Assembly (NCBI GenBank): GCA_947085565.1
Contig: CAMTWZ010000021.1
Span: 6,025 to 70,024, forward strand
Source: an uncultured Bacteroidota bacterium
Lineage (GTDB): Bacteria > Bacteroidota > Rhodothermia > Balneolales > HLUCCA01
Length of the DNA stretch: 64,000 bases
Direction of reading: 5' to 3'
The notes beneath the pieces are model-generated. The model was not told the origin of the DNA and did not search any database. It saw only the letters and a list, made by a program, of their open reading frames with translations. The position numbers were made by a program, and so were the translations under genes. Positions 1-64,000 of the stretch are shown here, piece after piece. How positions within the stretch are numbered: the first letter of the stretch is position 1; every line of letters starts with the position of its first letter.

Positions 1-2
1 GG

Positions 3-365
3 GTGTATGGGAATATCGACGGGCATGACATCCGCCAGGAATTTCCCTTGAAACTGCGCTTCACGCTTGAAGGAGTCGATTTTTTCATGACTCACATCGG
101 CGGAACGCTTGGGCGGTACGCCATTCCGTGCAAGGAGGAACTCATGCGCAATCCGCCGGATGTCTTCATCTGCGGGCATTCCCATATTCTGAAAATCGCC
201 CGGGATGAATCCACACCGAATCGGATGTTGTATCTGAATCCCGGTGCCGCGGGCAGACACGGGTTTCAGGAATTCCGGACCATCGTCCGTTTCGAGGTGT
301 CCAAGGGCAAACTTCATAATATGGAAGTGATCACCCTCGGACCTCGTGCCGCCGACGCTACTTGA
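3..365 (+). CDS. metallophosphoesterase (YfcE/MJ0936-like), C-terminal part; 5' end outside window
   Basis: ORF is open to the window edge. Motifs DVFICGHSHILKIA (GHxH) and LYLNPGAAG are typical of small calcineurin-like phosphodiesterases. Confidence 0.6.
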   Translation: MYGNIDGHDIRQEFPLKLRFTLEGVDFFMTHIGGTLGRYAIPCKEELMRNPPDVFICGHSHILKIARDESTPNRMLYLNPGAAGRHGFQEFRTIVRFEVSKGKLHNMEVITLGPRAADAT

Positions 366-3300
366 TGAGCGTCATTTTCCGCGTGAATGTGCCGGTCGGA
401 GTGGTCATGCGGTAGATGTACAAGCCGCTGGAAAGTCCGGTGGCGTCGAACTCTTCGAAATGGATGCCTGCGGGCATCTGGCGGTCAACCAAGGTGCGTA
501 CCAACTGACCTGATACCGTGTACACATCCATCCTCACATGCGTGTTCTCAGGCAGAGAATAACGGATCTGAGTGGTCGGATTGAACGGATTCGGATAGTT
601 GGCATCAAGAGAAATCTCATCCGGGAGTTCGTTCCCATCTTCGATACTTGTGGTTACCGATCGGTTGATCAGGAAATAGTTCAGACTATAGAGCCAATTC
701 TTCTTATCGGAGTCGGAATCGACTTCGAAACGGAGAATCCGTTTTCCTGCTTCCATCGGAACATTCAACACCGGAAACGCGGTCCAGTTCTGCCAACCGC
801 CCGTGCCACGGACCTGTCTTTTACCGCTCACATCCGCATTGTCAACGAGGATGCGGAAATTGCCGAAGCCGGGAACGGTAGTCATGTAGGGGATGATATC
901 GTACAAACCGGTGTTCGGGACATTGATGGTGTATTCGAGCCATTCACCGGCCACCATCCAGTACACGTCGAATCCGCCATCATTGGCGCCTTCGAGATCC
1001 ACGCCTTCGTTCGGACGGAAGGCCAGGCCGATGTTGTTGGCATCCACATCGTGATAGGCCACGCCTTCGCCGCCATTGTCGTAGCGCTCGGCTTCCAATC
1101 GGCCCGGCACATTGAACGGAGTTCCGGAAAATGGCGTGCCGTTCCCAAGAACGGTGACGGTCATGCGTTCGATGCTGATGAGTCCGGTGGTGTTGGTCAC
1201 GGTCAATGTCACTTGGTAGCTGCCTGGAGTGGTGTACACATGCGTAGGGTCGGGCAGGGCGGAGCTGTTACCGTCTCCGAAATTCCATGCGAAGCTGAGG
1301 GCTTCCTGGTTGGGATCGAAGCTCCGGCTGCCTGAGAAACGGATGGTCATCGGTGCTTTGCCATTGGACTTGTCGGAGACCAGCAGAACCACAGGTGCGT
1401 TCGGATTGGTTGAAATCAGGGTTTGCCAAGCCAATTTCCGTGGTGCGACATTCATCGAAAAGCCGTCGGAATACGTGACTTGAAGGGTTTCACCCGTCGG
1501 ATTGAACGCTACGTACGATTTCTCACCGGCGGCATTGCGGAAAACCGCGTACGTGGGGATCGATGCGGTGACCGTCGTATCCACGCGCCCCATTTTTTTC
1601 AAATTTCCAATCCAATGATAGGTATGAGCCTTGCTTTCACCGTCGAAAATGGGATAATTCGGATTGGCAAGAAAAGAGGAGAGCGCTTGGTCTGGATCGG
1701 CCAAGGCTTGGAATGCCCAAAGCACATCCTGCCAGATATTGGGCGGCCCAGAATTCTCTTTCACGATTTCGGCATAGTTGGCCAGAACGTAATCGGGATG
1801 TCGGCCCAGGTAGAGTGACCCGCCTGTGATCGGTAGGATGTTGATTCCATGGATGAATTCCGGATCCGCACCGAACCAAGTGGAATGGACTCCTTTCCCG
1901 CCCCAGACCATTCCGATGGCCACGTGAGGATAGCTGGCAGGGAAGACGGCGTTGTCCACATCGAACCAGTATTGCTCCACGGCGGTGCGTTCGGTCGAAT
2001 GTAGGAAAATGCCCAGGTCTCGCACTTCTTTCTGTCCGGTGACGGCTCCCCAAAGAACCACGGCTGATGCGAAGTGCATCGACTCGGAGCTGGATTCCTG
2101 GTTGTTTCCATCCCCGAAATCGCCATGTCCGGCGGCCCAGGAATGTCCTGCGTAGGAATCATGTCCGCGAAGGAAAGGGAAACGGGTGTCGCTGCGGTCC
2201 CAATTGTTGGAATCTTTGATGAGCAGGTTCACCATGGCTCCCCAACGCTCCTGTGCGGCCCATTCCTGATCGAATTGGGCGACGATGGCGGCGGCCATCA
2301 CTGCGTAACCGGAGTGGAAGCTGTGATCGTTGATCTGGTCATCGGCGCCATAACCCGATGGGTATCCGGTGAGCACATCCCAAGTGGCATTGTAAATGTA
2401 TTGCTGAGCTCCGCCGGCGGTGAGCCAATCTTCCAGTCGGGTTTTGAGTTTGGCCAGTAGCATGTCGCGTTCGGGAATGGCTCCGAGCTGGTCGGCGATG
2501 TTCACCAAACGGGCGAAACGTCCCATGGCTTTTCCGTTCTCATAACTCGGACCTGTTCCAAGCGGCTCATTGGCCACGGCGCGAACCATGGTCAGAAGAT
2601 CGGCACGGTTATAGGTTCCGAGATCCGGCATTCCGGGCAACACGCCGTCGAATCGCACATCGGTGGTGAACACATTTCCATCAAACACTTTCATCACACC
2701 TCGGGGCGACATATAGGTGTACGAAGTGAGCGGCGATGAGGTGTGAAGCCACTGGTGGCGGTACAATGCAGTAAGCGTGTTCGGAAGATTTCCGTTGATG
2801 TCCTCTTTCAGGGTCACATCATAGGTGAACGTGCTTCTCACATTCGCTGTCGCCTCGTCGTAAGACCATTCCACTCTGGATTCGGTGACAAAAGCGTACG
2901 CCCGTTTGCGGTAAAACTCGAGAGTGGCAGGGGTCGCATCCGGAAGCAGTGCGACAGAGAGGTAATCTTTGCCATTCAATGTTGATTGCAAAGCGGATGT
3001 TCCGGTCCAGACAGATCCGTGAGGCGCGAAAATGCCGTAATGCCGACCTGAAATCGTCATTCCGATCACACCATTCTGATTATGCCAGATCGTGGCAGAG
3101 GAGGAAGGAGTGATGAGGGCGTTTCCGCCGGTGATGTTGAAATACGCGTAGGGCAGGCCGTGACCGAACAAGGCTTTCATCCGCCGGTTTCCATCGATCC
3201 ACAATGCGGTGACGGTCCAATCGCTGTAATCATCGGTGAGGGTACGCGAGGCGTTGAGTCCGACGATACCCACGGTGAGCTGATTGGAGTAAGGATACAG

Positions 3301-3648
3301 GTAATCGTTGGCGGCGAAGACATGGTTGGGGGTGTAGCCCATATGGAGTCCGTTGCCGCGGGCTTTGAACAAAGCCGGATGAGCGTAAAGATTGTTCGAG
3401 TGCTGATCGTTGTAGAAGGTAAAGATCAGGCTGCTCCAAAAGTCGTTCGTCTGAACGGGTTTTGAAAACGTGGACGAAATCTTAGGTACGGCGTTGGCAC
3501 CATTGGCTTGCCGTGGGCCTACAGCCCCGAAGGGCAGCGTGGTTCCGTAACTGCCGCTACCGACAGGTACGGATTGTGAATGCAGCGTTCCGGCCGCGAG
3601 GAAGATGACCATTGAGGCGATCATCCAGGGATGTTGGGTGTGTCTCAT
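358..3648 (-). CDS. secreted GH81-type endo-beta-1,3-glucanase with PKD-like, CBM6-like and T9SS C-terminal sorting domains
   Basis: First ATG at 3648 gives the signal peptide MRHTQHPWMIASMVIFLAAGTLHS (the track ORF starts at a TTG at 3666). GH81-like signatures INDHSFHSGY and GNNQESSSES. PKD-like FAWNFGDGNSSALPDPTHVYTTPGSYQVTLTV. CBM6-like LEAERYDNGGEGVAYHD. C-terminal NYPNPFNPTTQIRYSL...TFTRKMTLIK. Confidence 0.8.
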   Translation of the reverse strand: MRHTQHPWMIASMVIFLAAGTLHSQSVPVGSGSYGTTLPFGAVGPRQANGANAVPKISSTFSKPVQTNDFWSSLIFTFYNDQHSNNLYAHPALFKARGNGLHMGYTPNHVFAANDYLYPYSNQLTVGIVGLNASRTLTDDYSDWTVTALWIDGNRRMKALFGHGLPYAYFNITGGNALITPSSSATIWHNQNGVIGMTISGRHYGIFAPHGSVWTGTSALQSTLNGKDYLSVALLPDATPATLEFYRKRAYAFVTESRVEWSYDEATANVRSTFTYDVTLKEDINGNLPNTLTALYRHQWLHTSSPLTSYTYMSPRGVMKVFDGNVFTTDVRFDGVLPGMPDLGTYNRADLLTMVRAVANEPLGTGPSYENGKAMGRFARLVNIADQLGAIPERDMLLAKLKTRLEDWLTAGGAQQYIYNATWDVLTGYPSGYGADDQINDHSFHSGYAVMAAAIVAQFDQEWAAQERWGAMVNLLIKDSNNWDRSDTRFPFLRGHDSYAGHSWAAGHGDFGDGNNQESSSESMHFASAVVLWGAVTGQKEVRDLGIFLHSTERTAVEQYWFDVDNAVFPASYPHVAIGMVWGGKGVHSTWFGADPEFIHGINILPITGGSLYLGRHPDYVLANYAEIVKENSGPPNIWQDVLWAFQALADPDQALSSFLANPNYPIFDGESKAHTYHWIGNLKKMGRVDTTVTASIPTYAVFRNAAGEKSYVAFNPTGETLQVTYSDGFSMNVAPRKLAWQTLISTNPNAPVVLLVSDKSNGKAPMTIRFSGSRSFDPNQEALSFAWNFGDGNSSALPDPTHVYTTPGSYQVTLTVTNTTGLISIERMTVTVLGNGTPFSGTPFNVPGRLEAERYDNGGEGVAYHDVDANNIGLAFRPNEGVDLEGANDGGFDVYWMVAGEWLEYTINVPNTGLYDIIPYMTTVPGFGNFRILVDNADVSGKRQVRGTGGWQNWTAFPVLNVPMEAGKRILRFEVDSDSDKKNWLYSLNYFLINRSVTTSIEDGNELPDEISLDANYPNPFNPTTQIRYSLPENTHVRMDVYTVSGQLVRTLVDRQMPAGIHFEEFDATGLSSGLYIYRMTTPTGTFTRKMTLIK

Positions 3649-3713
3649 GCACCCAAGATAATGCAAATTGTTTCATAAAAAAGTGCAAAAAATTGCACTG
3701 CAAAATTCCGGAT

Positions 3714-3761
3714 ACAAAAAAAGGGTGGATTCGGCGGGAGGTCACCGCTTTATCCACCCTT
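3714..3761 (-). terminator. rho-independent terminator after the small OMP gene
   Basis: On the minus strand, AAGGGTGGAT (3761-3752) pairs with ATCCACCCTT (3730-3721) and is followed by a T7 run (plus-strand A-run 3716-3722). Confidence 0.6.
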
Positions 3762-3801
3762 CGGCGATCCAAATGCTGTAGAACGTCTCTCTTAACTCCG
3801 T

Positions 3802-4257
3802 TTACAACGTGATTCGAACGCCTGCGTTGATTCCGAGCAAAGCGGCGCCACCGATCAGGTACCGTACCTCGCCGTACGCGCTGCCGAAACCGAGTTTGTA
3901 TTCGGCACCAGCGCCCATGTTCAGAATACCGGTAACGCCACCTAAAGCGGTGTCACCACTGTAAAACAGAGCTGTGGATCCAACGATCGCATAGGCGTTG
4001 ATCATTTCTTTTTGAACGACGAAATAGTGACCGTTTGCAGTGATTTCAAGTACTTTGAATCCATCGGCAACAAAATAAGCGATATCACCACCGCCACGAG
4101 TGTTTTTGTACACATTATCGGTATTGCGATAAAAATTGACTCCAATTCCAATTCCGTCCAATTTTTCAAGACCAGCGCCAAGCGTCCATTGGGCATGGGC
4201 TTCTTTGGCAGGTGCGAGTAAGGCGATTGCGACGACAGCAGCGAAAACAAATTTCAT
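3802..4257 (-). CDS. small outer-membrane beta-barrel protein (porin/OmpW-like), signal peptide
   Basis: Internal ATG gives MKFVFAAVVAIALLAPAKEAHAQ. Alternating Gly/aromatic beta-strand pattern. Ends in ...NAGVRITL. Confidence 0.55.
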   Translation of the reverse strand: MKFVFAAVVAIALLAPAKEAHAQWTLGAGLEKLDGIGIGVNFYRNTDNVYKNTRGGGDIAYFVADGFKVLEITANGHYFVVQKEMINAYAIVGSTALFYSGDTALGGVTGILNMGAGAEYKLGFGSAYGEVRYLIGGAALLGINAGVRITL

Positions 4258-4413
4258 AAAAGACTCCAAATTATTGTGTGAAATGACAAACCGACCAAGC
4301 TGATCAACATAAATCATGCCATGTTAAAAAATCAGCGAATAGCGACGATATACTCGCTTTCTGATTGTCACGGCAGACAGTTCAGCGATGGGGTTGTTTG
4401 GTAATCCCGACGC

Positions 4414-5790
4414 TCAGCTTCGATTGCCAAGCCATTTGAGGACGATCCAAATCAAGGCCAGATATAAGGCCAAGGCGATGCCGATCGAGGCGAATCCGAG
4501 TTGGAGATTCTCGAAATGATTCACGGGCGCGTTGATGAGTACGAGAAGGGGAAAGCCGAGGGCGAGGGCGAGTCCGCTGCCATAGACCAGGTCATGACTC
4601 ACAGGCGATTTGAGCCTGGCGTCTAACACTCTGAGCAGTACCATAGCCGATTGCATGGTGCCTGTCATGTTTCCGAAGATGGCGACCAGTCGCTCAAGTT
4701 GGAAATCCTTGAATCCAGCACGGGTCAATTTGCGGATCACCCACCATGTTCCGGCGGTCACTCCGAGACTCATCAGCAGGATGGGGAGCCAATACGCGGT
4801 GACGACCGCGAAACTGATGGCCGCGACCGAAGCCACCACCATCACATCCATGAAAACGTTCGACAGTCGGGTCATGGTCGTGTCGTCGATCACTTCACCG
4901 GCACGGATGGAATCGATTCCTCTGCGCACTATCATCGCGATGATCGCCGCGATGATGAAGTGGAACGACCATAAGGTGCTGATCTCCTTTTCTCCGCCGC
5001 CCCAGATGAGCATATATGAAATGCCGTGCATTACGATCCATGTCAGCGCATACACCGCTCCGATGAGCCCGAAATGAAGACTGAGCGATTCGATCGCTTC
5101 CGGCGCTGTGGTCAAATAACCGGCGATCGGCTTGTGATTCCCTTTGATGATTCCGGTGCGCAATTCGGGCTCGGAAGTTCGGTCGCTATCGATGTAAGCG
5201 GCCTCTCCACGCCGGATACCGGTCCGAACCATTGCCAAACCGATGGTGTATGCCACGAGGAAGCCGATTGCGGCGAAGGTGAGTCCCACAACACCCCCAT
5301 CCTCAAAGCCAGAGGCTTCCCAATGATGACCGATGGTGTAGGCTATTCCCGGATTCATTCCGAAGGCGAGGGGCATCAGCAAGCCGATTCCAGGGAAAAG
5401 ATCCGGCATGAGGGTGAAAATCAATGCGAAAGCGATCAGAAGTCCGATCAATGCCTGAACCAGATAACTGGTGATGAAGATCAGTCCGAATCGGATGGAT
5501 GTGGACGCGCTGTTTTTTTCAGGCTTGCGAAGACTCAAACCGATGAACAGCAGCGCCAGCAAGTGATATACGTAAGCGCCTAGCCGTTCGGTGGATAGAC
5601 CGATCAGCTCGAGCCCGTTCATGCCGATGATCAATCCGATGACACCAGCGATCAGGTTGTTGGGCAGCAACTGGTCTTGGATCCAAGGAACAAAGCGCCT
5701 GAGCAGGGTGGCGATCACAAGGAGGACTCCGATCCAGGCCATGTCCATCATGACATCGCCCAAGGTGATCTGGAGGTCCCAAGCGCTCAT
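4414..5790 (-). CDS. polytopic membrane transporter, sodium/glutamate symporter (GltS)-like
   Basis: About 12 hydrophobic segments. Loose resemblance to E. coli GltS as I remember it (e.g. AIFGNMTGTMQSAM versus GHCGFGLGATPTAIANMQ). Start MSAWDL chosen because its ATG overlaps the upstream stop (ATGA at 5787-5790). Confidence 0.5.
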   Translation of the reverse strand: MSAWDLQITLGDVMMDMAWIGVLLVIATLLRRFVPWIQDQLLPNNLIAGVIGLIIGMNGLELIGLSTERLGAYVYHLLALLFIGLSLRKPEKNSASTSIRFGLIFITSYLVQALIGLLIAFALIFTLMPDLFPGIGLLMPLAFGMNPGIAYTIGHHWEASGFEDGGVVGLTFAAIGFLVAYTIGLAMVRTGIRRGEAAYIDSDRTSEPELRTGIIKGNHKPIAGYLTTAPEAIESLSLHFGLIGAVYALTWIVMHGISYMLIWGGGEKEISTLWSFHFIIAAIIAMIVRRGIDSIRAGEVIDDTTMTRLSNVFMDVMVVASVAAISFAVVTAYWLPILLMSLGVTAGTWWVIRKLTRAGFKDFQLERLVAIFGNMTGTMQSAMVLLRVLDARLKSPVSHDLVYGSGLALALGFPLLVLINAPVNHFENLQLGFASIGIALALYLALIWIVLKWLGNRS

Positions 5791-6980
5791 ATCGGGGTTT
5801 CGCCTTTCTGAAGCCGTCGAATGTAGATCTGCCAAGCCAAGGCGCTTCCTCCATCCAGATTGATCTGGATGGTGCCGCCTGATGATGGATACAGGCTAAG
5901 CTTATGGTTCTGCTCGATCGACATGTATTTGATGTCGGCCACCGGAACCTGATGTGAATCCCCATCCACAGACCAATTCACATGCTCTTCGGTGAGCGAC
6001 ATATGTCCGTGTGGAAGGGTGATCAGATTGTGCTTCTTATCGAGGGTGTACAATTTGCGGTCATGGGCTTCCAAAAGCGCACCGGTCTTCTTGTCTTTGA
6101 CCATGGGCAGGGTGTTCACCCCATCGAACACATCCAACAAGGAATGCTCGTTATGATGATCATCCACCAATCGCGAACAGGTATTCAACGTGAATTTGAA
6201 ATCGGGGGCGGTGCGGCTGCGGACTTCATGTCCGTCGGGTGAGTACACGGCACCGAGAACGCCGGTGACCGGACATCGGTACAGGAAGCGTTCGATTCCT
6301 GCTGCGGGCTTATAACTGATCACTGGCAGGGTTTCGGCTGGCGGGTTGTATTCCTCGAATCGGATGGCTTCACGAACCGCTTCCGCGAAGGTCTCGAAAT
6401 CCGCGAAATCACTGGTATGGAGGGGTTTCATCCAGCGGACTTCCATCGAATTCATGCGCGGGAAATTCGCCCAGCGCGGCCATGATAGAAACGAACCATG
6501 CAATTGGACCGGATGCACAGGCACATTCATCTTCCAGAAGAGTTTCATGGTCGATTCGATGAGTCCTTTGGGGCGACCATCCCAACGGCGGCCGCCTTCC
6601 GGAAAGATCACGATGCGTCGTTTTTGGTCCACCATTTTCATGACTGAGCGGATCACATGCGGCTCAGGCACATATTTGAGGGTGGGAACGATTCCGACCG
6701 AATCCATCGCCACGGCGGACACGAAATTGTGAAACTGTTCGCGGGTCATCACGCCTGCTGTAGGTTCATCGGAAAGCAACGTATTCAGGAAAAAAGGATC
6801 GCAGTAATTGGAATGGTTTCCGTAAATGAAACAGGCGCCATCTTTGGGCATGTTCTCACGACCGGTGACCCTCATATTGAAAAAAACGCGTGATGCGCCC
6901 ACCAGGAGATGGTGCAGGATCTTGCCTGTGACAGGATTGAAGCCTCGTTCATTCTTCTTGAACCTGAAATCTGAACTCAT
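5787..6980 (-). CDS. PlsC/lysophospholipid acyltransferase family protein with about 200-aa C-terminal extension
   Basis: HX4D box (YGNHSNYCDPF) and VIFPEGGRR motif. Start MSSDFRFKK lies at the ATGA overlap with the upstream gene (6977-6980). The longer track ORF extension runs inside the upstream CDS. Confidence 0.7.
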   Translation of the reverse strand: MSSDFRFKKNERGFNPVTGKILHHLLVGASRVFFNMRVTGRENMPKDGACFIYGNHSNYCDPFFLNTLLSDEPTAGVMTREQFHNFVSAVAMDSVGIVPTLKYVPEPHVIRSVMKMVDQKRRIVIFPEGGRRWDGRPKGLIESTMKLFWKMNVPVHPVQLHGSFLSWPRWANFPRMNSMEVRWMKPLHTSDFADFETFAEAVREAIRFEEYNPPAETLPVISYKPAAGIERFLYRCPVTGVLGAVYSPDGHEVRSRTAPDFKFTLNTCSRLVDDHHNEHSLLDVFDGVNTLPMVKDKKTGALLEAHDRKLYTLDKKHNLITLPHGHMSLTEEHVNWSVDGDSHQVPVADIKYMSIEQNHKLSLYPSSGGTIQINLDGGSALAWQIYIRRLQKGETPI

Positions 6981-8431
6981 AAAGACGATATGACATGATT
7001 TGCCGACAGGATGCAAAGTGGAATTCCTCCACCGGGATGGGTACTCCCACCCACAAGATAGAGACCTTTGACCAATGGTGATGCGTTGCGCGGCCGCAAA
7101 AATGCGGCGAGCCGGTTGTTGGATGAGGTTCCGTAAATACTGCCGCGGTTGGAACGATACCGTTCCTCGAATTCGGCTGGAGTGATCATTTTTTTCACAA
7201 CGATATGCTGGGCGATGGCTCCATCGAGTTTCAGCCGCAATTGCCGGATCAGATGATCGGAATAAGAGCCTTTCAGGGTTTCCCAATCCTGACCCGCCGT
7301 GTATGGCGCATTCACCAGGATGAAGAGGTTGGATCCGCCGGCTGGTGCGTGCTCTTTGTCAATGTAAGAGGTGTTCGCGATGTAGATGGTGGGATCGTCG
7401 GGAAGCTTTTTCCGCTTGAAAATGTCGTCGAATTCCTTTTTGTAATCGTCGGAAAACAGGATGTTGTGATGGGCGAGCTGCGGATAGGTCTTATCGAGAC
7501 CGAGCATGAGCACGAACCCGGAGCAGGAGGGTTCGATGGCGGAAAACGACGCTTTCTTGCGTGGAGTCACCACGGAATCGGACAATAAACGGGTATAGGT
7601 GTCGGTGGAGTCGGAATTGGATACGACGATGTCGAACGTTTCTCCATCCACACCTACGGCAACTCCGTTTTCCACATCGATGCGTTCCACGCTGCGGTTG
7701 AATTCGAAGATCACACCCAGGCTTGAAGCCAAGTTCCGCATAGCTTCCGCGACGCGGTACAGGCCGCCATTCACATAGAATCCGCCTTGCACGAGCTCCA
7801 CATAAGGAATCACGTTGAGCGTGGCAGGAGCGAGGTAAGGCGATGAACCGTTGTATGTGGTGAATCGCTTGAAAAACATGCGCATCTGTTCGCTTTTGAA
7901 CCATGAATCGACGCGGTCGCTCACGGTGGTGAAAGCGTCGATGCGCACCATGTCGAACAGATTCACATTCTTCAGATCCGAAAGCGTGCTGAGCTTGTTG
8001 AACAGAAAGGCATTGGCCGTGCGCTTATACAGTTTTTCGGAATAGCGCAAAAACCCCTCGTATGCGTCGGCATCATCTCCGGCGAAAGTCCTGATCGACG
8101 CCACGGTTTCCTGCACATCGTGGCTGCAATCGAAGACCGTGCCGTCCGGATACAGATACCTGCAGATCGGATGCAATGGCGACAGTTCCAGATAGTCTTC
8201 CAACCTCGCTCCGCAGTCTTCGAACAGTTTCTCCAACACGAAGGGCATGGTAAGCAGCGACGGACCCGTGTCCCAGCGGAAACCCTTCTCCGTGTACTCC
8301 GACATCTTCCCCCCAACGCGGTCGGTACGCTCCAGAACGGTGACCGAATACCCTCTTTTCGCCAGAAGACAGGAAACGGCCAATCCGCCGATTCCCGCTC
8401 CGATCACAACAGCTCGCATAGCGCAACGCAT
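6977..8431 (-). CDS. FAD-dependent oxidoreductase of the phytoene desaturase (CrtI/CrtD) family
   Basis: N-terminal dinucleotide fold MRAVVIGAGIGGLAVSCLLAKRGYSVTVLERTDRVGGK. C-terminal GLYLVGGSTHPGGGIPLCILSA, typical of the CrtI family. An alternative start is the ATG at 8419. Confidence 0.75.
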   Translation of the reverse strand: MRCAMRAVVIGAGIGGLAVSCLLAKRGYSVTVLERTDRVGGKMSEYTEKGFRWDTGPSLLTMPFVLEKLFEDCGARLEDYLELSPLHPICRYLYPDGTVFDCSHDVQETVASIRTFAGDDADAYEGFLRYSEKLYKRTANAFLFNKLSTLSDLKNVNLFDMVRIDAFTTVSDRVDSWFKSEQMRMFFKRFTTYNGSSPYLAPATLNVIPYVELVQGGFYVNGGLYRVAEAMRNLASSLGVIFEFNRSVERIDVENGVAVGVDGETFDIVVSNSDSTDTYTRLLSDSVVTPRKKASFSAIEPSCSGFVLMLGLDKTYPQLAHHNILFSDDYKKEFDDIFKRKKLPDDPTIYIANTSYIDKEHAPAGGSNLFILVNAPYTAGQDWETLKGSYSDHLIRQLRLKLDGAIAQHIVVKKMITPAEFEERYRSNRGSIYGTSSNNRLAAFLRPRNASPLVKGLYLVGGSTHPGGGIPLCILSANHVISSL

Positions 8432-9804
8432 TCGATGTGGTAGGTATGCGGAAACATGTCCACCGGCTGCACTTTCACCGTGCGGTAGGTTCCGTTCATC
8501 AGCGCCAGATCTCGTGCCAAGGTGGAGCTGTTGCAGCTCACATACACGATACGTGGTATGCGCATGTCGATGAGTTTGCGAACCACGTTTTCGTGCATAC
8601 CGGCGCGTGGCGGATCGGTGATCAGCACATCGGGTTTGCCATACCGGGCGATGAGCTCGTCGGAGAAGACGTCTTTCATGTCGCCTTGCTCGAAAAAGAC
8701 ATTGCCCACACCGTTCTCGAGCGCGTTTTTGCGGGCATTGGCTATGGCGGTTTCGTTAAGTTCCACTCCGAGCACGGTGTTCGCCGCGTCGCTCACGAAC
8801 AAGCTGATGGAACCGACGCCGCAATAGAGGTCGTACACGGTGTCGCCCGGCGAGATCTTCGCGAATTCCTTGGCCGTGGCATACAGCCGTTCCGCTTGCG
8901 GGGTGTTGGTCTGGAAAAAAGCGTTGGGCCCAATCCGGTAGGTGTGCGGACCCAGCGTCTCGGTGATGTGTCCCGGCCCGTGAAGCACGTGTTCATACCG
9001 GCCGACCGATGTGGGCGATTGCGTATCGTTCACATTCACAACGAAGGTCGTGATCCGTGGAAACGCCGCCAACATGGCGTCTTTCAATGGAAGCAGGATA
9101 TGTTCATCGTACCCGTAGGTCACCAGATTCACCATGAGGTCGGCGGTGTTCTGACCGTTCCGGATCATGAGATTCCGTAGGAATCCGGTGCGTGTGTGCG
9201 AATTATAAGCGGGAATACGGTTTTGGATCGCATAACTGCGTAGCCATTCGAGCATCTGGAACGATTCGGGAATCTGCAGATGGCATTCGTTCAGATTCAG
9301 GATCTTGTCGTAGCGGCCAGGGATGTGCAAACCCAGCGCCAGCGTGGAATTGTCGATCACGGCGTCGGAAGCCACTTCTTCGTCGGTCAACCAACGCCGC
9401 TCGGAGAAGGTGTATTCCATTTTGTTGCGATAGTGGAACGCGTTCTCACAGGCGATGGTGGGAAGCACCTCCACATCCTTCAAGCCACCGATCCGCACGA
9501 TGTGGTCACGCACTTGATCATGCTTGAAGGCGGTTTGCGCGGGATAATCGACATGTTGCCAGACGCATCCGCCACAGACTCTCGCATGTTGGCAGACCGG
9601 ATTGATGCGATCTGACCCGGGTTCGAGGATGTCGACGAGGGTGGCTTCGGCGAAGCTGGATTTCTTTTTCGTGACACGGGCGGTGATCAGATCTCCGGGA
9701 GCGGTCGCACCGACGAATACCGCCAAGCCGTCCAATTTTCCGATTCCTTTGCCCTCATACGCCGCCGAATCGATGCGAAGAGTTACGAGATCGCCTTTCT
9801 TCAC
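8404..9804 (-). CDS. rlmD: 23S rRNA (uracil-C5)-methyltransferase, RumA/RlmD type (TRAM + 4-Cys cluster + SAM MTase)
   Basis: TRAM-like VTLRIDSAAYEGKGIGK...ITARV. Cys cluster CQHARVCGGCVWQH. SAM motifs DLYCGVGSISLF and DPPRAGM. Start set to the GTG at 9804 (GTGA overlap with the upstream stop). The track ORF runs to 9960 but would overlap the cNMP-binding gene by 157 nt. Confidence 0.7.
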   Translation of the reverse strand: MKKGDLVTLRIDSAAYEGKGIGKLDGLAVFVGATAPGDLITARVTKKKSSFAEATLVDILEPGSDRINPVCQHARVCGGCVWQHVDYPAQTAFKHDQVRDHIVRIGGLKDVEVLPTIACENAFHYRNKMEYTFSERRWLTDEEVASDAVIDNSTLALGLHIPGRYDKILNLNECHLQIPESFQMLEWLRSYAIQNRIPAYNSHTRTGFLRNLMIRNGQNTADLMVNLVTYGYDEHILLPLKDAMLAAFPRITTFVVNVNDTQSPTSVGRYEHVLHGPGHITETLGPHTYRIGPNAFFQTNTPQAERLYATAKEFAKISPGDTVYDLYCGVGSISLFVSDAANTVLGVELNETAIANARKNALENGVGNVFFEQGDMKDVFSDELIARYGKPDVLITDPPRAGMHENVVRKLIDMRIPRIVYVSCNSSTLARDLALMNGTYRTVKVQPVDMFPHTYHIECVALCELL

Positions 9805-10316
9805 GTCGTTGAGGCGTAGTACGTTTCGAACTGAAGCGACAGGGCTTCGGCTTCGCCCGCGTGTTTTTTCAGATGGTTGACGGTGATCTGCAGCTGTTTG
9901 AGCGCGATCATGTTCAGGATTCCGAGGAATTTGATGCCCACTTTCGGATAGCGCTTGCAAAGAGTTTCGAGATCGGGCTTGAAGAAGCCGTACAACACGC
10001 AGTCGGTGACGCAGCGCGCAGACGACATCCGTCGCATCTCATAACCCACAGACAATGCGCCGAAACTCTCGGAGGGCTCGAGCTGGTAGCGAGGTTTTTC
10101 CGCATCAGGAACGCCGGCTGTCTCAACCACGAGCTCCACGCTACCCGATTCGATGATGTACATTCCGGTACCGGGGTCGCCCTGATAATAGATGTATTCC
10201 CCTTCGCGGTACGTCCGTTCGTTGCATAATTGCAAAAAAGCGATGCGCTCCAGGGGAGTCATCTGGGAAAGGAAGCGGGATTTGAAAATCACGCGGAATT
10301 TGTCGGAGATTTCCAT
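9801..10316 (-). CDS. cyclic-nucleotide-binding domain protein (no DNA-binding domain)
   Basis: GEYIYYQGDPGTGMYIIESGSVELV...FGALSV matches the cNMP-binding beta-roll pattern. Only 171 aa. Confidence 0.7.
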   Translation of the reverse strand: MEISDKFRVIFKSRFLSQMTPLERIAFLQLCNERTYREGEYIYYQGDPGTGMYIIESGSVELVVETAGVPDAEKPRYQLEPSESFGALSVGYEMRRMSSARCVTDCVLYGFFKPDLETLCKRYPKVGIKFLGILNMIALKQLQITVNHLKKHAGEAEALSLQFETYYASTT

Positions 10317-10325
10317 GTATTCGCG

Positions 10326-12629
10326 TTAGAAGGAGTGGCCGATGCCGAAGTGAATATACGGTTTGGGCGACTGAAACCACCCATTGCGAATGCCATCAAC
10401 CATGGCCGGATCGTACGCCTTGTATGCGAAATCGATGCGGAAGATGAGGTATTCCCAATCCATTCTGACACCGAAACCCGCCCCCACAGCGAATTCCTTG
10501 TAGAAGGAATCGAATGCGAATAGGCCCCGATTGGCCAAGGAACGTGGCCCGTACCAGATGTTACCGACATCTGCGAAACCGGCGATATGCCAATCGGTGC
10601 TGAGCATGTTCCGGATCAGCAAATGCCTGAGTTCAAAGAACGTCGCCAGTTTCACATCCCCGCCGTTGATGGTCACTTCGCCGAGTCCCACATCCCCCGG
10701 ACCCAAACGCAACGGCTGCCAACCACGGATGTCGTTGCTTCCACCGGCGAAAAATCGCCTGTTCAGCGGAATCTGGCGGGTTTCGCCATACGCGTACGCC
10801 AATCCGCCGAAGAGACGCCAAGCCACCACGGTATTGTCGAAGATCGAGGCGTAATTGCGTTGATCGAACGAGGCTTTCACATAGCGAGCGTAGGAAAGGG
10901 TCGAATCCGCGAACGTGAAGCTGGGGATGTTGCCTTGGACTGGCTCACCGTTCCGCACGATATACTTTTCGTATAGGTAGGGGATGTTACCGCCTGATTC
11001 GACCGATAATTCTGACACCGAACCGCGGTTCCGCTTGATGAAATCCGTATTGAACGAACGGATGGTGTACCGGATGGTGGAGTTCACCTGCTGGCTGAAA
11101 TCCGCCAGGATGCGCTCGCGCTGGAATGGATCGGTCACTTCGTTGTTGATCCGTTCACGGAACAGATCCGATGGACTGGCATCGAACCAATCGAGTTCGA
11201 TCAGATCCAAACTGCTCGACAAACTTAGACTGTGCTGAACATCATATTTCAGGTTGAACCGGACGTTCGCGTTCACGGTGAAGTTCAACTGACTCACTTG
11301 GGCCAAGGTGACGCCATATCGAGTTCTGGAGTTGATGAACCTGGATCGGGAATTGAGTCCGCCGAACGGGAATTGCAACTGAGGAACGGAATATTCCACC
11401 GTTCCTTCAAAGCTGCGAAGCAGTTCCTCTCGAACGCTGGGCGCGCTCTCGAAACTGCCTTTGATGCCGATTTCGAGCCCTTCCGCCATCCCGAAGAGAT
11501 TGTTGTTGGTGTACACGAGTCCGGCACCGGCACCCAGACCAAGACGCTGCATCCCGAAGACATCGCTGCGGATTCGTTGCCTCGGCAAGGTCTGCATATC
11601 AATGCGGACGGGTACGCTTTCTTGGGAAAAATCGGGTAGGGAACCGTCATCGCTCAAGGAGAATTGGCGCACATTGAGCATCCCGAGATTCTGATATCGG
11701 CGTATGGTCTGCAGATAAAGCTCGTGGTTGTAGGTATCGCCGGGTTTGAAAGCAACATTCTTGTACAAGAGTCGGAACCGTGATTTGGTCTCTTCCTCCT
11801 TGTTGGCGATGATGACGCCGTTTTCGAATTTTAAGGTGTCCAATTGCGCGGTTCCGGGTTCGCCGATGGTGTTCGGACCCACCAGATTCAGATACACATC
11901 CCCGAAGGTGTGGAGACGGCCGGGGGTGACATGGAATAGCAGGTCAAGCTGCGTCGGATTCAGTGAATCACGTTTCACGACGGCTCGAACCATGTCGTTT
12001 GTGACCGACGCATATCCGTTGTTTTTCAGGATTTCGATGATAGCGGAGCGTTCCGCGCTGATCAGATCGTAAGAAAGCTGGATGTTAGGTGCGAAAGAAG
12101 AATCGGAGAGTGCTCGCTTCGCGAACGGACTACGGCGATAGAAACGAGGAATCACTTGAGGATCCGTGAAGTCGGGAAATCCGCTGAACGCGGCGGTGCG
12201 GACGAAAGATGGGCGACCTTCCACAATCAGAAAAGAGACTTCCACATTGCCACGGCCGAAATCCGTGATAAGGGTATCCACATGATTGTCGAGGTAGCCG
12301 ATGGAACGGTAATAGGTCGAAATCCGCACGATATCGGCCGCGACGGTGATCCGGTCCAAGCGAAAAGGAGCTTCGCCCCAGTTTCGGTTCAGTCCGTTCA
12401 TCCACATCCAGACCTTGAAGCCGGGGATACTGAGCAGTTCACGGTTCGACTGCGTTCTGACCAACGTGAGCAGGGTGCCAGTGCGCACTTGCTCATTGCC
12501 GGAAAACCGGACTCGGTTCACGACGCTCGACTCCTGGGAGAACGCGTTGGCCCAGGAGCAGAGACTAAGTATAAGCAGGAGGGTATAACGATCAAACGTC
12601 GTCATAGTCGAAGCCTTCCTCATCCTCAC
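10326..12629 (-). CDS. Omp85/BamA-TamA family outer-membrane protein (POTRA repeats + surface-antigen barrel)
   Basis: Signal peptide ...LLLILSLCSWANAFSQ. C-terminal barrel with RFFAGGSNDIRGW and terminal ...HFGIGHSF. An alternative start is the ATG at 12605. Confidence 0.75.
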   Translation of the reverse strand: MRMRKASTMTTFDRYTLLLILSLCSWANAFSQESSVVNRVRFSGNEQVRTGTLLTLVRTQSNRELLSIPGFKVWMWMNGLNRNWGEAPFRLDRITVAADIVRISTYYRSIGYLDNHVDTLITDFGRGNVEVSFLIVEGRPSFVRTAAFSGFPDFTDPQVIPRFYRRSPFAKRALSDSSFAPNIQLSYDLISAERSAIIEILKNNGYASVTNDMVRAVVKRDSLNPTQLDLLFHVTPGRLHTFGDVYLNLVGPNTIGEPGTAQLDTLKFENGVIIANKEEETKSRFRLLYKNVAFKPGDTYNHELYLQTIRRYQNLGMLNVRQFSLSDDGSLPDFSQESVPVRIDMQTLPRQRIRSDVFGMQRLGLGAGAGLVYTNNNLFGMAEGLEIGIKGSFESAPSVREELLRSFEGTVEYSVPQLQFPFGGLNSRSRFINSRTRYGVTLAQVSQLNFTVNANVRFNLKYDVQHSLSLSSSLDLIELDWFDASPSDLFRERINNEVTDPFQRERILADFSQQVNSTIRYTIRSFNTDFIKRNRGSVSELSVESGGNIPYLYEKYIVRNGEPVQGNIPSFTFADSTLSYARYVKASFDQRNYASIFDNTVVAWRLFGGLAYAYGETRQIPLNRRFFAGGSNDIRGWQPLRLGPGDVGLGEVTINGGDVKLATFFELRHLLIRNMLSTDWHIAGFADVGNIWYGPRSLANRGLFAFDSFYKEFAVGAGFGVRMDWEYLIFRIDFAYKAYDPAMVDGIRNGWFQSPKPYIHFGIGHSF

Positions 12630-12837
12630 CGTGGAAGAAGTCTTCTTTCATGATATAGTCTGGCCAGATTTCTTCAATGCTTTCATAAGGAGTGTCGTCT
12701 TCTTCATCCAACTCATACAAGTTGTCGATCACTTGTTGCGGGCATCCGTTGCGTTCCGACCATTCGATCAGTTCGGTTCGGGTGGCTGGCCAAGGTGCGT
12801 CTTCTAATGTCGCGGCTAATTCAACGGTCCAGATCAT
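12592..12837 (-). CDS. DUF2795-like small acidic protein
   Basis: WPATRTELIEWSERNGCPQQVIDNL resembles the DUF2795 core. 81 aa. Confidence 0.55.
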   Translation of the reverse strand: MIWTVELAATLEDAPWPATRTELIEWSERNGCPQQVIDNLYELDEEDDTPYESIEEIWPDYIMKEDFFHGEDEEGFDYDDV

Positions 12838-12970
12838 GGGTACTCCGTGATGTTCGTTCTGTGATTAATTATGTGCCTAACGAAGGTAGCTGAAAATAAT
12901 TTTCAGTGGTTTCGTTATCTTCAGGGATAATGCGCTAAAGGCGCGCAAATATACAAGAAAAAACTTCATT

Positions 12971-13180
12971 ATGGCTTTAGGTGCTATTGAATGGGTAGTG
13001 ATCATTCTGATCGTACTCCTGCTGTTCGGTGCGAAAAAGATTCCTGAGTTGGCGCGTGGCATCGGCCAAGGTATCAACGAGTTCCGCAAAGCGTCTTCCG
13101 AGATCCGCAAAGAGATCGAGAAGGGCGCCGAAGACGCGAAGGAAGTTCCCCGCAAAAAAGACGACGCTACCCTCCAGTGA
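12971..13180 (+). CDS. tatA: twin-arginine translocase subunit TatA/E
   Basis: [41 protein letters not shown] is the canonical TatA TM plus amphipathic helix. Confidence 0.85.
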
Positions 13181-14589
13181 GTTCGAACACGCTGCCATTG
13201 CCTGAGCGCGTGTCTTCTTATTTTCGCGAGATCCAGGCCCGGAACCCTGAAATCAACGCCTTCATCCGAACCGATGAAGCGCAAGCCCTTGCCGATGCGC
13301 ATCGCATCCAAGCCAAAATAGAGGCCGGTACGGCCGGATCTTTGGCCGGAATGGTCATGGGCATCAAGGATGTGATCAGCGAAAAAGGGAAGATCACCAG
13401 TTGCGCTTCGAACATCCTTCGAAACTTCGAAGCCGTGTACGATGCTACCGTGATCGAACGCCTCAAAGCCGCGGATGCGGTTCTTATCGGGCGTCTGAAC
13501 ATGGACGAATTCGCCATGGGCTCTTCGAATGAAAACAGCATCTACGGACCGACCAAGAACCCTCGCGACACCACCCGCGTGCCCGGTGGCTCGTCCGGTG
13601 GAAGCGCCGCGGCGGTTGCGGCCGGATTTTGCGACGCCACTCTGGGCTCCGACACCGGCGGCTCCATCCGCCAACCCGCCGGTTTCTGCGGCGTGGTGGG
13701 GCTCAAACCCAGTTACGGACGCGTCTCCCGTTACGGCTTGGTGGCCTATGCCTCATCGTTCGATAGCATTGGTCCGCTGGCTCACACGGTCAAAGACGCC
13801 GCCACCATCCTGGAAGTGATCGCCGGTCGCGATGCCAACGACATGACCAGCTCCGACAAACCTGTTCCGGCTTATTCCTCGTTCGTGGGTCAAACGGTGA
13901 AAGGCATGCGTATCGGTGTTCCCGCCGAGTATTTCGGGGAAGGACTCGATCCCGAGATCCAATCCCGCATAGAGTCGGTCATCTCGGCGCTTCAAGCCGA
14001 AGGCGCCACGGTCGTTCCCATCACCTTGCCTCACACGCCGTACGCCATCGCCACCTATTATATTCTGGCCACGGCCGAAGCGTCGAGCAATCTGGCCCGC
14101 TTCGATGGGGTCCGTTACGGACACCGAGCCATCGCCGAGGGAACCGACGAAAGCGGCCTTGTGCGTCTGTATAAGCAGAGCCGAACCGAAGGATTTTCCA
14201 CGGAAGTGAAACGTCGCATCATGCTCGGAACCTATGTGCTCAGCGCCGGTTATTACGAGGCGTATTTCGGAAAAGCGCAGAAAATCCGCCGACTTATCCA
14301 AGCCGATTTCGAGAGCGCATTCACGCAGGTGGATGTGATCATTTCGCCGACCTCGCCCACAACGGCGTTCAAGTTCGGTGAGAACTCCGACGATCCGGTG
14401 AGCATGTATCTGAACGATATCTATACCATTTCGGCTAATCTGGCGGGTATTTGCGGTATTTCCGTACCCTGCGGATTCCATTCCGACGGCATGCCGATCG
14501 GCTTGCAGTTCATGGCTGCCGCATTCAACGAAGAGCAATTGATCCGCGCCGGATCGGCCGTGGAGCGACTCGTCGGGGCCGGGCAATGA
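13177..14589 (+). CDS. gatA: Asp-tRNA(Asn)/Glu-tRNA(Gln) amidotransferase subunit A
   Basis: Amidase signature [14 protein letters not shown]. Full-length similarity to GatA. GTG start in a GTGA overlap with tatA. Confidence 0.9.
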
Positions 14590-15347
14590 ACCGGCTCTCT
14601 GGCAAATGGGCGGTTGTGACCGGTGCCACTTCCGGCATCGGGAAAGCCATCGCCCAAGAGCTGGCTTCGATGGGGGTGAATCTCATTTTGACGGGTCGGC
14701 GTGCGGAGCGTCTTGCGGCGTTCAAATCCCATTTGGTGGATAATCATCCCATCCACATCGAAACGTATCCGTTCGACATCCGCGACCGGCAGGCCTGCAT
14801 CGATTTTCATGTCACCATCACACAGGATGTGGATATCCTGGTCAATAATGCCGGACTTGCCGCCGGTTTCGATCCCGTCACCACGGCCGATCTGGCCGAT
14901 TGGGATGTGATGGTGCAGACCAATCTGGTGAGCCTGTATTTGATGAGTCAGCTGTTCGCCAAAAACATGGCCGCCAAGCGCAAGGGACATATTTTGAATC
15001 TCGGATCTTTGGCCGGACACGAAGCCTATCCGAACGGCTCGGTCTATTGCGCCACAAAACATGCGGTCTATGCCTTCACTCGCGCCATGAAAATGGATCT
15101 CAACGGCACGGATGTGCGCGTGAGCATGGTTTCTCCCGGTTTGGTGGAAACCGAGTTCAGTGAAATCCGCTTCCATGGCGATGTGGAACGCGCGAAAAGC
15201 GTGTACAAGGGCATCGATCCGCTCACCGCCGAAGACATCGCTGAAATCGCGGTGTTCATCCTCAACCGCCCGGCGCACGTGAACATCCTCGATGCGGTGG
15301 TCCTGCCTGTGGCACAAGCCTCCTCAGTCCATGTCGCTCGCTCCTAA
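14586..15347 (+). CDS. short-chain dehydrogenase/reductase (YdfG-like NADP-dependent SDR)
   Basis: KWAVVTGATSGIGKAIA (TGxxxGxG) and YCATKHAV (YxxxK). ATGA overlap with the gatA stop. Confidence 0.8.
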   Translation: MNRLSGKWAVVTGATSGIGKAIAQELASMGVNLILTGRRAERLAAFKSHLVDNHPIHIETYPFDIRDRQACIDFHVTITQDVDILVNNAGLAAGFDPVTTADLADWDVMVQTNLVSLYLMSQLFAKNMAAKRKGHILNLGSLAGHEAYPNGSVYCATKHAVYAFTRAMKMDLNGTDVRVSMVSPGLVETEFSEIRFHGDVERAKSVYKGIDPLTAEDIAEIAVFILNRPAHVNILDAVVLPVAQASSVHVARS

Positions 15348-16293
15348 ATCCCTTGCCGCTGTCCTGCTGATTCTTCTGATCGGGTGCGAATCCGGTCCGA
15401 AACCGGTCGTACGCTTCGATTTTATCAACCGGAAAGGGGATGTCCCTGCGTTTTCAGCGGATTCCGCGTACGCCTACGTCCAAAAACAGGTGGATTTCGG
15501 TCCGCGAAACCCCGGCTCTGAAGGACACGCCCGAGCCTTGGCCTATTTCGTCGAATCCCTGAAAACCCGTTCCGGCAACCAGGTGTACACTCAGCGTTTC
15601 GAGGTGGAGGGCTACAACGAAACCCTGAAATTGGCCAATGTGATCGCCGCGTTCAATCCGGAATCGCAAACGCGGATCATGCTCTGCGCGCATTGGGATA
15701 CGCGTCCAAGGGCGGACCAAGATCCCGACCCCGCATCCGTAGGAAAACCCATTATAGGTGCGAACGACGGAGCCTCCGGTGTCGCCGTTTTGCTGGAGTT
15801 GGCGCGCATCTTTGAAAAGTATCCACCACCCATCGGTGTGGATATCGTACTTTTCGATGGGGAGGATTACGGCATGGAATGGGATCTGAGCAAGTACTTT
15901 CTCGGAAGTCGGTATTGGTCGGAGAATCCGCCAGTACCTGGGTACATGCCGCGATTCGCGATTCTTTTGGACATGGTCGGCGATAAGAACGCCCGTTTCC
16001 CCAAAGAAGGATTCTCTATGAATTACGCGCCGGCTTTGGTCGAGCAGATCTGGGGAATCGCCGCCGGCAAAGGACATGGAAGGATGTTCTTGGACGAGCG
16101 TGTCGCACCCATCGCCGATGATCACATGATTCTGAACCAAGTGTACGGACTTCCCACCATCGTCATCATCCATGCGCCGTTTCCGGAATATTGGCACACA
16201 TCCAACGACACCATGGAAAACATCAGCCCGGCCACTTTGCAGACCGTGGGCGAGGTCTTGATCGAACTCATCTACAACAGGATACCCTCATGA
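15331..16293 (+). CDS. M28-family peptidase / glutaminyl-cyclase-like lipoprotein
   Basis: Lipobox LLIGC. CAHWDTRPRAD and GANDGASGVAVLLELAR are typical of M28 / bacterial QC-like enzymes. Confidence 0.7.
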   Translation: MSLAPKSLAAVLLILLIGCESGPKPVVRFDFINRKGDVPAFSADSAYAYVQKQVDFGPRNPGSEGHARALAYFVESLKTRSGNQVYTQRFEVEGYNETLKLANVIAAFNPESQTRIMLCAHWDTRPRADQDPDPASVGKPIIGANDGASGVAVLLELARIFEKYPPPIGVDIVLFDGEDYGMEWDLSKYFLGSRYWSENPPVPGYMPRFAILLDMVGDKNARFPKEGFSMNYAPALVEQIWGIAAGKGHGRMFLDERVAPIADDHMILNQVYGLPTIVIIHAPFPEYWHTSNDTMENISPATLQTVGEVLIELIYNRIPS

Positions 16294-17138
16294 GCCAAGG
16301 AAATTGGATCTGCTTCGAACTCAGCGTACCCGACGAACTTCAGGAAATCGTGATCAGCGAATTGAGTGAATTCGGATTCGACGGTTTTGAGCAAGACACG
16401 AACCGCATCAAAGCCTACATCGAAGAGCATCTGCTCGATGATGTGACCCGCGAGCAAGTCGTAGGCGGACTCCACGCCATGGGGCACGGCTGCGATGTCC
16501 TTTCCGAACAGCTCTACGAGCCTCGGAATTGGAACGAAGAATGGGAGAAAACCATCGAACCGATGCAAGTCGGCCGTTTCTGGGTGCATCCTAGCTGGAC
16601 CACGGAAATCTGTCCCGAAGGGCTCATCCCACTTATGATCGATCCCAAGCAGGCATTCGGAACCGGTTATCATGAAACCACGCGCCTCATTCTTCGGATG
16701 TTGCCCTACGTGGTTCAGGAAGGCGATACCATCGTGGATGTGGGCACAGGAACCGGCATTCTGGCTATCGCCGCTCTCAAGCTTGGCGGCTCGCATGCCT
16801 TCGGATTCGACATCGACGAATGGAGTTACGACAACGCCGTCGAAACCATTTGGCTGAACGGTGTTCAAGAGAAAATGCAGGTCAAGATCGGCTCCTTCGA
16901 AACCGTGCCGGAGTGGAGCACTTACTCGGTGGTTTTGGCCAATGTGATCCGCGACATGCTGCTCACCTATGCGAAAGAAGTCGTGGCCCTGATCAAACCC
17001 GGTGGACATCTCATCCTTTCCGGACTCATGCTCCCCGATGAAGCGCCGATCCGCGCGCATCCGGTGTACGCCGCCCTGACCTTCGTCGAAGTGACTTACG
17101 AAAACGATTGGTGCGCCCTTCATTTCAAGAAGGGATGA
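16290..17138 (+). CDS. prmA: ribosomal protein L11 methyltransferase
   Basis: FGTGYHETTRL and DVGTGTGILAIAALKLG motifs. ATGA overlap at 16290-16293. Confidence 0.8.
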   Translation: MSQGNWICFELSVPDELQEIVISELSEFGFDGFEQDTNRIKAYIEEHLLDDVTREQVVGGLHAMGHGCDVLSEQLYEPRNWNEEWEKTIEPMQVGRFWVHPSWTTEICPEGLIPLMIDPKQAFGTGYHETTRLILRMLPYVVQEGDTIVDVGTGTGILAIAALKLGGSHAFGFDIDEWSYDNAVETIWLNGVQEKMQVKIGSFETVPEWSTYSVVLANVIRDMLLTYAKEVVALIKPGGHLILSGLMLPDEAPIRAHPVYAALTFVEVTYENDWCALHFKKG

Positions 17139-18013
17139 GAGCCGCCGCGATCGATATCGGCACGAACACCGTGCTTTTGCTCGTCGCGGATGTGGAAAAT
17201 GGAATCGTCAGATCGCTCTATGAAGATCAGCGGATCCCGCGGTTAGGCAAAGGCGTAGATGGAAGCGGAAACTTGTCGATGGACAAAATGATGGACGTCA
17301 TTTCCGTGCTGGTGGAGTACCGCGACACTGTTTACGAGCGTTTCGGTGTGCTTCCGGTCGTGGTCACCGCCACTTCGGCGGTGAGAGACGCCGCCAACCG
17401 CATCGAGTTCTTATGGATGGTGGAAGAAGCCACCGGGTACCGCATTCGAATATTGACTGGGGATGAAGAAGCCGACACGACATTTAACGGCGCTTTGTCG
17501 ATGCTGCCCGATGCCCGAACTGGCGACATTTGCGTGATCGACATCGGAGGTGGAAGCACCGAACTCATTCTGGCGAGCGATGGCGTGATGTCGCGCCAGC
17601 ATTCTTTCGATGTGGGAAGCGTGCGCTACAACGAGCGTTTCGGATGGCGGCCGCCAGTGCAGGCGGAAATCGATCTCATCACCCAATTCCAGCAGAAAGG
17701 ATTCGGAGGAAACGGACGTAGAGCCATCGGAGTGGCCGGAACGGCGGGAATTGTGAAGTCAGTGAGTGAGGATCTGAGTTTGGAAGGATTGATCCGATTG
17801 CAGCAAGACTGGGCGGCGCTGAATCCCGAGACCTTGCTGGCTCGGCATCCGGACATCCTGAAAGGGAGGGAGGATGTGATCTTGGCCGGATTGGGAATTC
17901 TCATCGCAGCGATGAAGGCGATCGGTGCGGAAAGATTGGACGTCTCGGCAGGAGGGATCCGCCATGGAATGCTGCTCTGGTTGGCTCAGCAGCAAGAGAG
18001 CCCAGGTTCCTGA
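17135..18013 (+). CDS. Ppx/GppA-family phosphatase (short, N-terminal ASKHA domains only)
   Basis: AAIDIGTNTVLLLVA and DIGGGSTE phosphate-binding motifs. ATGA overlap at 17135-17138. Confidence 0.75.
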   Translation: MRAAAIDIGTNTVLLLVADVENGIVRSLYEDQRIPRLGKGVDGSGNLSMDKMMDVISVLVEYRDTVYERFGVLPVVVTATSAVRDAANRIEFLWMVEEATGYRIRILTGDEEADTTFNGALSMLPDARTGDICVIDIGGGSTELILASDGVMSRQHSFDVGSVRYNERFGWRPPVQAEIDLITQFQQKGFGGNGRRAIGVAGTAGIVKSVSEDLSLEGLIRLQQDWAALNPETLLARHPDILKGREDVILAGLGILIAAMKAIGAERLDVSAGGIRHGMLLWLAQQQESPGS

Positions 18014-18044
18014 AAACAAAAAAGCCCGCAGAGCGGGCTTTTTG
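18014..18044. terminator. bidirectional intrinsic terminator between convergent ppx and rbp genes
   Basis: AAAGCCCGC (18021-18029), loop AGA, GCGGGCTTT (18033-18041), flanked by an A-run and a T-run. Confidence 0.7.
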
Positions 18045-18064
18045 TGCATACGATGCGTCCGGAA

Positions 18065-18373
18065 TTAACGGAAGTTGTTGCGACGTGGACCGCGCGAGTC
18101 TCTGCCACCGCCACCACCCATTGGGCGTTCTTCGCGTGGACGTGCTTCGTTTGCAACGAGAGCGCGACCTGCGAGTTCAGCACCATGCATGGTTTCGATA
18201 GCTTCACGAGCTTCGTCATCATTTGGCATTTCAACGAAACCAAAACCGCGTGAGCGACCGGTTGCGCGATCAATAATCACAGACGTTGAAGCAACTTCAC
18301 CGTACTGGGAAAACATTTGACGTAGGCCTTCTTCATCTGTTGAGTAAGGCAGGTTACCGACATAAATATTCAT
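18065..18373 (-). CDS. RRM-type RNA-binding protein with Gly/Arg-rich tail
   Basis: NIYVGNL (RNP-2) and RGFGFVEM (RNP-1). Confidence 0.85.
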   Translation of the reverse strand: MNIYVGNLPYSTDEEGLRQMFSQYGEVASTSVIIDRATGRSRGFGFVEMPNDDEAREAIETMHGAELAGRALVANEARPREERPMGGGGGRDSRGPRRNNFR

Positions 18374-18535
18374 ACCGAATCCAATTGTAATAAGTGCTTT
18401 TTTTCGCGCTGACTACATCCACTTTGAATGCAAGTGCAGCGTTGGTCTGTAAGCACACATGAACAGACGCACTTCAAGATAAGTATTTATTTGTCTGAAA
18501 AAACAAAACATTAAAACTGTTATTTTCAAGTCCAT

Positions 18536-19159
18536 ATGACTGAGCAGCAGCAGGAAAACGCGACACCCCACACCCCATCGGCCAGCAGCCTTGAAGACCT
18601 CAAGTGGGTGAACAAAGCTTCTGGCGGAGACCAAGCGGCTTTCGCCTTTTTGATGAACAAGTATCATCAACCCTTATATTTTCATGTACTTAGGATGGTC
18701 CATTATCGGGATCTCGTTGAAGATCTTCTCCAAGAGATTTTCACCAAGGCCTTCGACAACATCCATTCGTTCAATCCGGCTTATGCGTTTTCGACTTGGT
18801 TATATCGCATCGCGACCAACCACACCATCGACCATCTTAGGAAAAAGAAGCTTCGCACGATGTCGTTGGATGAGCCGATCCAGACCAAAGACGGCGAGAT
18901 GAAGCTCGAAGTGGCCGATGATTCTGAGTTCTCCGATGAGGGTATCCAGTACCAGCAGCGAGCCAAAATCATCCGTGAAGCGATCGATCTCTTGCCACCG
19001 CGTTACAAGGAAGTGATCCAGATGCGGCACATGGAAGAGAAGAGCTATCAGGAAATCGCCGAAATGCTCGAACTCCCCTTAGGCACCGTGAAGGCGCACA
19101 TCTTCCGAGCGAGGGAATTGCTGTATAAGCATTTGAAGGATCGGGAGGGATCCTTTTAA
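18536..19159 (+). CDS. ECF-type sigma-70 family RNA polymerase sigma factor
   Basis: Region 2 (FSTWLYRIATNHTIDHLRKKK) and region 4 HTH (SYQEIAEMLELPLGTVKAHIFRARE). Confidence 0.85.
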   Translation: MTEQQQENATPHTPSASSLEDLKWVNKASGGDQAAFAFLMNKYHQPLYFHVLRMVHYRDLVEDLLQEIFTKAFDNIHSFNPAYAFSTWLYRIATNHTIDHLRKKKLRTMSLDEPIQTKDGEMKLEVADDSEFSDEGIQYQQRAKIIREAIDLLPPRYKEVIQMRHMEEKSYQEIAEMLELPLGTVKAHIFRARELLYKHLKDREGSF

Positions 19160-19236
19160 CGTGAAAGCGTAAAAGCGTGAAAATGTGAAAGCGTTGAGGA
19201 GTACGTTTTAACGTTTTTACGCTTTAACGTTTTTAC
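19158..19236. repeat. imperfect inverted repeat whose arms are tandem 8-nt units (GTGAAAGC-like / ACGTTTTA-like)
   Basis: Left arm 19158-19194 (GTGAAAGC GTAAAAGC GTGAAAAT GTGAAAGC GT). Right arm 19203-19236 (ACGTTTTA ACGTTTTT ACGCTTTA ACGTTTTT AC). About 6 of 8 positions are complementary per unit. The right arm overlaps the last 7 codons of queG. Confidence 0.6.
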
Positions 19237-20158
19237 CGACCACCTCGATATTCCGCTTAAGCCCCCCAAACTTCGTCCTTTTCACCGCGCTTTTGCGGAA
19301 CAGCTCCTGGTAGCCATTCAGATCGAGTTCGGACCAGAAGTCGAGGTCGCGCTCGCGAAGAGCCATTCGAGCCAATAATTCGGGATCCGAGCCGGGGCGT
19401 GCTTTCCTGTTCCAGGGACACACATCCTGACAAATGTCGCATCCATACATCCAATTTCCCATGGATGCGTGAAATTCCTGGGGAATGGCCTCGCGCAGCT
19501 CGATCGTCAAATAACTGATGCATCGGGTGGCGTCGACGCGATAGGGTTGATAGATGGCGTCGGTAGGACACGCATCGATGCAGCGGGTGCAGCTGCCGCA
19601 ATGATCTGTGGTAGGAGAGTCTGGTTCGAGCTCTAAGTCTATGATAAGCTCACCGATGAAGAAGAAGGAGCCGTGGTCTTTGTTGAGCACGTTGGCGTTC
19701 TTGCCGAGCCAGCCGATACCGGCTTGGACCGCCCAGGATTTGTCGAGCACGGGGGCGGAGTCGACGAATGCGCGTCCTTCAACGTGGCCGGCCACGGAGC
19801 GGATGAAGGCGAAGAGTTCGGCGAGGGAGGATTTCAGGACGTCGTGATAGTCATCACCTTGGGCGTAAAGGGAAATACGTGGACGCTCGGGATGAGCGAT
19901 GTCGTCGGCACGAAGCTCGGGCTGATTGTAGGACCGGAACACGGAAATCACGGTCTTCGCGCCATCGACCAGCAGACGTGGATCCACCCGTTTCTCGAAA
20001 TGATTTTCCATCCAAGCCATCGTTCCGTGGCGGTCTTCCTTCAGCCAGTTTTCGAGGCGGTCCGCATCCTCATCCAGCCGACGGGCCTTGGCGAAGCCGC
20101 AGGCTTCGAAACCGAGGCGCAAGGCTTCGGAGCGGATGAGGTGGTTGAGGGAAGTCAT
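19217..20158 (-). CDS. queG: epoxyqueuosine reductase
   Basis: Ferredoxin-type CGSCTRCIDACPTDAI and CDICQDVCPWN. Full-length QueG-like layout. Confidence 0.85.
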   Translation of the reverse strand: MTSLNHLIRSEALRLGFEACGFAKARRLDEDADRLENWLKEDRHGTMAWMENHFEKRVDPRLLVDGAKTVISVFRSYNQPELRADDIAHPERPRISLYAQGDDYHDVLKSSLAELFAFIRSVAGHVEGRAFVDSAPVLDKSWAVQAGIGWLGKNANVLNKDHGSFFFIGELIIDLELEPDSPTTDHCGSCTRCIDACPTDAIYQPYRVDATRCISYLTIELREAIPQEFHASMGNWMYGCDICQDVCPWNRKARPGSDPELLARMALRERDLDFWSELDLNGYQELFRKSAVKRTKFGGLKRNIEVVGKNVKA

Positions 20159-20183
20159 GAGGGGGAAGGTACGCAGTTGGTGG

Positions 20184-20213
20184 GGTCCTTCGGGCCTTCG
20201 GCCCTCAGGATGA
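20184..20213 (-). repeat. copy (reverse orientation) of the TCATCCTGAG-hairpin-GAAGGACC element
   Basis: The reverse complement reads TCATCCTGAGGGCCGAAGGCCCGAAGGACC. Compare 21182-21212. Confidence 0.6.
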
Positions 20214-20257
20214 GGGCGCTGTGCTTGGTGAATTAGGTCCTTCGCAATACATAATGA

Positions 20258-20277
20258 CCCCAGGTTAAAACCTGGGG
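20258..20277. repeat. REP-like 20-nt palindrome
   Basis: CCCCAGGTT-AA-AACCTGGGG. Confidence 0.6.
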
Positions 20278-20347
20278 CTAGAATTTACTCTCGATTACGA
20301 AGTCGTACTTCTCGAAATGTCGTGCCATTCGGTATGCTGACATCTAG

Positions 20348-20367
20348 CCCCCGGTTTAAACCGGGGG
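20348..20367. repeat. REP-like 20-nt palindrome
   Basis: CCCCCGGTTTAAACCGGGGG. Confidence 0.6.
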
Positions 20368-20376
20368 TTGTAGATT

Positions 20377-20799
20377 TTAGGCGAATGGATTGATGATTCG
20401 CAAGCCATCTATGCTTTGCCCGTGTTGCAAATCTTCTGAATACAGTACGGAGCAACCTGATTCAAGTGCGGACGCGATGATCAATGAATCATAAAACGAA
20501 TATGACCATCTCTCTTGGATATCGAGAGCTTTGATGGTCAATCCCAGGCTCGAGTTTAATTGCCACATCGGAGACATGATGGACTCGACATACATTCTGG
20601 CGTCACTGTGTTTCAATGGTTTGCTGAACTTTTTGGTAGCGACATTCACAAACTCCTGAACCACTTGATAACTGATTCGAGCCGTAGTTGCTTCAGATGT
20701 CTTGTGAATCAGATCCAGAGCCACATCGCGTTTTCTCGAATCTCGGAGATCGAAGGAGTACACGAAGATATTCGTGTCTAAGAAAACTTTAGCGCTCAT
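20377..20799 (-). CDS. vapC: PIN-domain toxin (VapC family)
   Basis: VFLDTNIFVYSFD N-terminal PIN acidic motif. 140 aa. Overlaps the upstream small gene by 11 nt. Confidence 0.8.
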   Translation of the reverse strand: MSAKVFLDTNIFVYSFDLRDSRKRDVALDLIHKTSEATTARISYQVVQEFVNVATKKFSKPLKHSDARMYVESIMSPMWQLNSSLGLTIKALDIQERWSYSFYDSLIIASALESGCSVLYSEDLQHGQSIDGLRIINPFA

Positions 20800-21007
20800 T
20801 CATGTCATCCCGGGTGAAAGAACGTCCAGCTTCTGCATAAGAAAGTCGCTCCATGACCTCATTTAGACTCATTTTAGTCGATCCCGATGACGCGTAGCTC
20901 GACAGCCACTCTCTGAACTTTTCATTCAGAGTAGTCTTCTCCGTCATCGCTTTCAGTCGAGCTTGTTGGATGAGGGATTCTTCGGCACTAAAGGTGATGT
21001 TTTTCAT
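20789..21007 (-). CDS. putative antitoxin (VapB-like) of the PIN toxin
   Basis: 72 aa from the internal ATG (MKNITFSAEESLIQQARLKA...). Position and overlap with vapC support the call. The longer track ORF starts at a TTG inside repeat DNA. Confidence 0.55.
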   Translation of the reverse strand: MKNITFSAEESLIQQARLKAMTEKTTLNEKFREWLSSYASSGSTKMSLNEVMERLSYAEAGRSFTRDDMNER

Positions 21008-21133
21008 ATCGCACAATTTTCGTGTACACGAGTTTCGTGTAATGTACGTGGTAGAAGTGAAAAAGAAAAGGATGTGAGCACGGGTCCTACGCTTCCCCTT
21101 CGCGTTGCTCAGGGTAAAGCTCAGGACCAATGA

Positions 21134-21153
21134 CCCCCACCTTAAGGTGGGGG
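21134..21153. repeat. REP-like 20-nt palindrome
   Basis: CCCCCACCTTAAGGTGGGGG. Confidence 0.6.
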
Positions 21154-21181
21154 TTAGTGGAAGATCCCCGAATAGGGCGCT

Positions 21182-21212
21182 GTCATCCTGAGCCGCGAAG
21201 CGGCGAAGGACC
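21182..21212 (+). repeat. copy (forward orientation) of the TCATCCTGAG-hairpin-GAAGGACC element
   Basis: GTCATCCTGAGCCGCGAAGCGGCGAAGGACC, inverted relative to 20184-20213. Confidence 0.6.
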
Positions 21213-21265
21213 TAATCCCGCGATACCTCTCGAACCTACAGGCCTTTCGAAGTGCAGCCCTCTAA

Positions 21266-21285
21266 CCCCCGGTTTTAACCGGGGG
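21266..21285. repeat. REP-like 20-nt palindrome
   Basis: CCCCCGGTT-TT-AACCGGGGG. Confidence 0.6.
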
Positions 21286-21325
21286 TTGTTACGAATGAGT
21301 ATTTCCATTTGCTTTGAAATCTCTT

Positions 21326-21487
21326 TATAATTGCATCTAATGAACCCGATCAACATCATCAGCCCAACCCGCACCGAGAGGACCAAACGGACTCCGTCAG
21401 CGAAGGCTATGTCTTGAAGTAGGGAACAACCACATTCAATAAAGGCAGGATCTTCGCGGATTCTGCCTTTTTTTTTGCCCAACGCCC
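21326..21487 (+). promoter_or_regulatory. putative arginine leader-peptide attenuator, copy 1 (upstream of argG)
   Basis: 25-codon ORF 21340-21417 (MNPINIISPTRTERTKRTPSAKAMS) has Arg codons CGC, AGG and CGG within 7 codons. Segment 21400-21415 can pair with 21442-21457, which competes with terminator stem 21444-21452/21459-21467. A T9 run ends 11 nt before the argG ATG. TATAATTG at 21326-21333 resembles a Bacteroidetes -7 box. Confidence 0.65.
21441..21476 (+). terminator. intrinsic terminator of attenuator copy 1
   Basis: GGCAGGATC, loop TTCGCG, GATTCTGCC (9 bp including one GU), followed by TTTTTTTTT. Confidence 0.75.
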
Positions 21488-22690
21488 ATGTCATCACCCA
21501 TCATACTTGCCTATAGCGGAGGTCTGGACACCAGCTTCTGCATTCCTTACTTGAACGAAACCCACGGCGCGCCGGTGCATGCGGTCACGGTCGATTGCTC
21601 GGGCCTGTCGCCCGACGCGCTATCCGCCCTCGAAACCAAAGCCTTGGCCTACGGCGCGGCATCGTTCACTGCCATCGACGGCACACAAAGCATGTACACC
21701 GACATCCTGAGCTGGCTGATCCGCGGCAATGTGCTACGCGACCGCACCTATCCGCTGTGCGTAGGTGCCGAGCGGTTCATCCAGGCCGAAAAGGTCGTCG
21801 GGCATGCCAAATCCATCGGCGCCACGCGCATCGCCCATGGCTCAACCGGGGCCGGCAACGATCAGGTGCGATTCGATGTGGCGCTGCGCACCTTGCTTCC
21901 GGGCGTGGAGATCCTCACACCAATCCGTGATTTGCGTCTCACCCGGGCCTTCACCACGCAGTACTTGCGCGACCGCGGCTTCGAAGTCTCCGACAAAACC
22001 ACCCAGTATTCGATCAACGACGGACTCTGGGGCACCACCATCGGCGGAAAAGAAACCACGACCTCCGAGCAGGCGCTTCCGTTCGACGCCTTCCCGCATC
22101 TCAAAAACCCCGCGACATTCACAGAGCCCGCGGAAACGCTGACGATCGGGTTCGAACTCGGACTTCCGGTAAGCCTGAACGGCCAAGCGCTGGATTCCAT
22201 CCCGCTTTTGCAAGCCGTCCTAGACATCGGCCGGAAGCATGGCATCGGTCGGGGTATGCACTTGGGCGACACCATATTGGGCATCAAAGGTCGGATCGGG
22301 TTCGAAGCGCCGGTCGCCACCATCCTGTATGCCGCACACAAGGAATTGGAAAAACTCACGCTCACCAAATGGCAGCGCCACATCAAAGACCAATTGGGCG
22401 ACACCTACGGCATGTTGCTGCACGAAGGGCAGTATTTCGATCCCGTGATGCGCGACATCGAAGCGTTCTTGGAGCACTCGCAGCGCACGGTGACTGGCAC
22501 CGTGGATCTACACATCGGCAACGGGCAGGTGTTTCCGCTCGGGGCCGAATCCCCATTCAGTCTGATGAATTCGTCCATCGCCAAATACGGCGAAGAATCG
22601 AGCGGATGGACGGGTGAAGAGGCCCGCGCGTTCTCCAAGCTTCACGGAATGGCCACACAAATCGCTTATCAGGTTCAGAACCCGAAATAA
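21488..22690 (+). CDS. argG: argininosuccinate synthase
   Basis: AYSGGLDTS and HGSTGAGNDQVRF signatures. 400 aa. Confidence 0.95.
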   Translation: MSSPIILAYSGGLDTSFCIPYLNETHGAPVHAVTVDCSGLSPDALSALETKALAYGAASFTAIDGTQSMYTDILSWLIRGNVLRDRTYPLCVGAERFIQAEKVVGHAKSIGATRIAHGSTGAGNDQVRFDVALRTLLPGVEILTPIRDLRLTRAFTTQYLRDRGFEVSDKTTQYSINDGLWGTTIGGKETTTSEQALPFDAFPHLKNPATFTEPAETLTIGFELGLPVSLNGQALDSIPLLQAVLDIGRKHGIGRGMHLGDTILGIKGRIGFEAPVATILYAAHKELEKLTLTKWQRHIKDQLGDTYGMLLHEGQYFDPVMRDIEAFLEHSQRTVTGTVDLHIGNGQVFPLGAESPFSLMNSSIAKYGEESSGWTGEEARAFSKLHGMATQIAYQVQNPK

Positions 22691-22708
22691 ATGTGAACTA
22701 CATGTGAG

Positions 22709-23311
22709 CTACAGAGAATGGAAGATCGAATCATCCAGAAGAGTCTCAAGCTCGATAAGCCCAACCTTTCGAACAACGATATGTTCAGATTCAATCTGTG
22801 GGGTTTGTCTAAGTCTACCATAAGGCAGTTTTTGTGTAGAGTAGATTCGCTTCGCTATAATCACTTGAGGTGAGGCAGCATTGTGTGGATGATCCCAATG
22901 CTGCCAAAAATAACGCTGCAGTGCAATATTCGACAGAGAATTGCCAACAGAGATTTCATCGAATTCACTAAAAGAGGATAGGTATTTTAAACCATCAGAA
23001 ACCGAGTTTTCGATCGTTATACCAACAGAGTTGAATCGGTAACCCCGCTTATTCGATTCAATACGGTATCTATCTAAAGCTGAGGATAGTATGTCAGGTA
23101 ATTTAGACTCTTTGGATGAACTGCAAGTGGAGCTTCCAATAAATATTAGAACAATTTCATTCGCATCCGCAAAGGGATCTGCACCCTGAGTCTCATTAGA
23201 AGAACTTTGTGAAGTTGGCGACGAGAAGTTAATTGTCAAAAAGTGTGCGATGAAAAAAGCTAAAATCACAATTGATGCGTTTCGAGCATATACATACAAA
23301 TCAATTTTCAT
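22709..23311 (-). CDS. membrane-anchored hypothetical protein, possible thioredoxin-like fold with CxxS (AT-rich island)
   Basis: Start MKIDLYVYARNASIVILAFFIAHFL (N-terminal TM). VLIFIGSSTCSSS and the later SPQVIIAKR follow the order of the Trx-fold beta1-CxxC and cis-Pro elements. This is pattern-level only. Confidence 0.5.
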   Translation of the reverse strand: MKIDLYVYARNASIVILAFFIAHFLTINFSSPTSQSSSNETQGADPFADANEIVLIFIGSSTCSSSKESKLPDILSSALDRYRIESNKRGYRFNSVGITIENSVSDGLKYLSSFSEFDEISVGNSLSNIALQRYFWQHWDHPHNAASPQVIIAKRIYSTQKLPYGRLRQTPQIESEHIVVRKVGLIELETLLDDSIFHSL

Positions 23312-24521
23312 GAACCATAATAAGTGTAGGTTGAGGGTATGGAGATACAAACGTGATGGCTATATTTGACTTTAGAACCCCAATACGAGCAAAATCATGG
23401 GTATAGGTTAATTCTCCGGAATTGGTGTCTACTAGGATAGTATTAATGGAGTTATTATTGAGTGTCAAATTCTTTTTCTTGGCAAAAAAGTCTTGAGGTA
23501 ATCGATTCACAAATTGCAAAACTGAAAAAGTTCCTATGTCGGTTCTAGGGGTTGGGAGTTTGTGATGTAAGATGTCGGAATTTGTGTAAGAATAGAATGA
23601 AGGTCCTTCCGATGTCATCTCTTCCGTGAATTCAGTGCTTATGTAGCCATCTATTTTTGATATCCATTTTTGATTTCCATCTGTATCGTAACCAAAAATA
23701 TATGGGAAGTGACTAGGATAGCCTACAACAGTTTTTGTTTCATAATTGCAACTTATAAGCGTTTCTGACATTCTGCTGTTCAAAAAACCCCAGCCAGATT
23801 CAGAATTGTATGAGTAGCCAAAGGAAAAAGACGGATTTTGATTCGTCAGATCGAGTCGAAGAATCGGTGCTGTCGATCTGGCTTCACCTTGCTTCTTAAT
23901 TCCTTTGGAAACTGACTCAACATCATCTCGGATAATTCTGTGTCCACTAATGTACAAGTATGAATCGATTATGCAAATGTCAGTTGTTCGAATGATATCC
24001 AATAAGATTGTTTTGTGGTATTCAAATTTTAGATTGTTCCTAGTAAATACTTCGACTTTGTTGTAATCCAAGACATACAGCGACTCGTACTCTTTATCGA
24101 AAACAAAGGAATGGATGCGGAAAAATTCTCCAGGCCCGCGTCCAGCACGCCCAATCTCATATAAGTATGACCCGTATTTATCATAGACATTGATAGTGTT
24201 CCCATGATTTTGAACGATGTAAATATGACCTGTTAGATCGATGTCCATTTTGGGCGGAATACCATCAAAACTTAACTTTCTGGAGAAAATCGAGTCTTTT
24301 CCTATAACTGTAATCGGAGTGGATTCTAGTAAATAGGAAAATGTGTTGCGATAAACCACAGATGGATTTCGGATATCCAATCTGTGGTTTATCTCGTTAA
24401 CTTTTGGAAACTGCGAGTGATCCGGATGTGAAAACTTTCCAGATTTTCCACAACCCATAGCGATCATCCACAATAGAAGACTGGCAACTGTAGATGGACA
24501 AATATTCCTCATCAGTTTCAC
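23301..24521 (-). CDS. lipoprotein, 6-bladed beta-propeller family (GPGEF motif; BF3164/NHL-like)
   Basis: Lipobox MIAMGC. GRAGRGPGEFFRIHSF is the hallmark motif of the Bacteroides 6-bladed beta-propeller family as I recall it. Repeated beta-rich segments. Confidence 0.65.
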   Translation of the reverse strand: MKLMRNICPSTVASLLLWMIAMGCGKSGKFSHPDHSQFPKVNEINHRLDIRNPSVVYRNTFSYLLESTPITVIGKDSIFSRKLSFDGIPPKMDIDLTGHIYIVQNHGNTINVYDKYGSYLYEIGRAGRGPGEFFRIHSFVFDKEYESLYVLDYNKVEVFTRNNLKFEYHKTILLDIIRTTDICIIDSYLYISGHRIIRDDVESVSKGIKKQGEARSTAPILRLDLTNQNPSFSFGYSYNSESGWGFLNSRMSETLISCNYETKTVVGYPSHFPYIFGYDTDGNQKWISKIDGYISTEFTEEMTSEGPSFYSYTNSDILHHKLPTPRTDIGTFSVLQFVNRLPQDFFAKKKNLTLNNNSINTILVDTNSGELTYTHDFARIGVLKSNIAITFVSPYPQPTLIMVHEN

Positions 24522-24528
24522 TTATGAT

Positions 24529-24738
24529 TTAGGAACAGGGTACTCCACCACACTGTGCCCCATTATTGCCACCGCACTCACCGTATCCCATTGTGTAATC
24601 ACAAAATCCGTTTTTAACGTCAGGGTTGGAGAAGTTGCAGAGGCCACATGGTCCTAATGCACTGGCTCGATTATTCGAACCGGTAAAAATTCCAATTGCT
24701 ATCGCAATGGTAACAACTACAGCTAATTTTCTATTCAT
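24529..24738 (-). CDS. 69-aa Cys/Gly-rich secreted peptide precursor
   Basis: MNRK + LAVVVTIAIAIGIFTG + SNNRASA, then a 42-aa core with 6 Cys and 10 Gly (LGPCGLCNFSNPDVKNGFCDYTMGYGECGGNNGAQCGGVPCS). Ends 7 nt upstream of the propeller gene start. Confidence 0.6.
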   Translation of the reverse strand: MNRKLAVVVTIAIAIGIFTGSNNRASALGPCGLCNFSNPDVKNGFCDYTMGYGECGGNNGAQCGGVPCS

Positions 24739-24947
24739 ATGACTAGGTTTAAAAGGTTATTGAAACTACTCTGACTTTATAAAAAAAAAAGTTCTATTGC
24801 AACACGTCGACTCAACTATTTTTGACAAAAGAGGACCTGTGAAAAAAACATTTACAACTGAACATATGTGTAGGCTGAGGAACTCTTGACCAATAGTTAA
24901 GTTCAGCTGGAAAAAAATCCGCATTTCCATTTCCCTTCAAAAAGATT

Positions 24948-25106
24948 TATTATTGGGGATGTTCAACAAACTAGCACAAAGCCTCACCCGCACCGAGAGG
25001 ACCAAACGGACTCCGTCAGCGAAGGCTATGCCTTGAAGTAGGGAACAACCACATTCAATAAAGGCAGGATCTTCGCGGATTCTGCCTTTTTTTTTGATAA
25101 CCACCC
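24948..25106 (+). promoter_or_regulatory. putative arginine leader-peptide attenuator, copy 2 (upstream of the arg operon)
   Basis: 25-codon ORF 24959-25036 (MFNKLAQSLTRTERTKRTPSAKAMP). Positions 24986-25095 are 109/110 identical to 21367-21476. Antiterminator 25019-25034 : 25061-25076 (12 WC + 2 GU + 2 mismatches). Terminator 25063-25071/25078-25086 plus T9. ATG of the next gene 11 nt later. TATTATTG at 24948-24955. Confidence 0.65.
25060..25095 (+). terminator. intrinsic terminator of attenuator copy 2
   Basis: Same hairpin plus T9 as 21441-21476. Confidence 0.75.
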
Positions 25107-26177
25107 ATGACCATCGCACTCGAAACCATCACCGCCGACATCATCGCATCCAGTTCCGGATCGGTCAAGCTCACGAACCCCATCACATTGGCGAAAAATG
25201 TGGTGGCGCAGGAGGGATATTTGGTCGCAGTGCGCACGCTCGACGACAAAGACACCTACAACAAGCTCGAAATCACAACAGGGGAGTTCGTGACCTACGG
25301 TCCGGGTAAGATCGTGATCGGCGCTTTGGGCGAACGCCAGGCGTTGCGAGGCTACAGTGGCGTGATTCCACGTTCCGTGAAAGCGGGCGACATCCTGCAT
25401 ATTCTGAACATGGGTGGCATCATCGGGACGTGCCAATCGCCGCATCCGGATTTTGGTCCGGCGATGCGGGTGGAAGTCCTCGGTGCCGTGATGGTGAACG
25501 ACGATGGACACATGAAGCACGCCTGCATCCAAGATCACGCCATCGACTGGGTGTATTCTCTCGAAGCGACCGCGCCGTTGATCGGCGTGACCGGAACCGC
25601 GATGAATGTGGGAAAAACCATGGCCGCTTCGCAGATCGTGAAACATCTGGCGGACAAAGGATATAAAGTCGGTGCTGTGAAACTCACCGGTGCCTCGCTC
25701 ATGCGCGATGTGCGTTCGATGATGGATCAAGGCGCCGCGTTCTGCACCCATTTCTCGGAAGCCGGACTCGTCTCCACCACCGGAAAAAACATCCTTCCCA
25801 TGGCCAAGGGACTCATCCATCACCTGAATTCACTGAAGCCAGATGTGATTGTGATGGAATTCGGGGATGGGATCATTGGTCCGTATGGGGTGGATAGCTT
25901 GCTGATGGACAAGGAAATCCAGCGCAACATCACTTGTCATGTCGTGGCTGCGCAAGATTTCATGGGATGTTGGGCGGCGGATAACTTCTTCCGGAAGCGG
26001 TACAACCGGGACATTCACATTTTCACGGGTCCGGTGACCGATAACCTGGTCGGCATCCAGTTCATTCAGAACACGATGGGCATCCGCGCGGTGAATGCCG
26101 TCGCCGATTCGGCCACACTTGGCGCTTGGGTCGAAGAAATCGCGTTCAAGAAGCCACAGACGGAGGATTTCTTGTGA
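25107..26177 (+). CDS. uncharacterised P-loop (BioD/DUF1611-like GTxxxVGKT) protein, first gene of the arg operon
   Basis: 356 aa. GVTGTAMNVGKTMAASQIVKHLADKGYKVGAVKLTG and VIVMEFGDGIIGPYG resemble the deviant Walker A and the EGQG-type segment of DUF1611/dethiobiotin-synthetase-like folds. Translationally coupled to argC (GTGA at 26174-26177). Confidence 0.75.
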   Translation: MTIALETITADIIASSSGSVKLTNPITLAKNVVAQEGYLVAVRTLDDKDTYNKLEITTGEFVTYGPGKIVIGALGERQALRGYSGVIPRSVKAGDILHILNMGGIIGTCQSPHPDFGPAMRVEVLGAVMVNDDGHMKHACIQDHAIDWVYSLEATAPLIGVTGTAMNVGKTMAASQIVKHLADKGYKVGAVKLTGASLMRDVRSMMDQGAAFCTHFSEAGLVSTTGKNILPMAKGLIHHLNSLKPDVIVMEFGDGIIGPYGVDSLLMDKEIQRNITCHVVAAQDFMGCWAADNFFRKRYNRDIHIFTGPVTDNLVGIQFIQNTMGIRAVNAVADSATLGAWVEEIAFKKPQTEDFL

Positions 26178-27121
26178 AGCGTCATACCGTCGCCTTAGCC
26201 GGAGCCAGCGGATACACGGGGATGGAAGTGCTGCGGATCGCGATTTCGCATCCGGGTATCTCCATCACCGAATTGTATGGCGCGAGCTCGGCAGGGAAGA
26301 CCATCCAAGAGCTCGTCCCGGCGTTCGAAGGCTATTATGATCTTGTGATTGGCGATATCGCCACAATCTTTGATACCAACGCCGATGCGGTGATCCTCGC
26401 GCTGCCTCACGGCGAATCCGCATCCATCGTCGATGCGCTTCTCGCCAAGGGGTACAAAGGCAAGATCGTGGATATCGGCTCGGACCATCGCGCCGATTGC
26501 CGCGCCATCTACGGCTTGGTGGAAGCGTTCCGTGATAGTCTGGTCGGCGCCGATTTCGTGGCCAACCCGGGTTGTTTCGCCACGGCGATTCAGCTCGGCG
26601 TGAAACCGCTCAGCGATTCCGGACTCGTCGATCAGGTCTTTGTGACCGGAGTGACGGGTTCATCTGGTTCCGGAGCTACTCCTTCTACTACGACACATTC
26701 TTCGTCAAGAATAGGTAACCTCAAGGCGTACAAAGTGTTCGAGCATCAGCATTTGGATGAGGTCCGTCACACGGTCGGCATTCCGGTGAATTTCGTGCCG
26801 GTGAGCGGACCGTTCGTCCGCGGCATCTGGATCACCATCCAAGCCACATTAAACCAAGACGCGGATGTGGATGCGATCTTTGCAAACGCCTATGCCTCTT
26901 CGCCGATGGTGCGCCTTCGCAAAGGACTTCCCGAGCTCAAACCCGTCATCGGCACCAATTTCGCCGATATCGGATGGGTGGTAAAAGGAAATCATATTGT
27001 TGTTGGTGTCGCCATCGACAATCTCGGAAAAGGCGCGGCCGGACAAGCGCTTCAAAACCTCAATCTCATGCTGGGTCTGCCCGAAACCACGGGACTGCTC
27101 ACACCTCCGCAACTGTTATGA
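26174..27121 (+). CDS. argC: N-acyl-gamma-glutamyl-phosphate reductase
   Basis: ALAGASGYTGMEVLRI NAD fold. Active-site NPGCFATA. GTG start overlapping the upstream stop. Confidence 0.9.
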   Translation: MKRHTVALAGASGYTGMEVLRIAISHPGISITELYGASSAGKTIQELVPAFEGYYDLVIGDIATIFDTNADAVILALPHGESASIVDALLAKGYKGKIVDIGSDHRADCRAIYGLVEAFRDSLVGADFVANPGCFATAIQLGVKPLSDSGLVDQVFVTGVTGSSGSGATPSTTTHSSSRIGNLKAYKVFEHQHLDEVRHTVGIPVNFVPVSGPFVRGIWITIQATLNQDADVDAIFANAYASSPMVRLRKGLPELKPVIGTNFADIGWVVKGNHIVVGVAIDNLGKGAAGQALQNLNLMLGLPETTGLLTPPQLL

Positions 27122-28272
27122 CCGATTGGAAAGCCATTGAAGACCAGTACGAAGCGCTCACCTATGCGCGCTGGCCTGTCGTGTTCGAGCGGGGAGAGGG
27201 CATTCATCTGTTCGATGAATCGGGCAAGAAATATGTCGATCTGTACGGCGGACATTGCGTCTCCATCTTAGGCCATTCGCCGACTCGTGTGACAGAAGCC
27301 GTTTATACCCAAGCCAAGCAACTGCCGTTTTACTCGAACGTCGTCTATCATCCATCCCGCGCGAAAGCCGCGAAAACGCTGGTCGATATGGCGGATGGGT
27401 TCGATCGCGTGTTTTTCTGCAATTCCGGAACCGAAGCGAATGAAAACGCCATCAAACTGGCCTGGCAGTTCACCGGGAAGACGCACATGCTCAGCACCAC
27501 GGGCGGCTGGCACGGACGGACCCTCGCCTCCATATCCGTCACCCACACCGAAAAAATGCGCAAACCGGTACTATTCGCGCTTCCGGACGTGACGTTCGTC
27601 CCCTTCGGGGATGCGGATGCGCTGCAAACCGTGCTTGAATCGCGCGATGATGTGGCCGGACTCATCCTCGAACCCATCCAAAGCATTTCCGGATGTGTGA
27701 TGGCGGATGCGAGCTATTACCGGCGCATCCGCGAGCTGTGCGACGAGCACGGTGTGGTCCTCATTTTCGATGAAATCCAGACCGGAGTGGGCCGCACCGG
27801 CACCTTCAGCATTTCCGAAGGATTCGGAATGCGTCCCGATCTCATCACGCTGGCCAAGAGCTTGGGCGCCGGTTTCCCCCTCGGCGCCGTCCTCATGCCC
27901 GAACGCATCGCCACCACCCTGCGCATCGGGGACCTGGGTTCCACCTTCGCGGGCGGCATGATGGCCATGGCGGCGTGCGAAGCCACCTTGAACGAAATCT
28001 CCGAGCACAACCTCATGTCGAACGCCCCGCTTCTGTTCGACGCCCTTCGCGTGGCCCTGGCCGACGCGCCGATCGAACTGCGCGGAAAAGGGGCGCTAAT
28101 CGGACTCAAACTGCCGAAACCTGCAAAAGACGTCGTTACTGAGCTGTTCAACCGCGGCTGGATCACCGGCACGTCCGACGATCCCCACGTGATGCGCCTC
28201 ATGCCGCCGCTCATCACTCCAACTACCGTCATCACCGAATTCGCACACGAGCTACTCGATGTCCTCCACTAA
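27118..28272 (+). CDS. argD: acyl-ornithine aminotransferase (class III PLP)
   Basis: FDEIQTGVGRTGTF and LAKSLGAGFPLGAV (PLP-Lys region). ATGA overlap at 27118-27121. Confidence 0.9.
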   Translation: MTDWKAIEDQYEALTYARWPVVFERGEGIHLFDESGKKYVDLYGGHCVSILGHSPTRVTEAVYTQAKQLPFYSNVVYHPSRAKAAKTLVDMADGFDRVFFCNSGTEANENAIKLAWQFTGKTHMLSTTGGWHGRTLASISVTHTEKMRKPVLFALPDVTFVPFGDADALQTVLESRDDVAGLILEPIQSISGCVMADASYYRRIRELCDEHGVVLIFDEIQTGVGRTGTFSISEGFGMRPDLITLAKSLGAGFPLGAVLMPERIATTLRIGDLGSTFAGGMMAMAACEATLNEISEHNLMSNAPLLFDALRVALADAPIELRGKGALIGLKLPKPAKDVVTELFNRGWITGTSDDPHVMRLMPPLITPTTVITEFAHELLDVLH

Positions 28273-29278
28273 TCTCACTCATTTCACAAGCCTCTCGGAT
28301 TGGTCGAACCCCGATCTGAACTCCATCATCGACACGGCCATTCGCCTGAAATCTGGCGCGCTGACCTCCCAAGCCGGTAAAGGGAAGGTGTTAGGACTTG
28401 TTTTTTTCAATCCCTCGCTACGAACGAAGATCTCCTTTGAAGTCGCCGCCGCGCACTTGGGTGCGACCACGGCCTTGGTGCAGCCCGGACAAGGCTCCTG
28501 GACTCTCGAAACCGAGCCAGGCGCCATCATGGACGGCAACAAGACCGAGCATGTGAAAGAAGCGATCCAGGTCTTGTCGCAATACTGCGATGCGATCGGA
28601 GTGCGTGCATTTTCCGGACTTAAAGACCGCGATGCGGACTACGGCGATTTGCTGTTGAACCGCATCCGCGAGTATGCCACGGTTCCTGTCATCAATCTCG
28701 AAAGCGCGATGGAGCATCCATGTCAGGGCTTGGCGGATTGGATGACCATTAATGAGCTTTTCCCGGGAGGGACTAAGGGCAAGAAACTGGTGCTTACCTG
28801 GGCGCCTCATCCGAACCCGTTGCCGGTCGCTGTACCCAATAGTGTCTTGGACGTGGCGTCGCGCAGTGGGATAGACGTGACATTGGCGTGTCCGCCGGAA
28901 ATGTTACTCAATGCCGAGACGCTTGAGCGGGTGAAAACGATGTGTGCGTCGAACGGGTCTCGGTTCGTGGTGGATCACGATCAGAGTCGGGCGCTGCATG
29001 CCGCGGATGTGGTGTATGCGAAGAGTTGGGCGTCGGGGTTGGTGTACACCGATCCCGAGAAAGAGAAATCGCTGCGTTGGGAAACCTACCGAGATTGGAC
29101 ACTCACCGGCGAGAAGATGGCGCTCACCAACGAGGCCAAGTTCATGCACTGCCTGCCGGTGCGCCGCAATGTGGTGGTCGCCGATGAGGTGATCGACTCG
29201 CCGAATGCGGTCCACATCCAAGAAGCGGGCAACCGTCTTCACGTGCAAAAAGCCATATTGCTGAAGCTATGGGAATGA
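28259..29278 (+). CDS. argF': N-acetyl/N-succinyl-ornithine carbamoyltransferase (ArgF' type)
   Basis: FFNPSLRTK, WTLETEPGAIMDGNKTEH, LTWAPHPNPLPVAVPNS and FMHCLPVRRN closely follow my memory of Bacteroides fragilis ArgF'. Lacks the canonical OTC DxxxSMG. Confidence 0.85.
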   Translation: MSSTNLTHFTSLSDWSNPDLNSIIDTAIRLKSGALTSQAGKGKVLGLVFFNPSLRTKISFEVAAAHLGATTALVQPGQGSWTLETEPGAIMDGNKTEHVKEAIQVLSQYCDAIGVRAFSGLKDRDADYGDLLLNRIREYATVPVINLESAMEHPCQGLADWMTINELFPGGTKGKKLVLTWAPHPNPLPVAVPNSVLDVASRSGIDVTLACPPEMLLNAETLERVKTMCASNGSRFVVDHDQSRALHAADVVYAKSWASGLVYTDPEKEKSLRWETYRDWTLTGEKMALTNEAKFMHCLPVRRNVVVADEVIDSPNAVHIQEAGNRLHVQKAILLKLWE

Positions 29279-30030
29279 CCGTCCTCAAACTGAGCGGAAG
29301 CCTGAGCGATGATCCGACCTCGCTGGATTTGGTGTGTCAATTCATCTCAGAACACGGATCGCAAGTCGTTGTGGTGCATGGCGGTGGAAAACAGATCAAT
29401 GAGATGTGCGCACGGCTCGGAATTCCGGTGTTGCAAGTCGCCGGACGCCGCATCACCACTCCTGAAACCATGGATGTCCTTCTTAAAACCGTGGGAGGGA
29501 GCCTCAACCGCGGACTCGTTTCTGATTTCCGGTCCCGCGGAATACACTCCGTCGGACTCACCGGCGCGGATGGCGGACTCACCACATCCCGGAAGCGTCC
29601 GCCTCTGGTCATCGATGGCGTGGAAACCGATTTCCAGCTGGTTGGTGAGTTGGAGTCGGTCGATCCATCCATCCTTCAGACACTTATCGCTGGAGGATTT
29701 GTGCCCGTAATCGGCTGCCTCACGTGGAGCGAGGAGCACGGGTATCTGAACATCAACGCGGACACCTTCGCCATCGCCATCGCGAACGCGCTACGCGCCG
29801 ATCAGCTCGTGTTTCTGATGGAGCCCGAAGCGGTCTTGGATGCGGAGAAGACGCCAATCTCCCGCATGACGAAGAATGACTTTATCGCCGGTGTGTCGCA
29901 AGGATGGATCACAGACGGAATGCGTCCCAAGCTCGAAACCGGCTTCAAAGCGTTGGAATCGGGGATTCAAAGCGTGACACTGACGAATCCGGCCGGGTTG
30001 GCCGCGCAAAAAGGAACCACACTCGCATGA
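29269..30030 (+). CDS. argB: acyl-glutamate kinase
   Basis: VVVHGGGKQIN and the amino-acid-kinase fold. The second ATG (29275) forms an ATGA overlap with the argF' stop and may be the true start. Confidence 0.9.
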   Translation: MGMTVLKLSGSLSDDPTSLDLVCQFISEHGSQVVVVHGGGKQINEMCARLGIPVLQVAGRRITTPETMDVLLKTVGGSLNRGLVSDFRSRGIHSVGLTGADGGLTTSRKRPPLVIDGVETDFQLVGELESVDPSILQTLIAGGFVPVIGCLTWSEEHGYLNINADTFAIAIANALRADQLVFLMEPEAVLDAEKTPISRMTKNDFIAGVSQGWITDGMRPKLETGFKALESGIQSVTLTNPAGLAAQKGTTLA

Positions 30031-31103
30031 ACTGGCTCACCGATCATCCAAAAGAATTATTGAAAGCGGTCGTGCGGTTTCCGAGCCTCAGCACGAAGGA
30101 AAAACCATTGGTGGATTGGCTTGAAGCGGAAATCCAGGCCCTGAATCTGGTCCAGGTAGAGCGATATGGCGATAATCTCGTGTTTTCACTGGGGTCCGGC
30201 GCGCCATGGCTCATGCTCAATTCGCACACCGATGTCGTTCCGCCATCCCCGAATCATATCGGCGATCCGTTCGAGCCGGTGGAGCGTGATGGGAAACTGT
30301 ACGGACGCGGCACGGTCGATGCGAAAGGCTGCGGTGTTTCGATGCTTCGCGCATTATTGGAATTGGCGGAATCGGGCTATCAGCCAAAGGGCAAAGTGAG
30401 CGTGTCGCTCACGATCTGCGAAGAAACCGCGGGTGAGCACAACGGGATGCATCATTTGCGTCATGTCGTCGGACTCCAACCCGACGCCGCGCTCATCGGC
30501 GAACCGACGATGTTGGCGCCCTGTCTGGCGCAGAAAGGAATGCTTTTAGTGAAACTGGTGACCACGGGGGAATCGGGGCATGCGGCGCGGGTGACCGGTC
30601 CGAACGCCATCTCACGCATGGCGTCGGTGCTCGCGAGTCTGCAGGATGTGAGTTTCAAGGAGGAAAACCCATTCATCGGGTCCGTGAAGATCACTCCGAC
30701 CATGATTTCCGGTGGGACCGCGAAAAACGCGAATCCGGAAGTGTGCGAGGTGATCGTCGACATCCGCACCATTCCGGAAGTGCCGAATGAGCTCATCATC
30801 GACACGCTGAAAACCATGCTCTCCTGCGACGTCCACGTCCTTAGCGACCGTTTCGTGGCCACGCAGACGGATCCCAACTCCGTGATCGCGCAAAGTTGCC
30901 TGCGTCGTAGCGGAAAGCCGTTTTTCGGGTCACCGACGGCTTCCGACTGGGTATTCTTAGCCGACATTCCGTGCATCAAGATCGGTCCGGGCGACAGCAC
31001 GAAATCACACACCGCCGACGAACACATCGACCTTACGCAGCTCGAAGCGGCGGTACCCTTGTATAAATCCATCATCCACGACTATTTCGAGACACATCCA
31101 TGA
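30027..31103 (+). CDS. argE: M20-family deacylase (ArgE/DapE-like; acyl-citrulline or acyl-ornithine deacylase)
   Basis: NSHTDVVPP and GRGTVDAKG metal-binding motifs. ATGA overlap at 30027-30030. Confidence 0.7.
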   Translation: MNWLTDHPKELLKAVVRFPSLSTKEKPLVDWLEAEIQALNLVQVERYGDNLVFSLGSGAPWLMLNSHTDVVPPSPNHIGDPFEPVERDGKLYGRGTVDAKGCGVSMLRALLELAESGYQPKGKVSVSLTICEETAGEHNGMHHLRHVVGLQPDAALIGEPTMLAPCLAQKGMLLVKLVTTGESGHAARVTGPNAISRMASVLASLQDVSFKEENPFIGSVKITPTMISGGTAKNANPEVCEVIVDIRTIPEVPNELIIDTLKTMLSCDVHVLSDRFVATQTDPNSVIAQSCLRRSGKPFFGSPTASDWVFLADIPCIKIGPGDSTKSHTADEHIDLTQLEAAVPLYKSIIHDYFETHP

Positions 31104-32431
31104 GCAGCCTTTGGAAAAAAGAGGGACAATCTGACTCGCACGACTGGTTTCATGCGTTCACCACAGCCGAAGACCGTGCCCTGGATCAGCGTTTGGTGCC
31201 TTATGACCTGTGGACGAACGCCGCCCACGCCGCGGTCCTTTTTCGTAGCGGAATCCTCACCGACGCTGAGTTGGCGAAGCTCCGTGCTGCGCTTTCTTCC
31301 TTGCTCGCCTCCGCACTCACCCTCGCACCGGAAGACGAAGATGTTCATAGCGCCGTGGAAAACCGCTTAACCGCCGAATTGGGCGATCTGGGCAAGAAAA
31401 TCCATACCGCACGGAGTCGGAACGACCAAGTGCTGACCGATTTGAGGCTGCATGCCCGTGAACAGATCTTGCATACCTGCGGGAAGCTGTTATCCATCGT
31501 GAAGACTCTTTTCGCGATCGCGGAAGCCAATAAGGGCGTGGGTTTCGCCGGAACGACGCACACGCAACCGGCCATGCCGAGCTCGGTCGACGCGTGGGCC
31601 TTGGGCTACGCCGATCTGCTTCTTCAGACGCTGAATGCCGCGCCGAGCGTGTATGCGGCGATCAACCGCTCGCCGCTTGGAACCGCGGCAGGGTATGGGG
31701 CGCCGCATTTCGAGCTGGATCGTGCTTTCGCGGCCGAGCTCTTGGCGTTCGACTCGGTGATCACGCCCGTGGCGGGAGCGCAGCTCAGCCGGGGTTCGGA
31801 TGATCTGCGCCTGGCCGATTGGCTCTGCTATGGATTGGGAACGGCGCATCGGGTGGCGGCGGATCTGATCTGGATGGCGCATCCGGCGCAAGGCTTCATC
31901 CGCCTCTCAGACGACCAATCGTCGGGAAGCAGCATCATGCCTCAGAAACGCAATCCGGACGCGTTGGAGCTCATCCGTGGCAGCTGGCATGAGGCCACGG
32001 GCTATGCGCACACCATCCGCTCGCTCAGCGCCGGACTCATTTCCGGCTACCACCGCGATCTGCAACTGATCAAGAAAGCAAGTTTCGCGCTGTTCGATCT
32101 CAATTCCTCTGTCCTCGACGCGTTTGAGCGCTGCCTGAGCGGCATCCGGTTCGATTCCGATTCTTGTTCGAAAAGCATCACGCCAGAGGTGATGTCCACA
32201 CATCATGCGAACAATATGGTGAAGGACGGGATGCCGTTCCGCGACGCATATCGCCAAGCTGCGCAGGATCTGAAATCCGGTGCGGTTTCTGATTCCGGAA
32301 ATGCACTGCAAGCGTACCTGAATCCGGGAGAGCCGGGGAATCCGGTCTATCCGGAACTCTCGGAACATCTTTCCTGGCTGAAAACACAAATCGCGCGGAT
32401 ACAAGACGCAAAAGACGCCAGTTTCGGTTAA
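31100..32431 (+). CDS. argH: argininosuccinate lyase
   Basis: GSSIMPQKRNPD signature. 443 aa. ATGA overlap at 31100-31103. Confidence 0.95.
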   Translation: MSSLWKKEGQSDSHDWFHAFTTAEDRALDQRLVPYDLWTNAAHAAVLFRSGILTDAELAKLRAALSSLLASALTLAPEDEDVHSAVENRLTAELGDLGKKIHTARSRNDQVLTDLRLHAREQILHTCGKLLSIVKTLFAIAEANKGVGFAGTTHTQPAMPSSVDAWALGYADLLLQTLNAAPSVYAAINRSPLGTAAGYGAPHFELDRAFAAELLAFDSVITPVAGAQLSRGSDDLRLADWLCYGLGTAHRVAADLIWMAHPAQGFIRLSDDQSSGSSIMPQKRNPDALELIRGSWHEATGYAHTIRSLSAGLISGYHRDLQLIKKASFALFDLNSSVLDAFERCLSGIRFDSDSCSKSITPEVMSTHHANNMVKDGMPFRDAYRQAAQDLKSGAVSDSGNALQAYLNPGEPGNPVYPELSEHLSWLKTQIARIQDAKDASFG

Positions 32432-32442
32432 TTTCAATCATC

Positions 32443-33366
32443 ATGTCCAATTCCATCGAAAGCAAATTCATCGCGGCCTGCATCGGCGCATCACTGGGCG
32501 AAAGCATCGGAATGGCGTGCGAAAGCATGTCTCCGGCTCAGATACAGGAACAGTTCGGACGGATCAAGGGTCCGGCGCCACGACCCGAATCCGAAGAGTT
32601 CTATCCCTTGCCTGCGGGCAGCACCGCCCGGCAGACCGAAGGATTGCTCGCCGTTCTGAAATCGTCGCATCCGCTGCCGGATCTGCCCAATTTCGCATTC
32701 CACATCAAAGACGCGTTCAATCGATTTCCGACGCTATGGCCTAAAAGTGCGGCGTTCCCGTGGCCGCCGTTTCCCGATGAAGGCCACTACACGTTCGCGT
32801 TCGCTCTACCCGCGGCGTATCGGTTGGCGACGTCTCAGATCTCAGTGGAAGAAGCCGCCGATTGGCTGAAGAGTTTCGCGCCGGTCTCCATCGTCTGGCA
32901 GCAGGGTACCTGGGTGTACATGCGCTTGCTGGCGTGGATGTTCGAGCATCAACCGCAGGGGTTTTCAAAGGGACATTTTCTGACCAAGGCGTTGATGTTC
33001 ATCGACGAGGCGGAGGTGTATTTTCCGCACGATTTCAAACTGAAGCGTCGGATGCAGAGCGTGCAACCTCTGTTGGACGGACCCATCGATAAAGTGGCCG
33101 AGGTTTGCGAGAATGTGAATATCGCGGCGGAGAACATCGTGAGCGTGGTCGGCGCGATATTCTATAAGCATCACGATTCGTTCCAAGATGCGATACTGTC
33201 CGGCGCGAACCTCGGTGGCAGCACCGGAGCGGTCACTTTCTACACCGGAAGCCTGCTCGGCGCGCTTCACGGAACGTCGATCTTCCCCGAAGCCTGGCTC
33301 GAAAAACTCCGCGTACGGGATAGTGTGGAGCATGCTTCGAAGAGTTACGTGGGACGAGGACAGTAG
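32443..33366 (+). CDS. ADP-ribosylglycohydrolase-like protein with degenerate metal-binding motifs
   Basis: N-terminal AACIGASLGESIGMACE and C-terminal GGSTGAVTFYTGSLLGALHGTSIFPEAWLEKL follow the ARH/DraG pattern (GDALG...E and GGDTDT...G..G...P..W), but the Asp residues are replaced. Confidence 0.55.
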   Translation: MSNSIESKFIAACIGASLGESIGMACESMSPAQIQEQFGRIKGPAPRPESEEFYPLPAGSTARQTEGLLAVLKSSHPLPDLPNFAFHIKDAFNRFPTLWPKSAAFPWPPFPDEGHYTFAFALPAAYRLATSQISVEEAADWLKSFAPVSIVWQQGTWVYMRLLAWMFEHQPQGFSKGHFLTKALMFIDEAEVYFPHDFKLKRRMQSVQPLLDGPIDKVAEVCENVNIAAENIVSVVGAIFYKHHDSFQDAILSGANLGGSTGAVTFYTGSLLGALHGTSIFPEAWLEKLRVRDSVEHASKSYVGRGQ

Positions 33367-33473
33367 GTGGTAATTGGTAGATAGTAGTTGGTAAAGATGT
33401 ACTAATTGCGAAATACCAACTACAAATTACCAGCTACTTGTTACCAAATACCAAATACCAATTACCAATTACC
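33367..33473. repeat. inverted repeat with heptamer-tandem arm ((A/T)TACCAA x about 4.7)
   Basis: GTAGTTGGTA (33384-33393) pairs with TACCAACTAC (33414-33423). GGTAATTGGTA (33369-33379) pairs with TACCAATTACC (33456-33466). Tandem heptamers at 33441-33473. Confidence 0.6.
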
Positions 33474-33483
33474 GACATCAAAG

Positions 33484-33912
33484 ATGCAAGTCAATCTCCA
33501 ACTCGTGAACGACGCCTACCACATGGTGGCCACCAACGATACGGGTAATGAAGTTCACATCGACGGAAGCGTCGACATCGGTGGATCGAATCTTGGTGTG
33601 CGTCCAATGAGCTTGCTTTTGATGGGCTTGGGCAGTTGCAGCGCCATCGACGTCATCTCCATCCTCAAGAAGATGAAACAGCCCATCGTCGATCTTCAGG
33701 TGGAAGTGAACGGGGAGCGTGAGCCTGTGAAAGAAGCCAAGCCGTTCAATGCGTTTCATGTGAGTTACAAGCTGAAAGGGAATATCGAACCTGCGAAGGC
33801 GATCCGAGCTGCGCAGTTGTCGATGGAAAAATATTGCTCGGCAACACTTACCTTGGAAAAAGCGGGTCCGGTCACTTGGGACCTGTATTTGAACGACGAA
33901 AAAATCGCTTAG
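33484..33912 (+). CDS. OsmC/Ohr-family protein
   Basis: GVRPMSLLLMGLGSCSAIDVISILKKM, typical of the OsmC-family Cys region. The first ATG after the repeat gives 142 aa. Confidence 0.75.
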   Translation: MQVNLQLVNDAYHMVATNDTGNEVHIDGSVDIGGSNLGVRPMSLLLMGLGSCSAIDVISILKKMKQPIVDLQVEVNGEREPVKEAKPFNAFHVSYKLKGNIEPAKAIRAAQLSMEKYCSATLTLEKAGPVTWDLYLNDEKIA

Positions 33913-33914
33913 GG

Positions 33915-35072
33915 ATGCTTCATAAGGAAACGTTGGCTATCCGTGCTCAGAACGAACGCGCGGAGCGGGAACACTCGGTTCCTCTCTTTCTCACGTCCAG
34001 TTTCGTGTTCGATGATGCCGAGCAGGCAAGGGCTTTGTTCGCCGATGAGGTTCCGGGCAACATCTACACCCGCTTTTCCAACCCGAATGCGAACGAGTTC
34101 GTGCAGAAGATGTGCCTGTTGGAAGGCGCGGAAGACGGAATCGCTACCGCATCGGGAATGTCGGCCGTGTACACCTCCATCGCCGGATTGCTTCGCGCCG
34201 GTGACCATCTCATCGCATCCAGATCCTTGTTCGGATCTTCCGTCCAGATTCTGACGCAGATTCTTCCCCGCTTCGGCATCACATTCACGTATGTGGACGT
34301 CCTGAATACTGAATCCTGGGAAGCTGCCATCCTTCCGAACACGAAGATGATGTTCATCGAGACTCCATCCAATCCGGGGTTGGATCTGATCGATCTTCGT
34401 GCGGCCGGTGAGCTCTGCGCCAAGCACAATCTCATTTTGAACGTCGATAATTGCTTCGCGACGCCCATCCTGCAGACGCCGATCGACTTCGGGGCGCACA
34501 TCGTCACACATTCGGCCACGAAATGGATCGACGGGCAGGGAAGAGGCATCGGCGGGGTGATCGTGGGACGCAAAGACCTGATCAAGGAACTTCGCTTTTT
34601 CGCGAGGCATACGGGTCCGGCGATGAGTCCCTTCAACGCCTGGATGTTCTCTAAAAGCCTCGAAACACTGTCAGTTCGAATGAAAGCGCACTGCGCTCAG
34701 GCCTTGGAGCTTGCGACCCGATTGGAATCGCATTCCGAGGTGGAATGGGTGAAGTATCCGCATCTGCCGTCACATCCGCAGTATGAGTTGGCGAAAGCAC
34801 AGATGAGCTTGGGTGGCGGATTGGTGAGCTTCACCGTCAAAGGCGGCATCGAACGCGGCCGAGCCTTCCTTAATGCGCTTCAGCTTATTTCGCACACGGC
34901 GAATCTGGGTGATACGCGCACCATCGCCACACATCCGGCATCCACCACGCATTCCAAACTCAGCGAGGCCGAACGCTTGGCGGTGGGAATTCATCCCGGC
35001 ATGATCCGCATCAGCGCGGGGTTGGAGCACATCGAGGACCTCTGGGCGGATGTGAGCCAAGCGCTCACCTAA
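33915..35072 (+). CDS. Cys/Met-metabolism PLP enzyme (O-succinyl/acetyl-homoserine sulfhydrylase, MetZ/MetY-like)
   Basis: NIYTRFSNPN and HSATKWIDGQG (PLP-Lys). 385 aa. Confidence 0.8.
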   Translation: MLHKETLAIRAQNERAEREHSVPLFLTSSFVFDDAEQARALFADEVPGNIYTRFSNPNANEFVQKMCLLEGAEDGIATASGMSAVYTSIAGLLRAGDHLIASRSLFGSSVQILTQILPRFGITFTYVDVLNTESWEAAILPNTKMMFIETPSNPGLDLIDLRAAGELCAKHNLILNVDNCFATPILQTPIDFGAHIVTHSATKWIDGQGRGIGGVIVGRKDLIKELRFFARHTGPAMSPFNAWMFSKSLETLSVRMKAHCAQALELATRLESHSEVEWVKYPHLPSHPQYELAKAQMSLGGGLVSFTVKGGIERGRAFLNALQLISHTANLGDTRTIATHPASTTHSKLSEAERLAVGIHPGMIRISAGLEHIEDLWADVSQALT

Positions 35073-36459
35073 CCAGCGTCATCTTTTTCGTTTGAGTCAC
35101 ACCATTCACCGTGAGGCGATAAACGTAGGTGCCGGTGGGGAGCCCCGCGCCGTCGAATCGCACCGTGTATTCACCCGATTCCATGCGTTCGTTCGAAATG
35201 ATCGATTTCACCTCGCGACCCAGTGTGTCGAACACCCTCAGATCCACAGTACCGAAAACCTCCAACCGAAAACCGATAACCGTTGAAGGGTTGAACGGAT
35301 TCGGGTAATTCTGCTCAAGTCGAAGGTTTTCGGTTGTCTGTTTTCCGTTTTCGATCGACGTGGCGGCCTTGGTCTGAACGAAACGCACACCATCGGCCAC
35401 CACATAGGTTCCGAATCTCGCGGCATTGGAGACGATGACCCGGTCGGATACGCTTCCTGTGAAATTGTACTTGCCCAGGAGCACCCATTGGGCGTTATTC
35501 AGAGTCTGGTTCACCCGAACCGTATCGCGACCGTTCTTGTGAACGATGACGTAAGGCGTATCGGATGCGCGGTTCGACGAAGCCGACCACCATCCATACA
35601 CTTCATACTCAGCCTGCTTCAGACTGGGCGAATACGTGATGGTGCGCGATCCGTCGCCCTTTTCAGAGAGCCAGGAGCCGGTTCCGCCGTAGGAATCGGT
35701 TAGATTCGCCGTCTGAAACCATCCGTTGTTACACAATGCGGAGCAAATGGCGCCTTGGAAGACGGTCGATTCGCGTTCGGTATCGGTGATGATCTCTTCC
35801 AATGGCGGCGGGGGAGTTTTCAGGGAATCGCTCGGCACAATCGCGAAAATGGTAGGCACAGGACGCTGATTGGTACCGCCATTTGGACGATTGTAGAGTG
35901 TGCTTCCAATGGCCATCGTGGAAGATCCGCCTCCGTCAAGGTTCATCGCCTCGATGCATCCGAGGTTGATCATGATCTGCGCCAGATTGGCCAGGGTGGC
36001 GCCGCTTGAGAAAATGAAATTTCCACCGGGAAGCATCTGACCCGTTTCGGCAACCAATAAGATCACCCGGCCATCCGCGGTGTATCCGATGGCGCTTCGG
36101 GCGCGGTTGATGTTTCCATCCAGACCGGATCCGCCAAAAAACACTTCCTGATCATAGGTCACGTTCACTTGTCCGTTCGAAACCAGGTTCGGTCCACCGG
36201 CAAGACCCATAAGAACATTGTTGTATAAGATTCCGCCGGCCCGTGTGGGAGTGGGCGCTGGAGTGCCGATCACGTTGTTCAAGACGTTGTCGTAGCGGTA
36301 GAAATCATTGATGGATGTGGAGAAATGATAGGTCCAGTCGATCCGCATGCTGCGGTCGGGAAGGATGCCGAAAAACGCCCGTGCCACCGGATAATTGATA
36401 CCGTCGCGGTTCAGCACCTGGATGCTCTGCGATTTGACGATGCCCCCGGGCTCGATCAT
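35065..36459 (-). CDS. secreted phosphodiester-glycosidase (NAGPA/DUF2233)-like protein with T9SS C-terminal domain; N-terminus apparently frameshifted
   Basis: NLDGGGSSTM motif. C-terminal LEQNYPNPFNPSTVIGF...TKKMTLVR. There is no signal peptide in this frame (see 36460-36520). Confidence 0.7.
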   Translation of the reverse strand: MIEPGGIVKSQSIQVLNRDGINYPVARAFFGILPDRSMRIDWTYHFSTSINDFYRYDNVLNNVIGTPAPTPTRAGGILYNNVLMGLAGGPNLVSNGQVNVTYDQEVFFGGSGLDGNINRARSAIGYTADGRVILLVAETGQMLPGGNFIFSSGATLANLAQIMINLGCIEAMNLDGGGSSTMAIGSTLYNRPNGGTNQRPVPTIFAIVPSDSLKTPPPPLEEIITDTERESTVFQGAICSALCNNGWFQTANLTDSYGGTGSWLSEKGDGSRTITYSPSLKQAEYEVYGWWSASSNRASDTPYVIVHKNGRDTVRVNQTLNNAQWVLLGKYNFTGSVSDRVIVSNAARFGTYVVADGVRFVQTKAATSIENGKQTTENLRLEQNYPNPFNPSTVIGFRLEVFGTVDLRVFDTLGREVKSIISNERMESGEYTVRFDGAGLPTGTYVYRLTVNGVTQTKKMTLVR

Positions 36460-36520
36460 GGTGGGCAGTCGCGCTCTGGGTGGCGAATGCGAAAGCGAGA
36501 ATGGCGATAAGGGTTTTCAT
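36460..36520 (-). other. out-of-frame signal-peptide-encoding start of the NAGPA-like gene
   Basis: The ATG at 36520 overlaps the kinase stop (ATGA at 36517-36520) and encodes MKTLIAILAFAFATQSATA. It is in a different frame from the ORF 35065-36459. Confidence 0.55.
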
Positions 36521-39468
36521 GGGTACGAAGATACCAAACGAACACGAAATGTGGTACCGTTTCCGGGTTCCGATTCCACCTCTATCGTGGCTCCGATGGC
36601 TTTGGCGAGCTCTTTGCAAGAATACAATCCGATTCCGAGTCCTTTGGATTTTGTGGATTGGAAGGGTTTGAACAGCCGGTTGCGAATGAAATCGGCACTC
36701 ATTCCGGCTCCATCATCCATCACAAAAATTTCGGTTCCTTCGGCGATCTGTTGGGCGGTCACTCTGACGGAATGGACCGAAGTGGTCGCTTCGATGGCAT
36801 TTCGCATCAGGTTTTCGAGGATGCGCTCCACCGCTTCCGCGTTGGTGCGGATTCGAATGGAATCGGAGATATCCAAGTCGATGCGTCGATCCGTTCCGCT
36901 GAGCACGCGTTTGGCCACATCGGCGCACAAGACGCTTAGCTGGATGTCGATATGGGCCACATCAGGTTGTTTAGGCGACTCCTGCAGGCGATTCACCAAT
37001 GTGGACAGATAATTCAAGCTCGATTCGATGGTTTCGATGGCATCTTTGCGGAATTCCGGATTATCGAATCGTTTTTCGAGGTTTTTGGCGAGCAGACTAA
37101 GACCGAATACCGTGTTCTTGATATCGTGTGAGATCGACGCTCCGATGCGCTGGATCGCCTCGAACTGCTTCTGCTCGTTGCGTTTCTGGATGTCGGCGCG
37201 GATCGTTCTCAACCTCGCTTTCCAACCCATCCAGACAAGCGCGACAAAAAGTACAAAAGCGATAGTCAATGAAGCGGGATGCATCCAGATCGGCGGTGTG
37301 ATGGTGACGCTCAACACCGCCGGTTCCGAACTGGCGATTCCGTCGATGTTCACCGCACGAACCTGGAACTCATAGGACCCTGGAGGCACGTTCACGTACA
37401 GTACCTTTCTGCTTTTCTGGGGAGTGGACCAACCCTTATCCACACCCACCAATCGATATGAGAACGTCGTCTCACTCTCTTTGACGAAGGAAAATCCAGC
37501 GAAATCGAATTCAAGTGTCGCGGATGAGGATTGATGACGGATTCCGCCCGGCGTCTCGGAGAGGTATCGGGTGGACTGTATAGTGACCGCGTGGATGGCG
37601 GCTTTAGGTGGAGGAATCGATCGACCCGATTTTGTCAAATCATACAGCACCAGGCCGCTACCCGTGCCCATGATCAATTGAGTGTGATCTTCCGTGTGCT
37701 CGATCCAATGAGCGCCTGACATGATCTCACTGAGTGCGGCAAGGCTGTTTTCTTTAAACAGCCGGTCTGCCTTGAGCTGATGCAGATGATTCGGAGTGAC
37801 CACCCAATAGCTCGGAACGCCGGTGTTGTCGAGCCGGGTCGGAAACAGTCCGATCACAGGCGATCCGATCAAACCGTCGTTGGAGGAGTAATTCTTTCTG
37901 AGGCCATCTGGGGTGATGCGAGTGAGCCCTGCCGAAGTGCCGATCAATATCACGTTTCGATCTTCGTGAACGCTCCAAACCGTATTGGAGGGAAGCTCAC
38001 CTGATTCTTTGGAATACGTTCGAAACGTCTCGTTTTCAAATCGAAGCGCACCCTCGGTGGATGTCAGAAACCACATCGCAGAGCCGGCCGCTTCAACCCT
38101 TTCCACTCCGTTATACACCGGGTATTCGATGGTCGATCCATCAGCTAACACACGGATGAGCTTCATGCCCGCCGTAGCCACCCAAATAGACCCGTCAAGG
38201 GCCAATTTCATGTCGTTGATGCCGTCGCCCATGTCGTACACCTGCAGCAATGAACCTGCGAGGTCTCTTATCGGGTCGTATCTGTACACATACAAGTTGG
38301 AAATCGTACCCAGATACAGCTTGTCTTCGGAGAATTGCACACCTCGTATCGTTCGTATGGATTCCGGCAATCCGGGCATTGGCTCGGCACGATGATTCCG
38401 GATTCTCTGAATACCAGCCACACCCATCGCCAATGGATATCCGCGATGTGTGGCCACCCTCCAGACATTGCGTTCCTTCAATCCGCTTTCCTCATTGTAG
38501 ACCGTTGCGATCCAGGATGTGATTTTCTCCACACCCTGACCGAAATGCGCGACCCAAAGATTTCCCTCGTAGTCGACGAATTGATGGCTGATGAAATTCC
38601 GGATACTTCCGGTGGAGGTGGTCACTTGACTGAGTTCACCGTTATGCAAAGAGAATAATCCGTTGTAGCGCGTTCCGAGCAGGATCCGATGCCCTTGGCT
38701 GTCACCATTCACTGACATGGTTGTGAAGAATGGTCTCTGATGGTTTTCAATTTCCACGAAGCGGTTATCGATGAGTCGGAAGCGGGAAAGGCCGTGGTTC
38801 ATCGTCACATAGAATGTGGAATCGTGAGCTTGACGAACCACTGTGAACGAATTGTGCGTCGATGATGAATACAGCGTATCGAAACGCAGGTCTGTGCCAG
38901 AATCGAATCGGGTTGCCAGAATGTGCAGCCCGTCGGAGAGCGCTATGCGTCCATCGAACATCCGCTCGAAATTCGATTCCTTGGAAACAGAAGAACTGGA
39001 AGGATGGAATTCGTACGCTTCCCCGTTCAAGACGCCTATACCGTCGTGGAATCGGAACAGGATGCGCTGGTTGCGATCGATCGCCAAGGTGCTGATGGGA
39101 TTCTTCGAGCCGACCGAATCACGATAGCGGTGGATCTTGCCGTTCTTCAGGTATGACAAGGCAGGGATGGCCGTGGCGAACCATGTGCGGCCCTGGGCGT
39201 CTTCGAGGATGTCGTAGACCAGGTTGTGAGGCAGGCCGTCTTCGGTGGTGTAGGTGGTGAACGACTGTCCATCGTACATGGCGGCGCCGCGCTCGGTGCC
39301 GAACCACATCATCCCACCGGGAGACTGGTAGATGCGCATGACATAATCGGAGGGGAGTCCGTCGGCTTTGGTGTACGATGTGAACAGCTTGGATTGGCCA
39401 AAGACGCCGCCGCCGGACAGAACAGCGGAGAAAAGTAGAACAACGGCAAGTTTTTGTGCCAAACGCAT
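36517..39468 (-). CDS. sensor histidine kinase with periplasmic beta-propeller repeats + Y_Y_Y domain, TM, HisKA, HATPase
   Basis: Signal/anchor MRLAQKLAVVLLFSAVL. Repeated propeller-type segments. TM PASLTIAFVLFVALVWMGW. H-box SISHDIKNT. G-boxes GLGIGLYSCKE...GNGTTF. No receiver or output domain. Confidence 0.85.
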   Translation of the reverse strand: MRLAQKLAVVLLFSAVLSGGGVFGQSKLFTSYTKADGLPSDYVMRIYQSPGGMMWFGTERGAAMYDGQSFTTYTTEDGLPHNLVYDILEDAQGRTWFATAIPALSYLKNGKIHRYRDSVGSKNPISTLAIDRNQRILFRFHDGIGVLNGEAYEFHPSSSSVSKESNFERMFDGRIALSDGLHILATRFDSGTDLRFDTLYSSSTHNSFTVVRQAHDSTFYVTMNHGLSRFRLIDNRFVEIENHQRPFFTTMSVNGDSQGHRILLGTRYNGLFSLHNGELSQVTTSTGSIRNFISHQFVDYEGNLWVAHFGQGVEKITSWIATVYNEESGLKERNVWRVATHRGYPLAMGVAGIQRIRNHRAEPMPGLPESIRTIRGVQFSEDKLYLGTISNLYVYRYDPIRDLAGSLLQVYDMGDGINDMKLALDGSIWVATAGMKLIRVLADGSTIEYPVYNGVERVEAAGSAMWFLTSTEGALRFENETFRTYSKESGELPSNTVWSVHEDRNVILIGTSAGLTRITPDGLRKNYSSNDGLIGSPVIGLFPTRLDNTGVPSYWVVTPNHLHQLKADRLFKENSLAALSEIMSGAHWIEHTEDHTQLIMGTGSGLVLYDLTKSGRSIPPPKAAIHAVTIQSTRYLSETPGGIRHQSSSATLEFDFAGFSFVKESETTFSYRLVGVDKGWSTPQKSRKVLYVNVPPGSYEFQVRAVNIDGIASSEPAVLSVTITPPIWMHPASLTIAFVLFVALVWMGWKARLRTIRADIQKRNEQKQFEAIQRIGASISHDIKNTVFGLSLLAKNLEKRFDNPEFRKDAIETIESSLNYLSTLVNRLQESPKQPDVAHIDIQLSVLCADVAKRVLSGTDRRIDLDISDSIRIRTNAEAVERILENLMRNAIEATTSVHSVRVTAQQIAEGTEIFVMDDGAGMSADFIRNRLFKPFQSTKSKGLGIGLYSCKELAKAIGATIEVESEPGNGTTFRVRLVSSYP

Positions 39469-39505
39469 GGCGTAAGGTAGGGGAGAGTTCGTATCTTTAA
39501 AAGAT

Positions 39506-39587
39506 GCCGGCGTGGCGGAACTGGTAGACGCGCACGACTCAAAATCGTGTTCTTCACTGAGTGCCGGTTCGATTCCGGCCGCCGGTA
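39506..39587 (+). tRNA. tRNA-Leu (anticodon CAA)
   Basis: Acceptor GCCGGCG/CGCCGGT. D-arm GGCGGAACTGGTAGACGC is nearly identical to E. coli tRNA-Leu. Anticodon stem CACGA/TCGTG with loop CTCAAAA. Long variable arm. T-arm GCCGGTTCGATTCCGGC. CCA is not encoded. Confidence 0.9.
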
Positions 39588-39597
39588 CACAAATAAA

Positions 39598-39633
39598 AAC
39601 CCCTCTTGGATGCGTCTGAGAGGGGTTTTTTTA
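39598..39633 (+). terminator. intrinsic terminator after tRNA-Leu
   Basis: CCCCTCT (39600-39606) pairs with AGAGGGG (39619-39625), followed by T7. Confidence 0.7.
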
Positions 39634-39639
39634 TGTTTA

Positions 39640-39682
39640 GGGGATGTCAACCCAGGTTTCAACCTGGTGTCGGTAAACCCCC
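39640..39682. repeat. degenerate REP-like palindrome related to those at 20258-21285
   Basis: Outer GGGG...CCCCC around core CCAGGTT-TC-AACCTGG (39652-39667). Confidence 0.4.
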
Positions 39683-39764
39683 TTTTTTGCCCAATCCTTC
39701 ACCTCTATTGTGTTTTCGGGCTTGGCGGCTTCCAGGGATGCATTTCCGGTTGTAATTTCCTCCC

Positions 39765-41027
39765 ATGACCACACTACACGAAGCCATTTCCCTGATCCAA
39801 TCCAACAGCCGCGTGTTTGTGCACGGCAGCGCGGCGACTCCTCTGGCTCTGCTCCGGGCCCTCGCCAATCGCGCATCCGAACTTCGGAATGTTGAATTGG
39901 TGAATATCACCACGCTCGGAACCAGTCCCATCACCGACGCCGCTTACAAAGACAGTTTCTATTTCAATTCGCTGTTCGTCTCCAATTCCATTCGCCCGGT
40001 GATTGTCGAACGCCGTGGCGATTATGTGCCCGTTTTCCTTAGCGAAATCTCCCGTCTCTTCGACAAAGGATACCTACCGCTGGATGCGGCCCTGATCATG
40101 GTATCACCACCCGATTCGCACGGTTTCTGCTCGCTGGGTCCATCGGTGGATGTGGCTCGGTCCGCCGTCCGGAATGCGAAGATCGTGATCGCGCAGGTGA
40201 ACCCGAAACTGCCTCGCACCCACGGCGACGGCATCATCCACGTTCGCGATATCACCGCGATGACCTATGGAGACGAATCGCTCCCCATGGTGAACTATGG
40301 GGATTCGCTTACGCCTGAAGACCATCGCATCGGGCAGTATATCGCCGAACTCATCGAAGATGGAGCCACCCTCCAGATGGGAATCGGAAGCATTCCTGAC
40401 GCCACATTGCGCGCCTTGGGCAATCACAAGCACTTGGGTGTGCACACGGAAATGTTTTCCGATGGTTTGATTCCTTTGATCGAATCGGGCGTGGTCGATA
40501 ATTCGCAGAAGCGCAAACACCGAGGCAAAGTGGTGTCCAGTTTCGCTGTGGGAACACGCATGATGTACGATTACATCGACGACAACCCGCTGTTCACGTT
40601 CCTGGAAGCCTCGTATGTCAACGATACGGCAGTGATCCGCCAGAATCCGAAAGTGACCGCCATCAACAGTGCCATTGAAATCGACATCACGGGTCAGGTC
40701 TGCGCCGATTCGATCGGAACCTATCATTTCTCGGGTGTGGGCGGACAAATGGATTTCATCCGCGGCGCTTCCCTCAGCGATGGCGGCAAGCCGATCATTG
40801 CGATGCCGAGCGTCACCCCGAAAGGACTCAGCAAGATCGTACCATTTCTGAAAGAAGGAGCCGGGGTGGTCACTACGCGCGCCCATGTGCAATATGTGGT
40901 CACAGAATTCGGAGTGGCCAATCTGTATGGCAAGAACCTTCATCAGCGGGCGAAACTGCTGAGAGATATCGCGCATCCGAATCATCACGAAGAGCTCGAT
41001 AAAGCGATTTTCGCACGCTTTGGTTAG
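39765..41027 (+). CDS. acetyl-CoA hydrolase/transferase family protein (4-hydroxybutyrate/succinyl-CoA:acetate CoA-transferase-like)
   Basis: VFVHGSAATP, HTEMFSDG and GSGGQMDF-like (SGVGGQMDFIRGA) motifs. 420 aa. Confidence 0.85.
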   Translation: MTTLHEAISLIQSNSRVFVHGSAATPLALLRALANRASELRNVELVNITTLGTSPITDAAYKDSFYFNSLFVSNSIRPVIVERRGDYVPVFLSEISRLFDKGYLPLDAALIMVSPPDSHGFCSLGPSVDVARSAVRNAKIVIAQVNPKLPRTHGDGIIHVRDITAMTYGDESLPMVNYGDSLTPEDHRIGQYIAELIEDGATLQMGIGSIPDATLRALGNHKHLGVHTEMFSDGLIPLIESGVVDNSQKRKHRGKVVSSFAVGTRMMYDYIDDNPLFTFLEASYVNDTAVIRQNPKVTAINSAIEIDITGQVCADSIGTYHFSGVGGQMDFIRGASLSDGGKPIIAMPSVTPKGLSKIVPFLKEGAGVVTTRAHVQYVVTEFGVANLYGKNLHQRAKLLRDIAHPNHHEELDKAIFARFG

Positions 41028-41035
41028 ATTGGGGT

Positions 41036-41440
41036 ATGAAACTCTTTCTTATCTCCACCATTTCTGCCATCGTTTCGATGCTGGCCATCGATTCAGTGTG
41101 GCTCAACACCATGTATTCCCGCTTCTATAAGCCGAACATCGGTCATCTGCTCGGCGAAACGGTGAATTACGGTCCTGCCGCGTTCTTCTATCTGATTTAC
41201 GGATCCGGACTCTCGCTTCTGGTCATCCTTCCCGCCATCACTTCCGGGTCGGGACTCGGCCGCGTTTTCCTCTACGGCGCTATCTACGGCATCGTGGCCT
41301 ATGGCACCTACGATCTCACCAACCAAGCCACGCTCCGCGACTGGCCCGTGCTGGTGACCTTGGTCGACATCGTTTGGGGAGCCTTGCTCACCGGTACGGT
41401 GGCCACCATCGCCACTTGGGTCACCCGTAAACTGGGATGA
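41036..41440 (+). CDS. DUF2177-like small membrane protein
   Basis: Four TM segments. The N-terminal [22 protein letters not shown] pattern matches my memory of DUF2177. Confidence 0.55.
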
Positions 41441-42183
41441 CGCTCGCCATCGCCCTCGTTCTTTGGATTATCGGCTGGTACCTGGTATCGGTCCGCTTCA
41501 AGCGCATGGATATCGCAGATGTGGCCTGGGGCCTGGGCATCGCCGGAATCGGTGTGCTCACTTGGCTGGAATCGGATCTGAGGGATGCGAGATCGACAAC
41601 GGTCACCGTTCTCGCCCTGATTTGGGGAATCCGCTTGGCTTGGCATATCGGACGGCGCAATCTCGCGAAGATGGAAGACGCCCGCTACGCCGCCTGGCGC
41701 AATGCATGGGGAAAGACCGTATTATGGAGAAGCTTCTTGCAAGTCTTTGTCTTGCAGGCGCTACTCATGGTTGTCGTAGCATTGCCTCTGATTGCTGTCA
41801 ATGCGGGTGATGGGGGACATTGGGGCTTCATCGACACGTTAGGAATACTGCTGTTTTTGTATGGATTCTATTTCGAAGTGGTCTCCGATCATCAATTGGG
41901 TCGGTTTCTTGCCGAACCGTCTAACAAAGGGAAGGTGTTGGAAACCGGACTTTGGGCGAAAAGTCGCCATCCGAATTATTTCGGGGAAGTGACCTTGTGG
42001 TGGGGCATCGGACTGATGTCGCTCGAGGGCGGATGGTGGGCGCTGATCGGTCCGGCGGCCATCACGTACCTGATCTTGTATGTCTCAGGCGTTCCGATGC
42101 TGGAGAAGAAAATGGCGGGTGACCCGAAGTATTCGGAGTATCTGAAACGCACCAGTGTATTCATTCCAAGGAATTCCCGATGA
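41437..42183 (+). CDS. DUF1295 / steroid-5-alpha-reductase-like membrane protein
   Basis: [20 protein letters not shown] motif. ATGA overlap at 41437-41440. Confidence 0.7.
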
Positions 42184-43040
42184 GCCTCACCATCCACAAC
42201 GAAATCCTCCGCGCGAGCTTCTCGCCCACCGGCGCCGAGTGGACCTCGCTCATCGACAAGCGCGACGGCCTGGAGCACCTCTGGCAGGGCGATCCGAGCG
42301 TGTGGGCAGGACAAGCCCCGATCCTGTTTCCCGTCATTGGCGTGCAATCCAACGACGCCATACGCGTCGACGGCGCATCCTTCCCGCACCCGAAGCATGG
42401 GTTCTTCCGCCGTAGCCTGTGTTCGGTGGTCCGCCACGTCGGACATGAGATCGTGTTCGAACTGCGCTCCGATGCCCTTACCCGCACCCACTATCCGTTC
42501 GATTTCGTCTTCCGGGTCGGTTATTCGCTAGATGGCGATACTCTCACGCACACGTTCGAAGTGGAAAACACCAGTGATCGACCCATGCCGTTCCATTTGG
42601 GCGGACATCCCGCCTTCCAACTTTTCGGCGCTTCGTACTTGGAATTCGACCAGCCGGAAACCGCATCCATCTTTGGTGTGACCGCCACGGGTTTGCTCAG
42701 TCCGCATTCAAAGCCCTATCTGAACGATGAATCACGCATCCGCATCACAGCGGAGACGTTCGTACCAGATGCCTTGGTGTTCAAATCGTTGAAATCCAGA
42801 GGTATAGAACTCGGCTTTGAGCATCATTCGAAGCGTATCCGTGTGGATTACGCCGATTTCCCTTATCTGGGAATCTGGGCCAAACCCGGAGCGCCGTATG
42901 TGTGCATCGAACCGTGGATCGGCTGCGCAGATACCGAGGGAAGAGAGGTGGACTTCGCGCAAAAAGAAGCCGTCGCCTGGGCTCAGCCGGGAGAGACGCG
43001 CGTGATTCGGTTCTCCGTTACCCTGATCAACGAATGGTGA
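42180..43040 (+). CDS. aldose 1-epimerase family protein
   Basis: [16 protein letters not shown] and CIEPWIG motifs. ATGA overlap at 42180-42183. Confidence 0.75.
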
Positions 43041-44022
43041 CGGAGCGCTGCTTCACGCCATTCATGTCGACGATCGAGATCGTGGCAGTGGGCGATTCCG
43101 AGGTCCAATCGAAGTCGATCAACCCGAAATTGCGCTCATAGAATTTTGGGGAATGGGCGCGGGCGTTGGGTTCGTCCATAATCGACGACCAGACGTTGGT
43201 TAAGCCGCTGGCGGTGATGTCGACCAACGGGGATTCGAGTCCGGGAATGGTTTCAATCGAGATTTCGGCGACGTGGCGGTCGCCTGAGATGATGAACGGA
43301 CGATTCGGCTGCGTTTTGGCCATCAGTGCGTGGAACCGTTCCAATTCCTTGGGGAAGTTGCCCCATTTCTCGAAGCGATGGTCGCGGGCAATCAGTTGGA
43401 TGCTGCTCACGATCACATGAAACGCCGCATCGTTTTTGGCCAGCTCGGCTTCGAGCCAAGCCCATTGCGCTTCGCCAAGGAGTTCGCCGTCGGTAGGCAG
43501 ATAGACACGGTTCGTCGAATCTTTGACCAACGGATCGCGGAACCAACGCGTGTCGAGCAAAATCACTTTCACTGTCTGATCTCCGGTTCCATATGTCCGA
43601 ACATGATAAATGCCATCGTAAGCCCGTGATGGCTCATCTTCGGGCATCCCTAGAAAACGATAGAGTTCGGATTTCGCCAATTCCTTGGCAGGATATTCTT
43701 TGCCACCATCGTTCACGCCATAATCGTGATCATCCCAGGTACCGATCACCGTGGGCACCATCGAGAGGAAGCTCACATACTCGGGGTGATTCAACTGCAT
43801 GTCGTATTTGGTCCGGAAGACCGCCGGATCTTGGGTATCGGCATAGACATTGTCGCCCGTCCAGATGAACACGTCCGGATTGGTCGCCGCGATGGGCACC
43901 CAATGCGGTTGCGGTCGATTCTCACGGTTGCACGAGCCGAACGCGATGGTGTGGATGGGGGATTGAGCGATGAGCGGGATCGCCGAGAGTGCGGCGATGA
44001 CCAGGAGGGTGAGGTGTTTCAT
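43027..44022 (-). CDS. secreted PhoD-like metallophosphatase
   Basis: Signal peptide MKHLTLLVIAALSAIPLIAQ. FIWTGDNVYAD, WDDHDYGVNDGG and SGDRHVAE motifs. Confidence 0.7.
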   Translation of the reverse strand: MKHLTLLVIAALSAIPLIAQSPIHTIAFGSCNRENRPQPHWVPIAATNPDVFIWTGDNVYADTQDPAVFRTKYDMQLNHPEYVSFLSMVPTVIGTWDDHDYGVNDGGKEYPAKELAKSELYRFLGMPEDEPSRAYDGIYHVRTYGTGDQTVKVILLDTRWFRDPLVKDSTNRVYLPTDGELLGEAQWAWLEAELAKNDAAFHVIVSSIQLIARDHRFEKWGNFPKELERFHALMAKTQPNRPFIISGDRHVAEISIETIPGLESPLVDITASGLTNVWSSIMDEPNARAHSPKFYERNFGLIDFDWTSESPTATISIVDMNGVKQRSVTIR

Positions 44023-44119
44023 GATCAGAAGGTCGGGACTGAAACCCCGTTTTGTATTATCAAATCATTGCATTCGCATGACGTGGTGCGGATGGCCTCA
44101 GACGGCAACGCCGATCCGA

Positions 44120-45124
44120 TCATCTTCCGATAAGCGGCGCTTTACTGAGAAAGGCGACCACGTCTTTCACGCTATGCGGACCGATTTCCTCCATCGGCGC
44201 ATGTCCCGCATCCGGATACACCACGAATACCGACTTGGGCAGGGTTTCGTGCAAACGCTCACCGACACGCTTCGGAATCCACGTATCTTTTTCGCCCCAG
44301 AGGATGAGCGCCGGTGTGAAAAGCGAATCCAATGGCAAGGCTTCAGGCAGCGGATTCAGTTCAGCGCGATCGAGCCTCATTCCATCCGCCCGGGAAATGA
44401 ACGCGGCTCGGTTTCCCTCACGGCGCATCAGATCATAATATCGCGTGATCACTTCCTCGCTCATGCGCGAAGGATCGCCGTACGCGCCGGACAGAGAGTG
44501 TTTGAACAGGAAGCGGGGTGTCAACACGCTCATCGCGCCGCGGAAGACCGGGTTGGCCAAGGCCCGCAGAATGAATGGGCGGTCGCCAGATCTTGGCGCG
44601 GTGGCCGGTGCGGTATTCGTAGTATCTCGGCGGAATGATGCTGCAGCGTCCACAAGAATCATGGCATCGGTTCGATCCGGATAATGACGGGCATAATCCA
44701 GGGCGATGCGTCCCCCAAGCGAATTACCGCCGATGATCCACGTGTCGATGCCCAATGCCACGCGAAGCGAGTCGATGAGGTGAAGCGTCGCTCGGGTCGA
44801 ATAATCGCCTTGCGCCTGCGGACCCGTGAGTCCGAATCCGGGAAGATCCAAGCGTACAACGCGATGAGTTTGACTCAACACCTTTGTCCACTCGTCCCAT
44901 GTATGCAGCGAGGAGAATGTGCCGTGGATGAGCAGCAGGGCGGGGCCGCTTCCCTCATCACGGATATGAACGTCCATGCCGTCGATGCGGATGAATGTCG
45001 AAGTGGAATCGGCATACGTCGGAATGAGTTTCGCGACGGGGATGTCGGGTCGGATAAGGCTCGCCAAACCTGCAAGTAGGAGGGCGATCAAGATTCCGAG
45101 TCCTATGCCGATTTTGCGTAGCAT
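44120..45124 (-). CDS. alpha/beta-hydrolase fold protein, N-terminal membrane anchor
   Basis: Start MLRKIGIGLGILIALLLAGLA. LLLIHGTFSS and GGNSLGG (GxSxG). The track ORF extension runs into the upstream CDS. Confidence 0.75.
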   Translation of the reverse strand: MLRKIGIGLGILIALLLAGLASLIRPDIPVAKLIPTYADSTSTFIRIDGMDVHIRDEGSGPALLLIHGTFSSLHTWDEWTKVLSQTHRVVRLDLPGFGLTGPQAQGDYSTRATLHLIDSLRVALGIDTWIIGGNSLGGRIALDYARHYPDRTDAMILVDAAASFRRDTTNTAPATAPRSGDRPFILRALANPVFRGAMSVLTPRFLFKHSLSGAYGDPSRMSEEVITRYYDLMRREGNRAAFISRADGMRLDRAELNPLPEALPLDSLFTPALILWGEKDTWIPKRVGERLHETLPKSVFVVYPDAGHAPMEEIGPHSVKDVVAFLSKAPLIGR

Positions 45125-45126
45125 GT

Positions 45127-46317
45127 TCAGCCTTTCTTGAAGAGCCGGGCCACGTTTTTCACGCCTTGGCGGATGCGCTCGGTGTTTTCCACCAAACTTA
45201 GGCGCACATAGCCTTCGCCCGCACGACCGAATGCGGCGCCCGGTGAGACCAGGATTTCCGCTTCCTGAAGCAGCCATTCGGAGAACGCCATCGAATCCAT
45301 GTGCTTGTACGCCTCGGGGATGGGAGCCCAGATGAACATCGCGCCTTGCGATTTCGGGATGCTCCAACCGGCGCGCGCCAAGCCTTCGAGAAGGATGTCG
45401 CGACGCGATTCGTATTTCTTGGCGACCGATTCCACCTCCGCCCGTGGCAGTTTCAGGGCTTCGATGGCCGCGACCTGGATCGGGGTGAAGAGTCCGTAGT
45501 CGTAATAGCCTTTGATCTGGCCCAAGAGTCCGACCGCATGCGCGTTTCCGACGCAGAATCCGATGCGCCAGCCCGCCATGTTGTACGATTTCGACATGGT
45601 GATGAACTCGACGGCGATGTCGGCCGCGCCTTCGACCTGAAGAATGCTCGGAGCTTTGTAGCCGTCGAACGTGATGTCCTTATATGCGAAATCACTCACG
45701 ATGAACAGCTTTTCCTCACGGCAGAACGCGACGACCTTCTCGAAAAAGGCCAGATCTACGCACAGCGCCGTCGGGTTGTGCGGGAAGTTCAGATAGACCA
45801 GTTTCGGGCGGATGACGCTGTTCTTCAGCGCGGTTTTCACGCCTTGGATGAACACGTCCGCGTCGTTCGAAATGGGGAAGGTGACAACCTGGGCTCCGGC
45901 GATCACCGCGCTCCAGATGTGCACCGGAAAGGAGGGTTCGGGAACCAGAACCGCATCGCCCGGACCCAGCAAGGCCAGCGACAAATGCGACAGGCCTTCT
46001 TTCGAACCGATGGTGGCGATCACTTCGGTTTCGGGATTCAGCGTGACGCCGTAAAAACCGCGGTAATGCTCGGCCACCGCGCGACGCAGATGCGGAATTC
46101 CTTTTGCCACAGAATAACGGTGCGATTTGTCGTCATCCAGCACCAGTTTCATTTTCTGGACGATGGGGTCGATGGTCGGCGAATCAGGATTCCCCATCCC
46201 GAAATCGATCACATCACGCCCTTCCTGACGCATTTTAAGTTTGATGGCGTTCAACCGTCCGAACACATAGTCCGGAAGAATCTTCATCCGGCTGGCCGGT
46301 TCGATCTTGAAACTCAT
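45127..46317 (-). CDS. class I/II PLP-dependent aminotransferase (AspC/AlaA-like)
   Basis: DFGMGNPD, NFPHNPT and SKSYNMAGWRIGF (PLP-Lys) motifs. Confidence 0.85.
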   Translation of the reverse strand: MSFKIEPASRMKILPDYVFGRLNAIKLKMRQEGRDVIDFGMGNPDSPTIDPIVQKMKLVLDDDKSHRYSVAKGIPHLRRAVAEHYRGFYGVTLNPETEVIATIGSKEGLSHLSLALLGPGDAVLVPEPSFPVHIWSAVIAGAQVVTFPISNDADVFIQGVKTALKNSVIRPKLVYLNFPHNPTALCVDLAFFEKVVAFCREEKLFIVSDFAYKDITFDGYKAPSILQVEGAADIAVEFITMSKSYNMAGWRIGFCVGNAHAVGLLGQIKGYYDYGLFTPIQVAAIEALKLPRAEVESVAKKYESRRDILLEGLARAGWSIPKSQGAMFIWAPIPEAYKHMDSMAFSEWLLQEAEILVSPGAAFGRAGEGYVRLSLVENTERIRQGVKNVARLFKKG

Positions 46318-46318
46318 A

Positions 46319-47125
46319 TCATCCTAATTCGCTGGCCCGTTTTGTGGCTTCGGTGACGGCCTTGATCAGCGTCACACGCACGCCACCTTCTTCCAATTTA
46401 AGGATTCCATCGATGGTGCACCCGCCCGGAGTGGTCACATGGTCTTTGAGTATGGCGGGATGCTGACCGGTCTGGATCACCATCTTTGCGGCACCCAGGG
46501 TCATCTGCGCAGCGAGTTCGGTGCTCACATCGCGCGGAAGGCCGCTTTTCACGCCGCCTTCGGCCAAGGCTTCGATCACGATGTAGATGAAGGCAGGTCC
46601 GCTGGCGCTAAGTGCCGTAACCGCATCGAAATGACGCTCAGCGAGCGTGATGCAGCGGCCCACTGATCCGAAAATGGAATGCGACAACTCCAGATGCGCC
46701 TCTGTGGCGTGGGAACCGGCCGCGACTGCGGTCATTCCTTCCATCACCTGTGAGGGAGTGTTCGGCATGGCACGGACCACCGCGCTTCCTGCCGGGAGTC
46801 GGGATTCGATAGATGGAATCCGTTTACCGGCCATGATAGAAATCAGCAGTTTGCCGGGCGTCATCGCAGAGGCGATGCTGTCCAACACTTCGTCGGCCAT
46901 TTGAGGCTTCACGCAGAGGAGAACGATGTCCGCTTGCGCAACGGCTTCTGCATTGTCGGTGGTCGCCGCAACGCTGTACACCGCGGCGAACCTCGTGAGC
47001 TTCAGATTGGAGCGACCTGTGACGGTGATCTGGCTCGGTGCGACGATTCCGGCGCTGAGCAACCCTGCGGTGAGTGTTTCGCCCATGCGTCCGGCTCCGA
47101 TGATGGCGATGCGTTGTTTGATCAT
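46319..47125 (-). CDS. proC: pyrroline-5-carboxylate reductase
   Basis: IAIIGAGRMGETL NADP fold. C-terminal VTTPGGCTI motif. Confidence 0.85.
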   Translation of the reverse strand: MIKQRIAIIGAGRMGETLTAGLLSAGIVAPSQITVTGRSNLKLTRFAAVYSVAATTDNAEAVAQADIVLLCVKPQMADEVLDSIASAMTPGKLLISIMAGKRIPSIESRLPAGSAVVRAMPNTPSQVMEGMTAVAAGSHATEAHLELSHSIFGSVGRCITLAERHFDAVTALSASGPAFIYIVIEALAEGGVKSGLPRDVSTELAAQMTLGAAKMVIQTGQHPAILKDHVTTPGGCTIDGILKLEEGGVRVTLIKAVTEATKRASELG

Positions 47126-48189
47126 AGTGCGGCCCGTATGCGTTGTCCCATTTCGGAGGTTCCGATGATGGATGTTGCGCCTACCGACACATCCGCGCAG
47201 CGGAATCCATCCGCTAACACGCGTTGGATGGCGGATTCCACGCGTTGCGCGGCTTCTTCCATTCCGAATGAATAACGCAGAAGCAGCGCGATGGATGCGA
47301 TGGCGGCGATGGGATTGGCTTTGTCTTGTCCGGCAATGTCGGGTGCGGAGCCGTGGACGGGCTCGTACAAGGCGGTTCCGTCGCCCAGACTGGCGGAGGG
47401 AAGCATGCCGATGGAGCCGGTGAGCATGGCCGCTTCATCACTTAGGATGTCACCGAACATGTTTTCGGTGAGAATGACGTCGAACTGCTTCGGATTGCGC
47501 ACCAACTGCATCGCGCAATTGTCCACGAGCATGTGGTCGAGTTCCACATCGGGATAGTCACTGGCGATGCGGGTCACGGTTTTGCGCCAGAGTTGTGACG
47601 TGGCGAGAATGTTGGCCTTATCGACGGAGGTCACCTTTTTGCGGCGACCCTGCGCAGCCTTGAACGCCGCATGGGTGATACGCTCGATCTCCTGCGTGGT
47701 GTAGATCATGCTGTCGATGGCACGCTCGCCACCCTCGATCGGATCCACACGCTTCGGCTCGCCGAAATACAGTCCGCCGGTGAGCTCACGCACCACGAGC
47801 ATGTCCACACCTGAAACCACTTCCGGGCGCAGGGTGGAGGCATCGGCCAAGGCCGCATGCACCTGCACCGGACGCAGATTGTTGTACAAGCCCAAGGCTT
47901 TGCGAAGTCCCAAAAGCGCCTTTTCAGGACGCAGATGCGGCGGATTGGCGTCCCATTTCGGTCCGCCCACGGCGCCCAGCACCACCGCATCCGCCTTTTG
48001 GGCGGCGGTGATCACCTGGTCCTGGATCGGCACGCCGAACGCGTCAAGGCTCGCACCTCCGATCAGATGTTCTTCGGTGGTCACGGTGACGCCGTACGCG
48101 GCCGTGATCTTATGCAATACGGACAGCGCTTCGCGCGTCACTTCCACTCCGATCCCGTCACCCGGGACCACGACGATATGTTTTGTCAT
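47122..48189 (-). CDS. leuB: 3-isopropylmalate dehydrogenase
   Basis: NLFGDILSDEA-type motif (NMFGDILSDEAAMLTGSIGMLPSASL). 355 aa. Confidence 0.95.
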   Translation of the reverse strand: MTKHIVVVPGDGIGVEVTREALSVLHKITAAYGVTVTTEEHLIGGASLDAFGVPIQDQVITAAQKADAVVLGAVGGPKWDANPPHLRPEKALLGLRKALGLYNNLRPVQVHAALADASTLRPEVVSGVDMLVVRELTGGLYFGEPKRVDPIEGGERAIDSMIYTTQEIERITHAAFKAAQGRRKKVTSVDKANILATSQLWRKTVTRIASDYPDVELDHMLVDNCAMQLVRNPKQFDVILTENMFGDILSDEAAMLTGSIGMLPSASLGDGTALYEPVHGSAPDIAGQDKANPIAAIASIALLLRYSFGMEEAAQRVESAIQRVLADGFRCADVSVGATSIIGTSEMGQRIRAAL

Positions 48190-48195
48190 TCCAGC

Positions 48196-48753
48196 TTAGA
48201 ACATGTTGTGTTTACGGGCATAGGCGAAAATCCCGCCGGCTTCCACGATATCGGCCACATCTCCCAACGGACGCAGAGGAAAACTGACTCCCGTGGTGAG
48301 ATTGCGGACGATATTGAGCTCGGTGTCGATCTCCACTTCGTCGTAGGTGCGGAATTGCTGGCTCACATCATCGAACGATTCGAAGGGAACCACGAAGCCG
48401 CCATCCACGGCGTTGCGATAGAAGATACGAGCATAGGTGGATGCGATCACGGCTCGGCATCCGGCCACTTGCATGGCGAAAGGCGCGTGCTCGCGCGAAG
48501 AGCCGCATCCGAAATTCTTTCCGGCCACCACGATGGTGAACTCGGATTCGAACTGGTCTTCGGGCGTGAACAGGATGCCTCCTTTGGGTAGTCCGGACTT
48601 CGTTTCAGGAACGCCGGAAAGCGCGAATCGGCCGTACATGATGCGCTCTTCGGGCTTTTCGAGGCTGTACACCAGATGTTGTGCCGGGATGATCTGGTCT
48701 GTGTCGATGTCGTCGCCGAGGACGAACACTTTTCCGCTGATGATCTTGTTCAT
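48196..48753 (-). CDS. leuD: 3-isopropylmalate dehydratase small subunit
   Basis: GKNFGCGSSREHA motif. Confidence 0.9.
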   Translation of the reverse strand: MNKIISGKVFVLGDDIDTDQIIPAQHLVYSLEKPEERIMYGRFALSGVPETKSGLPKGGILFTPEDQFESEFTIVVAGKNFGCGSSREHAPFAMQVAGCRAVIASTYARIFYRNAVDGGFVVPFESFDDVSQQFRTYDEVEIDTELNIVRNLTTGVSFPLRPLGDVADIVEAGGIFAYARKHNMF

Positions 48754-50057
48754 ACGTGAGCTCCGATGTGATCACGTGGATCGGCGATCTTTCCGGTGAG
48801 GGCGGACGCGGCCACGGTGTAAGGGGATGCGAGATAGACTTGCGACTTCTTCGAGCCCATGCGGCCCGGAAAGTTGCGGTTGGTGGTGCTGATGCAGATC
48901 TCTTCGCCGTTGAGTCGGCCGAAGGTATCGGCGGGTCCGCCAAGGCATGCCGCGCAGCTGGCTTCACCCATGTGGCAGCCGGCGTCTTCGAAGATGCTCC
49001 ACAACGATTTGCCATCAATGGTTTCGGTGCGCAACTGGTTGCGGATGAGCGTGGTGGCCGGCACGATGTAGGTTTCCACGGCCACATTGTTCCCTTTGAT
49101 GATCTGGGCCGCCGCCATGAAATCGGACAGTTTTCCACCGGTGCACGAGCCGATGTAGGCTCGGGTGAGGTGGGTTCCTTTCACTTCGGATACGGTCGCT
49201 TTGTTGTCGGGAGAATGCGGTTTGGCCACCATCGGCTGCATGTCCTTCATCTGGTACACGCGCGTGCTGTGGTATTTCGCATCGGGGTCATTATACTGAG
49301 GCTCAAAGGCATAGTCTGTTCGAGCTCTCACGTAATCGAAGGTGGTTTGGTCGGGTTCGATCACGCCGTTCTTGCCACCGGCCTCAATCACCATGTTGGT
49401 GAGCGTCATCCGGCCTTCCATGTCCAGGTTCATCACGCCGTCGCCGGCGAATTCCATCGCGCGGTAGGAGGCTCCATCCACGCCGATATCTCCGATGATC
49501 TGAAGGATGAGGTCTTTGGCCATGATCCAGGGTGGAATCTCGCCTTCGAAGACGAATTTCATGGTGGGAGGCACTTTCACCCACAATTTTCCGGTGCCCA
49601 AGATGAACGCCGCATCGGTGTTGCCGATGCCGGTCGCGAACTGGCCGAACGCTCCCGCGGTGCAGGTGTGAGAATCGGTTCCGAACAAGACGTTACCCGG
49701 ACGTGTGAACCCCTCTTCGGGCATCGCCGCATGGCAGACACCTTTGTAGCGGTCGGTTCCCACATCATAATAATGCGGAAGATCCTGCTCTGCGGCGAAT
49801 TGACGCAGAATATCGATGTTCCGGTTGGCATACACGTCGTTCGTGAAGATGTAGTGATCCGGAATGATGACCACTTTGTTCTTATCCCAGACTTTCGCGT
49901 CGGCTCCGAATTCCTTCTTGAAGATGCCGATGGTGGGCGGGCCGCACACATCGTGCGTGAGGAGGATGTCCACATTCACCCATACGGTTTCTCCCGGGTC
50001 CACATGCCGTTTTCCGGAGGCTTTCGCGAGGATTTTTTCTGTCAGAGTCATGCTCAT
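48750..50057 (-). CDS. leuC: 3-isopropylmalate dehydratase large subunit (short, archaeal-type)
   Basis: DSHTCTAGA, GSCTGG and ASCAACLG aconitase-family Cys ligand motifs. Confidence 0.9.
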   Translation of the reverse strand: MSMTLTEKILAKASGKRHVDPGETVWVNVDILLTHDVCGPPTIGIFKKEFGADAKVWDKNKVVIIPDHYIFTNDVYANRNIDILRQFAAEQDLPHYYDVGTDRYKGVCHAAMPEEGFTRPGNVLFGTDSHTCTAGAFGQFATGIGNTDAAFILGTGKLWVKVPPTMKFVFEGEIPPWIMAKDLILQIIGDIGVDGASYRAMEFAGDGVMNLDMEGRMTLTNMVIEAGGKNGVIEPDQTTFDYVRARTDYAFEPQYNDPDAKYHSTRVYQMKDMQPMVAKPHSPDNKATVSEVKGTHLTRAYIGSCTGGKLSDFMAAAQIIKGNNVAVETYIVPATTLIRNQLRTETIDGKSLWSIFEDAGCHMGEASCAACLGGPADTFGRLNGEEICISTTNRNFPGRMGSKKSQVYLASPYTVAASALTGKIADPRDHIGAHV

Positions 50058-50061
50058 AGGT

Positions 50062-51227
50062 TCAGTACTTGTTCAAAGGTTGATGCTTGAAGGTAGAGAT
50101 GGTGATTAAATCGATGTCTGTGATGGTTTTTTTCGCGTCGGCGAGTTCGATGAAGGAGGCATAGACGATGTTCAGCTCGTCTTTGGAGAAATGGAAGCCG
50201 AGGGATTTGAGCTTATCGTCGAGCGCGCGTCGACCCGAGTGTTTGCCCAGCACGAGTTCGTTTTTCGGAACGCCGACCGATTGCGGCGTCATGATTTCAT
50301 ACGTCAGCGGGTTCTTCAGCATTCCGTCTTGGTGGATTCCCGCCTCATGGGCGAACGCGTTCTTCCCGACGATGGCTTTGTTCGGTTGCACTTCGTGACC
50401 GGTGAGCTTGGTCAGCAATCGGCTTGTCGGGTACAACTGCTCGCTCACCACATTGGTTGTGCGCTGGTAAAAGGAGTGACGCACATTCAGCGCCATCACG
50501 AATTCCTCCAAGGAGGCGTTTCCGGCGCGTTCACCGATGCCGTTCACGCAGCATTCCACTTGTCCGGCTCCGTTCTGAATGGCGGCCAACGAGTTGGCAA
50601 CGCCTAAGCCGAGGTCGTTATGGCAATGCACGCTGATCACGGCACGATCGATGCTGGGCACGTTTTTACGGACATAGGCAACTAGGGCGCCGAACTCATC
50701 CGGAACGGCGAAACCGACCGTGTCGGGGATGTTCAAGGTGGTGGCTCCGGCTTGGATCACCGCTTCGAAGATGGTGCACAGGAAATCGCGATCGGTTCTT
50801 GAGGCGTCTTCGGCGCTGAACTCCACATCCGAGCACAAACTGCGGGCGTGGGTGACGCCACGGATCGCCGCTTCGAGCGCTTCCTCCCGCGAAATACCCA
50901 ATTTATGCGTGAGGTGGATGTCGCTGGTGGCGATGAAGGTATGGATGCGGGGTTTCGCGGCGTACTGCAGCGCTTCCCAAGCGCGGTTGATGTCGTCGAT
51001 CTTGATGCGCGACAAGCCCGCGACCACCGTGCCTTGGATGGTTTTCGAGATCTCGCGTACCGCGTTGAAATCGCCTTCGGAAGCGATCGGAAACCCTGCT
51101 TCGATGATGTCGACACCTAGGCGTTCGAGTTGCTCCGCGAATTGGAGTTTCTCGGTCAGATTCAGACTGAATCCGGGCGACTGTTCGCCATCACGCAAGG
51201 TGGTGTCAAAAATTCGAATCGGTGGTT

Positions 51228-51231
<4 letters not shown>
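50062..51231 (-). CDS. leuA: 2-isopropylmalate synthase, short form without the C-terminal regulatory domain
   Basis: [14 protein letters not shown] and [16 protein letters not shown]. 389 aa; ends right after the catalytic barrel and subdomains. Confidence 0.8.
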
Positions 51232-53818
<2,587 letters not shown>

Positions 53819-54319
53819 TCAGGTGGTTTTCTGATATTCGCGGGCGAGGGCGACGGAGCCGGTGCGAGCCACTTCCCGCAGTCCGAACGGACGGAACATG
53901 CTGATGGCGGCATCCACTTTGTCTTTGCCACCGGTGAGTTCGATGGTCAGACTTTTCGGGCTGATATCGATGATCTTCGCACGGAAGACATTCGCCACTT
54001 GCATGATTTCAGAGCGGTTTTCGGAGGTCACTTCCACTTTGATCAGCGCCAGTTCGCGCGCCACATAGGGACCGTAAGTGAGATCGGTGACGCTGACCAC
54101 ATCCACCAGTTTCTCCAACTGACGTGTGATCTGTTCGATGATGCGTTTGTCGCCATGCGTGGTGATGGTGACTCGAGCCATGCCGGGAACTTCCGCATCG
54201 CCGAAGGTGATGGTGTCGATCACGAAACCGCGGCCGCTGAACAAGCCGACGATGCGCGATAAAGCGTTGAAACCGTGCGAGACGATCAGAGAGATGGTGT
54301 GATGGGTGATGTCGCTCAT
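53819..54319 (-). CDS. ilvN: acetolactate synthase small (regulatory) subunit
   Basis: ACT-domain start HTISLIVSHGFNALSRIVGLFSGRGF. The ATG at 54319 lies just after the ilvB stop (54324). Confidence 0.85.
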   Translation of the reverse strand: MSDITHHTISLIVSHGFNALSRIVGLFSGRGFVIDTITFGDAEVPGMARVTITTHGDKRIIEQITRQLEKLVDVVSVTDLTYGPYVARELALIKVEVTSENRSEIMQVANVFRAKIIDISPKSLTIELTGGKDKVDAAISMFRPFGLREVARTGSVALAREYQKTT

Positions 54320-54323
54320 AAGA

Positions 54324-56036
54324 TTAACCATCCACCATTTCATGGACAGCGGCTCCGGGTGGAATCATCGGATACACATTGTGGAATTGGGAGACGCAGA
54401 TGTCCATCACGACGGGTCCGTCAGTGATGGCATTCGCTTTGACGAGAATATCATCGAGCTCGTCGAGGTTGGTGGCGCGGAACCCGACAGCGCCGAAAGA
54501 TTCGGCAAGCTTCACAAAATCGGGATTGGACGGCTCAAGATGGGAGTGGGAATAGCGGCCGCCGTAGAAGAGTTCCTGCCATTGGCGTACCATGCCGAGG
54601 TAGCCGTTGTTCATGATGGCGATTTTGACGGGGATCTTGTAGTGGACGGCGGTGGCGAGCTCGATCAGAGTCATTTGAAAGCCACCGTCGCCCGTGATAC
54701 ACCAGACGTCGCGGTCGGGACAGGCCACTGCCGCGCCCAAGGCCGCAGGGAAGCCGAAGCCCATGGTGCCCAATCCGCCCGAGGTGATCCAAGACATGGG
54801 ATGGTTGTATTGATAATACTGCGCCGCCCACATCTGATGTTGCCCCACATCTGTCGCGATGATGGCATTTCCCTGCGTGATTTCAGAGATTTTCTTGATC
54901 ATCCGCTGCGGTGCGATTTCGTCTGGGTTCTCCGAAAACTTGAGCGGATGCTCACGCCGCCAGGTGTCGATCTGGGCGTACCATTCGGTGTAGTCTTTGC
55001 GTTCCACATCTTTGGTGATCGATGGAAGGATGTCTTTCACATGTCCGACCAGCGGATGTTCGATCTTGATGTTCTTGCCGATGCAGGCCGGATCGATATC
55101 GATATGGATCTTTTTGGATTTCGTGGAGAAATCCTTGGTGCGACCGGTCACCCGGTCGTCGAAACGGGCGCCAACGGCGATCAGGACATCACATTCCTGA
55201 ATCGCCATGTTGGCGTACCACGTGCCGTGCATCCCTAACATGCCGACAGATTGACGGTCTGATTCCGGAAATGCCCCCAAGCCCATGAGGGTGGTGGCCA
55301 CCGGAATATTGGATTTCCAAGCCAGTTCGCGAAGCTCATCCCAAGCTTTGCCCATGATCACGCCGCCGCCCACATACAAGAGTGGTTTATTTGCGGAACG
55401 GATCAGCTTCGCCGCTTCGGCGATGTCCGACGGCGCGCAGGTTTTCACGACCTTGTCGAACCGACGACGCACTTGGCGGTTTTTGTCATAAATGCCTTTC
55501 GAGAACAGCATGTCTTTGGGAAGATCGATGAGAACGGGTCCTGGGCGGCCGCTTTCCGCGATATGGAAGGCCTCCTTGATCACATCGCCGAGTTCGTTCA
55601 CATTCTTGACCAGATAGCTGTGCTTGGTGATCGGCCTCGTGATGCCGATGATGTCGGCTTCCTGGAAAGCGTCGTTTCCGATCATGGTGGATGGCACTTG
55701 GCCGGTGAGAACCACCATCGGGATGGAATCCATGAAGGCGTTGGTGATGCCAGTGACCGTGTTGGTGGCTCCGGGACCGGAAGTGGCCATGACCACACCC
55801 GTTTTGCCGGTGGCTCGGGCGTATCCTTCCGCGGCGTGGGTACCGCCTTGTTCATGGCGCACCAGAATGTGCCGGAGTTCGGGAGTCTTGTACAGAACAT
55901 CATAGACTCCAAGAACCACGCCACCTGGATATCCGAAGATGGTGTCGACGCCTTGGTCTAATAACGCGCGGATGAGGATTTCGCCTCCGGTGAGTTCCAC
56001 GCCGGTCTCGGTTTGGGTTTGTGTCTGGCTGTTCAT
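54324..56036 (-). CDS. ilvB: acetolactate synthase large subunit
   Basis: ThDP enzyme motifs. GDGGFQM...NNGYLGMV is the ThDP-binding motif. 570 aa. Confidence 0.95.
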
Positions 56037-56146
56037 GTGAGTGGGAGATTCAAAATGGTCGTTGTCCTTCTTGGAAGGCCAAACCTGGAATCTTACACTG
56101 CACGGGTTCTGAAGAGAAGTGGTTTTCTAGGAGTGGCCTTGGTCGC

Positions 56147-56266
56147 TTATAGCGAAATCAATAGCGCTAGAATGTTTCCTAGTAGAATAATCGAACCCAG
56201 AATGAGCACATCCATGCGGTAGTCCGGAAGCGGTAAAATCAACGAATATGTGGCTGTGATGTTCAT
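56147..56266 (-). promoter_or_regulatory. Leu/Ile-rich 39-codon mini-ORF upstream of ilvB (candidate BCAA leader peptide)
   Basis: MNITATYSLILPLPDYRMDVLILGSIILLGNILALLISL, hand-translated. The last 22 codons hold 9 Leu, 5 Ile and 1 Val and use CTA and ATT heavily. The stop is 110 nt before the ilvB ATG. Confidence 0.4.
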
Positions 56267-56524
56267 TCTTCGCTCAGTATGACGCTTTTTCCGAGCGGAA
56301 GCAACACGCAAAAACACATAATCTCTGAAAAAACACAGTCGATGAACCTAGCTTTCATTAATAAATGAGGTATTTATAATTTTAAATTTAAAATATTAAA
56401 TGTTTAGCCCACAATTAGCGCATATATCGAAGCTGTGGAACCGCTTTTCTGAATAATTAAAAAAGTTGGATTTTTTTTCCCAAGCTCTTCAAATTGCTAT
56501 GCTTATGTGCCGATATTACAGATT

Positions 56525-58180
56525 ATGAGAAAACATTCTTCCGTCATTGTGGATGGTGCCGACCGCGCCGCCAGTCGTGCCATGCTTCGAGCCGTAGGTT
56601 TCGGAGACGCTGATTTCAAGAAACCGCAAGTGGGTGTGGCCAGCACCTGGAGCATGGTCACGCCATGCAACATGCATATCAATGTCCTTGCCGACGAGGC
56701 CGCCAAAGGGGTGGACCTGAACGGCGGAAAAGGCGTCATCTTCAACACCATCGCTGTTTCTGATGGGATTTCGATGGGTACGAAAGGGATGCGTTATTCC
56801 CTCGTGAGCAGGGAAATCATCTGTGATTCCATTGAAGCCGTTGTCGCCGGACAAGGGTTCGACGGACTCATCACCATCGGCGGATGCGACAAGAACATGC
56901 CTGGCTGCGTGATGGCCATGACCCGGTTGAACCGCCCGAGCGTGTTCGTCTATGGTGGCACCATCCAACCTGGAAAAGAACGCCGCGATATCGTTTCTGT
57001 TTTTGAAGCGGTCGGAAAACACGCCAAAGGTGACATCGACGACGCCGAATTGTATGAGGTGGAATCCACCGCGATTCCGGGTCCGGGCTCATGCGGCGGC
57101 ATGTACACGGCCAACACCATGGCTTCGGCGATCGAGGCCTTGGGACTGAGCCTTCCGAATTCATCCGCGCAGGAAGCCATCTCTCTACATAAACGCGAGG
57201 ATTGCTTGCGCGCCGGAGAAGCGGTGGTGCGCCTCATCCGCGATGATATCCGCCCATCTGACATCCTCAGCCGCAAGGCGTTCGAGAACGCCATCACCGT
57301 GGTGATCGCCCTCGGCGGATCCACCAATGCCGTGCTTCATCTCATCGCCATGGCGCACACCGCAGGTGTGGAGTTGAATCTGGATGATTTCACGAGAATC
57401 GGCGCCAAAGTGCCGGTACTGGCGGATTTGAAGCCCAGCGGAAAATATCTGATGTCGGAACTCATCGCCATCGGTGGCATCCAGCCTCTCATGAAAACAT
57501 TGCTTGAAGCGGGCTTGCTGCATGGCGATTGTCTTACTGTGACGGGAAAAACCATGGCGGAGAATCTGAAGGATGTGAAGCCATATCCGGCAGGTCAGGA
57601 CATCATCCGTCCGCTCAACAACCCCATCAAACCCGACTCGCATCTTGTGGTGCTGTATGGAAACCTGGCTCCGGAAGGTGCCATGGCCAAGATCAGCGGG
57701 AAGGAAGGGATGAGGTTCGAAGGCGAAGCGAAAGTCTTCGGCTCGGAAGAAGACACGCTAAAAGCCATCTTGGATGGAAAGATCGTGAAAGGGGATGTGA
57801 TCGTGATCCGCTATGAGGGTCCGGTAGGTGGACCCGGAATGCGTGAAATGCTGTCTCCGACATCGGCGATCATGGGCCGCGGATTAGGCAAGGATGTGGC
57901 TCTGATCACAGACGGACGCTTTTCAGGCGGAAGCCACGGTTTCGTTGTGGGACACGTGACCCCCGAAGCCGCGCTCGGCGGACCAATCGCTTTGGTCCGT
58001 GATGGCGACCCCATCATCATCGATGCCACCCGACGCGAAGTGCTCTTAGGCGTGTCGGATGAGGAACTTGCCCGGCGCAAAGCCGAGTGGACGGCTCCGG
58101 TTCCGCCCCAGCGCGGAGTGTTGGCCAAATATGCACGTCATGTGCGAAGCGCGAGCCAGGGGGCGGTGACGGACTTTTAA
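56525..58180 (+). CDS. ilvD: dihydroxy-acid dehydratase
   Basis: [26 protein letters not shown] start. CDKNMPG and SDGRFSGG-like ([11 protein letters not shown]) motifs. The track ORF begins 18 nt upstream at a GTG. Confidence 0.95.
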
Positions 58181-58770
58181 TTCCTCAGCAAATGCGAGTA
58201 CTCCCGCATGAACTTGCGCACTTTCGGGGCGATCACGACTTGGCAATAGCCAGCGTTTTCGTTGTTCGCGTAATAATCCTGATGGTAGTCTTCGGCGACG
58301 TAATAATTGATCAAAGGTGAGATTTCGGTGACGATCGGAGCGTCCCAAATTTTCGCATCCCCGATTTCCTTCTTGATCCGCTCGGCCGATTCCTTTTGCG
58401 CCGCATTGTGATAGTAAATCACCGACCGGTATTGCGTGCCCACATCCGCGCCTTGACGGTTCAAGGTTGTGGGGTTGTGCGTGGCGAAAAACACGCGCAG
58501 GATGTCGTCGAAGGAGATGATCTTCGGATCGTAGGTGAAACGGATCACTTCGGCATGACCTGTGGTTCCGGAAGTCACTTGTTTGTAGGTCGGGTTGGCC
58601 ACGCGTCCGCCGGAATACCCCGATTCAACGCCATAAACGCCGTTCAGACGTTCATATATGGCTTCGACGCACCAGAAGCAGCCGGCGCCCAAGGTTACGG
58701 TTTCGCGTGTTTGGGCCTGAGTCGTTGCGGACATGGCGAGAATACCTAAGAGAAGGATGTGTGTTTTCAT
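58177..58770 (-). CDS. msrA: peptide-methionine (S)-S-oxide reductase with signal peptide
   Basis: [20 protein letters not shown], then [12 protein letters not shown], the MsrA active-site motif. Confidence 0.9.
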
Positions 58771-58972
58771 GATCGGTTAACGCACAATAACCCGATTCGA
58801 ATTCAAATCATTCTCAATTTCGCTATTTTGCCGAATTATATGTGGCAAATAACCGGGCGGGGAGTGTCTGAAGGGTTTGAGAGGACTTTTATCAGACCAT
58901 CCCTCGACCCCGGTATTGGCTTCATGGGGTGTCGTAACCACATAATAACCTAAATAATTATACCAACATATT

Positions 58973-59287
58973 GTGAACAAGTCAATCGAAGAATCACAAA
59001 ATGTGAATTCTATTTTCAATAGAATCATTCATCACTACGGATTGAAGAACGATGCGGACCTTGCCAAGTTTCTCGGGATGAATGCGACCACGCTCTCCAT
59101 GCATCGCAAACGCGGAAGTCCGGATTACGGAAAGATCATTTCCACTTGCTCTGACGCCGATTTGAACTGGATTTTCAGAGGAAGGGCGGTCGCCGATGGA
59201 TCCGTCAGTTATGCCGGAAACCCATCCGTGAAGGAGGAATTATTGAGTTTGGCCGATGAATTGAAAAGAAAAGTGGAACGTCTGTAA
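58973..59287 (+). CDS. small HTH protein (phage CI-repressor-like N-terminal HTH)
   Basis: GLKNDADLAKFLGMNATTLSMHRKRG HTH pattern. GTG start. 104 aa. Confidence 0.55.
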   Translation: MNKSIEESQNVNSIFNRIIHHYGLKNDADLAKFLGMNATTLSMHRKRGSPDYGKIISTCSDADLNWIFRGRAVADGSVSYAGNPSVKEELLSLADELKRKVERL

Positions 59288-59302
59288 TTCCTACCTTTGG
59301 GA

Positions 59303-60433
59303 ATGAAAACCACATCATTCCTATTGCTGATGGTCGCGCTGGGGTGTGCGAGTCAGCCGCCAGCAACATACGACCCCTTGGCCGGGCTCGATTTGACCGA
59401 ATCGCCCGTTTTCAGAGGTGATTCGGTCATTTTCCATTATCAAGGCGCTGCGACAAGCGTCTCATGGAACGGAGACTTCAACGGATGGGGAAGAGCCGAC
59501 ACCATCCCCAACAAAGGCTCCCGATACAAGGATACCGACATATGGTATCTGGTCACCAGCTTTCCATCGACCGCTCGAACCGATTACAAGATCGTGGTCG
59601 ATTCTTCGGCCTGGATTCTGGATCCGAAGAATCCGCATCAGCAGTGGGGTGGAGCAGGACCCAATTCCGAACTCCGCATGCCGCAATGGATTTCCTCACC
59701 CTCCGAAGGGAATCTGGTCGAATTCACGGGCGATATCAAAGGACCTTTCAAAATCCGGAGTGCGTCGCTGGGATATGAGGTGAATTATCAGGTCTATCTG
59801 CCGTCAGGGTATCTGACGATGAAGAAATATCCGGTCTTGTATGTGACCGACGGACACGAATACTTGGATGCGAATCTCGGAAATCTTGCTCATACCGCCG
59901 ATTTCCTCATCGAGAGTGAACAGACGGTTCCCTTTGTGATCGTGGCTGTGGATCCGCGGAATCCATCCAATCCGAGTCAGAATCGCAGGATGGATGAGTT
60001 GGTGCGTAACGATGCCTATGCGAGATTCATCACCAGTGAGTTGTCGCGTGAAGTGGAGGCGTTGTTCTCCGTTCGTGCCGACCCTGCCGGAAAAGCGCTC
60101 TTAGGCACATCCTTGGGAGGGTTGTTCACGACCTGGATTTACGCCAATCATTCCGGCTTTTTCGGGAATTACGCCATCCAATCTCCCGCGTATTGGGTTC
60201 ATCCGAATATCTTCGATGAAGTGGCGATTTCGAAGTCGTCCCCGGCTCAAGTATTCCTCATGGCGGGCACGATGTTCGACGGTTTGGAAAATACACGCCG
60301 CATGAAATCCGTTCTGGAACAGAAACCCGGACAACTGCAGTATCTTGAGGGCCATGAAGGACATTCCTGGGGCTTCTGGCGGTCCCAAGTCCACGAACCA
60401 CTGATTCAATTTTTCCCTTATGCGTCGAATTAA
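59303..60433 (+). CDS. lipoprotein esterase (enterochelin-esterase-like alpha/beta hydrolase with N-terminal E-set/CBM48-like domain)
   Basis: Lipobox VALGC. GTSLGGLFT nucleophile elbow. First ATG at 59303 (the track ORF starts at a TTG at 59297). Confidence 0.7.
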   Translation: MKTTSFLLLMVALGCASQPPATYDPLAGLDLTESPVFRGDSVIFHYQGAATSVSWNGDFNGWGRADTIPNKGSRYKDTDIWYLVTSFPSTARTDYKIVVDSSAWILDPKNPHQQWGGAGPNSELRMPQWISSPSEGNLVEFTGDIKGPFKIRSASLGYEVNYQVYLPSGYLTMKKYPVLYVTDGHEYLDANLGNLAHTADFLIESEQTVPFVIVAVDPRNPSNPSQNRRMDELVRNDAYARFITSELSREVEALFSVRADPAGKALLGTSLGGLFTTWIYANHSGFFGNYAIQSPAYWVHPNIFDEVAISKSSPAQVFLMAGTMFDGLENTRRMKSVLEQKPGQLQYLEGHEGHSWGFWRSQVHEPLIQFFPYASN

Positions 60434-61913
60434 TTCGCTTCTACTGACCCTTTTCTTGGTCGGATCGGTCACGGCCCAACCGTGGACCTTGGTCACCTAC
60501 AACGCTGAGAACATCTTCGACGCCGACGGCATCGCCGTTTATGAAGATTACAAGACCCCGGGTTACACGCCGCGCCATGTATTAACGAAAATTCAGAAAG
60601 TGGCCCAGGTGATGGCCAAATACAACGGCGGAAAAGGTCCGGATGTGATCGTCTTCAACGAGATCGAGACCGACCAAAGCCAATCCGATTTGAATTCCCT
60701 CAACGCGGCTAAATTCCTTCAGCAATGGAGTGGAAAAACACTGGCATGGATGTTCGGGGATGGATTTTCTCCGGCAGTTGCCGACATCCCATCCGAACTG
60801 CTCGTTCTCAAAGCGATGTCGGAAGCTGGAATGTCGGGCTATGAGGTTGTCACCGGCTATGCGCCGCTGGATCCGGCCACCAAAAGGCCTACGCATGCGA
60901 TCAAGAACGTCGTGTTCAGCCGCTTTCCGGTGAAACACGAGCGTACGCGCAGTCATGAGATCGAAGACGCGCGCCCCATTTTGGAAGTCTGGTTGGATGT
61001 GTCCGGACACGATCTCGTGGTCTTTGCCAACCACTGGAAATCGGGGGCTGGAAATCCGCAGATGGAAGTGGCACGGATTCAGAACGCCTCCGTTCTGAAA
61101 GCGCGCTTGGATGAGCTTCGCGCCGAAAACCAAGCGGTGGATTTCATTCTAGCCGGTGATTTCAACAGCGATTACAATCATTCGCAGCGTTACGGCGACA
61201 TCATGCCACAGACGGGCATCAACGGGGTGCTGAAATCATCTGGAAACGAGGCGAAAATCGCCAATGGAACCGTTGTTCCGACCGACCTGGTCTACAACCT
61301 CTGGTTCGAACTTCCGGTGGATCAGCGCAGATCGGATCATTTCCGTGGATATTGGGGCACACTGATGCAGATGTTGATCTCCCCCGGCATGTACAACCAA
61401 GGCGGGGTGTCGTATGTCGACAACTCTTACAGCGTCGGACAATTCGACGGCTTCAACGCCTATTCCAACTCAGGCACGCCGATCCGCTGGAACTTTTTCG
61501 GGGATGGATACGGCTATTCGGATCACTTCCCCATCAGTATGAGCTTCACAGTGACGGGTTTGCGGGATGTCTTTGAACTACGAAATCCATCCCAAGATAA
61601 CGACGATCGCTGGGCTCCGATTCCGGTGATGTACACGGTTCCAAGCGCCGGACAGTACATCGATGCGAGCACCGTCAGCGGCTCACTCCGCACCGCAGAC
61701 TACTTTGACAAGCTATTTTTAGTGACTGGAAACCTTGTGGAAGCCAACCAGATCGTGGTGAATGGTGAGCGCTATGAGCTGTTTTCTCAGTCATTCCGCA
61801 TCCAAGATGCCCTGAGCGGAAATGTGGGCTCCGACGTGACGCTGTTCGGGAGGCTTGGGCAGTTCAGGGGAAGGTGGCAATTGGTGGTTGAGAGTGAGGG
61901 GTATTTGCGTTAG
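60420..61913 (+). CDS. secreted endonuclease/exonuclease/phosphatase (EEP) family protein
   Basis: Signal peptide. YNAENIFD, VFNEIE, LAGDFNS and SDHFPISMSF motifs. Confidence 0.75.
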   Translation: MRRINSLLLTLFLVGSVTAQPWTLVTYNAENIFDADGIAVYEDYKTPGYTPRHVLTKIQKVAQVMAKYNGGKGPDVIVFNEIETDQSQSDLNSLNAAKFLQQWSGKTLAWMFGDGFSPAVADIPSELLVLKAMSEAGMSGYEVVTGYAPLDPATKRPTHAIKNVVFSRFPVKHERTRSHEIEDARPILEVWLDVSGHDLVVFANHWKSGAGNPQMEVARIQNASVLKARLDELRAENQAVDFILAGDFNSDYNHSQRYGDIMPQTGINGVLKSSGNEAKIANGTVVPTDLVYNLWFELPVDQRRSDHFRGYWGTLMQMLISPGMYNQGGVSYVDNSYSVGQFDGFNAYSNSGTPIRWNFFGDGYGYSDHFPISMSFTVTGLRDVFELRNPSQDNDDRWAPIPVMYTVPSAGQYIDASTVSGSLRTADYFDKLFLVTGNLVEANQIVVNGERYELFSQSFRIQDALSGNVGSDVTLFGRLGQFRGRWQLVVESEGYLR

Positions 61914-62033
61914 TGGTTAGTCGTTAGTTGTTTGTTGTTTGTTGTGAAGAGGGGTGGAATCTGAAATCCGAGACCACGACTAACAACTAACGACTAACAA
62001 CTAACAACTAACAACTAACAACCAACAACCAAT
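61913..62033. repeat. inverted repeat with G/T-rich left arm and 8 tandem heptamers ((A/G)ACTAAC) in the right arm
   Basis: Left arm 61913-61946 (GTGGTTAGTCGTTAGTTGTTTGTTGTTTGTTGTG). Heptamer array 61978-62033. GTTAGTCGTTAGTTG is a perfect complement of CAACTAACGACTAAC. Confidence 0.65.
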
Positions 62034-63241
62034 TACCAGACATCTCTGTCCCTCACCCCAATCAAATAAAGTATCCCATCCAAACCAAGGGTTGAAATCG
62101 ACTGCTCGGCTCGTTCTTTAACGATGGGTTTGGCGTGAAAGGCGATTCCGAGGCCGGCGATGGCGAGCATGGGCAGGTCGTTGGCCCCGTCGCCTACGGC
62201 GATTACCTGCTCCAGGCGGATGTTCTCGCGCTGAGCGATGGACTTGAGCAGCTCGGCTTTGCGTTTTCCGTCGACGATGTCGGCGCCGACCTCACCCGTC
62301 ACTTTTCCGTCTTTGATGATCAGCTCATTGGCGAAAACGTGATCGATGCCGAGTTTTTTCTGCAAATGCGCACCGAAATACTGGAATCCGCCTGAGATGA
62401 TCGCGGTCTTGTAGCCGATGCCCTTGAGCGTGGAAATGAGCCGCTCGGCGCCCGGCATGAGCGGGAGGGTGGCGGCGATGTCTTTCAGCACACGCTCATC
62501 CAAGCCTTTCAGCAGGCCGACACGCCGCGCGAAGCTCTCTTTGAAATCCAGTTTCCCTTGCATGGCCTCTTCGGTGATGGCCACCACTTCGGCCCCCACT
62601 CCCGCGGCCTTGGCCAACTCATCGATCACTTCGCACTGAATGAGGGTCGAGTCCATGTCGAACACCACGAGACGGCGGTTCCGGCGGAAGACGTTGTCGA
62701 TCTGAAAAGCGATGTCGACACCCAGCTCCTGGGAAATGCGCATGAAGGAGGCGCGCATGTGCTCGATGTCGCGAGGCACACCGCGCACGGTCAGTTCCAC
62801 GCAGGCTTTCGTGAGGGTGGACCGATCCAACGGAATTCGCCCCGAGAGACGCTTGATGGAGTCGATGTTTAGTGCGTTGGAGGTCACTTCCATCGAAATC
62901 TGATGTAGATGCTCGGCGGTGATCTTCGGTCCGAGCACGGTGATGATGTACCTCGGTTTACCCTGGGCGGCCACCCAGGCGTTGTAATCGGCCGCATCCA
63001 CGGGTTCGAAGCGGGCTTGTAAGCCAAGTTCGTGGGCTTTGAACAGGAGCTCACGGAGCAAGGGTTTCGACTCCGATTCGGCCGGAATATCAAGCAATAT
63101 TCCCAAAGAAAGGGTATCATGGATGTTAGCCTGACCGATGTCCAGAATATCGATTCGGTACTCGGACAGCAGTCGGGTGAGCTCGCTCGTGAGGCCGGGT
63201 TTGTCCTGCCCCGAGATGGTAAATAGAATGATTTCGCGCAT
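62033..63241 (-). CDS. serB: phosphoserine phosphatase with two N-terminal ACT-like domains
   Basis: VVFDMDSTLI and GDGANDLPML HAD motifs. Confidence 0.85.
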   Translation of the reverse strand: MREIILFTISGQDKPGLTSELTRLLSEYRIDILDIGQANIHDTLSLGILLDIPAESESKPLLRELLFKAHELGLQARFEPVDAADYNAWVAAQGKPRYIITVLGPKITAEHLHQISMEVTSNALNIDSIKRLSGRIPLDRSTLTKACVELTVRGVPRDIEHMRASFMRISQELGVDIAFQIDNVFRRNRRLVVFDMDSTLIQCEVIDELAKAAGVGAEVVAITEEAMQGKLDFKESFARRVGLLKGLDERVLKDIAATLPLMPGAERLISTLKGIGYKTAIISGGFQYFGAHLQKKLGIDHVFANELIIKDGKVTGEVGADIVDGKRKAELLKSIAQRENIRLEQVIAVGDGANDLPMLAIAGLGIAFHAKPIVKERAEQSISTLGLDGILYLIGVRDRDVW

Positions 63242-63266
63242 GGCGCGTCAAGTTACGGGAAAAAGA

Positions 63267-63911
63267 ATGATGTCTATTTTGGAAGATCTACGCACCGAGT
63301 ATAAAAAGGCCAGTCTGTTGGAATCGGATGTTCGGCCCAACCCCTTCGACCAGTTCAAGATCTGGTTCGATGAAGCCCTGAAAGCCGGCGTTCCGGAGCC
63401 GAATGCGATGGGTGCAGCGACGGTTGGCAACGACGGACAGCCTACCAACCGCATCGTACTTCTCAAAGGCTTGGAAGAGGAGGCGTTCGTCTTTTATACG
63501 AATTATGAAAGCGAGAAGGGTCAGCAGTTGGCTCAAAATCCGCGCATCGGACTCAATTTCTTCTGGATCGAGCTTGAGAGGCAGGTTCGAATCGACGGAA
63601 CAGTGAGCAAAGTGGATCGGGAAACATCCCGCACGTATTTCCAATCGCGTCCGCGGTTGAGCCAGATTGGCGCTTGGGCGTCCAAACAAAGTTCCTGGGT
63701 GAAAGACCGTGCGTTTCTGGAAGAGGAGTTGGCCCGCCTCGATGAGCAATTCAAGGATGTGGATCCGATTCCGCTACCGGATTCCTGGGGCGGATACGCC
63801 GTCAATCCGCACTACATCGAGTTCTGGCAGGGCAGGAGGAGCCGGCTTCATGACCGCGTCGCCTATGTGAAAGAAGGCGGTGTGTGGACCATCCAGCGCA
63901 AATCTCCCTGA
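63267..63911 (+). CDS. pdxH: pyridoxamine 5'-phosphate oxidase
   Basis: RIVLLKG, FVFYTNYESEKG and IEFWQGRRSRLHDR motifs. Start at the MMSILEDL ATG. Confidence 0.9.
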   Translation: MMSILEDLRTEYKKASLLESDVRPNPFDQFKIWFDEALKAGVPEPNAMGAATVGNDGQPTNRIVLLKGLEEEAFVFYTNYESEKGQQLAQNPRIGLNFFWIELERQVRIDGTVSKVDRETSRTYFQSRPRLSQIGAWASKQSSWVKDRAFLEEELARLDEQFKDVDPIPLPDSWGGYAVNPHYIEFWQGRRSRLHDRVAYVKEGGVWTIQRKSP

Positions 63912-63914
63912 GTT

Positions 63915-64000
63915 TTGGCAAAAGAGAAGCTGTTTCGCTACGAAGCGATCAACCACATGCCGAATGTGATCCAGATGGAATCGAAAGATCCGGCTTGGGT
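63915..64000 (+). CDS. trmB: possible 5' end of tRNA (guanine-N7)-methyltransferase (TTG start), truncated by window end
   Basis: (M)AKEKLFRYEAINHMPNVIQ resembles the GKNKLxxFxE....NVxQ N-terminus of Bacteroidetes TrmB. TTG is the only start codon after the in-frame pdxH stop. Confidence 0.35.
   Translation, partial: MAKEKLFRYEAINHMPNVIQMESKDPAW

Follow-up and report, generated by a model that had tools for sequence, protein, structure and literature searches.

Leader-peptide attenuators are known for tryptophan, histidine, phenylalanine, leucine, threonine and isoleucine/valine and, more recently, for cysteine, and textbooks cite the synthesis of arginine as the standard example of control by a repressor, ArgR. 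The enterobacterial trp, his, leu, thr, phe and ilv attenuators (trpL and hisL among them) combine a short open reading frame (ORF) rich in codons for the end product, an intrinsic terminator ahead of the first structural gene, and an antiterminator that competes with this terminator for a common strand, the position of the ribosome choosing between the two helices. An element found at arginine operons of Balneolales shares all three features. It differs from the enterobacterial systems in the amino acid, arginine, in having no Shine-Dalgarno sequence and a 5′ UTR of probably 0–5 nt, in that a 1:2 anti-antiterminator is unsupported (z −0.93), and in matching no Rfam family.

Attenuators of related phyla, described in Bacteroidota, include the Rfam family Bacteroid-trp and the Flavobacterium psychrophilum leaders at ilvE, hisG, trp and aromatic genes (PMC9723704 supplement). 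These occur in a similarly Shine-Dalgarno-poor context and control amino-acid operons by the same logic; however, their cognate amino acids are Ile, His, Trp and the aromatic ones, with none reported for Arg (PMC9723704), and the Balneolales element has no sequence or model similarity to them. In mycobacteria, leaderless polycysteine short ORFs likewise have the sensing ORF begin close to, or right at, the mRNA 5′ end, with a run of pathway amino-acid codons upstream of biosynthetic or uptake genes, but they act on translation, not transcription, through occlusion of the Shine-Dalgarno sequence (bioRxiv 10.1101/834739; PMC4633059), whereas the terminator of the Balneolales element is intrinsic and canonical and has a U9 tail.

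Ribosomes that pause on the Arg codons of a short ORF upstream also serve as an arginine read-out in the Salmonella speF leader orf34, which targets ornithine decarboxylase (PMC6386406), and in Staphylococcus aureus rbfL, where pausing occurs at rare AGA and AGG codons and the target is a biofilm regulator (PMC13009471). Both differ from the Balneolales element in that their targets lie outside arginine biosynthesis and they work through Rho termination, RNase G decay or occlusion of the ribosome-binding site, rather than an intrinsic terminator/antiterminator switch. The Arg T-boxes of Firmicutes and the ArgR/ARG-box system resemble it in that arg genes answer to arginine or to the charging of tRNA-Arg; unlike an Arg T-box, however, the Balneolales element lacks T-box features and any Rfam match, and the tRNA would be read via the ribosome rather than by direct RNA–tRNA binding. 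ArgR, for its part, binds DNA and controls initiation.

The window (the whole 64,000-nucleotide stretch of DNA analyzed) is likely to hold two ribosome-mediated transcription attenuators that sense charged tRNA-Arg, one before argG and one before orf356-argCD-argF′-argB-argE-argH. Literature searches found no leader-peptide attenuator of arginine biosynthesis and Rfam searches found none either, in keeping with the remark in the preliminary description of this DNA that such a bacterial attenuator is not known to have been described. An Arg attenuator would fill an apparent gap in the set of leader-peptide attenuators and would show that attenuation is able to sense an amino acid that has six codons and several isoacceptors. 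Its relatives grade naturally from RRRRRIRRR to R..R..R, a series that bears on the number and the kind of codons required, and its probable leaderless start would couple the control of transcription termination to 70S initiation at a 5′ AUG.

The leader and proposed switch upstream of argG

The first copy of the element comprises the following features.

21302–21331, + strand: promoter-like site (TTTCCA at 21302–21307, an 18-nt spacer and TATAAT at 21326–21331; 10/12 match)
21340–21417, + strand: leader ORF 1, 25 codons encoding MNPINIISPTRTERTKRTPSAKAMS, with its TGA stop at 21415–21417
21400–21415, + strand: antiterminator strand GCGAAGGCTATGTCTT, the final 16 nt before and into the stop codon of the leader; its partner is 21442–21457
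21441–21476, + strand: intrinsic terminator (5′ arm 21441–21453, loop 21454–21457, 3′ arm 21458–21470, T9 at 21468–21476)
21488–22690, + strand: argG, argininosuccinate synthase (NCBIfam TIGR00032, 295 bits against a cut-off of 268), the proposed target of copy 1

The preliminary description had noticed a 25-codon ORF with Arg codons at positions 11, 14 and 17, and the window sequence bears this out (CGC at 21370–21372, AGG at 21379–21381 and CGG at 21388–21390). Its ATG follows the end of the promoter-like site (21331) after 8 nt and the TATAATTG box (21326–21333) after 6 nt, and the position of the promoter-like site is also kept in relatives. The absence of a Shine-Dalgarno sequence from the leader is as expected, because 40 of the 42 genes in the window also lack one (it is present in just two). 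AGG is a rare codon, accounting for 5.8% of Arg codons in the window's genes. Three Arg codons are not significant by themselves (P of at least three in 24 codons, 0.15), and the case for an Arg attenuator therefore rests on comparison.

The antiterminator helix contains 14–15 pairs, including three G·U pairs, plus a 1×1 internal loop. The fold of 21400–21457 reaches −18.5 kcal/mol (z −4.1), a value matched by none of 200 shuffles, and the duplex alone reaches −15.9 kcal/mol (p 0.005–0.008 against dinucleotide shuffles), so that the pairing of 21400–21415 with 21442–21457 first proposed from inspection holds up. The antiterminator strand begins 9 nt beyond the last Arg codon, and a ribosome stalled at that codon may clip its first base. 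The terminator hairpin was originally described as having 9 bp and proves to have 13, with a 4-nt loop (−17.3 kcal/mol, z −5.4), while its T9 run, the 11 nt between this run and the argG ATG (21488), and the identity of argG itself, whose TIGR00032 score lies above the cut-off, all stand. Antiterminator and terminator, which the preliminary description had already taken to be mutually exclusive, reach −18.5 and −17.3 kcal/mol, respectively. No other terminator-like site occurs in the scanned region 20500–23500. A candidate 1:2 anti-antiterminator hairpin (21357–21415; −13.9 kcal/mol) is no better than shuffles. When the untranslated, truncated transcript is folded, the antiterminator forms in the window element, and 1:2 pairing is favored in the related locus L001.

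The element is well supported in silico as an Arg attenuator and probably responds to arginine in vivo; where transcription starts, that the leader is translated, that ribosomes stall on it and that arginine has an effect in vivo are inferred from these features, as follows. Transcription would start at the leader AUG or a few nucleotides upstream, and a ribosome on the 25-codon leader would trail RNA polymerase. When Arg-tRNA is plentiful, the ribosome would reach the UGA and cover 21400–21415, upon which the terminator (21441–21470 and U9) would fold and the transcript would end about 135 nt from its start. When Arg-tRNA is scarce, the ribosome would stall at CGC, AGG or CGG (codons 11, 14 and 17), leaving the 16-nt strand free to pair with 21442–21457, in the terminator's 5′ arm and loop; with the antiterminator formed, polymerase would read through into the arg genes. 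Because only three non-adjacent Arg codons are present, sensitivity may be low in the window's clade. The default without translation may be read-through, unlike that of E. coli trp, because the untranslated, truncated fold already forms the antiterminator.

Conservation of the leader and proposed switch among Balneolales

The search of argG upstream regions in relatives that the preliminary description had proposed, for short ORFs with Arg codons followed by a terminator, returned a short ATG-initiated ORF and a terminator at the equivalent position in all of the Balneolales argG loci examined (20/20). Balneolales-type loci with the element are the window, L001–L006, L020 and L104–L114, and the carriers include the cultured Natronogracilivirga saccharolytica (GCA_017921895.1, with the element at L114:988–1148) and the isolates ANBcel1 and ANBcel3, so the element is directly testable in cultured hosts. 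The earlier proposal of trp/his-type logic is upheld to the extent that its core elements testable in silico are present and conserved across Balneolales, the 1:2 hairpin excepted.

Arginine accounts for 21.4% of 639 leader codons, compared with 5.6% in the window's genes. Orthologous leaders (e.g. MIVTRYVSVINRRRLRRKNCC, MESKETYYLLIENRRRRFRRRLMAGICEDCV and MKNQFLHIAQIANRRIRRRRRGISIPPEGCLITV) contain 4–10 Arg codons each, against three in the window, and the deeper relatives have dense runs such as RRRLRR, RRRRFRRR and RRIRRRRR. Arginine is the sole conserved coding feature of these ORFs, and all leaders begin with ATG. Codon 17 shows a synonymous change within the window's clade (CGG to CGA). 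A −10-like hexamer stands 5–11 nt ahead of this ATG in most elements; under a strict rule, a promoter-like −35/−10 pair ends 5–11 nt before it in 12 of 23 elements, compared with 4.8% of control ATGs. The spacing suggests a nearly leaderless leader mRNA, with a 5′ UTR of probably 0–5 nt, and gives indirect support to the near-leaderless transcript postulated originally.

Complementarity between the antiterminator strand and its partner is significant (p<0.03, 1000 dinucleotide shuffles each) in 20 of the 23 elements, the three non-significant ones being L026, L089 and L107, and Fisher's test over 13 lineages gives 8e-13. In an alignment of 16 sequences, 92.4% of antiterminator cells are paired and compensatory changes are present; in the terminator alignment, 96.6% of cells are paired and four pairs have changed on both sides. 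Sliding the partners lowers the paired cells to 65% or less for either helix. Columns 77 and 83, in the 5′ arm of the terminator, covary both with the antiterminator strand (UA↔CG) and with the 3′ arm (AU↔GC).

The geometry is conserved as well. The antiterminator strand begins 9–26 nt past the last clustered Arg codon, under or adjoining the stop codon, its start lying between 31 nt upstream of the stop and 1 nt after it. With a ribosome footprint of assumed length masked at the Arg codons, the 5′ arm of the terminator pairs with the leader over 5–13 of its 11–16 nt; with the same footprint masked at the stop, this arm is unpaired in the window's clade, and in other clades the residual structures are weak (0 to −6 kcal/mol; −11.6 in L027).

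The element is also specific in its location. An ORF with at least four Arg in seven codons together with a terminator whose stem has 11 or more pairs occurs only directly upstream of argG, at eight loci (513 kb, both strands), and covariance model R1 matches only elements at arg operon starts, on the + strand (492 kb, E<1e-3). This model or its alignment could seed an Rfam family. Existing Rfam models give no leader (Trp, His, Leu, Thr, Phe or Bacteroid-trp), T-box or riboswitch match in 20000–23000 at E≤10, and at the gathering score only tRNA in the whole window; matches of psRNA14 to a plain hairpin, and of miRNA and DnaX models to the terminator, were dismissed as noise.

Several other loci were considered and rejected. 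The Rhodothermales loci (L007–L018 and L022) have neither leader nor terminator and carry a conserved 55-nt block before argG instead. A metagenome scan with an ArgG alignment retrieved mainly distant loci, of 45–53% identity. Many of the apparent R/K-rich "leaders" at these loci (L058, L074, L079, L101, L049 and the xVYRxxxR peptides) derive from out-of-frame reading of an acetyltransferase-like gene that precedes argG there, and have no terminators.

It is conceivable, though somewhat less likely than not, that a leaderless Arg-codon-sensing attenuator replaces or supplements ArgR across the Balneolota lineage and constitutes the first arginine-specific classical attenuator. An ArgR regulon would have palindromic ARG boxes overlapping its arg promoters, and no obvious palindrome is seen in the promoter region that the copies share. 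If the leaderless reading is true, the ribosome must load on the 5′-terminal AUG as soon as it emerges; termination would then depend strictly on the arrival of a pioneer ribosome at the stop codon, because there is no convincing 1:2 hairpin and the untranslated state would be read-through; and the promoter, leader and terminator would behave as a portable module.

Competing explanations

The alternative that survives best, although it is unlikely, is a degenerate relic in which the switch has been kept but three scattered Arg codons are no longer arginine-specific, leaving a constitutive partial terminator or a general sensor of translation efficiency in which any slowdown of the leading ribosome would give read-through. 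The number of Arg codons indeed declines from 7–10 in deep relatives through 5–6 in L104–L106 to three in the window group, a count that is not significant in 24 codons, and Thr15 is kept in the clade through synonymous ACC/ACG/ACA changes. The three Arg codons are nevertheless invariant in five of five close copies, in which the 3′ half of the leader is likewise invariant while its N-terminal half diverges and neighboring codons change. Moreover, one of the three is the rare AGG, and the duplicated unit described below has stayed in functional form. In E. coli, two Trp codons suffice for the trpL attenuator.

A Thr or mixed Thr/Arg leader was rejected. The caution raised in the preliminary description, that Thr codons are interleaved with the Arg codons, has lost its force, given that Thr10 and Thr12 vary even among near-identical relatives of 95–98% identity (F/N, N/S, T/I) and distant leaders show no Thr enrichment.

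Protein-mediated attenuation is very improbable. An arginine-responsive TRAP- or PyrR-like protein would bind CGN-rich RNA and pick the helix, the ORF being incidental; runs of CGN triplets do look like a repeated RNA motif, and a terminator/antiterminator pair would suit such a mechanism too. Yet in every case the Arg frame begins with an ATG right after the promoter-like site and closes at or just past the antiterminator strand, and an ATG-ORF spanning the cluster exists in this frame and not in the other two in 21 of 23 elements. All six kinds of Arg codon, including AGG and AGA, are used across the leaders, so there is no common RNA motif, and only three scattered triplets remain in the window's clade. 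These observations agree better with decoding of the leader by a ribosome, as the Arg attenuator requires.

Even less probable is a reading in which the ORF is accidental and the unit is an unrelated sRNA gene or simply a promoter-proximal terminator, its hairpin ending a short independent transcript or an upstream gene. Such a reading leaves unexplained the in-frame Arg enrichment, the covariation of the antiterminator and the duplication before the split-off half of the operon, and the element is confined to arg operon starts, even though a promoter-like site, about 135 nt and a terminator do resemble an sRNA gene and the leader ORF was never annotated by gene callers (it is missing from the annotation of 11 contigs). 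The upstream genes are divergent, on the minus strand, which also led to rejection of the hairpin as the terminator of an upstream gene. Least credible of all is nascent-peptide sensing of free arginine in the style of the fungal arginine attenuator peptide (AAP), which likewise places arginine biosynthesis under uORF control but in which high arginine stalls the ribosome: the leader peptide is unconserved except for Arg, its C-terminus (EDCV, AKAMS, KSCS) follows the RNA helix, and stalling inside the ORF gives read-through, the wrong sign for a sensor of excess arginine.

The second copy and the split operon

The preliminary description missed a second copy of the element at 24924–25095. Its features, together with those of the insert that precedes it and the genes that follow it, are listed below.

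22684–24923, no strand assigned: insert between argG and orf356, of lower GC content (about 45% against 55%)
22709–23350, − strand: insert gene without hits
23301–24521, − strand: insert gene, DUF5128 beta-propeller
24529–24738, − strand: insert gene, Cys-rich secreted peptide
24924–24953, + strand: promoter-like site (TTTCCA at 24924–24929, an 18-nt spacer and TATTAT at 24948–24953; 9/12 match)
24959–25036, + strand: leader ORF 2, 25 codons encoding MFNKLAQSLTRTERTKRTPSAKAMP and a stop
25019–25034, + strand: antiterminator strand, within leader ORF 2
25060–25095, + strand: intrinsic terminator (hairpin 25060–25089, T9 at 25087–25095), identical to that of copy 1
25107–32431, + strand: orf356 to the argH-like gene, the proposed regulon of copy 2
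25107–26177, + strand: orf356, the first gene after copy 2
to 27121, + strand: argC
26974–28272, + strand: argD
28259–29278, + strand: N-acetylornithine carbamoyltransferase (argF′)
29269–30030, + strand: argB
29904–31103, + strand: M20 deacetylase, argE-like
31100–32431, + strand: Lyase_1 protein, argH-like

The promoter-like site of copy 2 ends 5 nt before its leader ATG and is of the type found at the argG promoters of L001 and L020. Leader ORF 2 carries the same three Arg codons (CGC at 24989–24991, AGG at 24998–25000 and CGG at 25007–25009), and its terminator lies 11 nt before the orf356 ATG; covariance model R1 scores this copy at 92.4 bits. The single substitution in the helix preserves pairing, as a U-to-C change (Ser25Pro) turns an antiterminator G·U into G-C, and the helix reaches −21.2 kcal/mol.

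Relatives keep the gene order argG-orf356-argC, and both L001 and L002 have the stop codon of argG and the start codon of orf356 overlapping within ATGA. Homology to these two loci breaks off at about 22682. Judged from this comparison, a 2.4-kb insert broke an ancestral argG-orf356-argC operon and thereby separated argG from the remainder in this genome, and promoter, leader and terminator appear to have been duplicated together at the time of the split, so that the distal half has its own set. Such duplication within one genome is rare evidence of its kind and suggests that the module has been selected as a whole.

Regarding the first gene of the distal half, a literature search on DgcN/DUF1611 retrieved only unrelated acronyms, and a search of PDB sequences gave no match to orf356. 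The sole match of orf356 in Pfam is the DUF1611 P-loop family, below threshold, and its fold search points to generic SIMIBI P-loop NTPases.

Anatomy and folding of the argG leader region

A leader ORF with Arg codons stands directly upstream of argG and is followed by antiterminator and terminator helices that share a strand and have similar energies. The element is conserved in Balneolales with covarying helices and Arg-enriched leaders, stands at the start of arg operons and is duplicated in the window. It is best read as classical ribosome-mediated attenuation that responds to Arg-tRNA charging, a mechanism for which we infer the transcription start site, leader translation, ribosome stalling and the response to arginine.

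Features of the element upstream of argG
ending at 21331, plus strand: promoter-like site 1, TTTCCA-18-TATAAT, 8 nt before the leader ATG
21340 (ATG) to 21415-21417 (TGA), plus strand: leader ORF 1, 25 codons, MNPINIISPTRTERTKRTPSAKAMS
21370-21372, 21379-21381 and 21388-21390, plus strand: Arg codons CGC, AGG and CGG, read directly
21400-21415, plus strand: antiterminator strand 1, the final 16 nt of the leader, pairing with 21442-21457 (terminator 5' arm and loop)
21441-21453 with 21458-21470, plus strand: terminator 1, 13 bp, loop UCGC, nine U at 21468-21476
from 21488, plus strand: argG, starting 11 nt past the U-run; NCBIfam TIGR00032 score above cut-off

Rereading of 21000-21700 matched the preliminary description almost base for base, except that the hairpin reported there as 9 bp has 13. 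Folding assigns -17.3 kcal/mol (z -5.4) to the terminator, the sole terminator-like site detected within 20500-23500, and -18.5 kcal/mol (z -4.1; equalled by 0 of 200 shuffles) to the antiterminator segment 21400-21457, in agreement with the mutually exclusive helices proposed earlier. The classical model's 1:2 hairpin (21357-21415 in the window) is unsupported there (z -0.93), and untranslated RNA may default to read-through.

Shine-Dalgarno-like motifs occur within 20 nt of the start in only 2 of 42 long window ORFs; initiation in this genome is therefore SD-independent, as in Bacteroidota, and the lack of such a motif before the leader is uninformative. A -35/-10-like pair ending 5-11 nt before the leader ATG is present, under a strict rule, in 12 of 23 elements compared with 4.8% of control ATGs. 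Direct reading reveals TTGATA/TTGATT/TTGCAA-17-TATCTA/TATTTA placed exactly 6 nt upstream of the ATG at four further argG loci of relatives (L003, L004, L108, L109) and a common TTGACA/TTGACT-18-TTCTTN-9-ATG at three others (L005, L111, L112). With promoter-like sites this near the ATG, the leader mRNA is probably leaderless or nearly so.

Farther upstream lies a VapC/PIN gene (20377-20799, minus strand), and L110 has a PIN and MazE-antitoxin pair in the same place. Region 21130-21300, upstream of the argG promoter, contains two perfect GC-rich hairpins, CCCCCACCTTAAGGTGGGGG (~21133-21158) and AACCCCCGGTTTTAACCGGGGGTT (21264-21287), and a GTCATCCTGAGCCGCGAAGCGGCGAAGGACC motif (~21183-21213) also found upstream of the L020 leader; all of them resemble REP- or MITE-type repeats. 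An Rfam psRNA14 match in this region corresponds to the hairpin alone.

Conservation, covariation and specificity

Three Arg in 24 codons is not significant (P(>=3) = 0.15 at the window's Arg usage of 5.6%), and the case therefore rests on relatives. ArgG identity (95-98% to proteins from three MAGs, 57-80% to numerous Balneolales or Balneolaceae proteins) assigns the window to Balneolales, in the phylum Balneolota. In 20/20 Balneolales-type argG loci (window, L001-L006, L020, L104-L114; L115 left out), the interval between the divergent upstream gene and argG contains a short ORF opened by ATG, together with a strong terminator. Arg codons are the sole feature common to the leader peptides.

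Leader peptides of Balneolales argG loci
Window clade (ArgG 77% or more): ...R-E-R-T-K-R..., 3 to 6 Arg
L003: MIVTRYVSVINRRRLRRKNCC
L109: MQTKVNSLTIRRRIRRESCG
L110: MANLQLTNIVLTIRRLRRRRTGILHICEGQAM
L006: MKNQFLHIAQIANRRIRRRRRGISIPPEGCLITV
Isolate ANBcel3: MESKETYYLLIENRRRRFRRRLMAGICEDCV
Isolate ANBcel1: MKLNMTYNLCNDSRRRRFRRRLERDLCKDCV
Natronogracilivirga saccharolytica: MLIQITYPLNDSNRRRRRIRRRSPDGTCGDCV

Farther afield, four loci from metagenomes or MAGs (L021, L026, L027, L089) show the same layout. Arg accounts for 21.4% of 639 codons in 24 leaders, followed by Ser at 8.5%, and the ATG-ORF across the Arg cluster is confined to the Arg frame in 21 of 23 elements. Such leaders are systematically unannotated: the ORF is missing from the public annotation of 11 contigs (L104-L113 and L114), and that of L110 has a 103-aa ORF spanning the attenuator region in its place. 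In a subgroup including cultured isolates (L005, L111, L112, L114), the distance from terminator to argG is 110-240 nt, compared with 11-50 elsewhere, leaving an extra untranslated stretch between the two.

Twenty-three elements were folded as transcripts ending before the terminator 3' arm, with ribosome positions masked. When the ribosome occupies the last clustered Arg codon, 5-13 of the 11-16 arm nucleotides pair with the leader 3' end; when it occupies the stop codon, window-clade elements leave the terminator 5' arm unpaired, and the other elements retain only weak structures, at 0 to -6 kcal/mol (L027, -11.6). Tested against 1000 dinucleotide shuffles, pairing of the leader's 3' segment with the terminator's 5' arm and loop reaches p<0.03 in 20 of 23 elements but not in L026 (0.077), L089 (0.39) or L107 (0.50); combined across 13 lineages by Fisher's test, p = 8e-13. 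The antiterminator strand begins 9-26 nt past the last clustered Arg codon, and from 31 nt upstream of the stop codon to 1 nt after it. In a MAFFT alignment of 16 elements (A3), paired cells amount to 92.4% for the antiterminator and 96.6% for the terminator, compared with at most 55% and 65%, respectively, when partners are slid. Columns 77 and 83 of the 5' arm covary with each of their two possible partners (UA<->CG for the leader strand, AU<->GC or GU for the 3' arm), which is the prediction of a mutually exclusive helix pair. The conserved peptide C-termini AKAMS*, EDCV* and KSCS* are simply the translation of the antiterminator RNA strand.

Both strands of the window and 103 loci (513 kb) were scanned for a terminator preceded by an ORF that has four or more Arg codons within 7. 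Stems of at least 11 pairs occur at eight sites only, all 24-110 nt upstream of argG; the remaining matches have stems of 6-10 pairs, none upstream of argG. Covariance model R1, trained on 16 elements and run over 492 kb, yields, on the plus strand at E<1e-3, attenuators only, including L107 and L006 from outside its training set. Neither leader nor terminator was found before argG at thirteen Rhodothermales loci. Six Rhodothermaceae loci (L009, L011, L013, L015, L017, L022) carry a conserved GTGATCCAAGATTGCATGCATGCGTTGAAAGGCGATTGTTCCATAATT block directly before argG, about 60 nt upstream, which may be a promoter or operator (perhaps for ArgR); if so, the sister order may be under a different control mode.

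Alternative explanations and known systems

The most serious rival is that the switch has become degenerate and non-specific in the window clade, where leaders have three spaced Arg codons, one of them the rare AGG (5.8% of Arg codons) and the final one just 9 nt from the antiterminator strand; this is a weak point of the attenuator reading for that clade, and the unsupported 1:2 hairpin is a second. This rival is improbable; we confirm the observation of the preliminary description, and its Arg-attenuator interpretation is supported. Three further readings are each at odds with several observations: a TRAP-like protein that recognises CGN repeats, an independent sRNA, and a nascent-peptide sensor of the AAP kind.

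The evidence supports the element as an arginine member of the well-known leader-peptide attenuator class, and it is directly testable in cultured relatives. Rfam 15 contains no family matching it, and no arginine leader-peptide attenuator of arginine biosynthesis was found in full-text searches, which covered literature mostly outside subscription journals, so an older description may exist. Seliverstov et al. report arginine T-box regulation elsewhere and nothing in Actinobacteria (PMC1262725), and the Flavobacterium psychrophilum transcriptome has leaders for Ile, His, Trp and aromatic only (PMC9723704 supplement). Recently reported cysS and aroF leaders are routine members of the class (PMC8632094). 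The nearest Arg-codon sensors, Salmonella speF orf34 (PMC6386406) and S. aureus rbfL (PMC13009471), differ in target gene and read-out. The nearest leaderless sensors, mycobacterial polycysteine sORFs (10.1101/834739), act on translation.

The second copy, the split operon and orf356

The preliminary description identified the copy before argG correctly and overlooked a second whole unit before orf356.

Features of the insert and the second copy
22709-23350, minus strand: gene with function unassigned
23301-24521, minus strand: DUF5128 six-bladed beta-propeller protein
24529-24738, minus strand: 69-aa Cys-rich peptide, MNRKLAVVVTIAIAIGIFTGSNNRASALGPCGLCNFSNPDVKNGFCDYTMGYGECGGNNGAQCGGVPCS, with an N-terminal hydrophobic segment resembling a signal peptide
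24924-24953, plus strand: promoter-like site 2, TTTCCA-18-TATTAT, upstream of leader 2
24959-25036, plus strand: leader ORF 2, MFNKLAQSLTRTERTKRTPSAKAMP
25060-25089 plus U9, plus strand: terminator 2, identical to that of copy 1
25107-26177, plus strand: orf356, about 356 aa, ATG 11 nt past the terminator 2 unit

Downstream of orf356 follow argC, argD, N-acetylornithine carbamoyltransferase, argB, an M20 deacetylase and an argH-like lyase. The argG stop and the orf356 start overlap in close relatives (L001, L002) and in every other Balneolales contig, where the operon is continuous behind one attenuator. Homology of the window to these relatives stops at ~22682 and restarts at ~25105, around an insert (22684-24923) of lower GC (about 45%) with three minus-strand genes and no transposase or integrase seen; the distal half has therefore gained its own promoter-leader-terminator module at the split. 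The copies are identical between the first Arg codon and the U-run apart from a single U-to-C change, which in copy 2 produces Ser25Pro and converts an antiterminator G.U to G-C (-18.5 to -21.2 kcal/mol). The sequences 5' of the Arg codons are of different types, both present in close relatives (MNPIN.. in L002; MFNK.. in L001 and L020), and the N-terminal half of the peptide is thus unconstrained.

Lying between argG and argC, orf356 is conserved yet 'hypothetical' in every annotation, with homologs at L001-L004, L006, L019, L025-L027, L033, L044 and others, and often outdoes ArgG in conservation (L107: 86.7% vs 71.5%). Since the operon lacks argA and argJ, orf356 is a candidate for the absent first-step enzyme and may serve that or another arginine-pathway function; a link to DgcN-type N-acetyltransferases is conceivable. 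A Pfam search returned nothing above threshold, the DUF1611 P-loop match having E 0.007, and the N. saccharolytica homolog appears in UniRef as 'DUF1611 domain-containing'. In the AlphaFold model (pLDDT 88.8), an N-terminal beta-rich domain accompanies a C-terminal SIMIBI P-loop fold that resembles dethiobiotin synthetase or HypB.

Follow-up and report, generated by a model that had tools for sequence, protein, structure and literature searches.

A three-gene island at the argG stop encoding a predicted exported Cys-rich peptide, a β-propeller lipoprotein and a thioredoxin-fold protein

Introduction

In the 64-kb stretch of DNA analysed here (the window), argG is separated from the rest of the arginine biosynthesis genes by a short AT-rich segment with three tightly packed genes, for a small Cys-rich peptide, a β-propeller lipoprotein and a membrane-anchored thioredoxin (Trx)-like protein. 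How did such a segment come to lie there, and what could its three products do together? The answer that we favour, with moderate confidence, is that the island represents a horizontally acquired envelope operon of three genes, encoding a Sec-exported disulfide-rich mini-protein, its cognate propeller and a monothiol redox helper.

A compositional outlier at the argG stop

A sharp compositional break, running from the argG stop to a repeat called attenuator copy 2, was the starting point of the original prediction, and windowed GC, GC3 and tetranucleotide usage all bear it out; the hand counts of GC behind it (20/60, 16/60, 37/60 and 35/60) were exact. The region 22700-24958 has 38.4% GC in comparison with 55.1% for the remainder of the window, the lowest value reached by any 2259-nt window (5th percentile 50.7%, median 55.0%), and a scan of the whole 64 kb found no 1-kb windows below 45% GC outside 22501-25250. 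Tetranucleotide usage lies farthest from the window average at 22751 (robust z 14.6, correlation 0.03), and GC3 of the three island genes is 0.34-0.37, versus 0.62-0.75 for argG, argX, argC, argD and queG. The stretch delimited in Table 1 is the sole compositional outlier within the window.

Table 1. Features of the island and its right boundary, in window coordinates.
Feature	Position	Strand	Evidence or remark
Compositional island, ~2.2 kb	22685..24915	.	GC, GC3 and tetranucleotide outlier; between argG stop and arg-operon promoter/leader
Thioredoxin-fold protein, 200 aa, N-terminally anchored	22709..23311	-	phmmer, AlphaFold2, Foldseek
Pro148, candidate cis-proline loop, S-P-Q-V-I-I	22868..22870	-	Directly before strand 149-161 in model
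C-S-S-S motif, Cys63-Ser66, candidate monothiol CxxS active site	23114..23125	-	N-terminus of helix 1
β-propeller lipoprotein, 406 aa, DUF5128/NHL type	23301..24521	-	Pfam PF17170, AlphaFold2, Foldseek
GRGPGEF motif, residues 127-133, NHL-repeat signature	24123..24143	-	Alignment, NHL repeat
Propeller lipobox Cys24, ...IAMGC	24450..24452	-	Invariant in 16/16 aligned propellers
Small exported 6-Cys protein, 69-aa precursor	24529..24738	-	ORF; homologous peptides at same position elsewhere
Predicted 42-aa mature core LGPCGLCNFSNPDVKNGFCDYTMGYGECGGNNGAQCGGVPCS, 6 Cys, Gly-rich	24532..24657	-	Alignments A1, A8
Predicted Sec signal peptide, residues 1-27 MNRKLAVVVTIAIAIGIFTGSNNRASA, A-S-A cleavage site	24658..24738	-	Sequence reading
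AT-rich intergenic region, 33% GC	24739..24915	.	Likely island-operon promoter, divergent from arg-operon promoter
Right boundary, promoter-like block and structured leader with terminator (attenuator copy 2)	24916..25109	+	Direct repeats D1, D3; alignment; terminator

Both edges of the island can be placed. The left one lies exactly at the native argG stop, a position assigned because ArgG of close relatives has no terminal Lys: relatives with at least 90% identity end in ...YQVQNP*, ...NS* or ...HP*, whereas the protein of the window ends in ...YQVQNPK*. The right edge is the start of a repeat in common with the region upstream of argG. The island is flanked on one side by argG, as identified with Pfam, and on the other by a 356-aa ORF followed by argC, argD, argF', argB, argE and argH. 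Among relatives of ArgG and ArgX (90%-identity clusters), two pairs agree in the length of their longest contig (2950 and 2509 nt), which would leave no room for an island if both genes share that contig. Signs of mobility are missing, as had been noted at the outset: Pfam revealed no integrase or transposase among the ORFs checked within ~5 kb of either side, and there is no tRNA nearby, the sole one being 15 kb distant. Nor were insertion-made flanking repeats found, the 130-nt flanking repeat being a duplicated promoter/leader and not of att type; no relatives were found on plasmids or viral contigs, and none of the three proteins matched the PADLOC models of anti-phage defence. Altogether, the DNA of the island is, as judged from its sequence, most likely foreign and horizontally acquired, because its GC, GC3 and tetranucleotides deviate and its junction falls at the native argG stop.

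The three minus-strand ORFs, correctly located from the beginning, have intact reading frames. A gap of 7 nt separates the peptide and propeller genes, and the propeller stop overlaps the ATG of the third gene by 11 nt, an overlap of the same length as in loci L002, L005 and L020 of the survey described below. The AT-rich intergenic region contains a sigma-70-like sequence on the minus strand (TTCACA-17-AATAGT, 24843-24815), which is a consensus match only. Attenuator copy 2 (fold z-score -3.65) proved to be a real repeat, a duplicate of the region upstream of argG (21294-21490): a segment of 130 nt with 94% identity, together with a 40-nt promoter-like block, occurs in front of argG and again in front of the arg operon, and no Rfam family matched this leader. 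We propose that the module entered the genome precisely at the argG stop, upstream of the duplicated promoter/leader, which would now drive the rest of the arg operon.

The three products of the island

The precursor of the small peptide is the only ORF of its kind in the window. Its leader MNRKLAVVVTIAIAIGIFTGSNNRASA, read by eye, comprises a basic n-region, a 17-residue hydrophobic run and an AxA motif as the putative cleavage site. Homologous peptides occupy the same position in loci L002, L004 and L013 and share an invariant C-G-x-C, F-C, C-x-x-N-x-G-x-x-C and final C. At only 26-31% overall identity, the small ORF has kept its place in the locus, its signal peptide and each of its six Cys; the Cys count is even, 6 or 8, in all nine related peptides. 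No relative with a known function was detected, and neither the window peptide nor four related ones matched any Pfam or NCBIfam model at E values up to 10. The kinship with NVEALA peptides suggested by the original prediction did not hold, since these same five peptides are unmatched by the NVEALA HMM (PF14055) and the window peptide lacks an NVEALA-like motif; in the absence of HMM matches, the kinship is a likeness of organisation only. Leaders in loci L004, L018 and L013 end in ...ALASGNT or ...LEASVFA, which do no more than resemble NVEALA. The leader of the window peptide is of Sec type with an AxA site, with neither a double glycine nor a C39-peptidase ABC exporter to go with it. ABC transporters are absent from the island and from seven of the eight related loci, the exception being L022 with its permease of MacB type, and the module contains no outer-membrane exporter.

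The second product was taken from its GRGPGEF motif to be a propeller of the Bacteroides-type 6-bladed family, an identity that is now confirmed by a PF17170 match above threshold (52 bits versus a cut-off of 22.9, E=8e-14), which covers only profile positions 54-146 of 321. The same model was found in five of five propeller homologues (P0003-P0007). The gene starts with GTG at 24521, an alternative ATG at 24512 giving the 403-aa product on record, and the run ...LLLWMIAMGC at residues 15-24 predicts a lipoprotein. One canonical NHL repeat is present, and the AlphaFold2 model (pLDDT 73.5, pTM 0.79) is all-beta. The best Foldseek match was 4raa (BF0058; E=2.3e-9, TM 0.49/0.55), also matched by the sequence profile (E=3e-7), followed by 3s9j, which is BVU_1028 of the related family DUF4221. 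A well-characterised and unrelated function of the propeller would have weakened the original idea of a module; none was found, both nearest structures being uncharacterised, and the DUF5128 family has no known function and no mention that a literature search could find.

The third product belongs to an unnamed family with at least 1090 representative clusters (phmmer, E≤1e-3). Its AlphaFold2 model (pLDDT 90.6) has a transmembrane helix at residues 5-29 followed by a beta-alpha-beta...beta-beta-alpha domain, and the top 50 Foldseek matches in the PDB are all Trx-fold proteins of the TlpA, DsbE, ResA, tryparedoxin and Sco types, the best of them (3gl3; E=1.9e-4, TM 0.40/0.54) showing a modest similarity. 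As modelled, the protein has a TlpA/ResA-like thioredoxin fold. Cys63, which the model places just ahead of helix 64-67, and Pro148 are both invariant in the 61 aligned relatives, where no residues other than this first Cys of CxxS/CxxC and the Pro are invariant. The Trx fold with CxxS that had been anticipated is thereby substantiated: the window protein carries C-S-S-S and not a dithiol CxxC, and among the best 150 of the at least 1090 relatives 83 have CxxS and 16 CxxC, while in 27 there is a further Cys, three positions upstream (five of these also with CxxS). The family has a conserved block of its own, FDEIS-GN-W-N...Y-W. No Pfam or NCBIfam model matched the window protein; Thioredoxin_8 was a weak match in 11 of the 61 relatives (best E 1.1e-4), and one sampled relative, P0077, reached 15.8 bits with Thioredoxin_2, against a cut-off of 27.

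A recurrent module in uncultured bacteria

Co-occurrence of the three genes elsewhere, on which the idea of a module depended, was borne out by a survey of neighbourhoods that comprises eight independent loci only. The whole trio is found in L002, L004/5, L014, L018 and L020, and the propeller and Trx-like genes together in L010 and L022. A homologous propeller gene lies directly upstream of the Trx-like gene in all eight loci with context, and one or two secretory peptide ORFs with 6 or 8 Cys precede the propeller in six of the seven with enough DNA. The surveyed loci range from 32% to 64% in overall GC and include contigs of Balneolales-like and Acidobacteria metagenome-assembled genomes, which points to a conserved three-gene module, recurrent in distantly related uncultured bacteria. 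Variations on this layout also occur: L013 has peptides in two tandem peptide-propeller pairs and no Trx-like gene, whereas L014 has several peptide genes and, after the Trx-like gene, one for an S26 signal peptidase. The closest homologues of the propeller (52-53% identity, in L001 and L011) have neither peptide nor Trx-like gene beside them, and multi-copy propeller arrays without peptides exist, so these propellers would be able to work without an adjacent peptide.

Comparison of peptide pairs revealed leaders that are 74% and 93% identical, cores that are 21% and 29% identical and propellers that are 27% and 23% identical. Leaders are therefore conserved while cores and propellers change together, a pattern of sequence divergence that argues for a cognate pairing of peptide and propeller, as do the two tandem pairs of L013.

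Proposed role and alternative explanations

In the mechanism that we propose, the 69-aa product would be exported by Sec and cut after A-S-A to release a 42-aa Gly-rich mini-protein, whose six Cys would form three disulfides in the periplasm. The co-translated 200-aa protein, held by a single N-terminal helix, would expose its Trx domain to the same compartment. Because only one Cys (CxxS) and the putative cis-Pro are invariant, this protein should be unable to store a disulfide as DsbA does; most likely it forms a mixed disulfide with the peptide, acting as isomerase, proof-reader or holdase, and may in this way steer or check the disulfide pattern of the peptide like the CxxS-type relatives of PDI. 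The propeller lipoprotein would be a core-specific binding partner and, most likely, a protein for self-protection or handling (immunity-like or chaperone-like) of a secreted peptide with an antagonistic or signalling function. A toxin/immunity pair, as the original prediction had envisaged with a bacteriocin or signal and its processing or immunity proteins, would be plausible. The S26 signal peptidase of L014 provides a context of export and processing in favour of an envelope module, while about 400 aa are unusually large for an immunity protein, which speaks against immunity. With no outer-membrane exporter in the module, any release of the peptide beyond the cell would be conjectural.

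A broader idea, put forward tentatively and with more doubt than belief, is that the trio stands for an unrecognised class of peptide effectors (toxins or signals), disulfide-knotted and dependent on Sec, that would be widespread in Bacteroidota/Balneolales-like as well as other uncultured bacteria. Each variable core would come as a cassette with its own DUF5128 propeller as immunity protein or receptor, and would be matured by new monothiol CxxS isomerases, membrane-anchored and of Trx fold. If true, it would provide the first function for DUF5128 propellers and for the Trx-like family with its more than 1000 clusters.

The absence of an outer-membrane exporter and the joint variation of peptide core and propeller could also be read in another way, with the mini-protein staying on the propeller as the disulfide-knotted small subunit of a lipoprotein complex in the periplasm, which might be an enzyme, and the Trx-like protein as its maturation factor. 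The tight coupling of the three genes would suit stoichiometric synthesis, and in L008 a MauE-like C-terminus (…DCGCFGG…) directly adjoins a family propeller on its upstream side. Trp is, however, absent from the 42-aa core of the window peptide, which makes a cofactor of TTQ type impossible, and the propeller is of the presumably 6-bladed NHL/DUF5128 and not the 7-bladed MauB type. Moreover, the closest propellers have no adjacent peptide at all, and the conserved leader, the hypervariable cores and the several peptide genes per locus (L014, L013) look more like diversifying secreted peptides, all of which leaves a small subunit as an unlikely explanation.

The Cys183/Cys258 pair of the propeller, found in 14 of 16 propellers and lost jointly in the remaining two, could be the real client of the Trx-like protein. 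Taken to its end, this would make the latter a dedicated redox partner of the propeller and the peptide gene an independent neighbour, as might be expected from a Trx-like gene that always comes directly after the propeller gene, overlapping or abutting, even in L022, where no peptide is recognisable; precedents exist in DsbL/DsbI-AssT and in DsbI proteins that bear a propeller (PMC4460558). Against such an arrangement, at least six propellers that possess the Cys pair lack a Trx-like gene next to them (two in L001, the others in L003, L008, L012 and L013a), and among the propeller-retrieved loci plus the window the Trx-like gene occurs only where there is a peptide gene (3/4 with peptide versus 0/5 without, Fisher p ~0.05), which is in keeping with the favoured model. 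A monothiol CxxS protein cannot, in addition, be a dithiol oxidase of DsbL type, and we regard the proposal as quite improbable.

Even less probable is a role in metal handling, in which a peptide rich in Cys, Gly, Asp and Asn would bind a metal such as copper in the manner of metallothioneins or bufferins, the Trx-fold protein would be a Sco-type metallochaperone and the propeller a metal-dependent acceptor. Sco1/SCO-family proteins do appear at Foldseek ranks 16, 25, 31 and 33, and the peptide has CxxC and CGGN(D/N)G motifs; the Sco signature (CxxxC and a distal His) is nevertheless absent, with one invariant Cys only, the even Cys count and variable spacing over unrelated cores fit disulfides better than a fixed metal site, and none of the surveyed loci has a metal transporter or regulator. 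Finally, that the island is inert passenger DNA, a decaying remnant of transfer in which the small ORF is no gene, would agree with its strongly foreign composition and lack of mobility genes, but is hardly credible for three intact and translationally coupled frames, of which the small ORF keeps its place, its signal peptide and its six Cys, the Trx-like protein its catalytic-site residues, and the propeller its lipobox and NHL motif.

Comparison with known systems

The favoured envelope module shares parts of its architecture with several described systems. DUF5128-type propellers of Bacteroidota often adjoin small NVEALA-family peptides, and the island resembles such pairs in having a small ORF upstream of the propeller, whose PF17170 match above threshold, lipobox, GRGPGEF NHL-type repeat and structural similarity to 4raa are those of DUF5128 lipoproteins; the third, Trx-like gene, which is not known to be part of the Bacteroides arrangement, sets it apart. 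This Trx-like protein shares with TlpA, ResA and DsbE (CcmG) the single N-terminal anchor, the Trx fold, a Cys where helix 1 begins and the conserved Pro before strand 3. It differs from them in the CxxS (or CxxA) that replaces CxxC in most members of the family, and in having as partners a propeller and a Cys-rich peptide instead of cytochrome c maturation.

The heat-stable toxin STa of E. coli is made as a 72-aa pre-pro-peptide with six Cys, which relies on the general DsbA and on TolC-dependent export. The likeness to the island peptide is one of architecture only (a precursor of ~70 aa that begins with a Sec signal and ends in a 6-Cys core for oxidation in the periplasm), with no sequence similarity, and STa is not known to have a propeller or a dedicated Trx-like partner. 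Methylamine dehydrogenase combines a propeller heavy subunit (MauB), a Cys-rich light subunit (MauA) and the Trx-like MauD. The mau cluster thus parallels the island in joining a β-propeller to a small protein with several disulfides and to a maturation factor that is Trx-like and membrane-associated. [quoted passage not shown] On the other hand, the island core lacks Trp, its peptide has ~40 aa versus ~130, its propeller is of NHL type and presumably 6-bladed, and mauG-like and other mau genes are absent.

A periplasmic β-propeller genetically linked to a dedicated redox protein of the Trx family is also seen in the DsbL/DsbI-AssT system of uropathogenic E. coli and with DsbI of Campylobacter and Helicobacter, where DsbL/DsbI serve the propeller enzyme arylsulfate sulfotransferase and some DsbI carry a propeller domain themselves (PMC4460558). 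Those systems work with a dithiol oxidase and a DsbB-like, quinone-linked partner, whereas the Trx-like protein of the island is monothiol and no DsbB/DsbI-like gene accompanies it. A precedent for the favoured reading comes from the loci of bacteroidetocins, class IIf bacteriocins of Bacteroidetes, which place a small secreted Cys-containing peptide, of 42 aa when mature, beside a dedicated thiol oxidoreductase, which is required for full activity of the toxin (PMC6671954). Bacteroidetocins have four Cys, a double-glycine leader, a C39-peptidase ABC transporter and a protein with five transmembrane segments; the island, with no ABC transporter and no sequence similarity to them, combines instead a Sec-type signal and a core of 6-8 Cys with a propeller lipoprotein.

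An island of foreign composition among arginine biosynthesis genes

The three-gene island lying between argG and the arg operon is foreign in composition to the DNA around it. The original prediction had described a sharp compositional discontinuity on the basis of four hand GC counts, all of which proved exact on recount, and windowed GC and the tetranucleotide profile confirmed it. The segment 22700-24958 has 38.4% GC against 55.1% in the remaining window, the minimum among all 2259-nt windows (5th percentile 50.7%), and 300-nt sliding windows show GC falling from 54-64% to 35-40% in the region from about 22650 to 25000. Moreover, the island is the sole strong tetranucleotide outlier in the 64 kb (robust z 14.6; its profile correlates at 0.03 with the window signature), and its three genes have GC3 values of 0.34-0.37, against 0.62-0.75 for argG, argX, argC, argD and queG. 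The flanking genes were also as described, with argG on one side and the arg operon on the other, and three intact ORFs on the minus strand, with an operon-like packing, fill the space between them. In agreement with the reported lack of adjoining mobility genes or tRNAs, no integrase or transposase was found by Pfam among the neighbouring ORFs, and the only tRNA of the window is at position 39506.

Coordinates and organization of the features in the window and in related loci (L001-L022)
Locus	Feature	Position	Strand	Remarks
Window	Palindromic units and 66-nt repeat	20184-20371, 21133-21296		
Window	PIN-domain toxin gene	20377-20799		
Window	Small upstream partner	20789-21130		
Window	Promoter-like block and leader	21294-21490, 24916-25109	+	
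Window	argG	21488-22690		Pfam Arginosuc_synth
Window	argG/Trx-like gap	22691-22708		
Window	Trx-like gene	22709-23311	minus	200 aa; 11-nt overlap with propeller stop
Window	Propeller gene	23301-24521	minus	406 aa; 7 nt 3' of peptide gene
Window	Peptide gene	24529-24738	minus	69 aa
Window	ArgX	25107-26177	+	356 aa; then argC, argD, OTCase-type gene, argB, M20 deacylase, argH
L001	Module			41.7% GC, flanks 54-55%
L002	Trio			Peptide 80 aa, propeller, overlapping Trx-like gene
L004-L007	Trio			AraC-type regulator, peptide 83 aa, propeller, Trx-like gene
L008	ORF directly upstream of propeller	1-180		
L010	Pair			Propeller C-terminus directly ahead of Trx-like gene
L011	Propeller array	3437-8475		43% GC, flanks 48-51%
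L012	Propeller array	22-3934		
L013	Two tandem peptide-propeller pairs	396-3740		Gracilimonas MAG
L014-L016	Trio (64% GC)			Two peptides, propeller, Trx-like gene, S26 signal peptidase, second propeller; L014 module 56-58% GC, flanks 68-69%
L014	Tandem 6-Cys peptide genes	2901-3134, 3198-3452		
L014	S26 signal peptidase I gene	5773-6357		Directly 3' of Trx-like gene
L014	Second DUF5128 propeller	6398-7519		Opposite strand
L018	Trio (32% GC)			AraC-type regulator, peptide 108 aa, propeller, Trx-like gene
L020/L021	Trio			TARA ocean contigs; peptide 87 aa, propeller, overlapping Trx-like gene with CPFC
L022	Pair			Acidobacteria MAG; propeller, Trx-like gene, MacB-like permease, DsbA-like protein
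L022	Surroundings of the pair	6585-10408		

Different observations point to an acquired segment. ArgG proteins of the same 90% cluster have 399 aa and end in ...YQVQNP, ...NS or ...HP, and a comparison with the 400-aa window protein (...YQVQNPK) puts the left junction at the stop codon native to argG. For two full-length relatives, one of ArgG and one of ArgX, the longest contig measures 2950 nt in both cases, and a second such pair has 2509 nt. If each pair stems from a single contig, neither length leaves room for an insert of 2.2 kb, and close relatives therefore probably lack the island. The module genes of L001, L011 and L014, the other three loci whose flanks are well sampled, are likewise 7-13 GC points under their surroundings. 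Propeller relatives in named genomes occur in Balneolales, Balneolaceae and Gracilimonas MAGs, and close relatives of the window housekeeping proteins sit in Bacteroidota MAGs. Neither propeller nor Trx-like relatives were found in plasmids (tblastn) or viral contigs, and no vector was identified.

The borders of the island show features of their own. A mere 18 nt separate argG from the convergent Trx-like gene, with no terminator-like hairpin between them, and the two transcripts should therefore overlap as antisense RNA. At the other end, the 177-nt spacer from the peptide gene to the arg-operon leader (33% GC) includes a minus-strand sigma-70-like match, by consensus only, which points to divergent promoters for the peptide gene and the arg operon. 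A promoter-like block followed by a leader of ~130 nt is present in duplicate, one copy immediately preceding the argG ATG and the other preceding the first gene of the arg operon. Both copies are 94% identical, share a 115-nt core with a single difference, and finish in a 13-bp terminator hairpin and a T9 run about 10 nt ahead of the start codon. The leader, whose fold lies well below shuffled controls (z -3.65) and which matches no Rfam family, may be a candidate arginine-responsive attenuator or riboswitch, and its duplication may have brought regulated expression back once the island had parted argG from the operon. The case, with an insertion placed at the argG stop beside a duplicated promoter and leader, is an example of an operon tolerating foreign DNA. 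ArgX, encoded by the first ORF of the operon, gave only weak, sub-threshold matches of P-loop type (DUF1611_C, MobB, BioD-like), and its relatives at 90% identity or more are labelled 'hypothetical protein'; it might replace a missing arg step, e.g. an acetyltransferase. Upstream of argG, REP-type GC-rich palindromic units (CCCCCGGTTTAAACCGGGGG and variants) and a direct repeat of 66 nt lie on both sides of a PIN-domain toxin gene and its small partner, which suggests that this toxin-antitoxin pair is itself an inserted cassette.

The Cys-rich peptide and the propeller lipoprotein

The product of the peptide gene begins with MNRK, a 17-residue hydrophobic run and ...NNRASA, followed by LGPCGLCNFSNPDVKNGFCDYTMGYGECGGNNGAQCGGVPCS. 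This fits a Sec signal peptide whose A-S-A would be the site of signal peptidase cleavage, and then a 42-aa core with six Cys. A word-based homologue search with this peptide returned only itself, and its relatives were recovered solely by reading the neighbours of propeller homologues. The number of Cys after the hydrophobic segment is even (6 or 8) in 9/9 peptides, which points to three disulfides in the window peptide. The proposed kinship with the NVEALA family was not supported, as the peptides have no HMM match to NVEALA or to any other Pfam or NCBIfam family; the connection is one of layout, plus a loose likeness of the leader ending in L004, L018 and L013. Judged by their sequences, the peptides of the trio fall into no described family. 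PADLOC defence models gave no match, and a fibronectin match of the peptide-core profile in a PDB search (E about 1) was noise.

The lipoprotein with the GRGPGEF motif was correctly recognized as a propeller: it has a lipobox (IAMGC), a Pfam DUF5128 match above threshold (E=8e-14) and one canonical NHL repeat, which bears the motif. AlphaFold2 predicts an all-beta fold (pLDDT 73.5, pTM 0.79), whose nearest PDB neighbours, BF0058 (4raa) and BVU_1028 (3s9j) of Bacteroides, are uncharacterised. Only five close homologues were found in the word-indexed database. A Cys183/Cys258 pair, kept in 14/16 propellers and lost together in the two most divergent ones, suggests an internal disulfide or redox pair. 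Propeller lipoproteins of the DUF5128 type are abundant in Bacteroidota, in multiple copies per genome and without assigned function, and a literature search on DUF5128, PF17170, NVEALA, DUF4221 and BF3164 gave nothing relevant.

A large family of mostly monothiol thioredoxin-like proteins

The third protein has zero matches in Pfam and NCBIfam, and a word-based search retrieved only the protein itself. An exhaustive phmmer search against 1.84 billion representatives revealed 1090 clusters at E<=1e-3, of which 287 reach E<=1e-10; almost all have members of 185-215 aa. The family thus comprises at least 1090 clusters at 50% identity. Members from Acidobacteria- and Halanaerobiales-assigned MAGs carry the database label 'hypothetical protein', and Thioredoxin_8 of Pfam appears, sub-threshold, in 11/61 relatives. 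The protein represents a large unnamed family, absent from both Pfam and NCBIfam.

An alignment of 61 sequences (consensus LIYIGSSTCxxxN ... FDEISxGNxWxN ... ATPQ) keeps only Cys63, Gly97, Gly123 and Pro148 invariant. The AlphaFold2 model obtained with it (pLDDT 90.6) is composed of a TM helix (5-29), a low-confidence linker and a beta(51-59)-alpha-beta-alpha ... beta-beta-alpha order, and the top 50 Foldseek matches in the PDB were all thioredoxin-fold proteins (DsbE/TlpA-like, ResA, tryparedoxin, Bacteroides thiol-disulfide oxidoreductases and Sco), the closest being 3gl3 (E=1.9e-4, TM 0.40/0.54). Cys63 is modelled just ahead of helix 64-67 and Pro148 just ahead of strand 149-161, where this fold has its nucleophilic Cys and its cis-Pro loop. 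The thioredoxin fold anticipated for this protein is thus supported by the model, and the CxxS reading also stood: among the best 150 relatives, 83 show CxxS and 16 CxxC, about 19 have another residue in place of Ser or Cys at position four and 27 carry an extra Cys three residues upstream, so the C-S-S-S of the window is the majority, monothiol form. The protein shares fold type and anchoring with TlpA/ResA, but departs from that class in both CxxC and HMM membership. A match to the cytotoxic necrotizing factor deamidase domain with a three-sequence profile (E=0.004) was not reproduced by the 61-sequence profile, which instead gave equally weak RIG-I matches, and both were taken as chance. 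A monothiol active site of this kind also matters to the study of envelope redox biology where the disulfide machinery of a lineage is poorly known.

Recurrence of the trio and variation of its partners

A neighbourhood survey of contigs carrying propeller homologues or Trx-like relatives, from which the independent loci came, showed that the trio co-occurs elsewhere (e.g., L002, L004, L014, L018 and L020), although the census was small (three loci from a genome scan, one 1-kb locus from a metagenome scan). A propeller gene lies directly upstream of the Trx-like gene in 8/8 loci, and at least one secretory Cys-rich ORF was present in 6/7 loci with enough upstream DNA; no peptide was recognised in L022. 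In a local profile search, the propellers of all these loci were homologous to that of the window (E 1e-190 to 7e-7), including propellers without a Pfam match. Other propellers stand alone or form arrays (L001, L003, L008, L011 with four paralogues, and L012). Taking the propeller-retrieved loci and the window, the Trx-like gene was present in 3/4 with a peptide and 0/5 without it (Fisher p about 0.05, with small numbers), indicating that it tracks the peptide and not the propeller as such.

Some of these loci differ in their surroundings. The Balneolales MAG arrays of three to four propeller paralogues (L011 and L012) have no adjoining peptide or Trx-like genes, and all their propellers share an N-terminal H-P-x5-P just past the lipobox. 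In L022, a sigma-54 activator precedes the propeller/Trx-like pair, and a MacB-type FtsX permease (793 aa) and a DsbA-like protein follow, which may extend the module with export and oxidation functions. Another redox gene beside this propeller family is found in L008, where the upstream ORF ends in ...DCGCFGG... and a TM segment, and resembles the C-terminal end of a CXC membrane oxidase of the MauE/DoxX type. Such oxidases have recently been shown to replace DsbB (bioRxiv 10.64898/2026.03.05.709764).

Peptide core and propeller co-vary among loci. The precursors of L004 and L018 have leaders 74% identical (…SINGTDFSLAGAMALASGNT…), with unrelated cores (21% identity, 6 versus 8 Cys), propellers only 27% identical and Trx-like proteins only 33% identical. 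Similarly, the two tandem pairs of L013 have 58-aa leaders 93% identical (MKERFAK.GNKTK...LLGLEASVFAPTAVAT), Cys-rich cores 29% identical and propellers 23% identical; the second propeller (350 aa) is without the conserved Cys pair and gives no match to the subfamily profile. The first L013 core and the window peptide belong to the same 6-Cys family, with C-G-x-C ... F-C ... C-x-x-N-x-G-x-x-C ... C as invariant positions. Leaders that are kept while cores vary, each with its own propeller, argue that the propeller is a core-specific partner of the peptide.

Proposed function and comparison with known systems

We propose that the peptide would be exported by Sec and its leader cut by signal peptidase, steps supported by the S26 gene in L014, and that three disulfides would then form. 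The monothiol Trx-like protein would act on the peptide through a mixed disulfide, as isomerase or holdase, and the propeller would bind it specifically. In our preferred reading, the peptide would be a released toxin or signal and the propeller an immunity or handling protein. Alternatively, the peptide may be a bound small subunit, as in methylamine dehydrogenase, with a TTQ/MADH-type cofactor ruled out by a core without Trp. The conserved Cys pair of the propeller could also be the substrate of the Trx-like protein, by analogy with AssT/DsbL (PMC4460558), a possibility weakened by the many propellers that have the pair and no Trx-like neighbour, as well as by the monothiol active site.

The linkage of the trio in genomes from 32% to 64% GC gives a testable hypothesis for both protein families, of relevance to envelope redox biology, bacteriocin/RiPP discovery and Bacteroidota lipoproteins. 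Moreover, such loci may form a reservoir of small disulfide-rich peptides that would escape ordinary bacteriocin and RiPP miners, since they have no ABC/C39 exporter, radical-SAM enzyme or known precursor family. A precedent is bacteroidetocin, a Cys-containing peptide toxin that needs a dedicated thiol oxidoreductase encoded alongside it for full activity, in hosts said to be without general disulfide machinery (PMC6671954), which makes a redox-helper role of the Trx-like protein reasonable. The pairing of a secreted Cys-rich peptide and a redox helper of its own is a known theme, and what is new in this module is the obligatory propeller lipoprotein partner.

Follow-up and report, generated by a model that had tools for sequence, protein, structure and literature searches.

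A putative arginine-sensing leader-peptide attenuator standing before both halves of a split arginine operon in Balneolales

1 INTRODUCTION

Why should two separate arginine transcription units on one bacterial contig be preceded by virtually the same 110 nucleotides? In the textbook view, bacterial arginine biosynthesis is controlled by ArgR, the repressor that governs it in Escherichia coli, and the classical attenuators are those of tryptophan, histidine, leucine, threonine, phenylalanine, and isoleucine/valine. We have addressed the question in a 64-kb stretch of DNA from a Balneolales bacterium (the window, by which we mean the whole of the stretch analyzed), where one copy of the element lies before argG and another before a gene of the arginine operon that we call X. 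The reading that we favor, and regard as highly probable, is that positions 24924–25106 comprise a promoter followed by a ribosome-mediated, arginine-sensing transcription attenuator of the trp/his/leu leader kind. A well-supported arginine attenuator, kept across two orders of a group that has received little study, would thereby be added to the known repertoire.

2 TWO COPIES OF ONE LEADER

A first-pass annotation of the window had reported that positions 24986–25095 repeat positions 21367–21476 at 109 of 110 bases, and direct comparison of both stretches bears this out; no other direct-repeat family of at least 40 nt occurs in the 64-kb window, and this one has two copies, designated here copy 1 (before argG) and copy 2 (before X). 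The sole mismatch, T at 21412 in copy 1 versus C at 25031 in copy 2, had been said to alter both an antiterminator base pair and a residue of the encoded peptide, rightly on both counts: position 25031 opens codon 25, which reads CCT (Pro) in copy 2 and TCT (Ser) in copy 1, and it pairs with G25064 as C–G in copy 2 and as U–G in copy 1. The features described outside the identical block are equally accurate. In-frame ATG codons at 21340 and 24959, each 27 nt before the block, open 25 codons followed by TGA in both copies; the upstream box reads TATTATTG at 24948–24955 and TATAATTG at the equivalent site of copy 1; and a spacer of 11 nt ending in CCC leads in each case to the downstream ATG, that of argG (21488) or of X (25107). 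Family scans yield the gene order that had been proposed, namely, argG, then X, argC, argD, argF′, argB, argE, and argH, and the stretch between the copies is AT-rich as claimed, with 35–46% GC against 53–64% in its flanks, over about 2.2 kb between argG and copy 2.

Sequence comparison and minimum-free-energy folding give the following anatomy for copy 2, all of it on the plus strand. A candidate promoter at 24924–24955 (TTTCCA, 18 nt, TATTAT), located by a consensus scan, is the same in sequence as the native argG promoter of the related loci L001, L084, and L092, and would set the start of transcription. The leader open reading frame (ORF) at 24959–25036, of 25 codons plus TGA, encodes MFNKLAQSLTRTERTKRTPSAKAMP and holds three Arg codons, CGC at 24989–24991, AGG at 24998–25000, and CGG at 25007–25009. 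Within this ORF folds a 5′ stem-loop, the “1:2” helix (24980–25031), in which AGCCU (24980–24984) pairs with AGGCU (25023–25027) and CGC (24989–24991) with GCG (25019–25021) around an inner hairpin at 24994–25015, and which encloses the three Arg codons together with part of region 2. The latter, the 5′ strand of the antiterminator (GAAGGCUAUGCCUU, 25021–25034), contains the C/T difference and ends on the first base of the stop codon at 25034–25036. Region 3 (AAGGCAGGAUCUUC, 25061–25074), consisting of the terminator 5′ arm and loop, has either region 2 or the terminator 3′ arm as its partner. The intrinsic terminator itself (25060–25095) is built of a 13-bp stem (25060–25072/25077–25089), a 4-nt loop, and a T9 run (25087–25095), beyond which the 11-nt spacer (GATAACCACCC, 25096–25106) joins the leader directly to the ATG of X.

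Copy 1 (21302–21476, plus strand) occupies the ancestral position and has the same upstream context as loci L093 and L094. It comprises a promoter at 21302–21331 (TTTCCA-18-TATAAT), a leader ORF at 21340–21417 (MNPINIISPTRTERTKRTPSAKAMS), region 2 at 21402–21415, and a terminator at 21441–21470 with a 13-bp stem and a T9 run that ends at 21476. Elsewhere in the 64-kb window no other pairing of a leader-like ORF with a terminator was found. Downstream of copy 1, argG (21488–22690, plus strand) is now monocistronic; downstream of copy 2, the controlled operon X-argC-argD-argF′-argB-argE-argH spans 25107–32431 of the plus strand, X occupying 25107–26177 and argF′ encoding N-acetylornithine carbamoyltransferase.

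3 PREDICTED MECHANISM OF ATTENUATION

We infer from this arrangement that transcription starts at the leader AUG or a few bases away from it and that the 25-codon ORF is then read by a ribosome. With ample charged tRNA-Arg, this ribosome would reach the UGA at 25034–25036 and mask region 2, upon which the terminator would form and transcription would stop before X. When arginine is scarce, the ribosome would instead stall at CGC, AGG, or CGG (24989–25009). The CGG codon ends at 25009 and region 2 begins at 25021, and a ribosome stalled with CGG in its A site would have its leading edge at about 25020, leaving region 2 free to pair with 25061–25074 before the terminator 3′ arm exists and thus permitting read-through into X-argCDF′BEH. 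Copy 1 would act in the same manner upon argG. The three codons concerned are used to very different extents in the arg genes, where CGC makes up 48%, CGG 21%, and AGG 1.9% of Arg codons.

The distance from the end of the −10 box to the leader AUG is 8 nt in copy 1 and 5 nt in copy 2, and because the latter is so short, the model needs a leaderless or near-leaderless mRNA. Judged by this spacing, the message is probably of that kind; were transcription to start 3′ of the A of the AUG, the copy 2 leader ORF could not be translated. Bacteroidetes mostly make no use of Shine–Dalgarno sequences.

When free, the segment 25021–25077 adopts the antiterminator as its minimum-free-energy fold, at −17.1 kcal/mol in copy 2 and −14.4 kcal/mol in copy 1, a gap that arises because the former has a C–G pair where the latter has U–G. 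The terminator alone is computed at −17.7 kcal/mol. Once the full terminator has been made, the terminator state is favored (−26.7 vs. −17.6 kcal/mol), and since the complete terminator is thermodynamically preferred, read-through must be kinetic in origin.

4 A LEADER FAMILY IN BALNEOLALES AND RHODOTHERMALES

The first-pass annotation had argued that both arg units share one device made of a leader ORF, a terminator, and an antiterminator. This proposal draws strong comparative support from two orders. Relatives were gathered as 80 loci from species-representative genomes by alignment of X homologues, together with further contigs retrieved by exact-protein look-ups; the X homologues assign the window's own organism to Balneolales. 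In about 70 of these loci, spread over Balneolales and Rhodothermales and amounting to nearly every locus, an Arg-codon-rich ORF of 21–38 codons lies upstream of argG (for example, MNNKVIYNLRTENRRRRIRRRRMAALCEDCV and MAKFRFTNSIITVRRLRRRRTGKLHICEGQAM), and a strong hairpin terminator follows, its T-run lying about 50–65 nt 3′ of the leader stop codon. The densest 10-codon window of these ORFs holds a mean of 5.2 Arg codons in Balneolales and 5.1 in Rhodothermales, against 1.45 and 1.73, respectively, in the dinucleotide shuffles that served as the control; the reverse complement is no valid control, because a run of CGN codons yields CGN again when the opposite strand is read with the frame shifted.

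The manner in which these codons vary is equally informative. All six Arg codons are used among the family leaders, and in ten leaders of 31 codons, the third codon position varies in 8/8 of the conserved Arg columns, the first in 1/8, and the second in 0/8. This third-position pattern is, as far as comparison can tell, the signature of selection on codon meaning in the leader frame. The peptides themselves have only the Arg run in common, along with a C-terminus that is dictated by the RNA of region 2.

Both alternative RNA structures are conserved as well. In an alignment of 38 Balneolales leaders, the terminator is 97.6% paired and the antiterminator 83% paired (slid controls, 37–51%), each with seven compensatory pairs, and the antiterminator score was reached by none of 500 shuffles. 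By an alignment-free measure, 76% of loci have the best partner of the terminator 5′ arm no more than 15 nt from the leader stop codon, and in most loci region 2 ends 0–12 nt before the end of that codon. Region 2 follows the final Arg codon of the run at a median distance of 12.5 nt (interquartile range, 8–16.5 nt), which is about the reach of one stalled ribosome as measured to its leading edge. For the 1:2 helix, by contrast with these elements, conservation is not supported: across 70 loci, the best duplex was no better than that of shuffles (mean z −0.7; 26% below −2).

5 A REDUCED LEADER AND ALTERNATIVE READINGS

Relative to the rest of the family, the leader of the window's genus is reduced. 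It carries only three Arg in 25 codons, spaced as R-T-E-R-T-K-R and never adjacent, while other lineages have 5–11 Arg codons; the enrichment that characterizes the family is thus seen only weakly in the window copies, and arginine specificity is expected to be weaker than elsewhere. All eight distinct leaders of the genus run to 25 codons from an ATG placed 27 nt ahead of the core, and start codon, frame, and length alike have been kept through sequence that is only 52% identical. The X-leader of locus L086 has lost Arg17, its third Arg codon now being CTG. A further Balneolales leader, at L005 2378–2529 (MQINTLHTNLVKGSAIARTNPGKVMSGI), retains the terminator and antiterminator with a single Arg codon, its Arg run gone, and may be an attenuator that no longer senses arginine. 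The window peptide also contains four Thr codons, and sensing of threonine was considered and rejected on the ground that Thr10 and Thr12 are not conserved in relatives.

The alternative that we take most seriously, while judging it unlikely, is that the module is still coupled to translation but in this genus has lost specific sensing of arginine, so that it reports general translation speed or provides a fixed, low level of read-through. The three Arg codons, set against the 5–11 of relatives, accord with such a loss, as do the two leaders lacking the run or Arg17 in which the structures persist, and the conservation of codons that lie inside a conserved hairpin could stem from RNA structure. 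Yet R-x-E-R-T-K-R is kept in seven of the eight genus leaders, the element is found only before arg genes, and one of its three codons is the rare AGG. A pair of Trp codons, moreover, is sufficient for trpL. To sense arginine, the Salmonella orf34-speF leader (PMC6386406) likewise needs no more than two Arg codons, and by this precedent three may suffice in the window. The three-codon form (CGC, AGG, CGG) offers a natural test of the minimum number of regulatory codons. Considerably less probable is an RNA sensor that acts independently of translation, whether a riboswitch, a T-box-like element, or a protein-binding leader, with the ORF incidental. One might be led to it by the 93–97% conservation of the core RNA within the genus and by the stable 5′ stem-loop, but outside the genus the 5′ part is conserved in neither sequence nor structure, and what is kept there is the ORF frame and the Arg codons, whose columns vary nearly only at the third position. 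The leader stop codon, furthermore, falls on region 2 in most loci, and no family of Rfam, the T-box included, matches the window or ten diverse loci.

Marginally less credible still is the notion that the nascent peptide arrests the ribosome under the influence of free arginine, in the manner of the fungal arginine attenuator peptide, rather than through the charging of tRNA-Arg. Poly-Arg tracts can slow ribosomes, and RxERTKRTPSAKAM is conserved in the genus; that conservation, however, is at the nucleotide level, and the family shares no arrest motif beyond the Arg run and the RNA-dictated C-terminus. That the repeat is a mobile or generic element, such as a MITE or REP sequence, or else an artefact of metagenome assembly, is scarcely tenable. 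A near-identical 110-nt repeat that contains a palindrome and flanks an AT-rich island could well give this impression, and the first-pass annotation had itself counted copies before unrelated genes as grounds for refutation; the search for them came out negative. A profile of the Balneolales leaders run over 870 kb of related DNA matched once per locus, on the plus strand and always before argG, and twice in the window, both times before arg genes; a metagenome scan with a 32-nt core pattern returned only one contig, again with the match before argG, and a viral scan returned none. Both of the junctions that set the second copy in place also recur in independent assemblies, as detailed in Section 7.

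6 RELATION TO KNOWN ATTENUATORS

No family in Rfam accounts for the element. At the gathering score, Rfam 15 matched only tRNA in the whole window; between 20800 and 25400, at E values up to 10, its matches were at chance level; and in ten diverse loci it matched nothing, the His, Trp, Leu, Thr, and Phe leaders, Bacteroid-trp, and the T-box all being without a match. A literature search, which took in few of the subscription journals, found no bacterial Arg leader-peptide attenuator of arg genes. The comparisons support an arginine member of the classical leader-peptide kind, apparently undescribed before, of which an earlier description may exist elsewhere. Its clear covariation would permit an Rfam-type family to be built for annotation.

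In its design, the element closely resembles trpL, hisL, leuL, thrL, pheL, and ilvL, which are likewise short ORFs with codons for the end-product amino acid. As in these enterobacterial attenuators, an intrinsic terminator stands before the first structural gene, the antiterminator shares the terminator 5′ arm, and the stop codon is placed such that a terminating ribosome would mask the antiterminator. It differs from them in that arginine would be the amino acid sensed, in the absence of any sequence or Rfam relationship, in having no demonstrable conservation of a 1:2 pause helix, in an mRNA that is probably leaderless or nearly so, and in its hosts, the Balneolales and Rhodothermales.

Arginine-related leaders from other systems provide partial parallels. 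The fungal arginine attenuator peptide, encoded by the arg-2/CPA1 upstream ORF, similarly lowers the expression of arginine biosynthesis when arginine is plentiful. It is a eukaryotic device in which a conserved nascent peptide stalls the ribosome at the stop codon and blocks scanning, and it has neither a terminator nor a run of Arg codons. The Salmonella orf34-speF leader (PMC6386406) has a short upstream ORF with a small number of Arg codons (AGG CGG), at which pausing reports the supply of arginine and switches the mRNA between alternative structures, much as proposed here, but the target is polyamine synthesis (speF) rather than arginine biosynthesis, the sequence is unrelated, and the outcome is reached by Rho-dependent termination, occlusion of the ribosome-binding site, and RNase G decay instead of an intrinsic terminator. 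Leader-peptide attenuators of amino-acid operons are also on record from the same broad group, the Bacteroidetes (Rfam Bacteroid-trp; candidates in Flavobacterium psychrophilum, PMC9723704), where we found no description concerning arginine or argG, and no Rfam model of which matches here.

7 A DERIVED, SPLIT OPERON

The first-pass annotation had suggested that related genomes be aligned to see whether argG was once contiguous with the operon, and the relatives answer clearly. Among the other loci that hold both genes, argG stands directly before X in 75/75, with a median gap of 18 nt and a largest gap of 154 nt, and each has only one leader, which precedes argG; among close relatives, the stop codon of argG and the start of X overlap as ATGA (TCATGACC). 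Given this uniformity, the split, two-leader order of the window is derived. Homology to the relatives ends after the AAC codon at 22679–22681 and resumes at the ATG of X (25107), and these break points define an inserted segment of about 2.4 kb, at approximately 22682–25106, the right-hand junction of which is the copy 2 spacer.

The insert brings a new argG tail (CCGAAATAA), an AT-rich island, and a promoter–leader unit joined precisely to the ATG of X. The last codons of argG have been altered by it, the C-terminus encoded at 22679–22690 being ...QVQNPK* in the window and ...QVQNS* in relatives. The island (22682–24914; 35–46% GC), which has no counterpart in relatives, carries three ORFs on the minus strand: one of 213 aa with no family (22709–23350), one of 406 aa for a DUF5128 six-bladed beta-propeller (23301–24521), and one for a Cys-rich peptide of 69 aa with a signal-like N-terminus (24529–24738). 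No integrase, transposase, or flanking repeats were seen in or at 22682–24914. The plus strand from the argG stop to the copy 2 terminator (22691–25059) likewise showed no terminator-like site, and argG read-through transcripts could cross the island in antisense and either stop at the second attenuator or be subject to its decision.

A chimeric assembly is ruled out as the source of this arrangement, since both novel junctions, along with the exact ArgG and X proteins, occur in independent Logan assemblies from two other runs. The Logan contigs break inside the repeat, as is expected for duplicated sequence. The X junction, from spacer to ATG, is the same in L081 and L082 and shows one substitution in L085, which represents a different strain-level lineage.

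Taken together, the ancestral state would have been one leader before a contiguous argG-X-argC... operon, into which about 2.4 kb, made up of foreign AT-rich DNA and a promoter–leader module, was inserted precisely where argG ends and the ATG of X begins. Such an insertion separates seven genes from the first leader, and the second leader would restore to them a promoter and, in our model, arginine control. The window would thus capture regulatory evolution under way, in which foreign DNA has cut an operon and the distal part has gained a promoter and an attenuator of its own.

8 ORIGIN OF THE SECOND LEADER

A second genome has arrived at the same solution with a different cargo. On a 342-kb JGI contig (Ga0498926_0000025; L086 870–5800, L092), a different island of 5 kb occupies the same argG/X site, the order being first leader, argG, island, promoter, second leader, and X. 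There ArgG ends in ...QVQRTSN*, and the island genes lie on the plus strand and encode secreted proteins: a Peptidase_S74 protein and two proteins with a Por secretion tail, one a Peptidase_S8 protein and the other an RCC1-repeat protein. As regards its promoter and first nine codons, the second leader in both split genomes is of another type than the first, and in each genome that type matches the argG leader of another lineage. Copy 2 is, by this comparison, not a plain copy of copy 1, and a simple recent duplication within the genome is unlikely, the flanks of the two copies being different old alleles.

The near-identity of the two copies had been ascribed at first pass to recent duplication or gene conversion, and there is little to bear this out. 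The 110-nt core is 93–97% identical among the argG leaders of the genus, while neighboring genes differ more between its species (argG and X about 90% identical, X–argD 83–89%, about 83–93% overall). Because the core is so conserved throughout the genus, its 109/110 identity in the window, slightly above the between-species level, is mostly attributable to purifying selection. Conversion is hinted at by only about three informative sites. At these variable positions the window's copies share a base by which at least one of them differs from its closest allele, L093 being the closest for copy 1 and L092 and L001 for copy 2; homogenization of the pair is weakly indicated. In the JGI genome, the two leader copies are clearly not homogenized.

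The split genomes do not appear as one clade in a neighbor-joining tree of X–argD, in which branches are deep and recombination is likely. Recombination between lineages may lie behind the second leaders, or the two insertions may be independent events constrained to the same functional junction. More speculatively, and with rather low confidence, we would extend these observations to a wider proposal: that Arg-codon attenuation is the ancestral main control of arginine synthesis in Balneolota and Rhodothermota, replacing ArgR or acting atop it, and that the module is portable. Islands would have entered the argG/X junction in at least two lineages, each with a leader of a different type, apparently taken from the argG leader of another lineage and fused base-exactly to the ATG of X, and the junction would be a hot spot at which integration is tolerated and the severed genes are naturally “re-armed.”

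9 GENE X AND NEIGHBORING ELEMENTS

The gene X encodes a conserved protein of 356 aa that always stands between argG and argC in Balneolales and Rhodothermales. It has no match in Pfam and no sequence match in the PDB, and one source labels a homologue “DUF1611 domain-containing.” In an AlphaFold model (pLDDT 88.8), a beta-rich domain at the N-terminus accompanies a P-loop NTPase domain of the SIMIBI type, and a fold search returned generic SIMIBI P-loop NTPases only (SRP54/FtsY, HypB, NifH, and BioD-like). Operon position, translational coupling, and the attenuator all tie X to arginine synthesis. The operon lacks argA and argJ, and one may speculate that X supplies a missing step.

Several minor elements adjoin the two arg units. 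Upstream of copy 1, near-identical palindromic hairpins at 20345–20370 and 21264–21287 (CCCCCGGTTTAAACCGGGGG-like) bracket a PIN toxin module with a putative antitoxin (20377–21130, minus strand), which is absent from L001 and present in L084, L088, and L093; the module has the appearance of a cassette inserted immediately before the argG leader. An element at 21181–21212 (TGTCATCCTGAGC...GAAGGACC) resembles a short dispersed repeat; it recurs, in slightly different forms, a little way ahead of the argG promoters of L084 and L092. At the other end of the operon, a gene of the ADP-ribosylglycohydrolase family (32443–33366) begins 11 nt after argH on the same strand and may belong to the same transcription unit.
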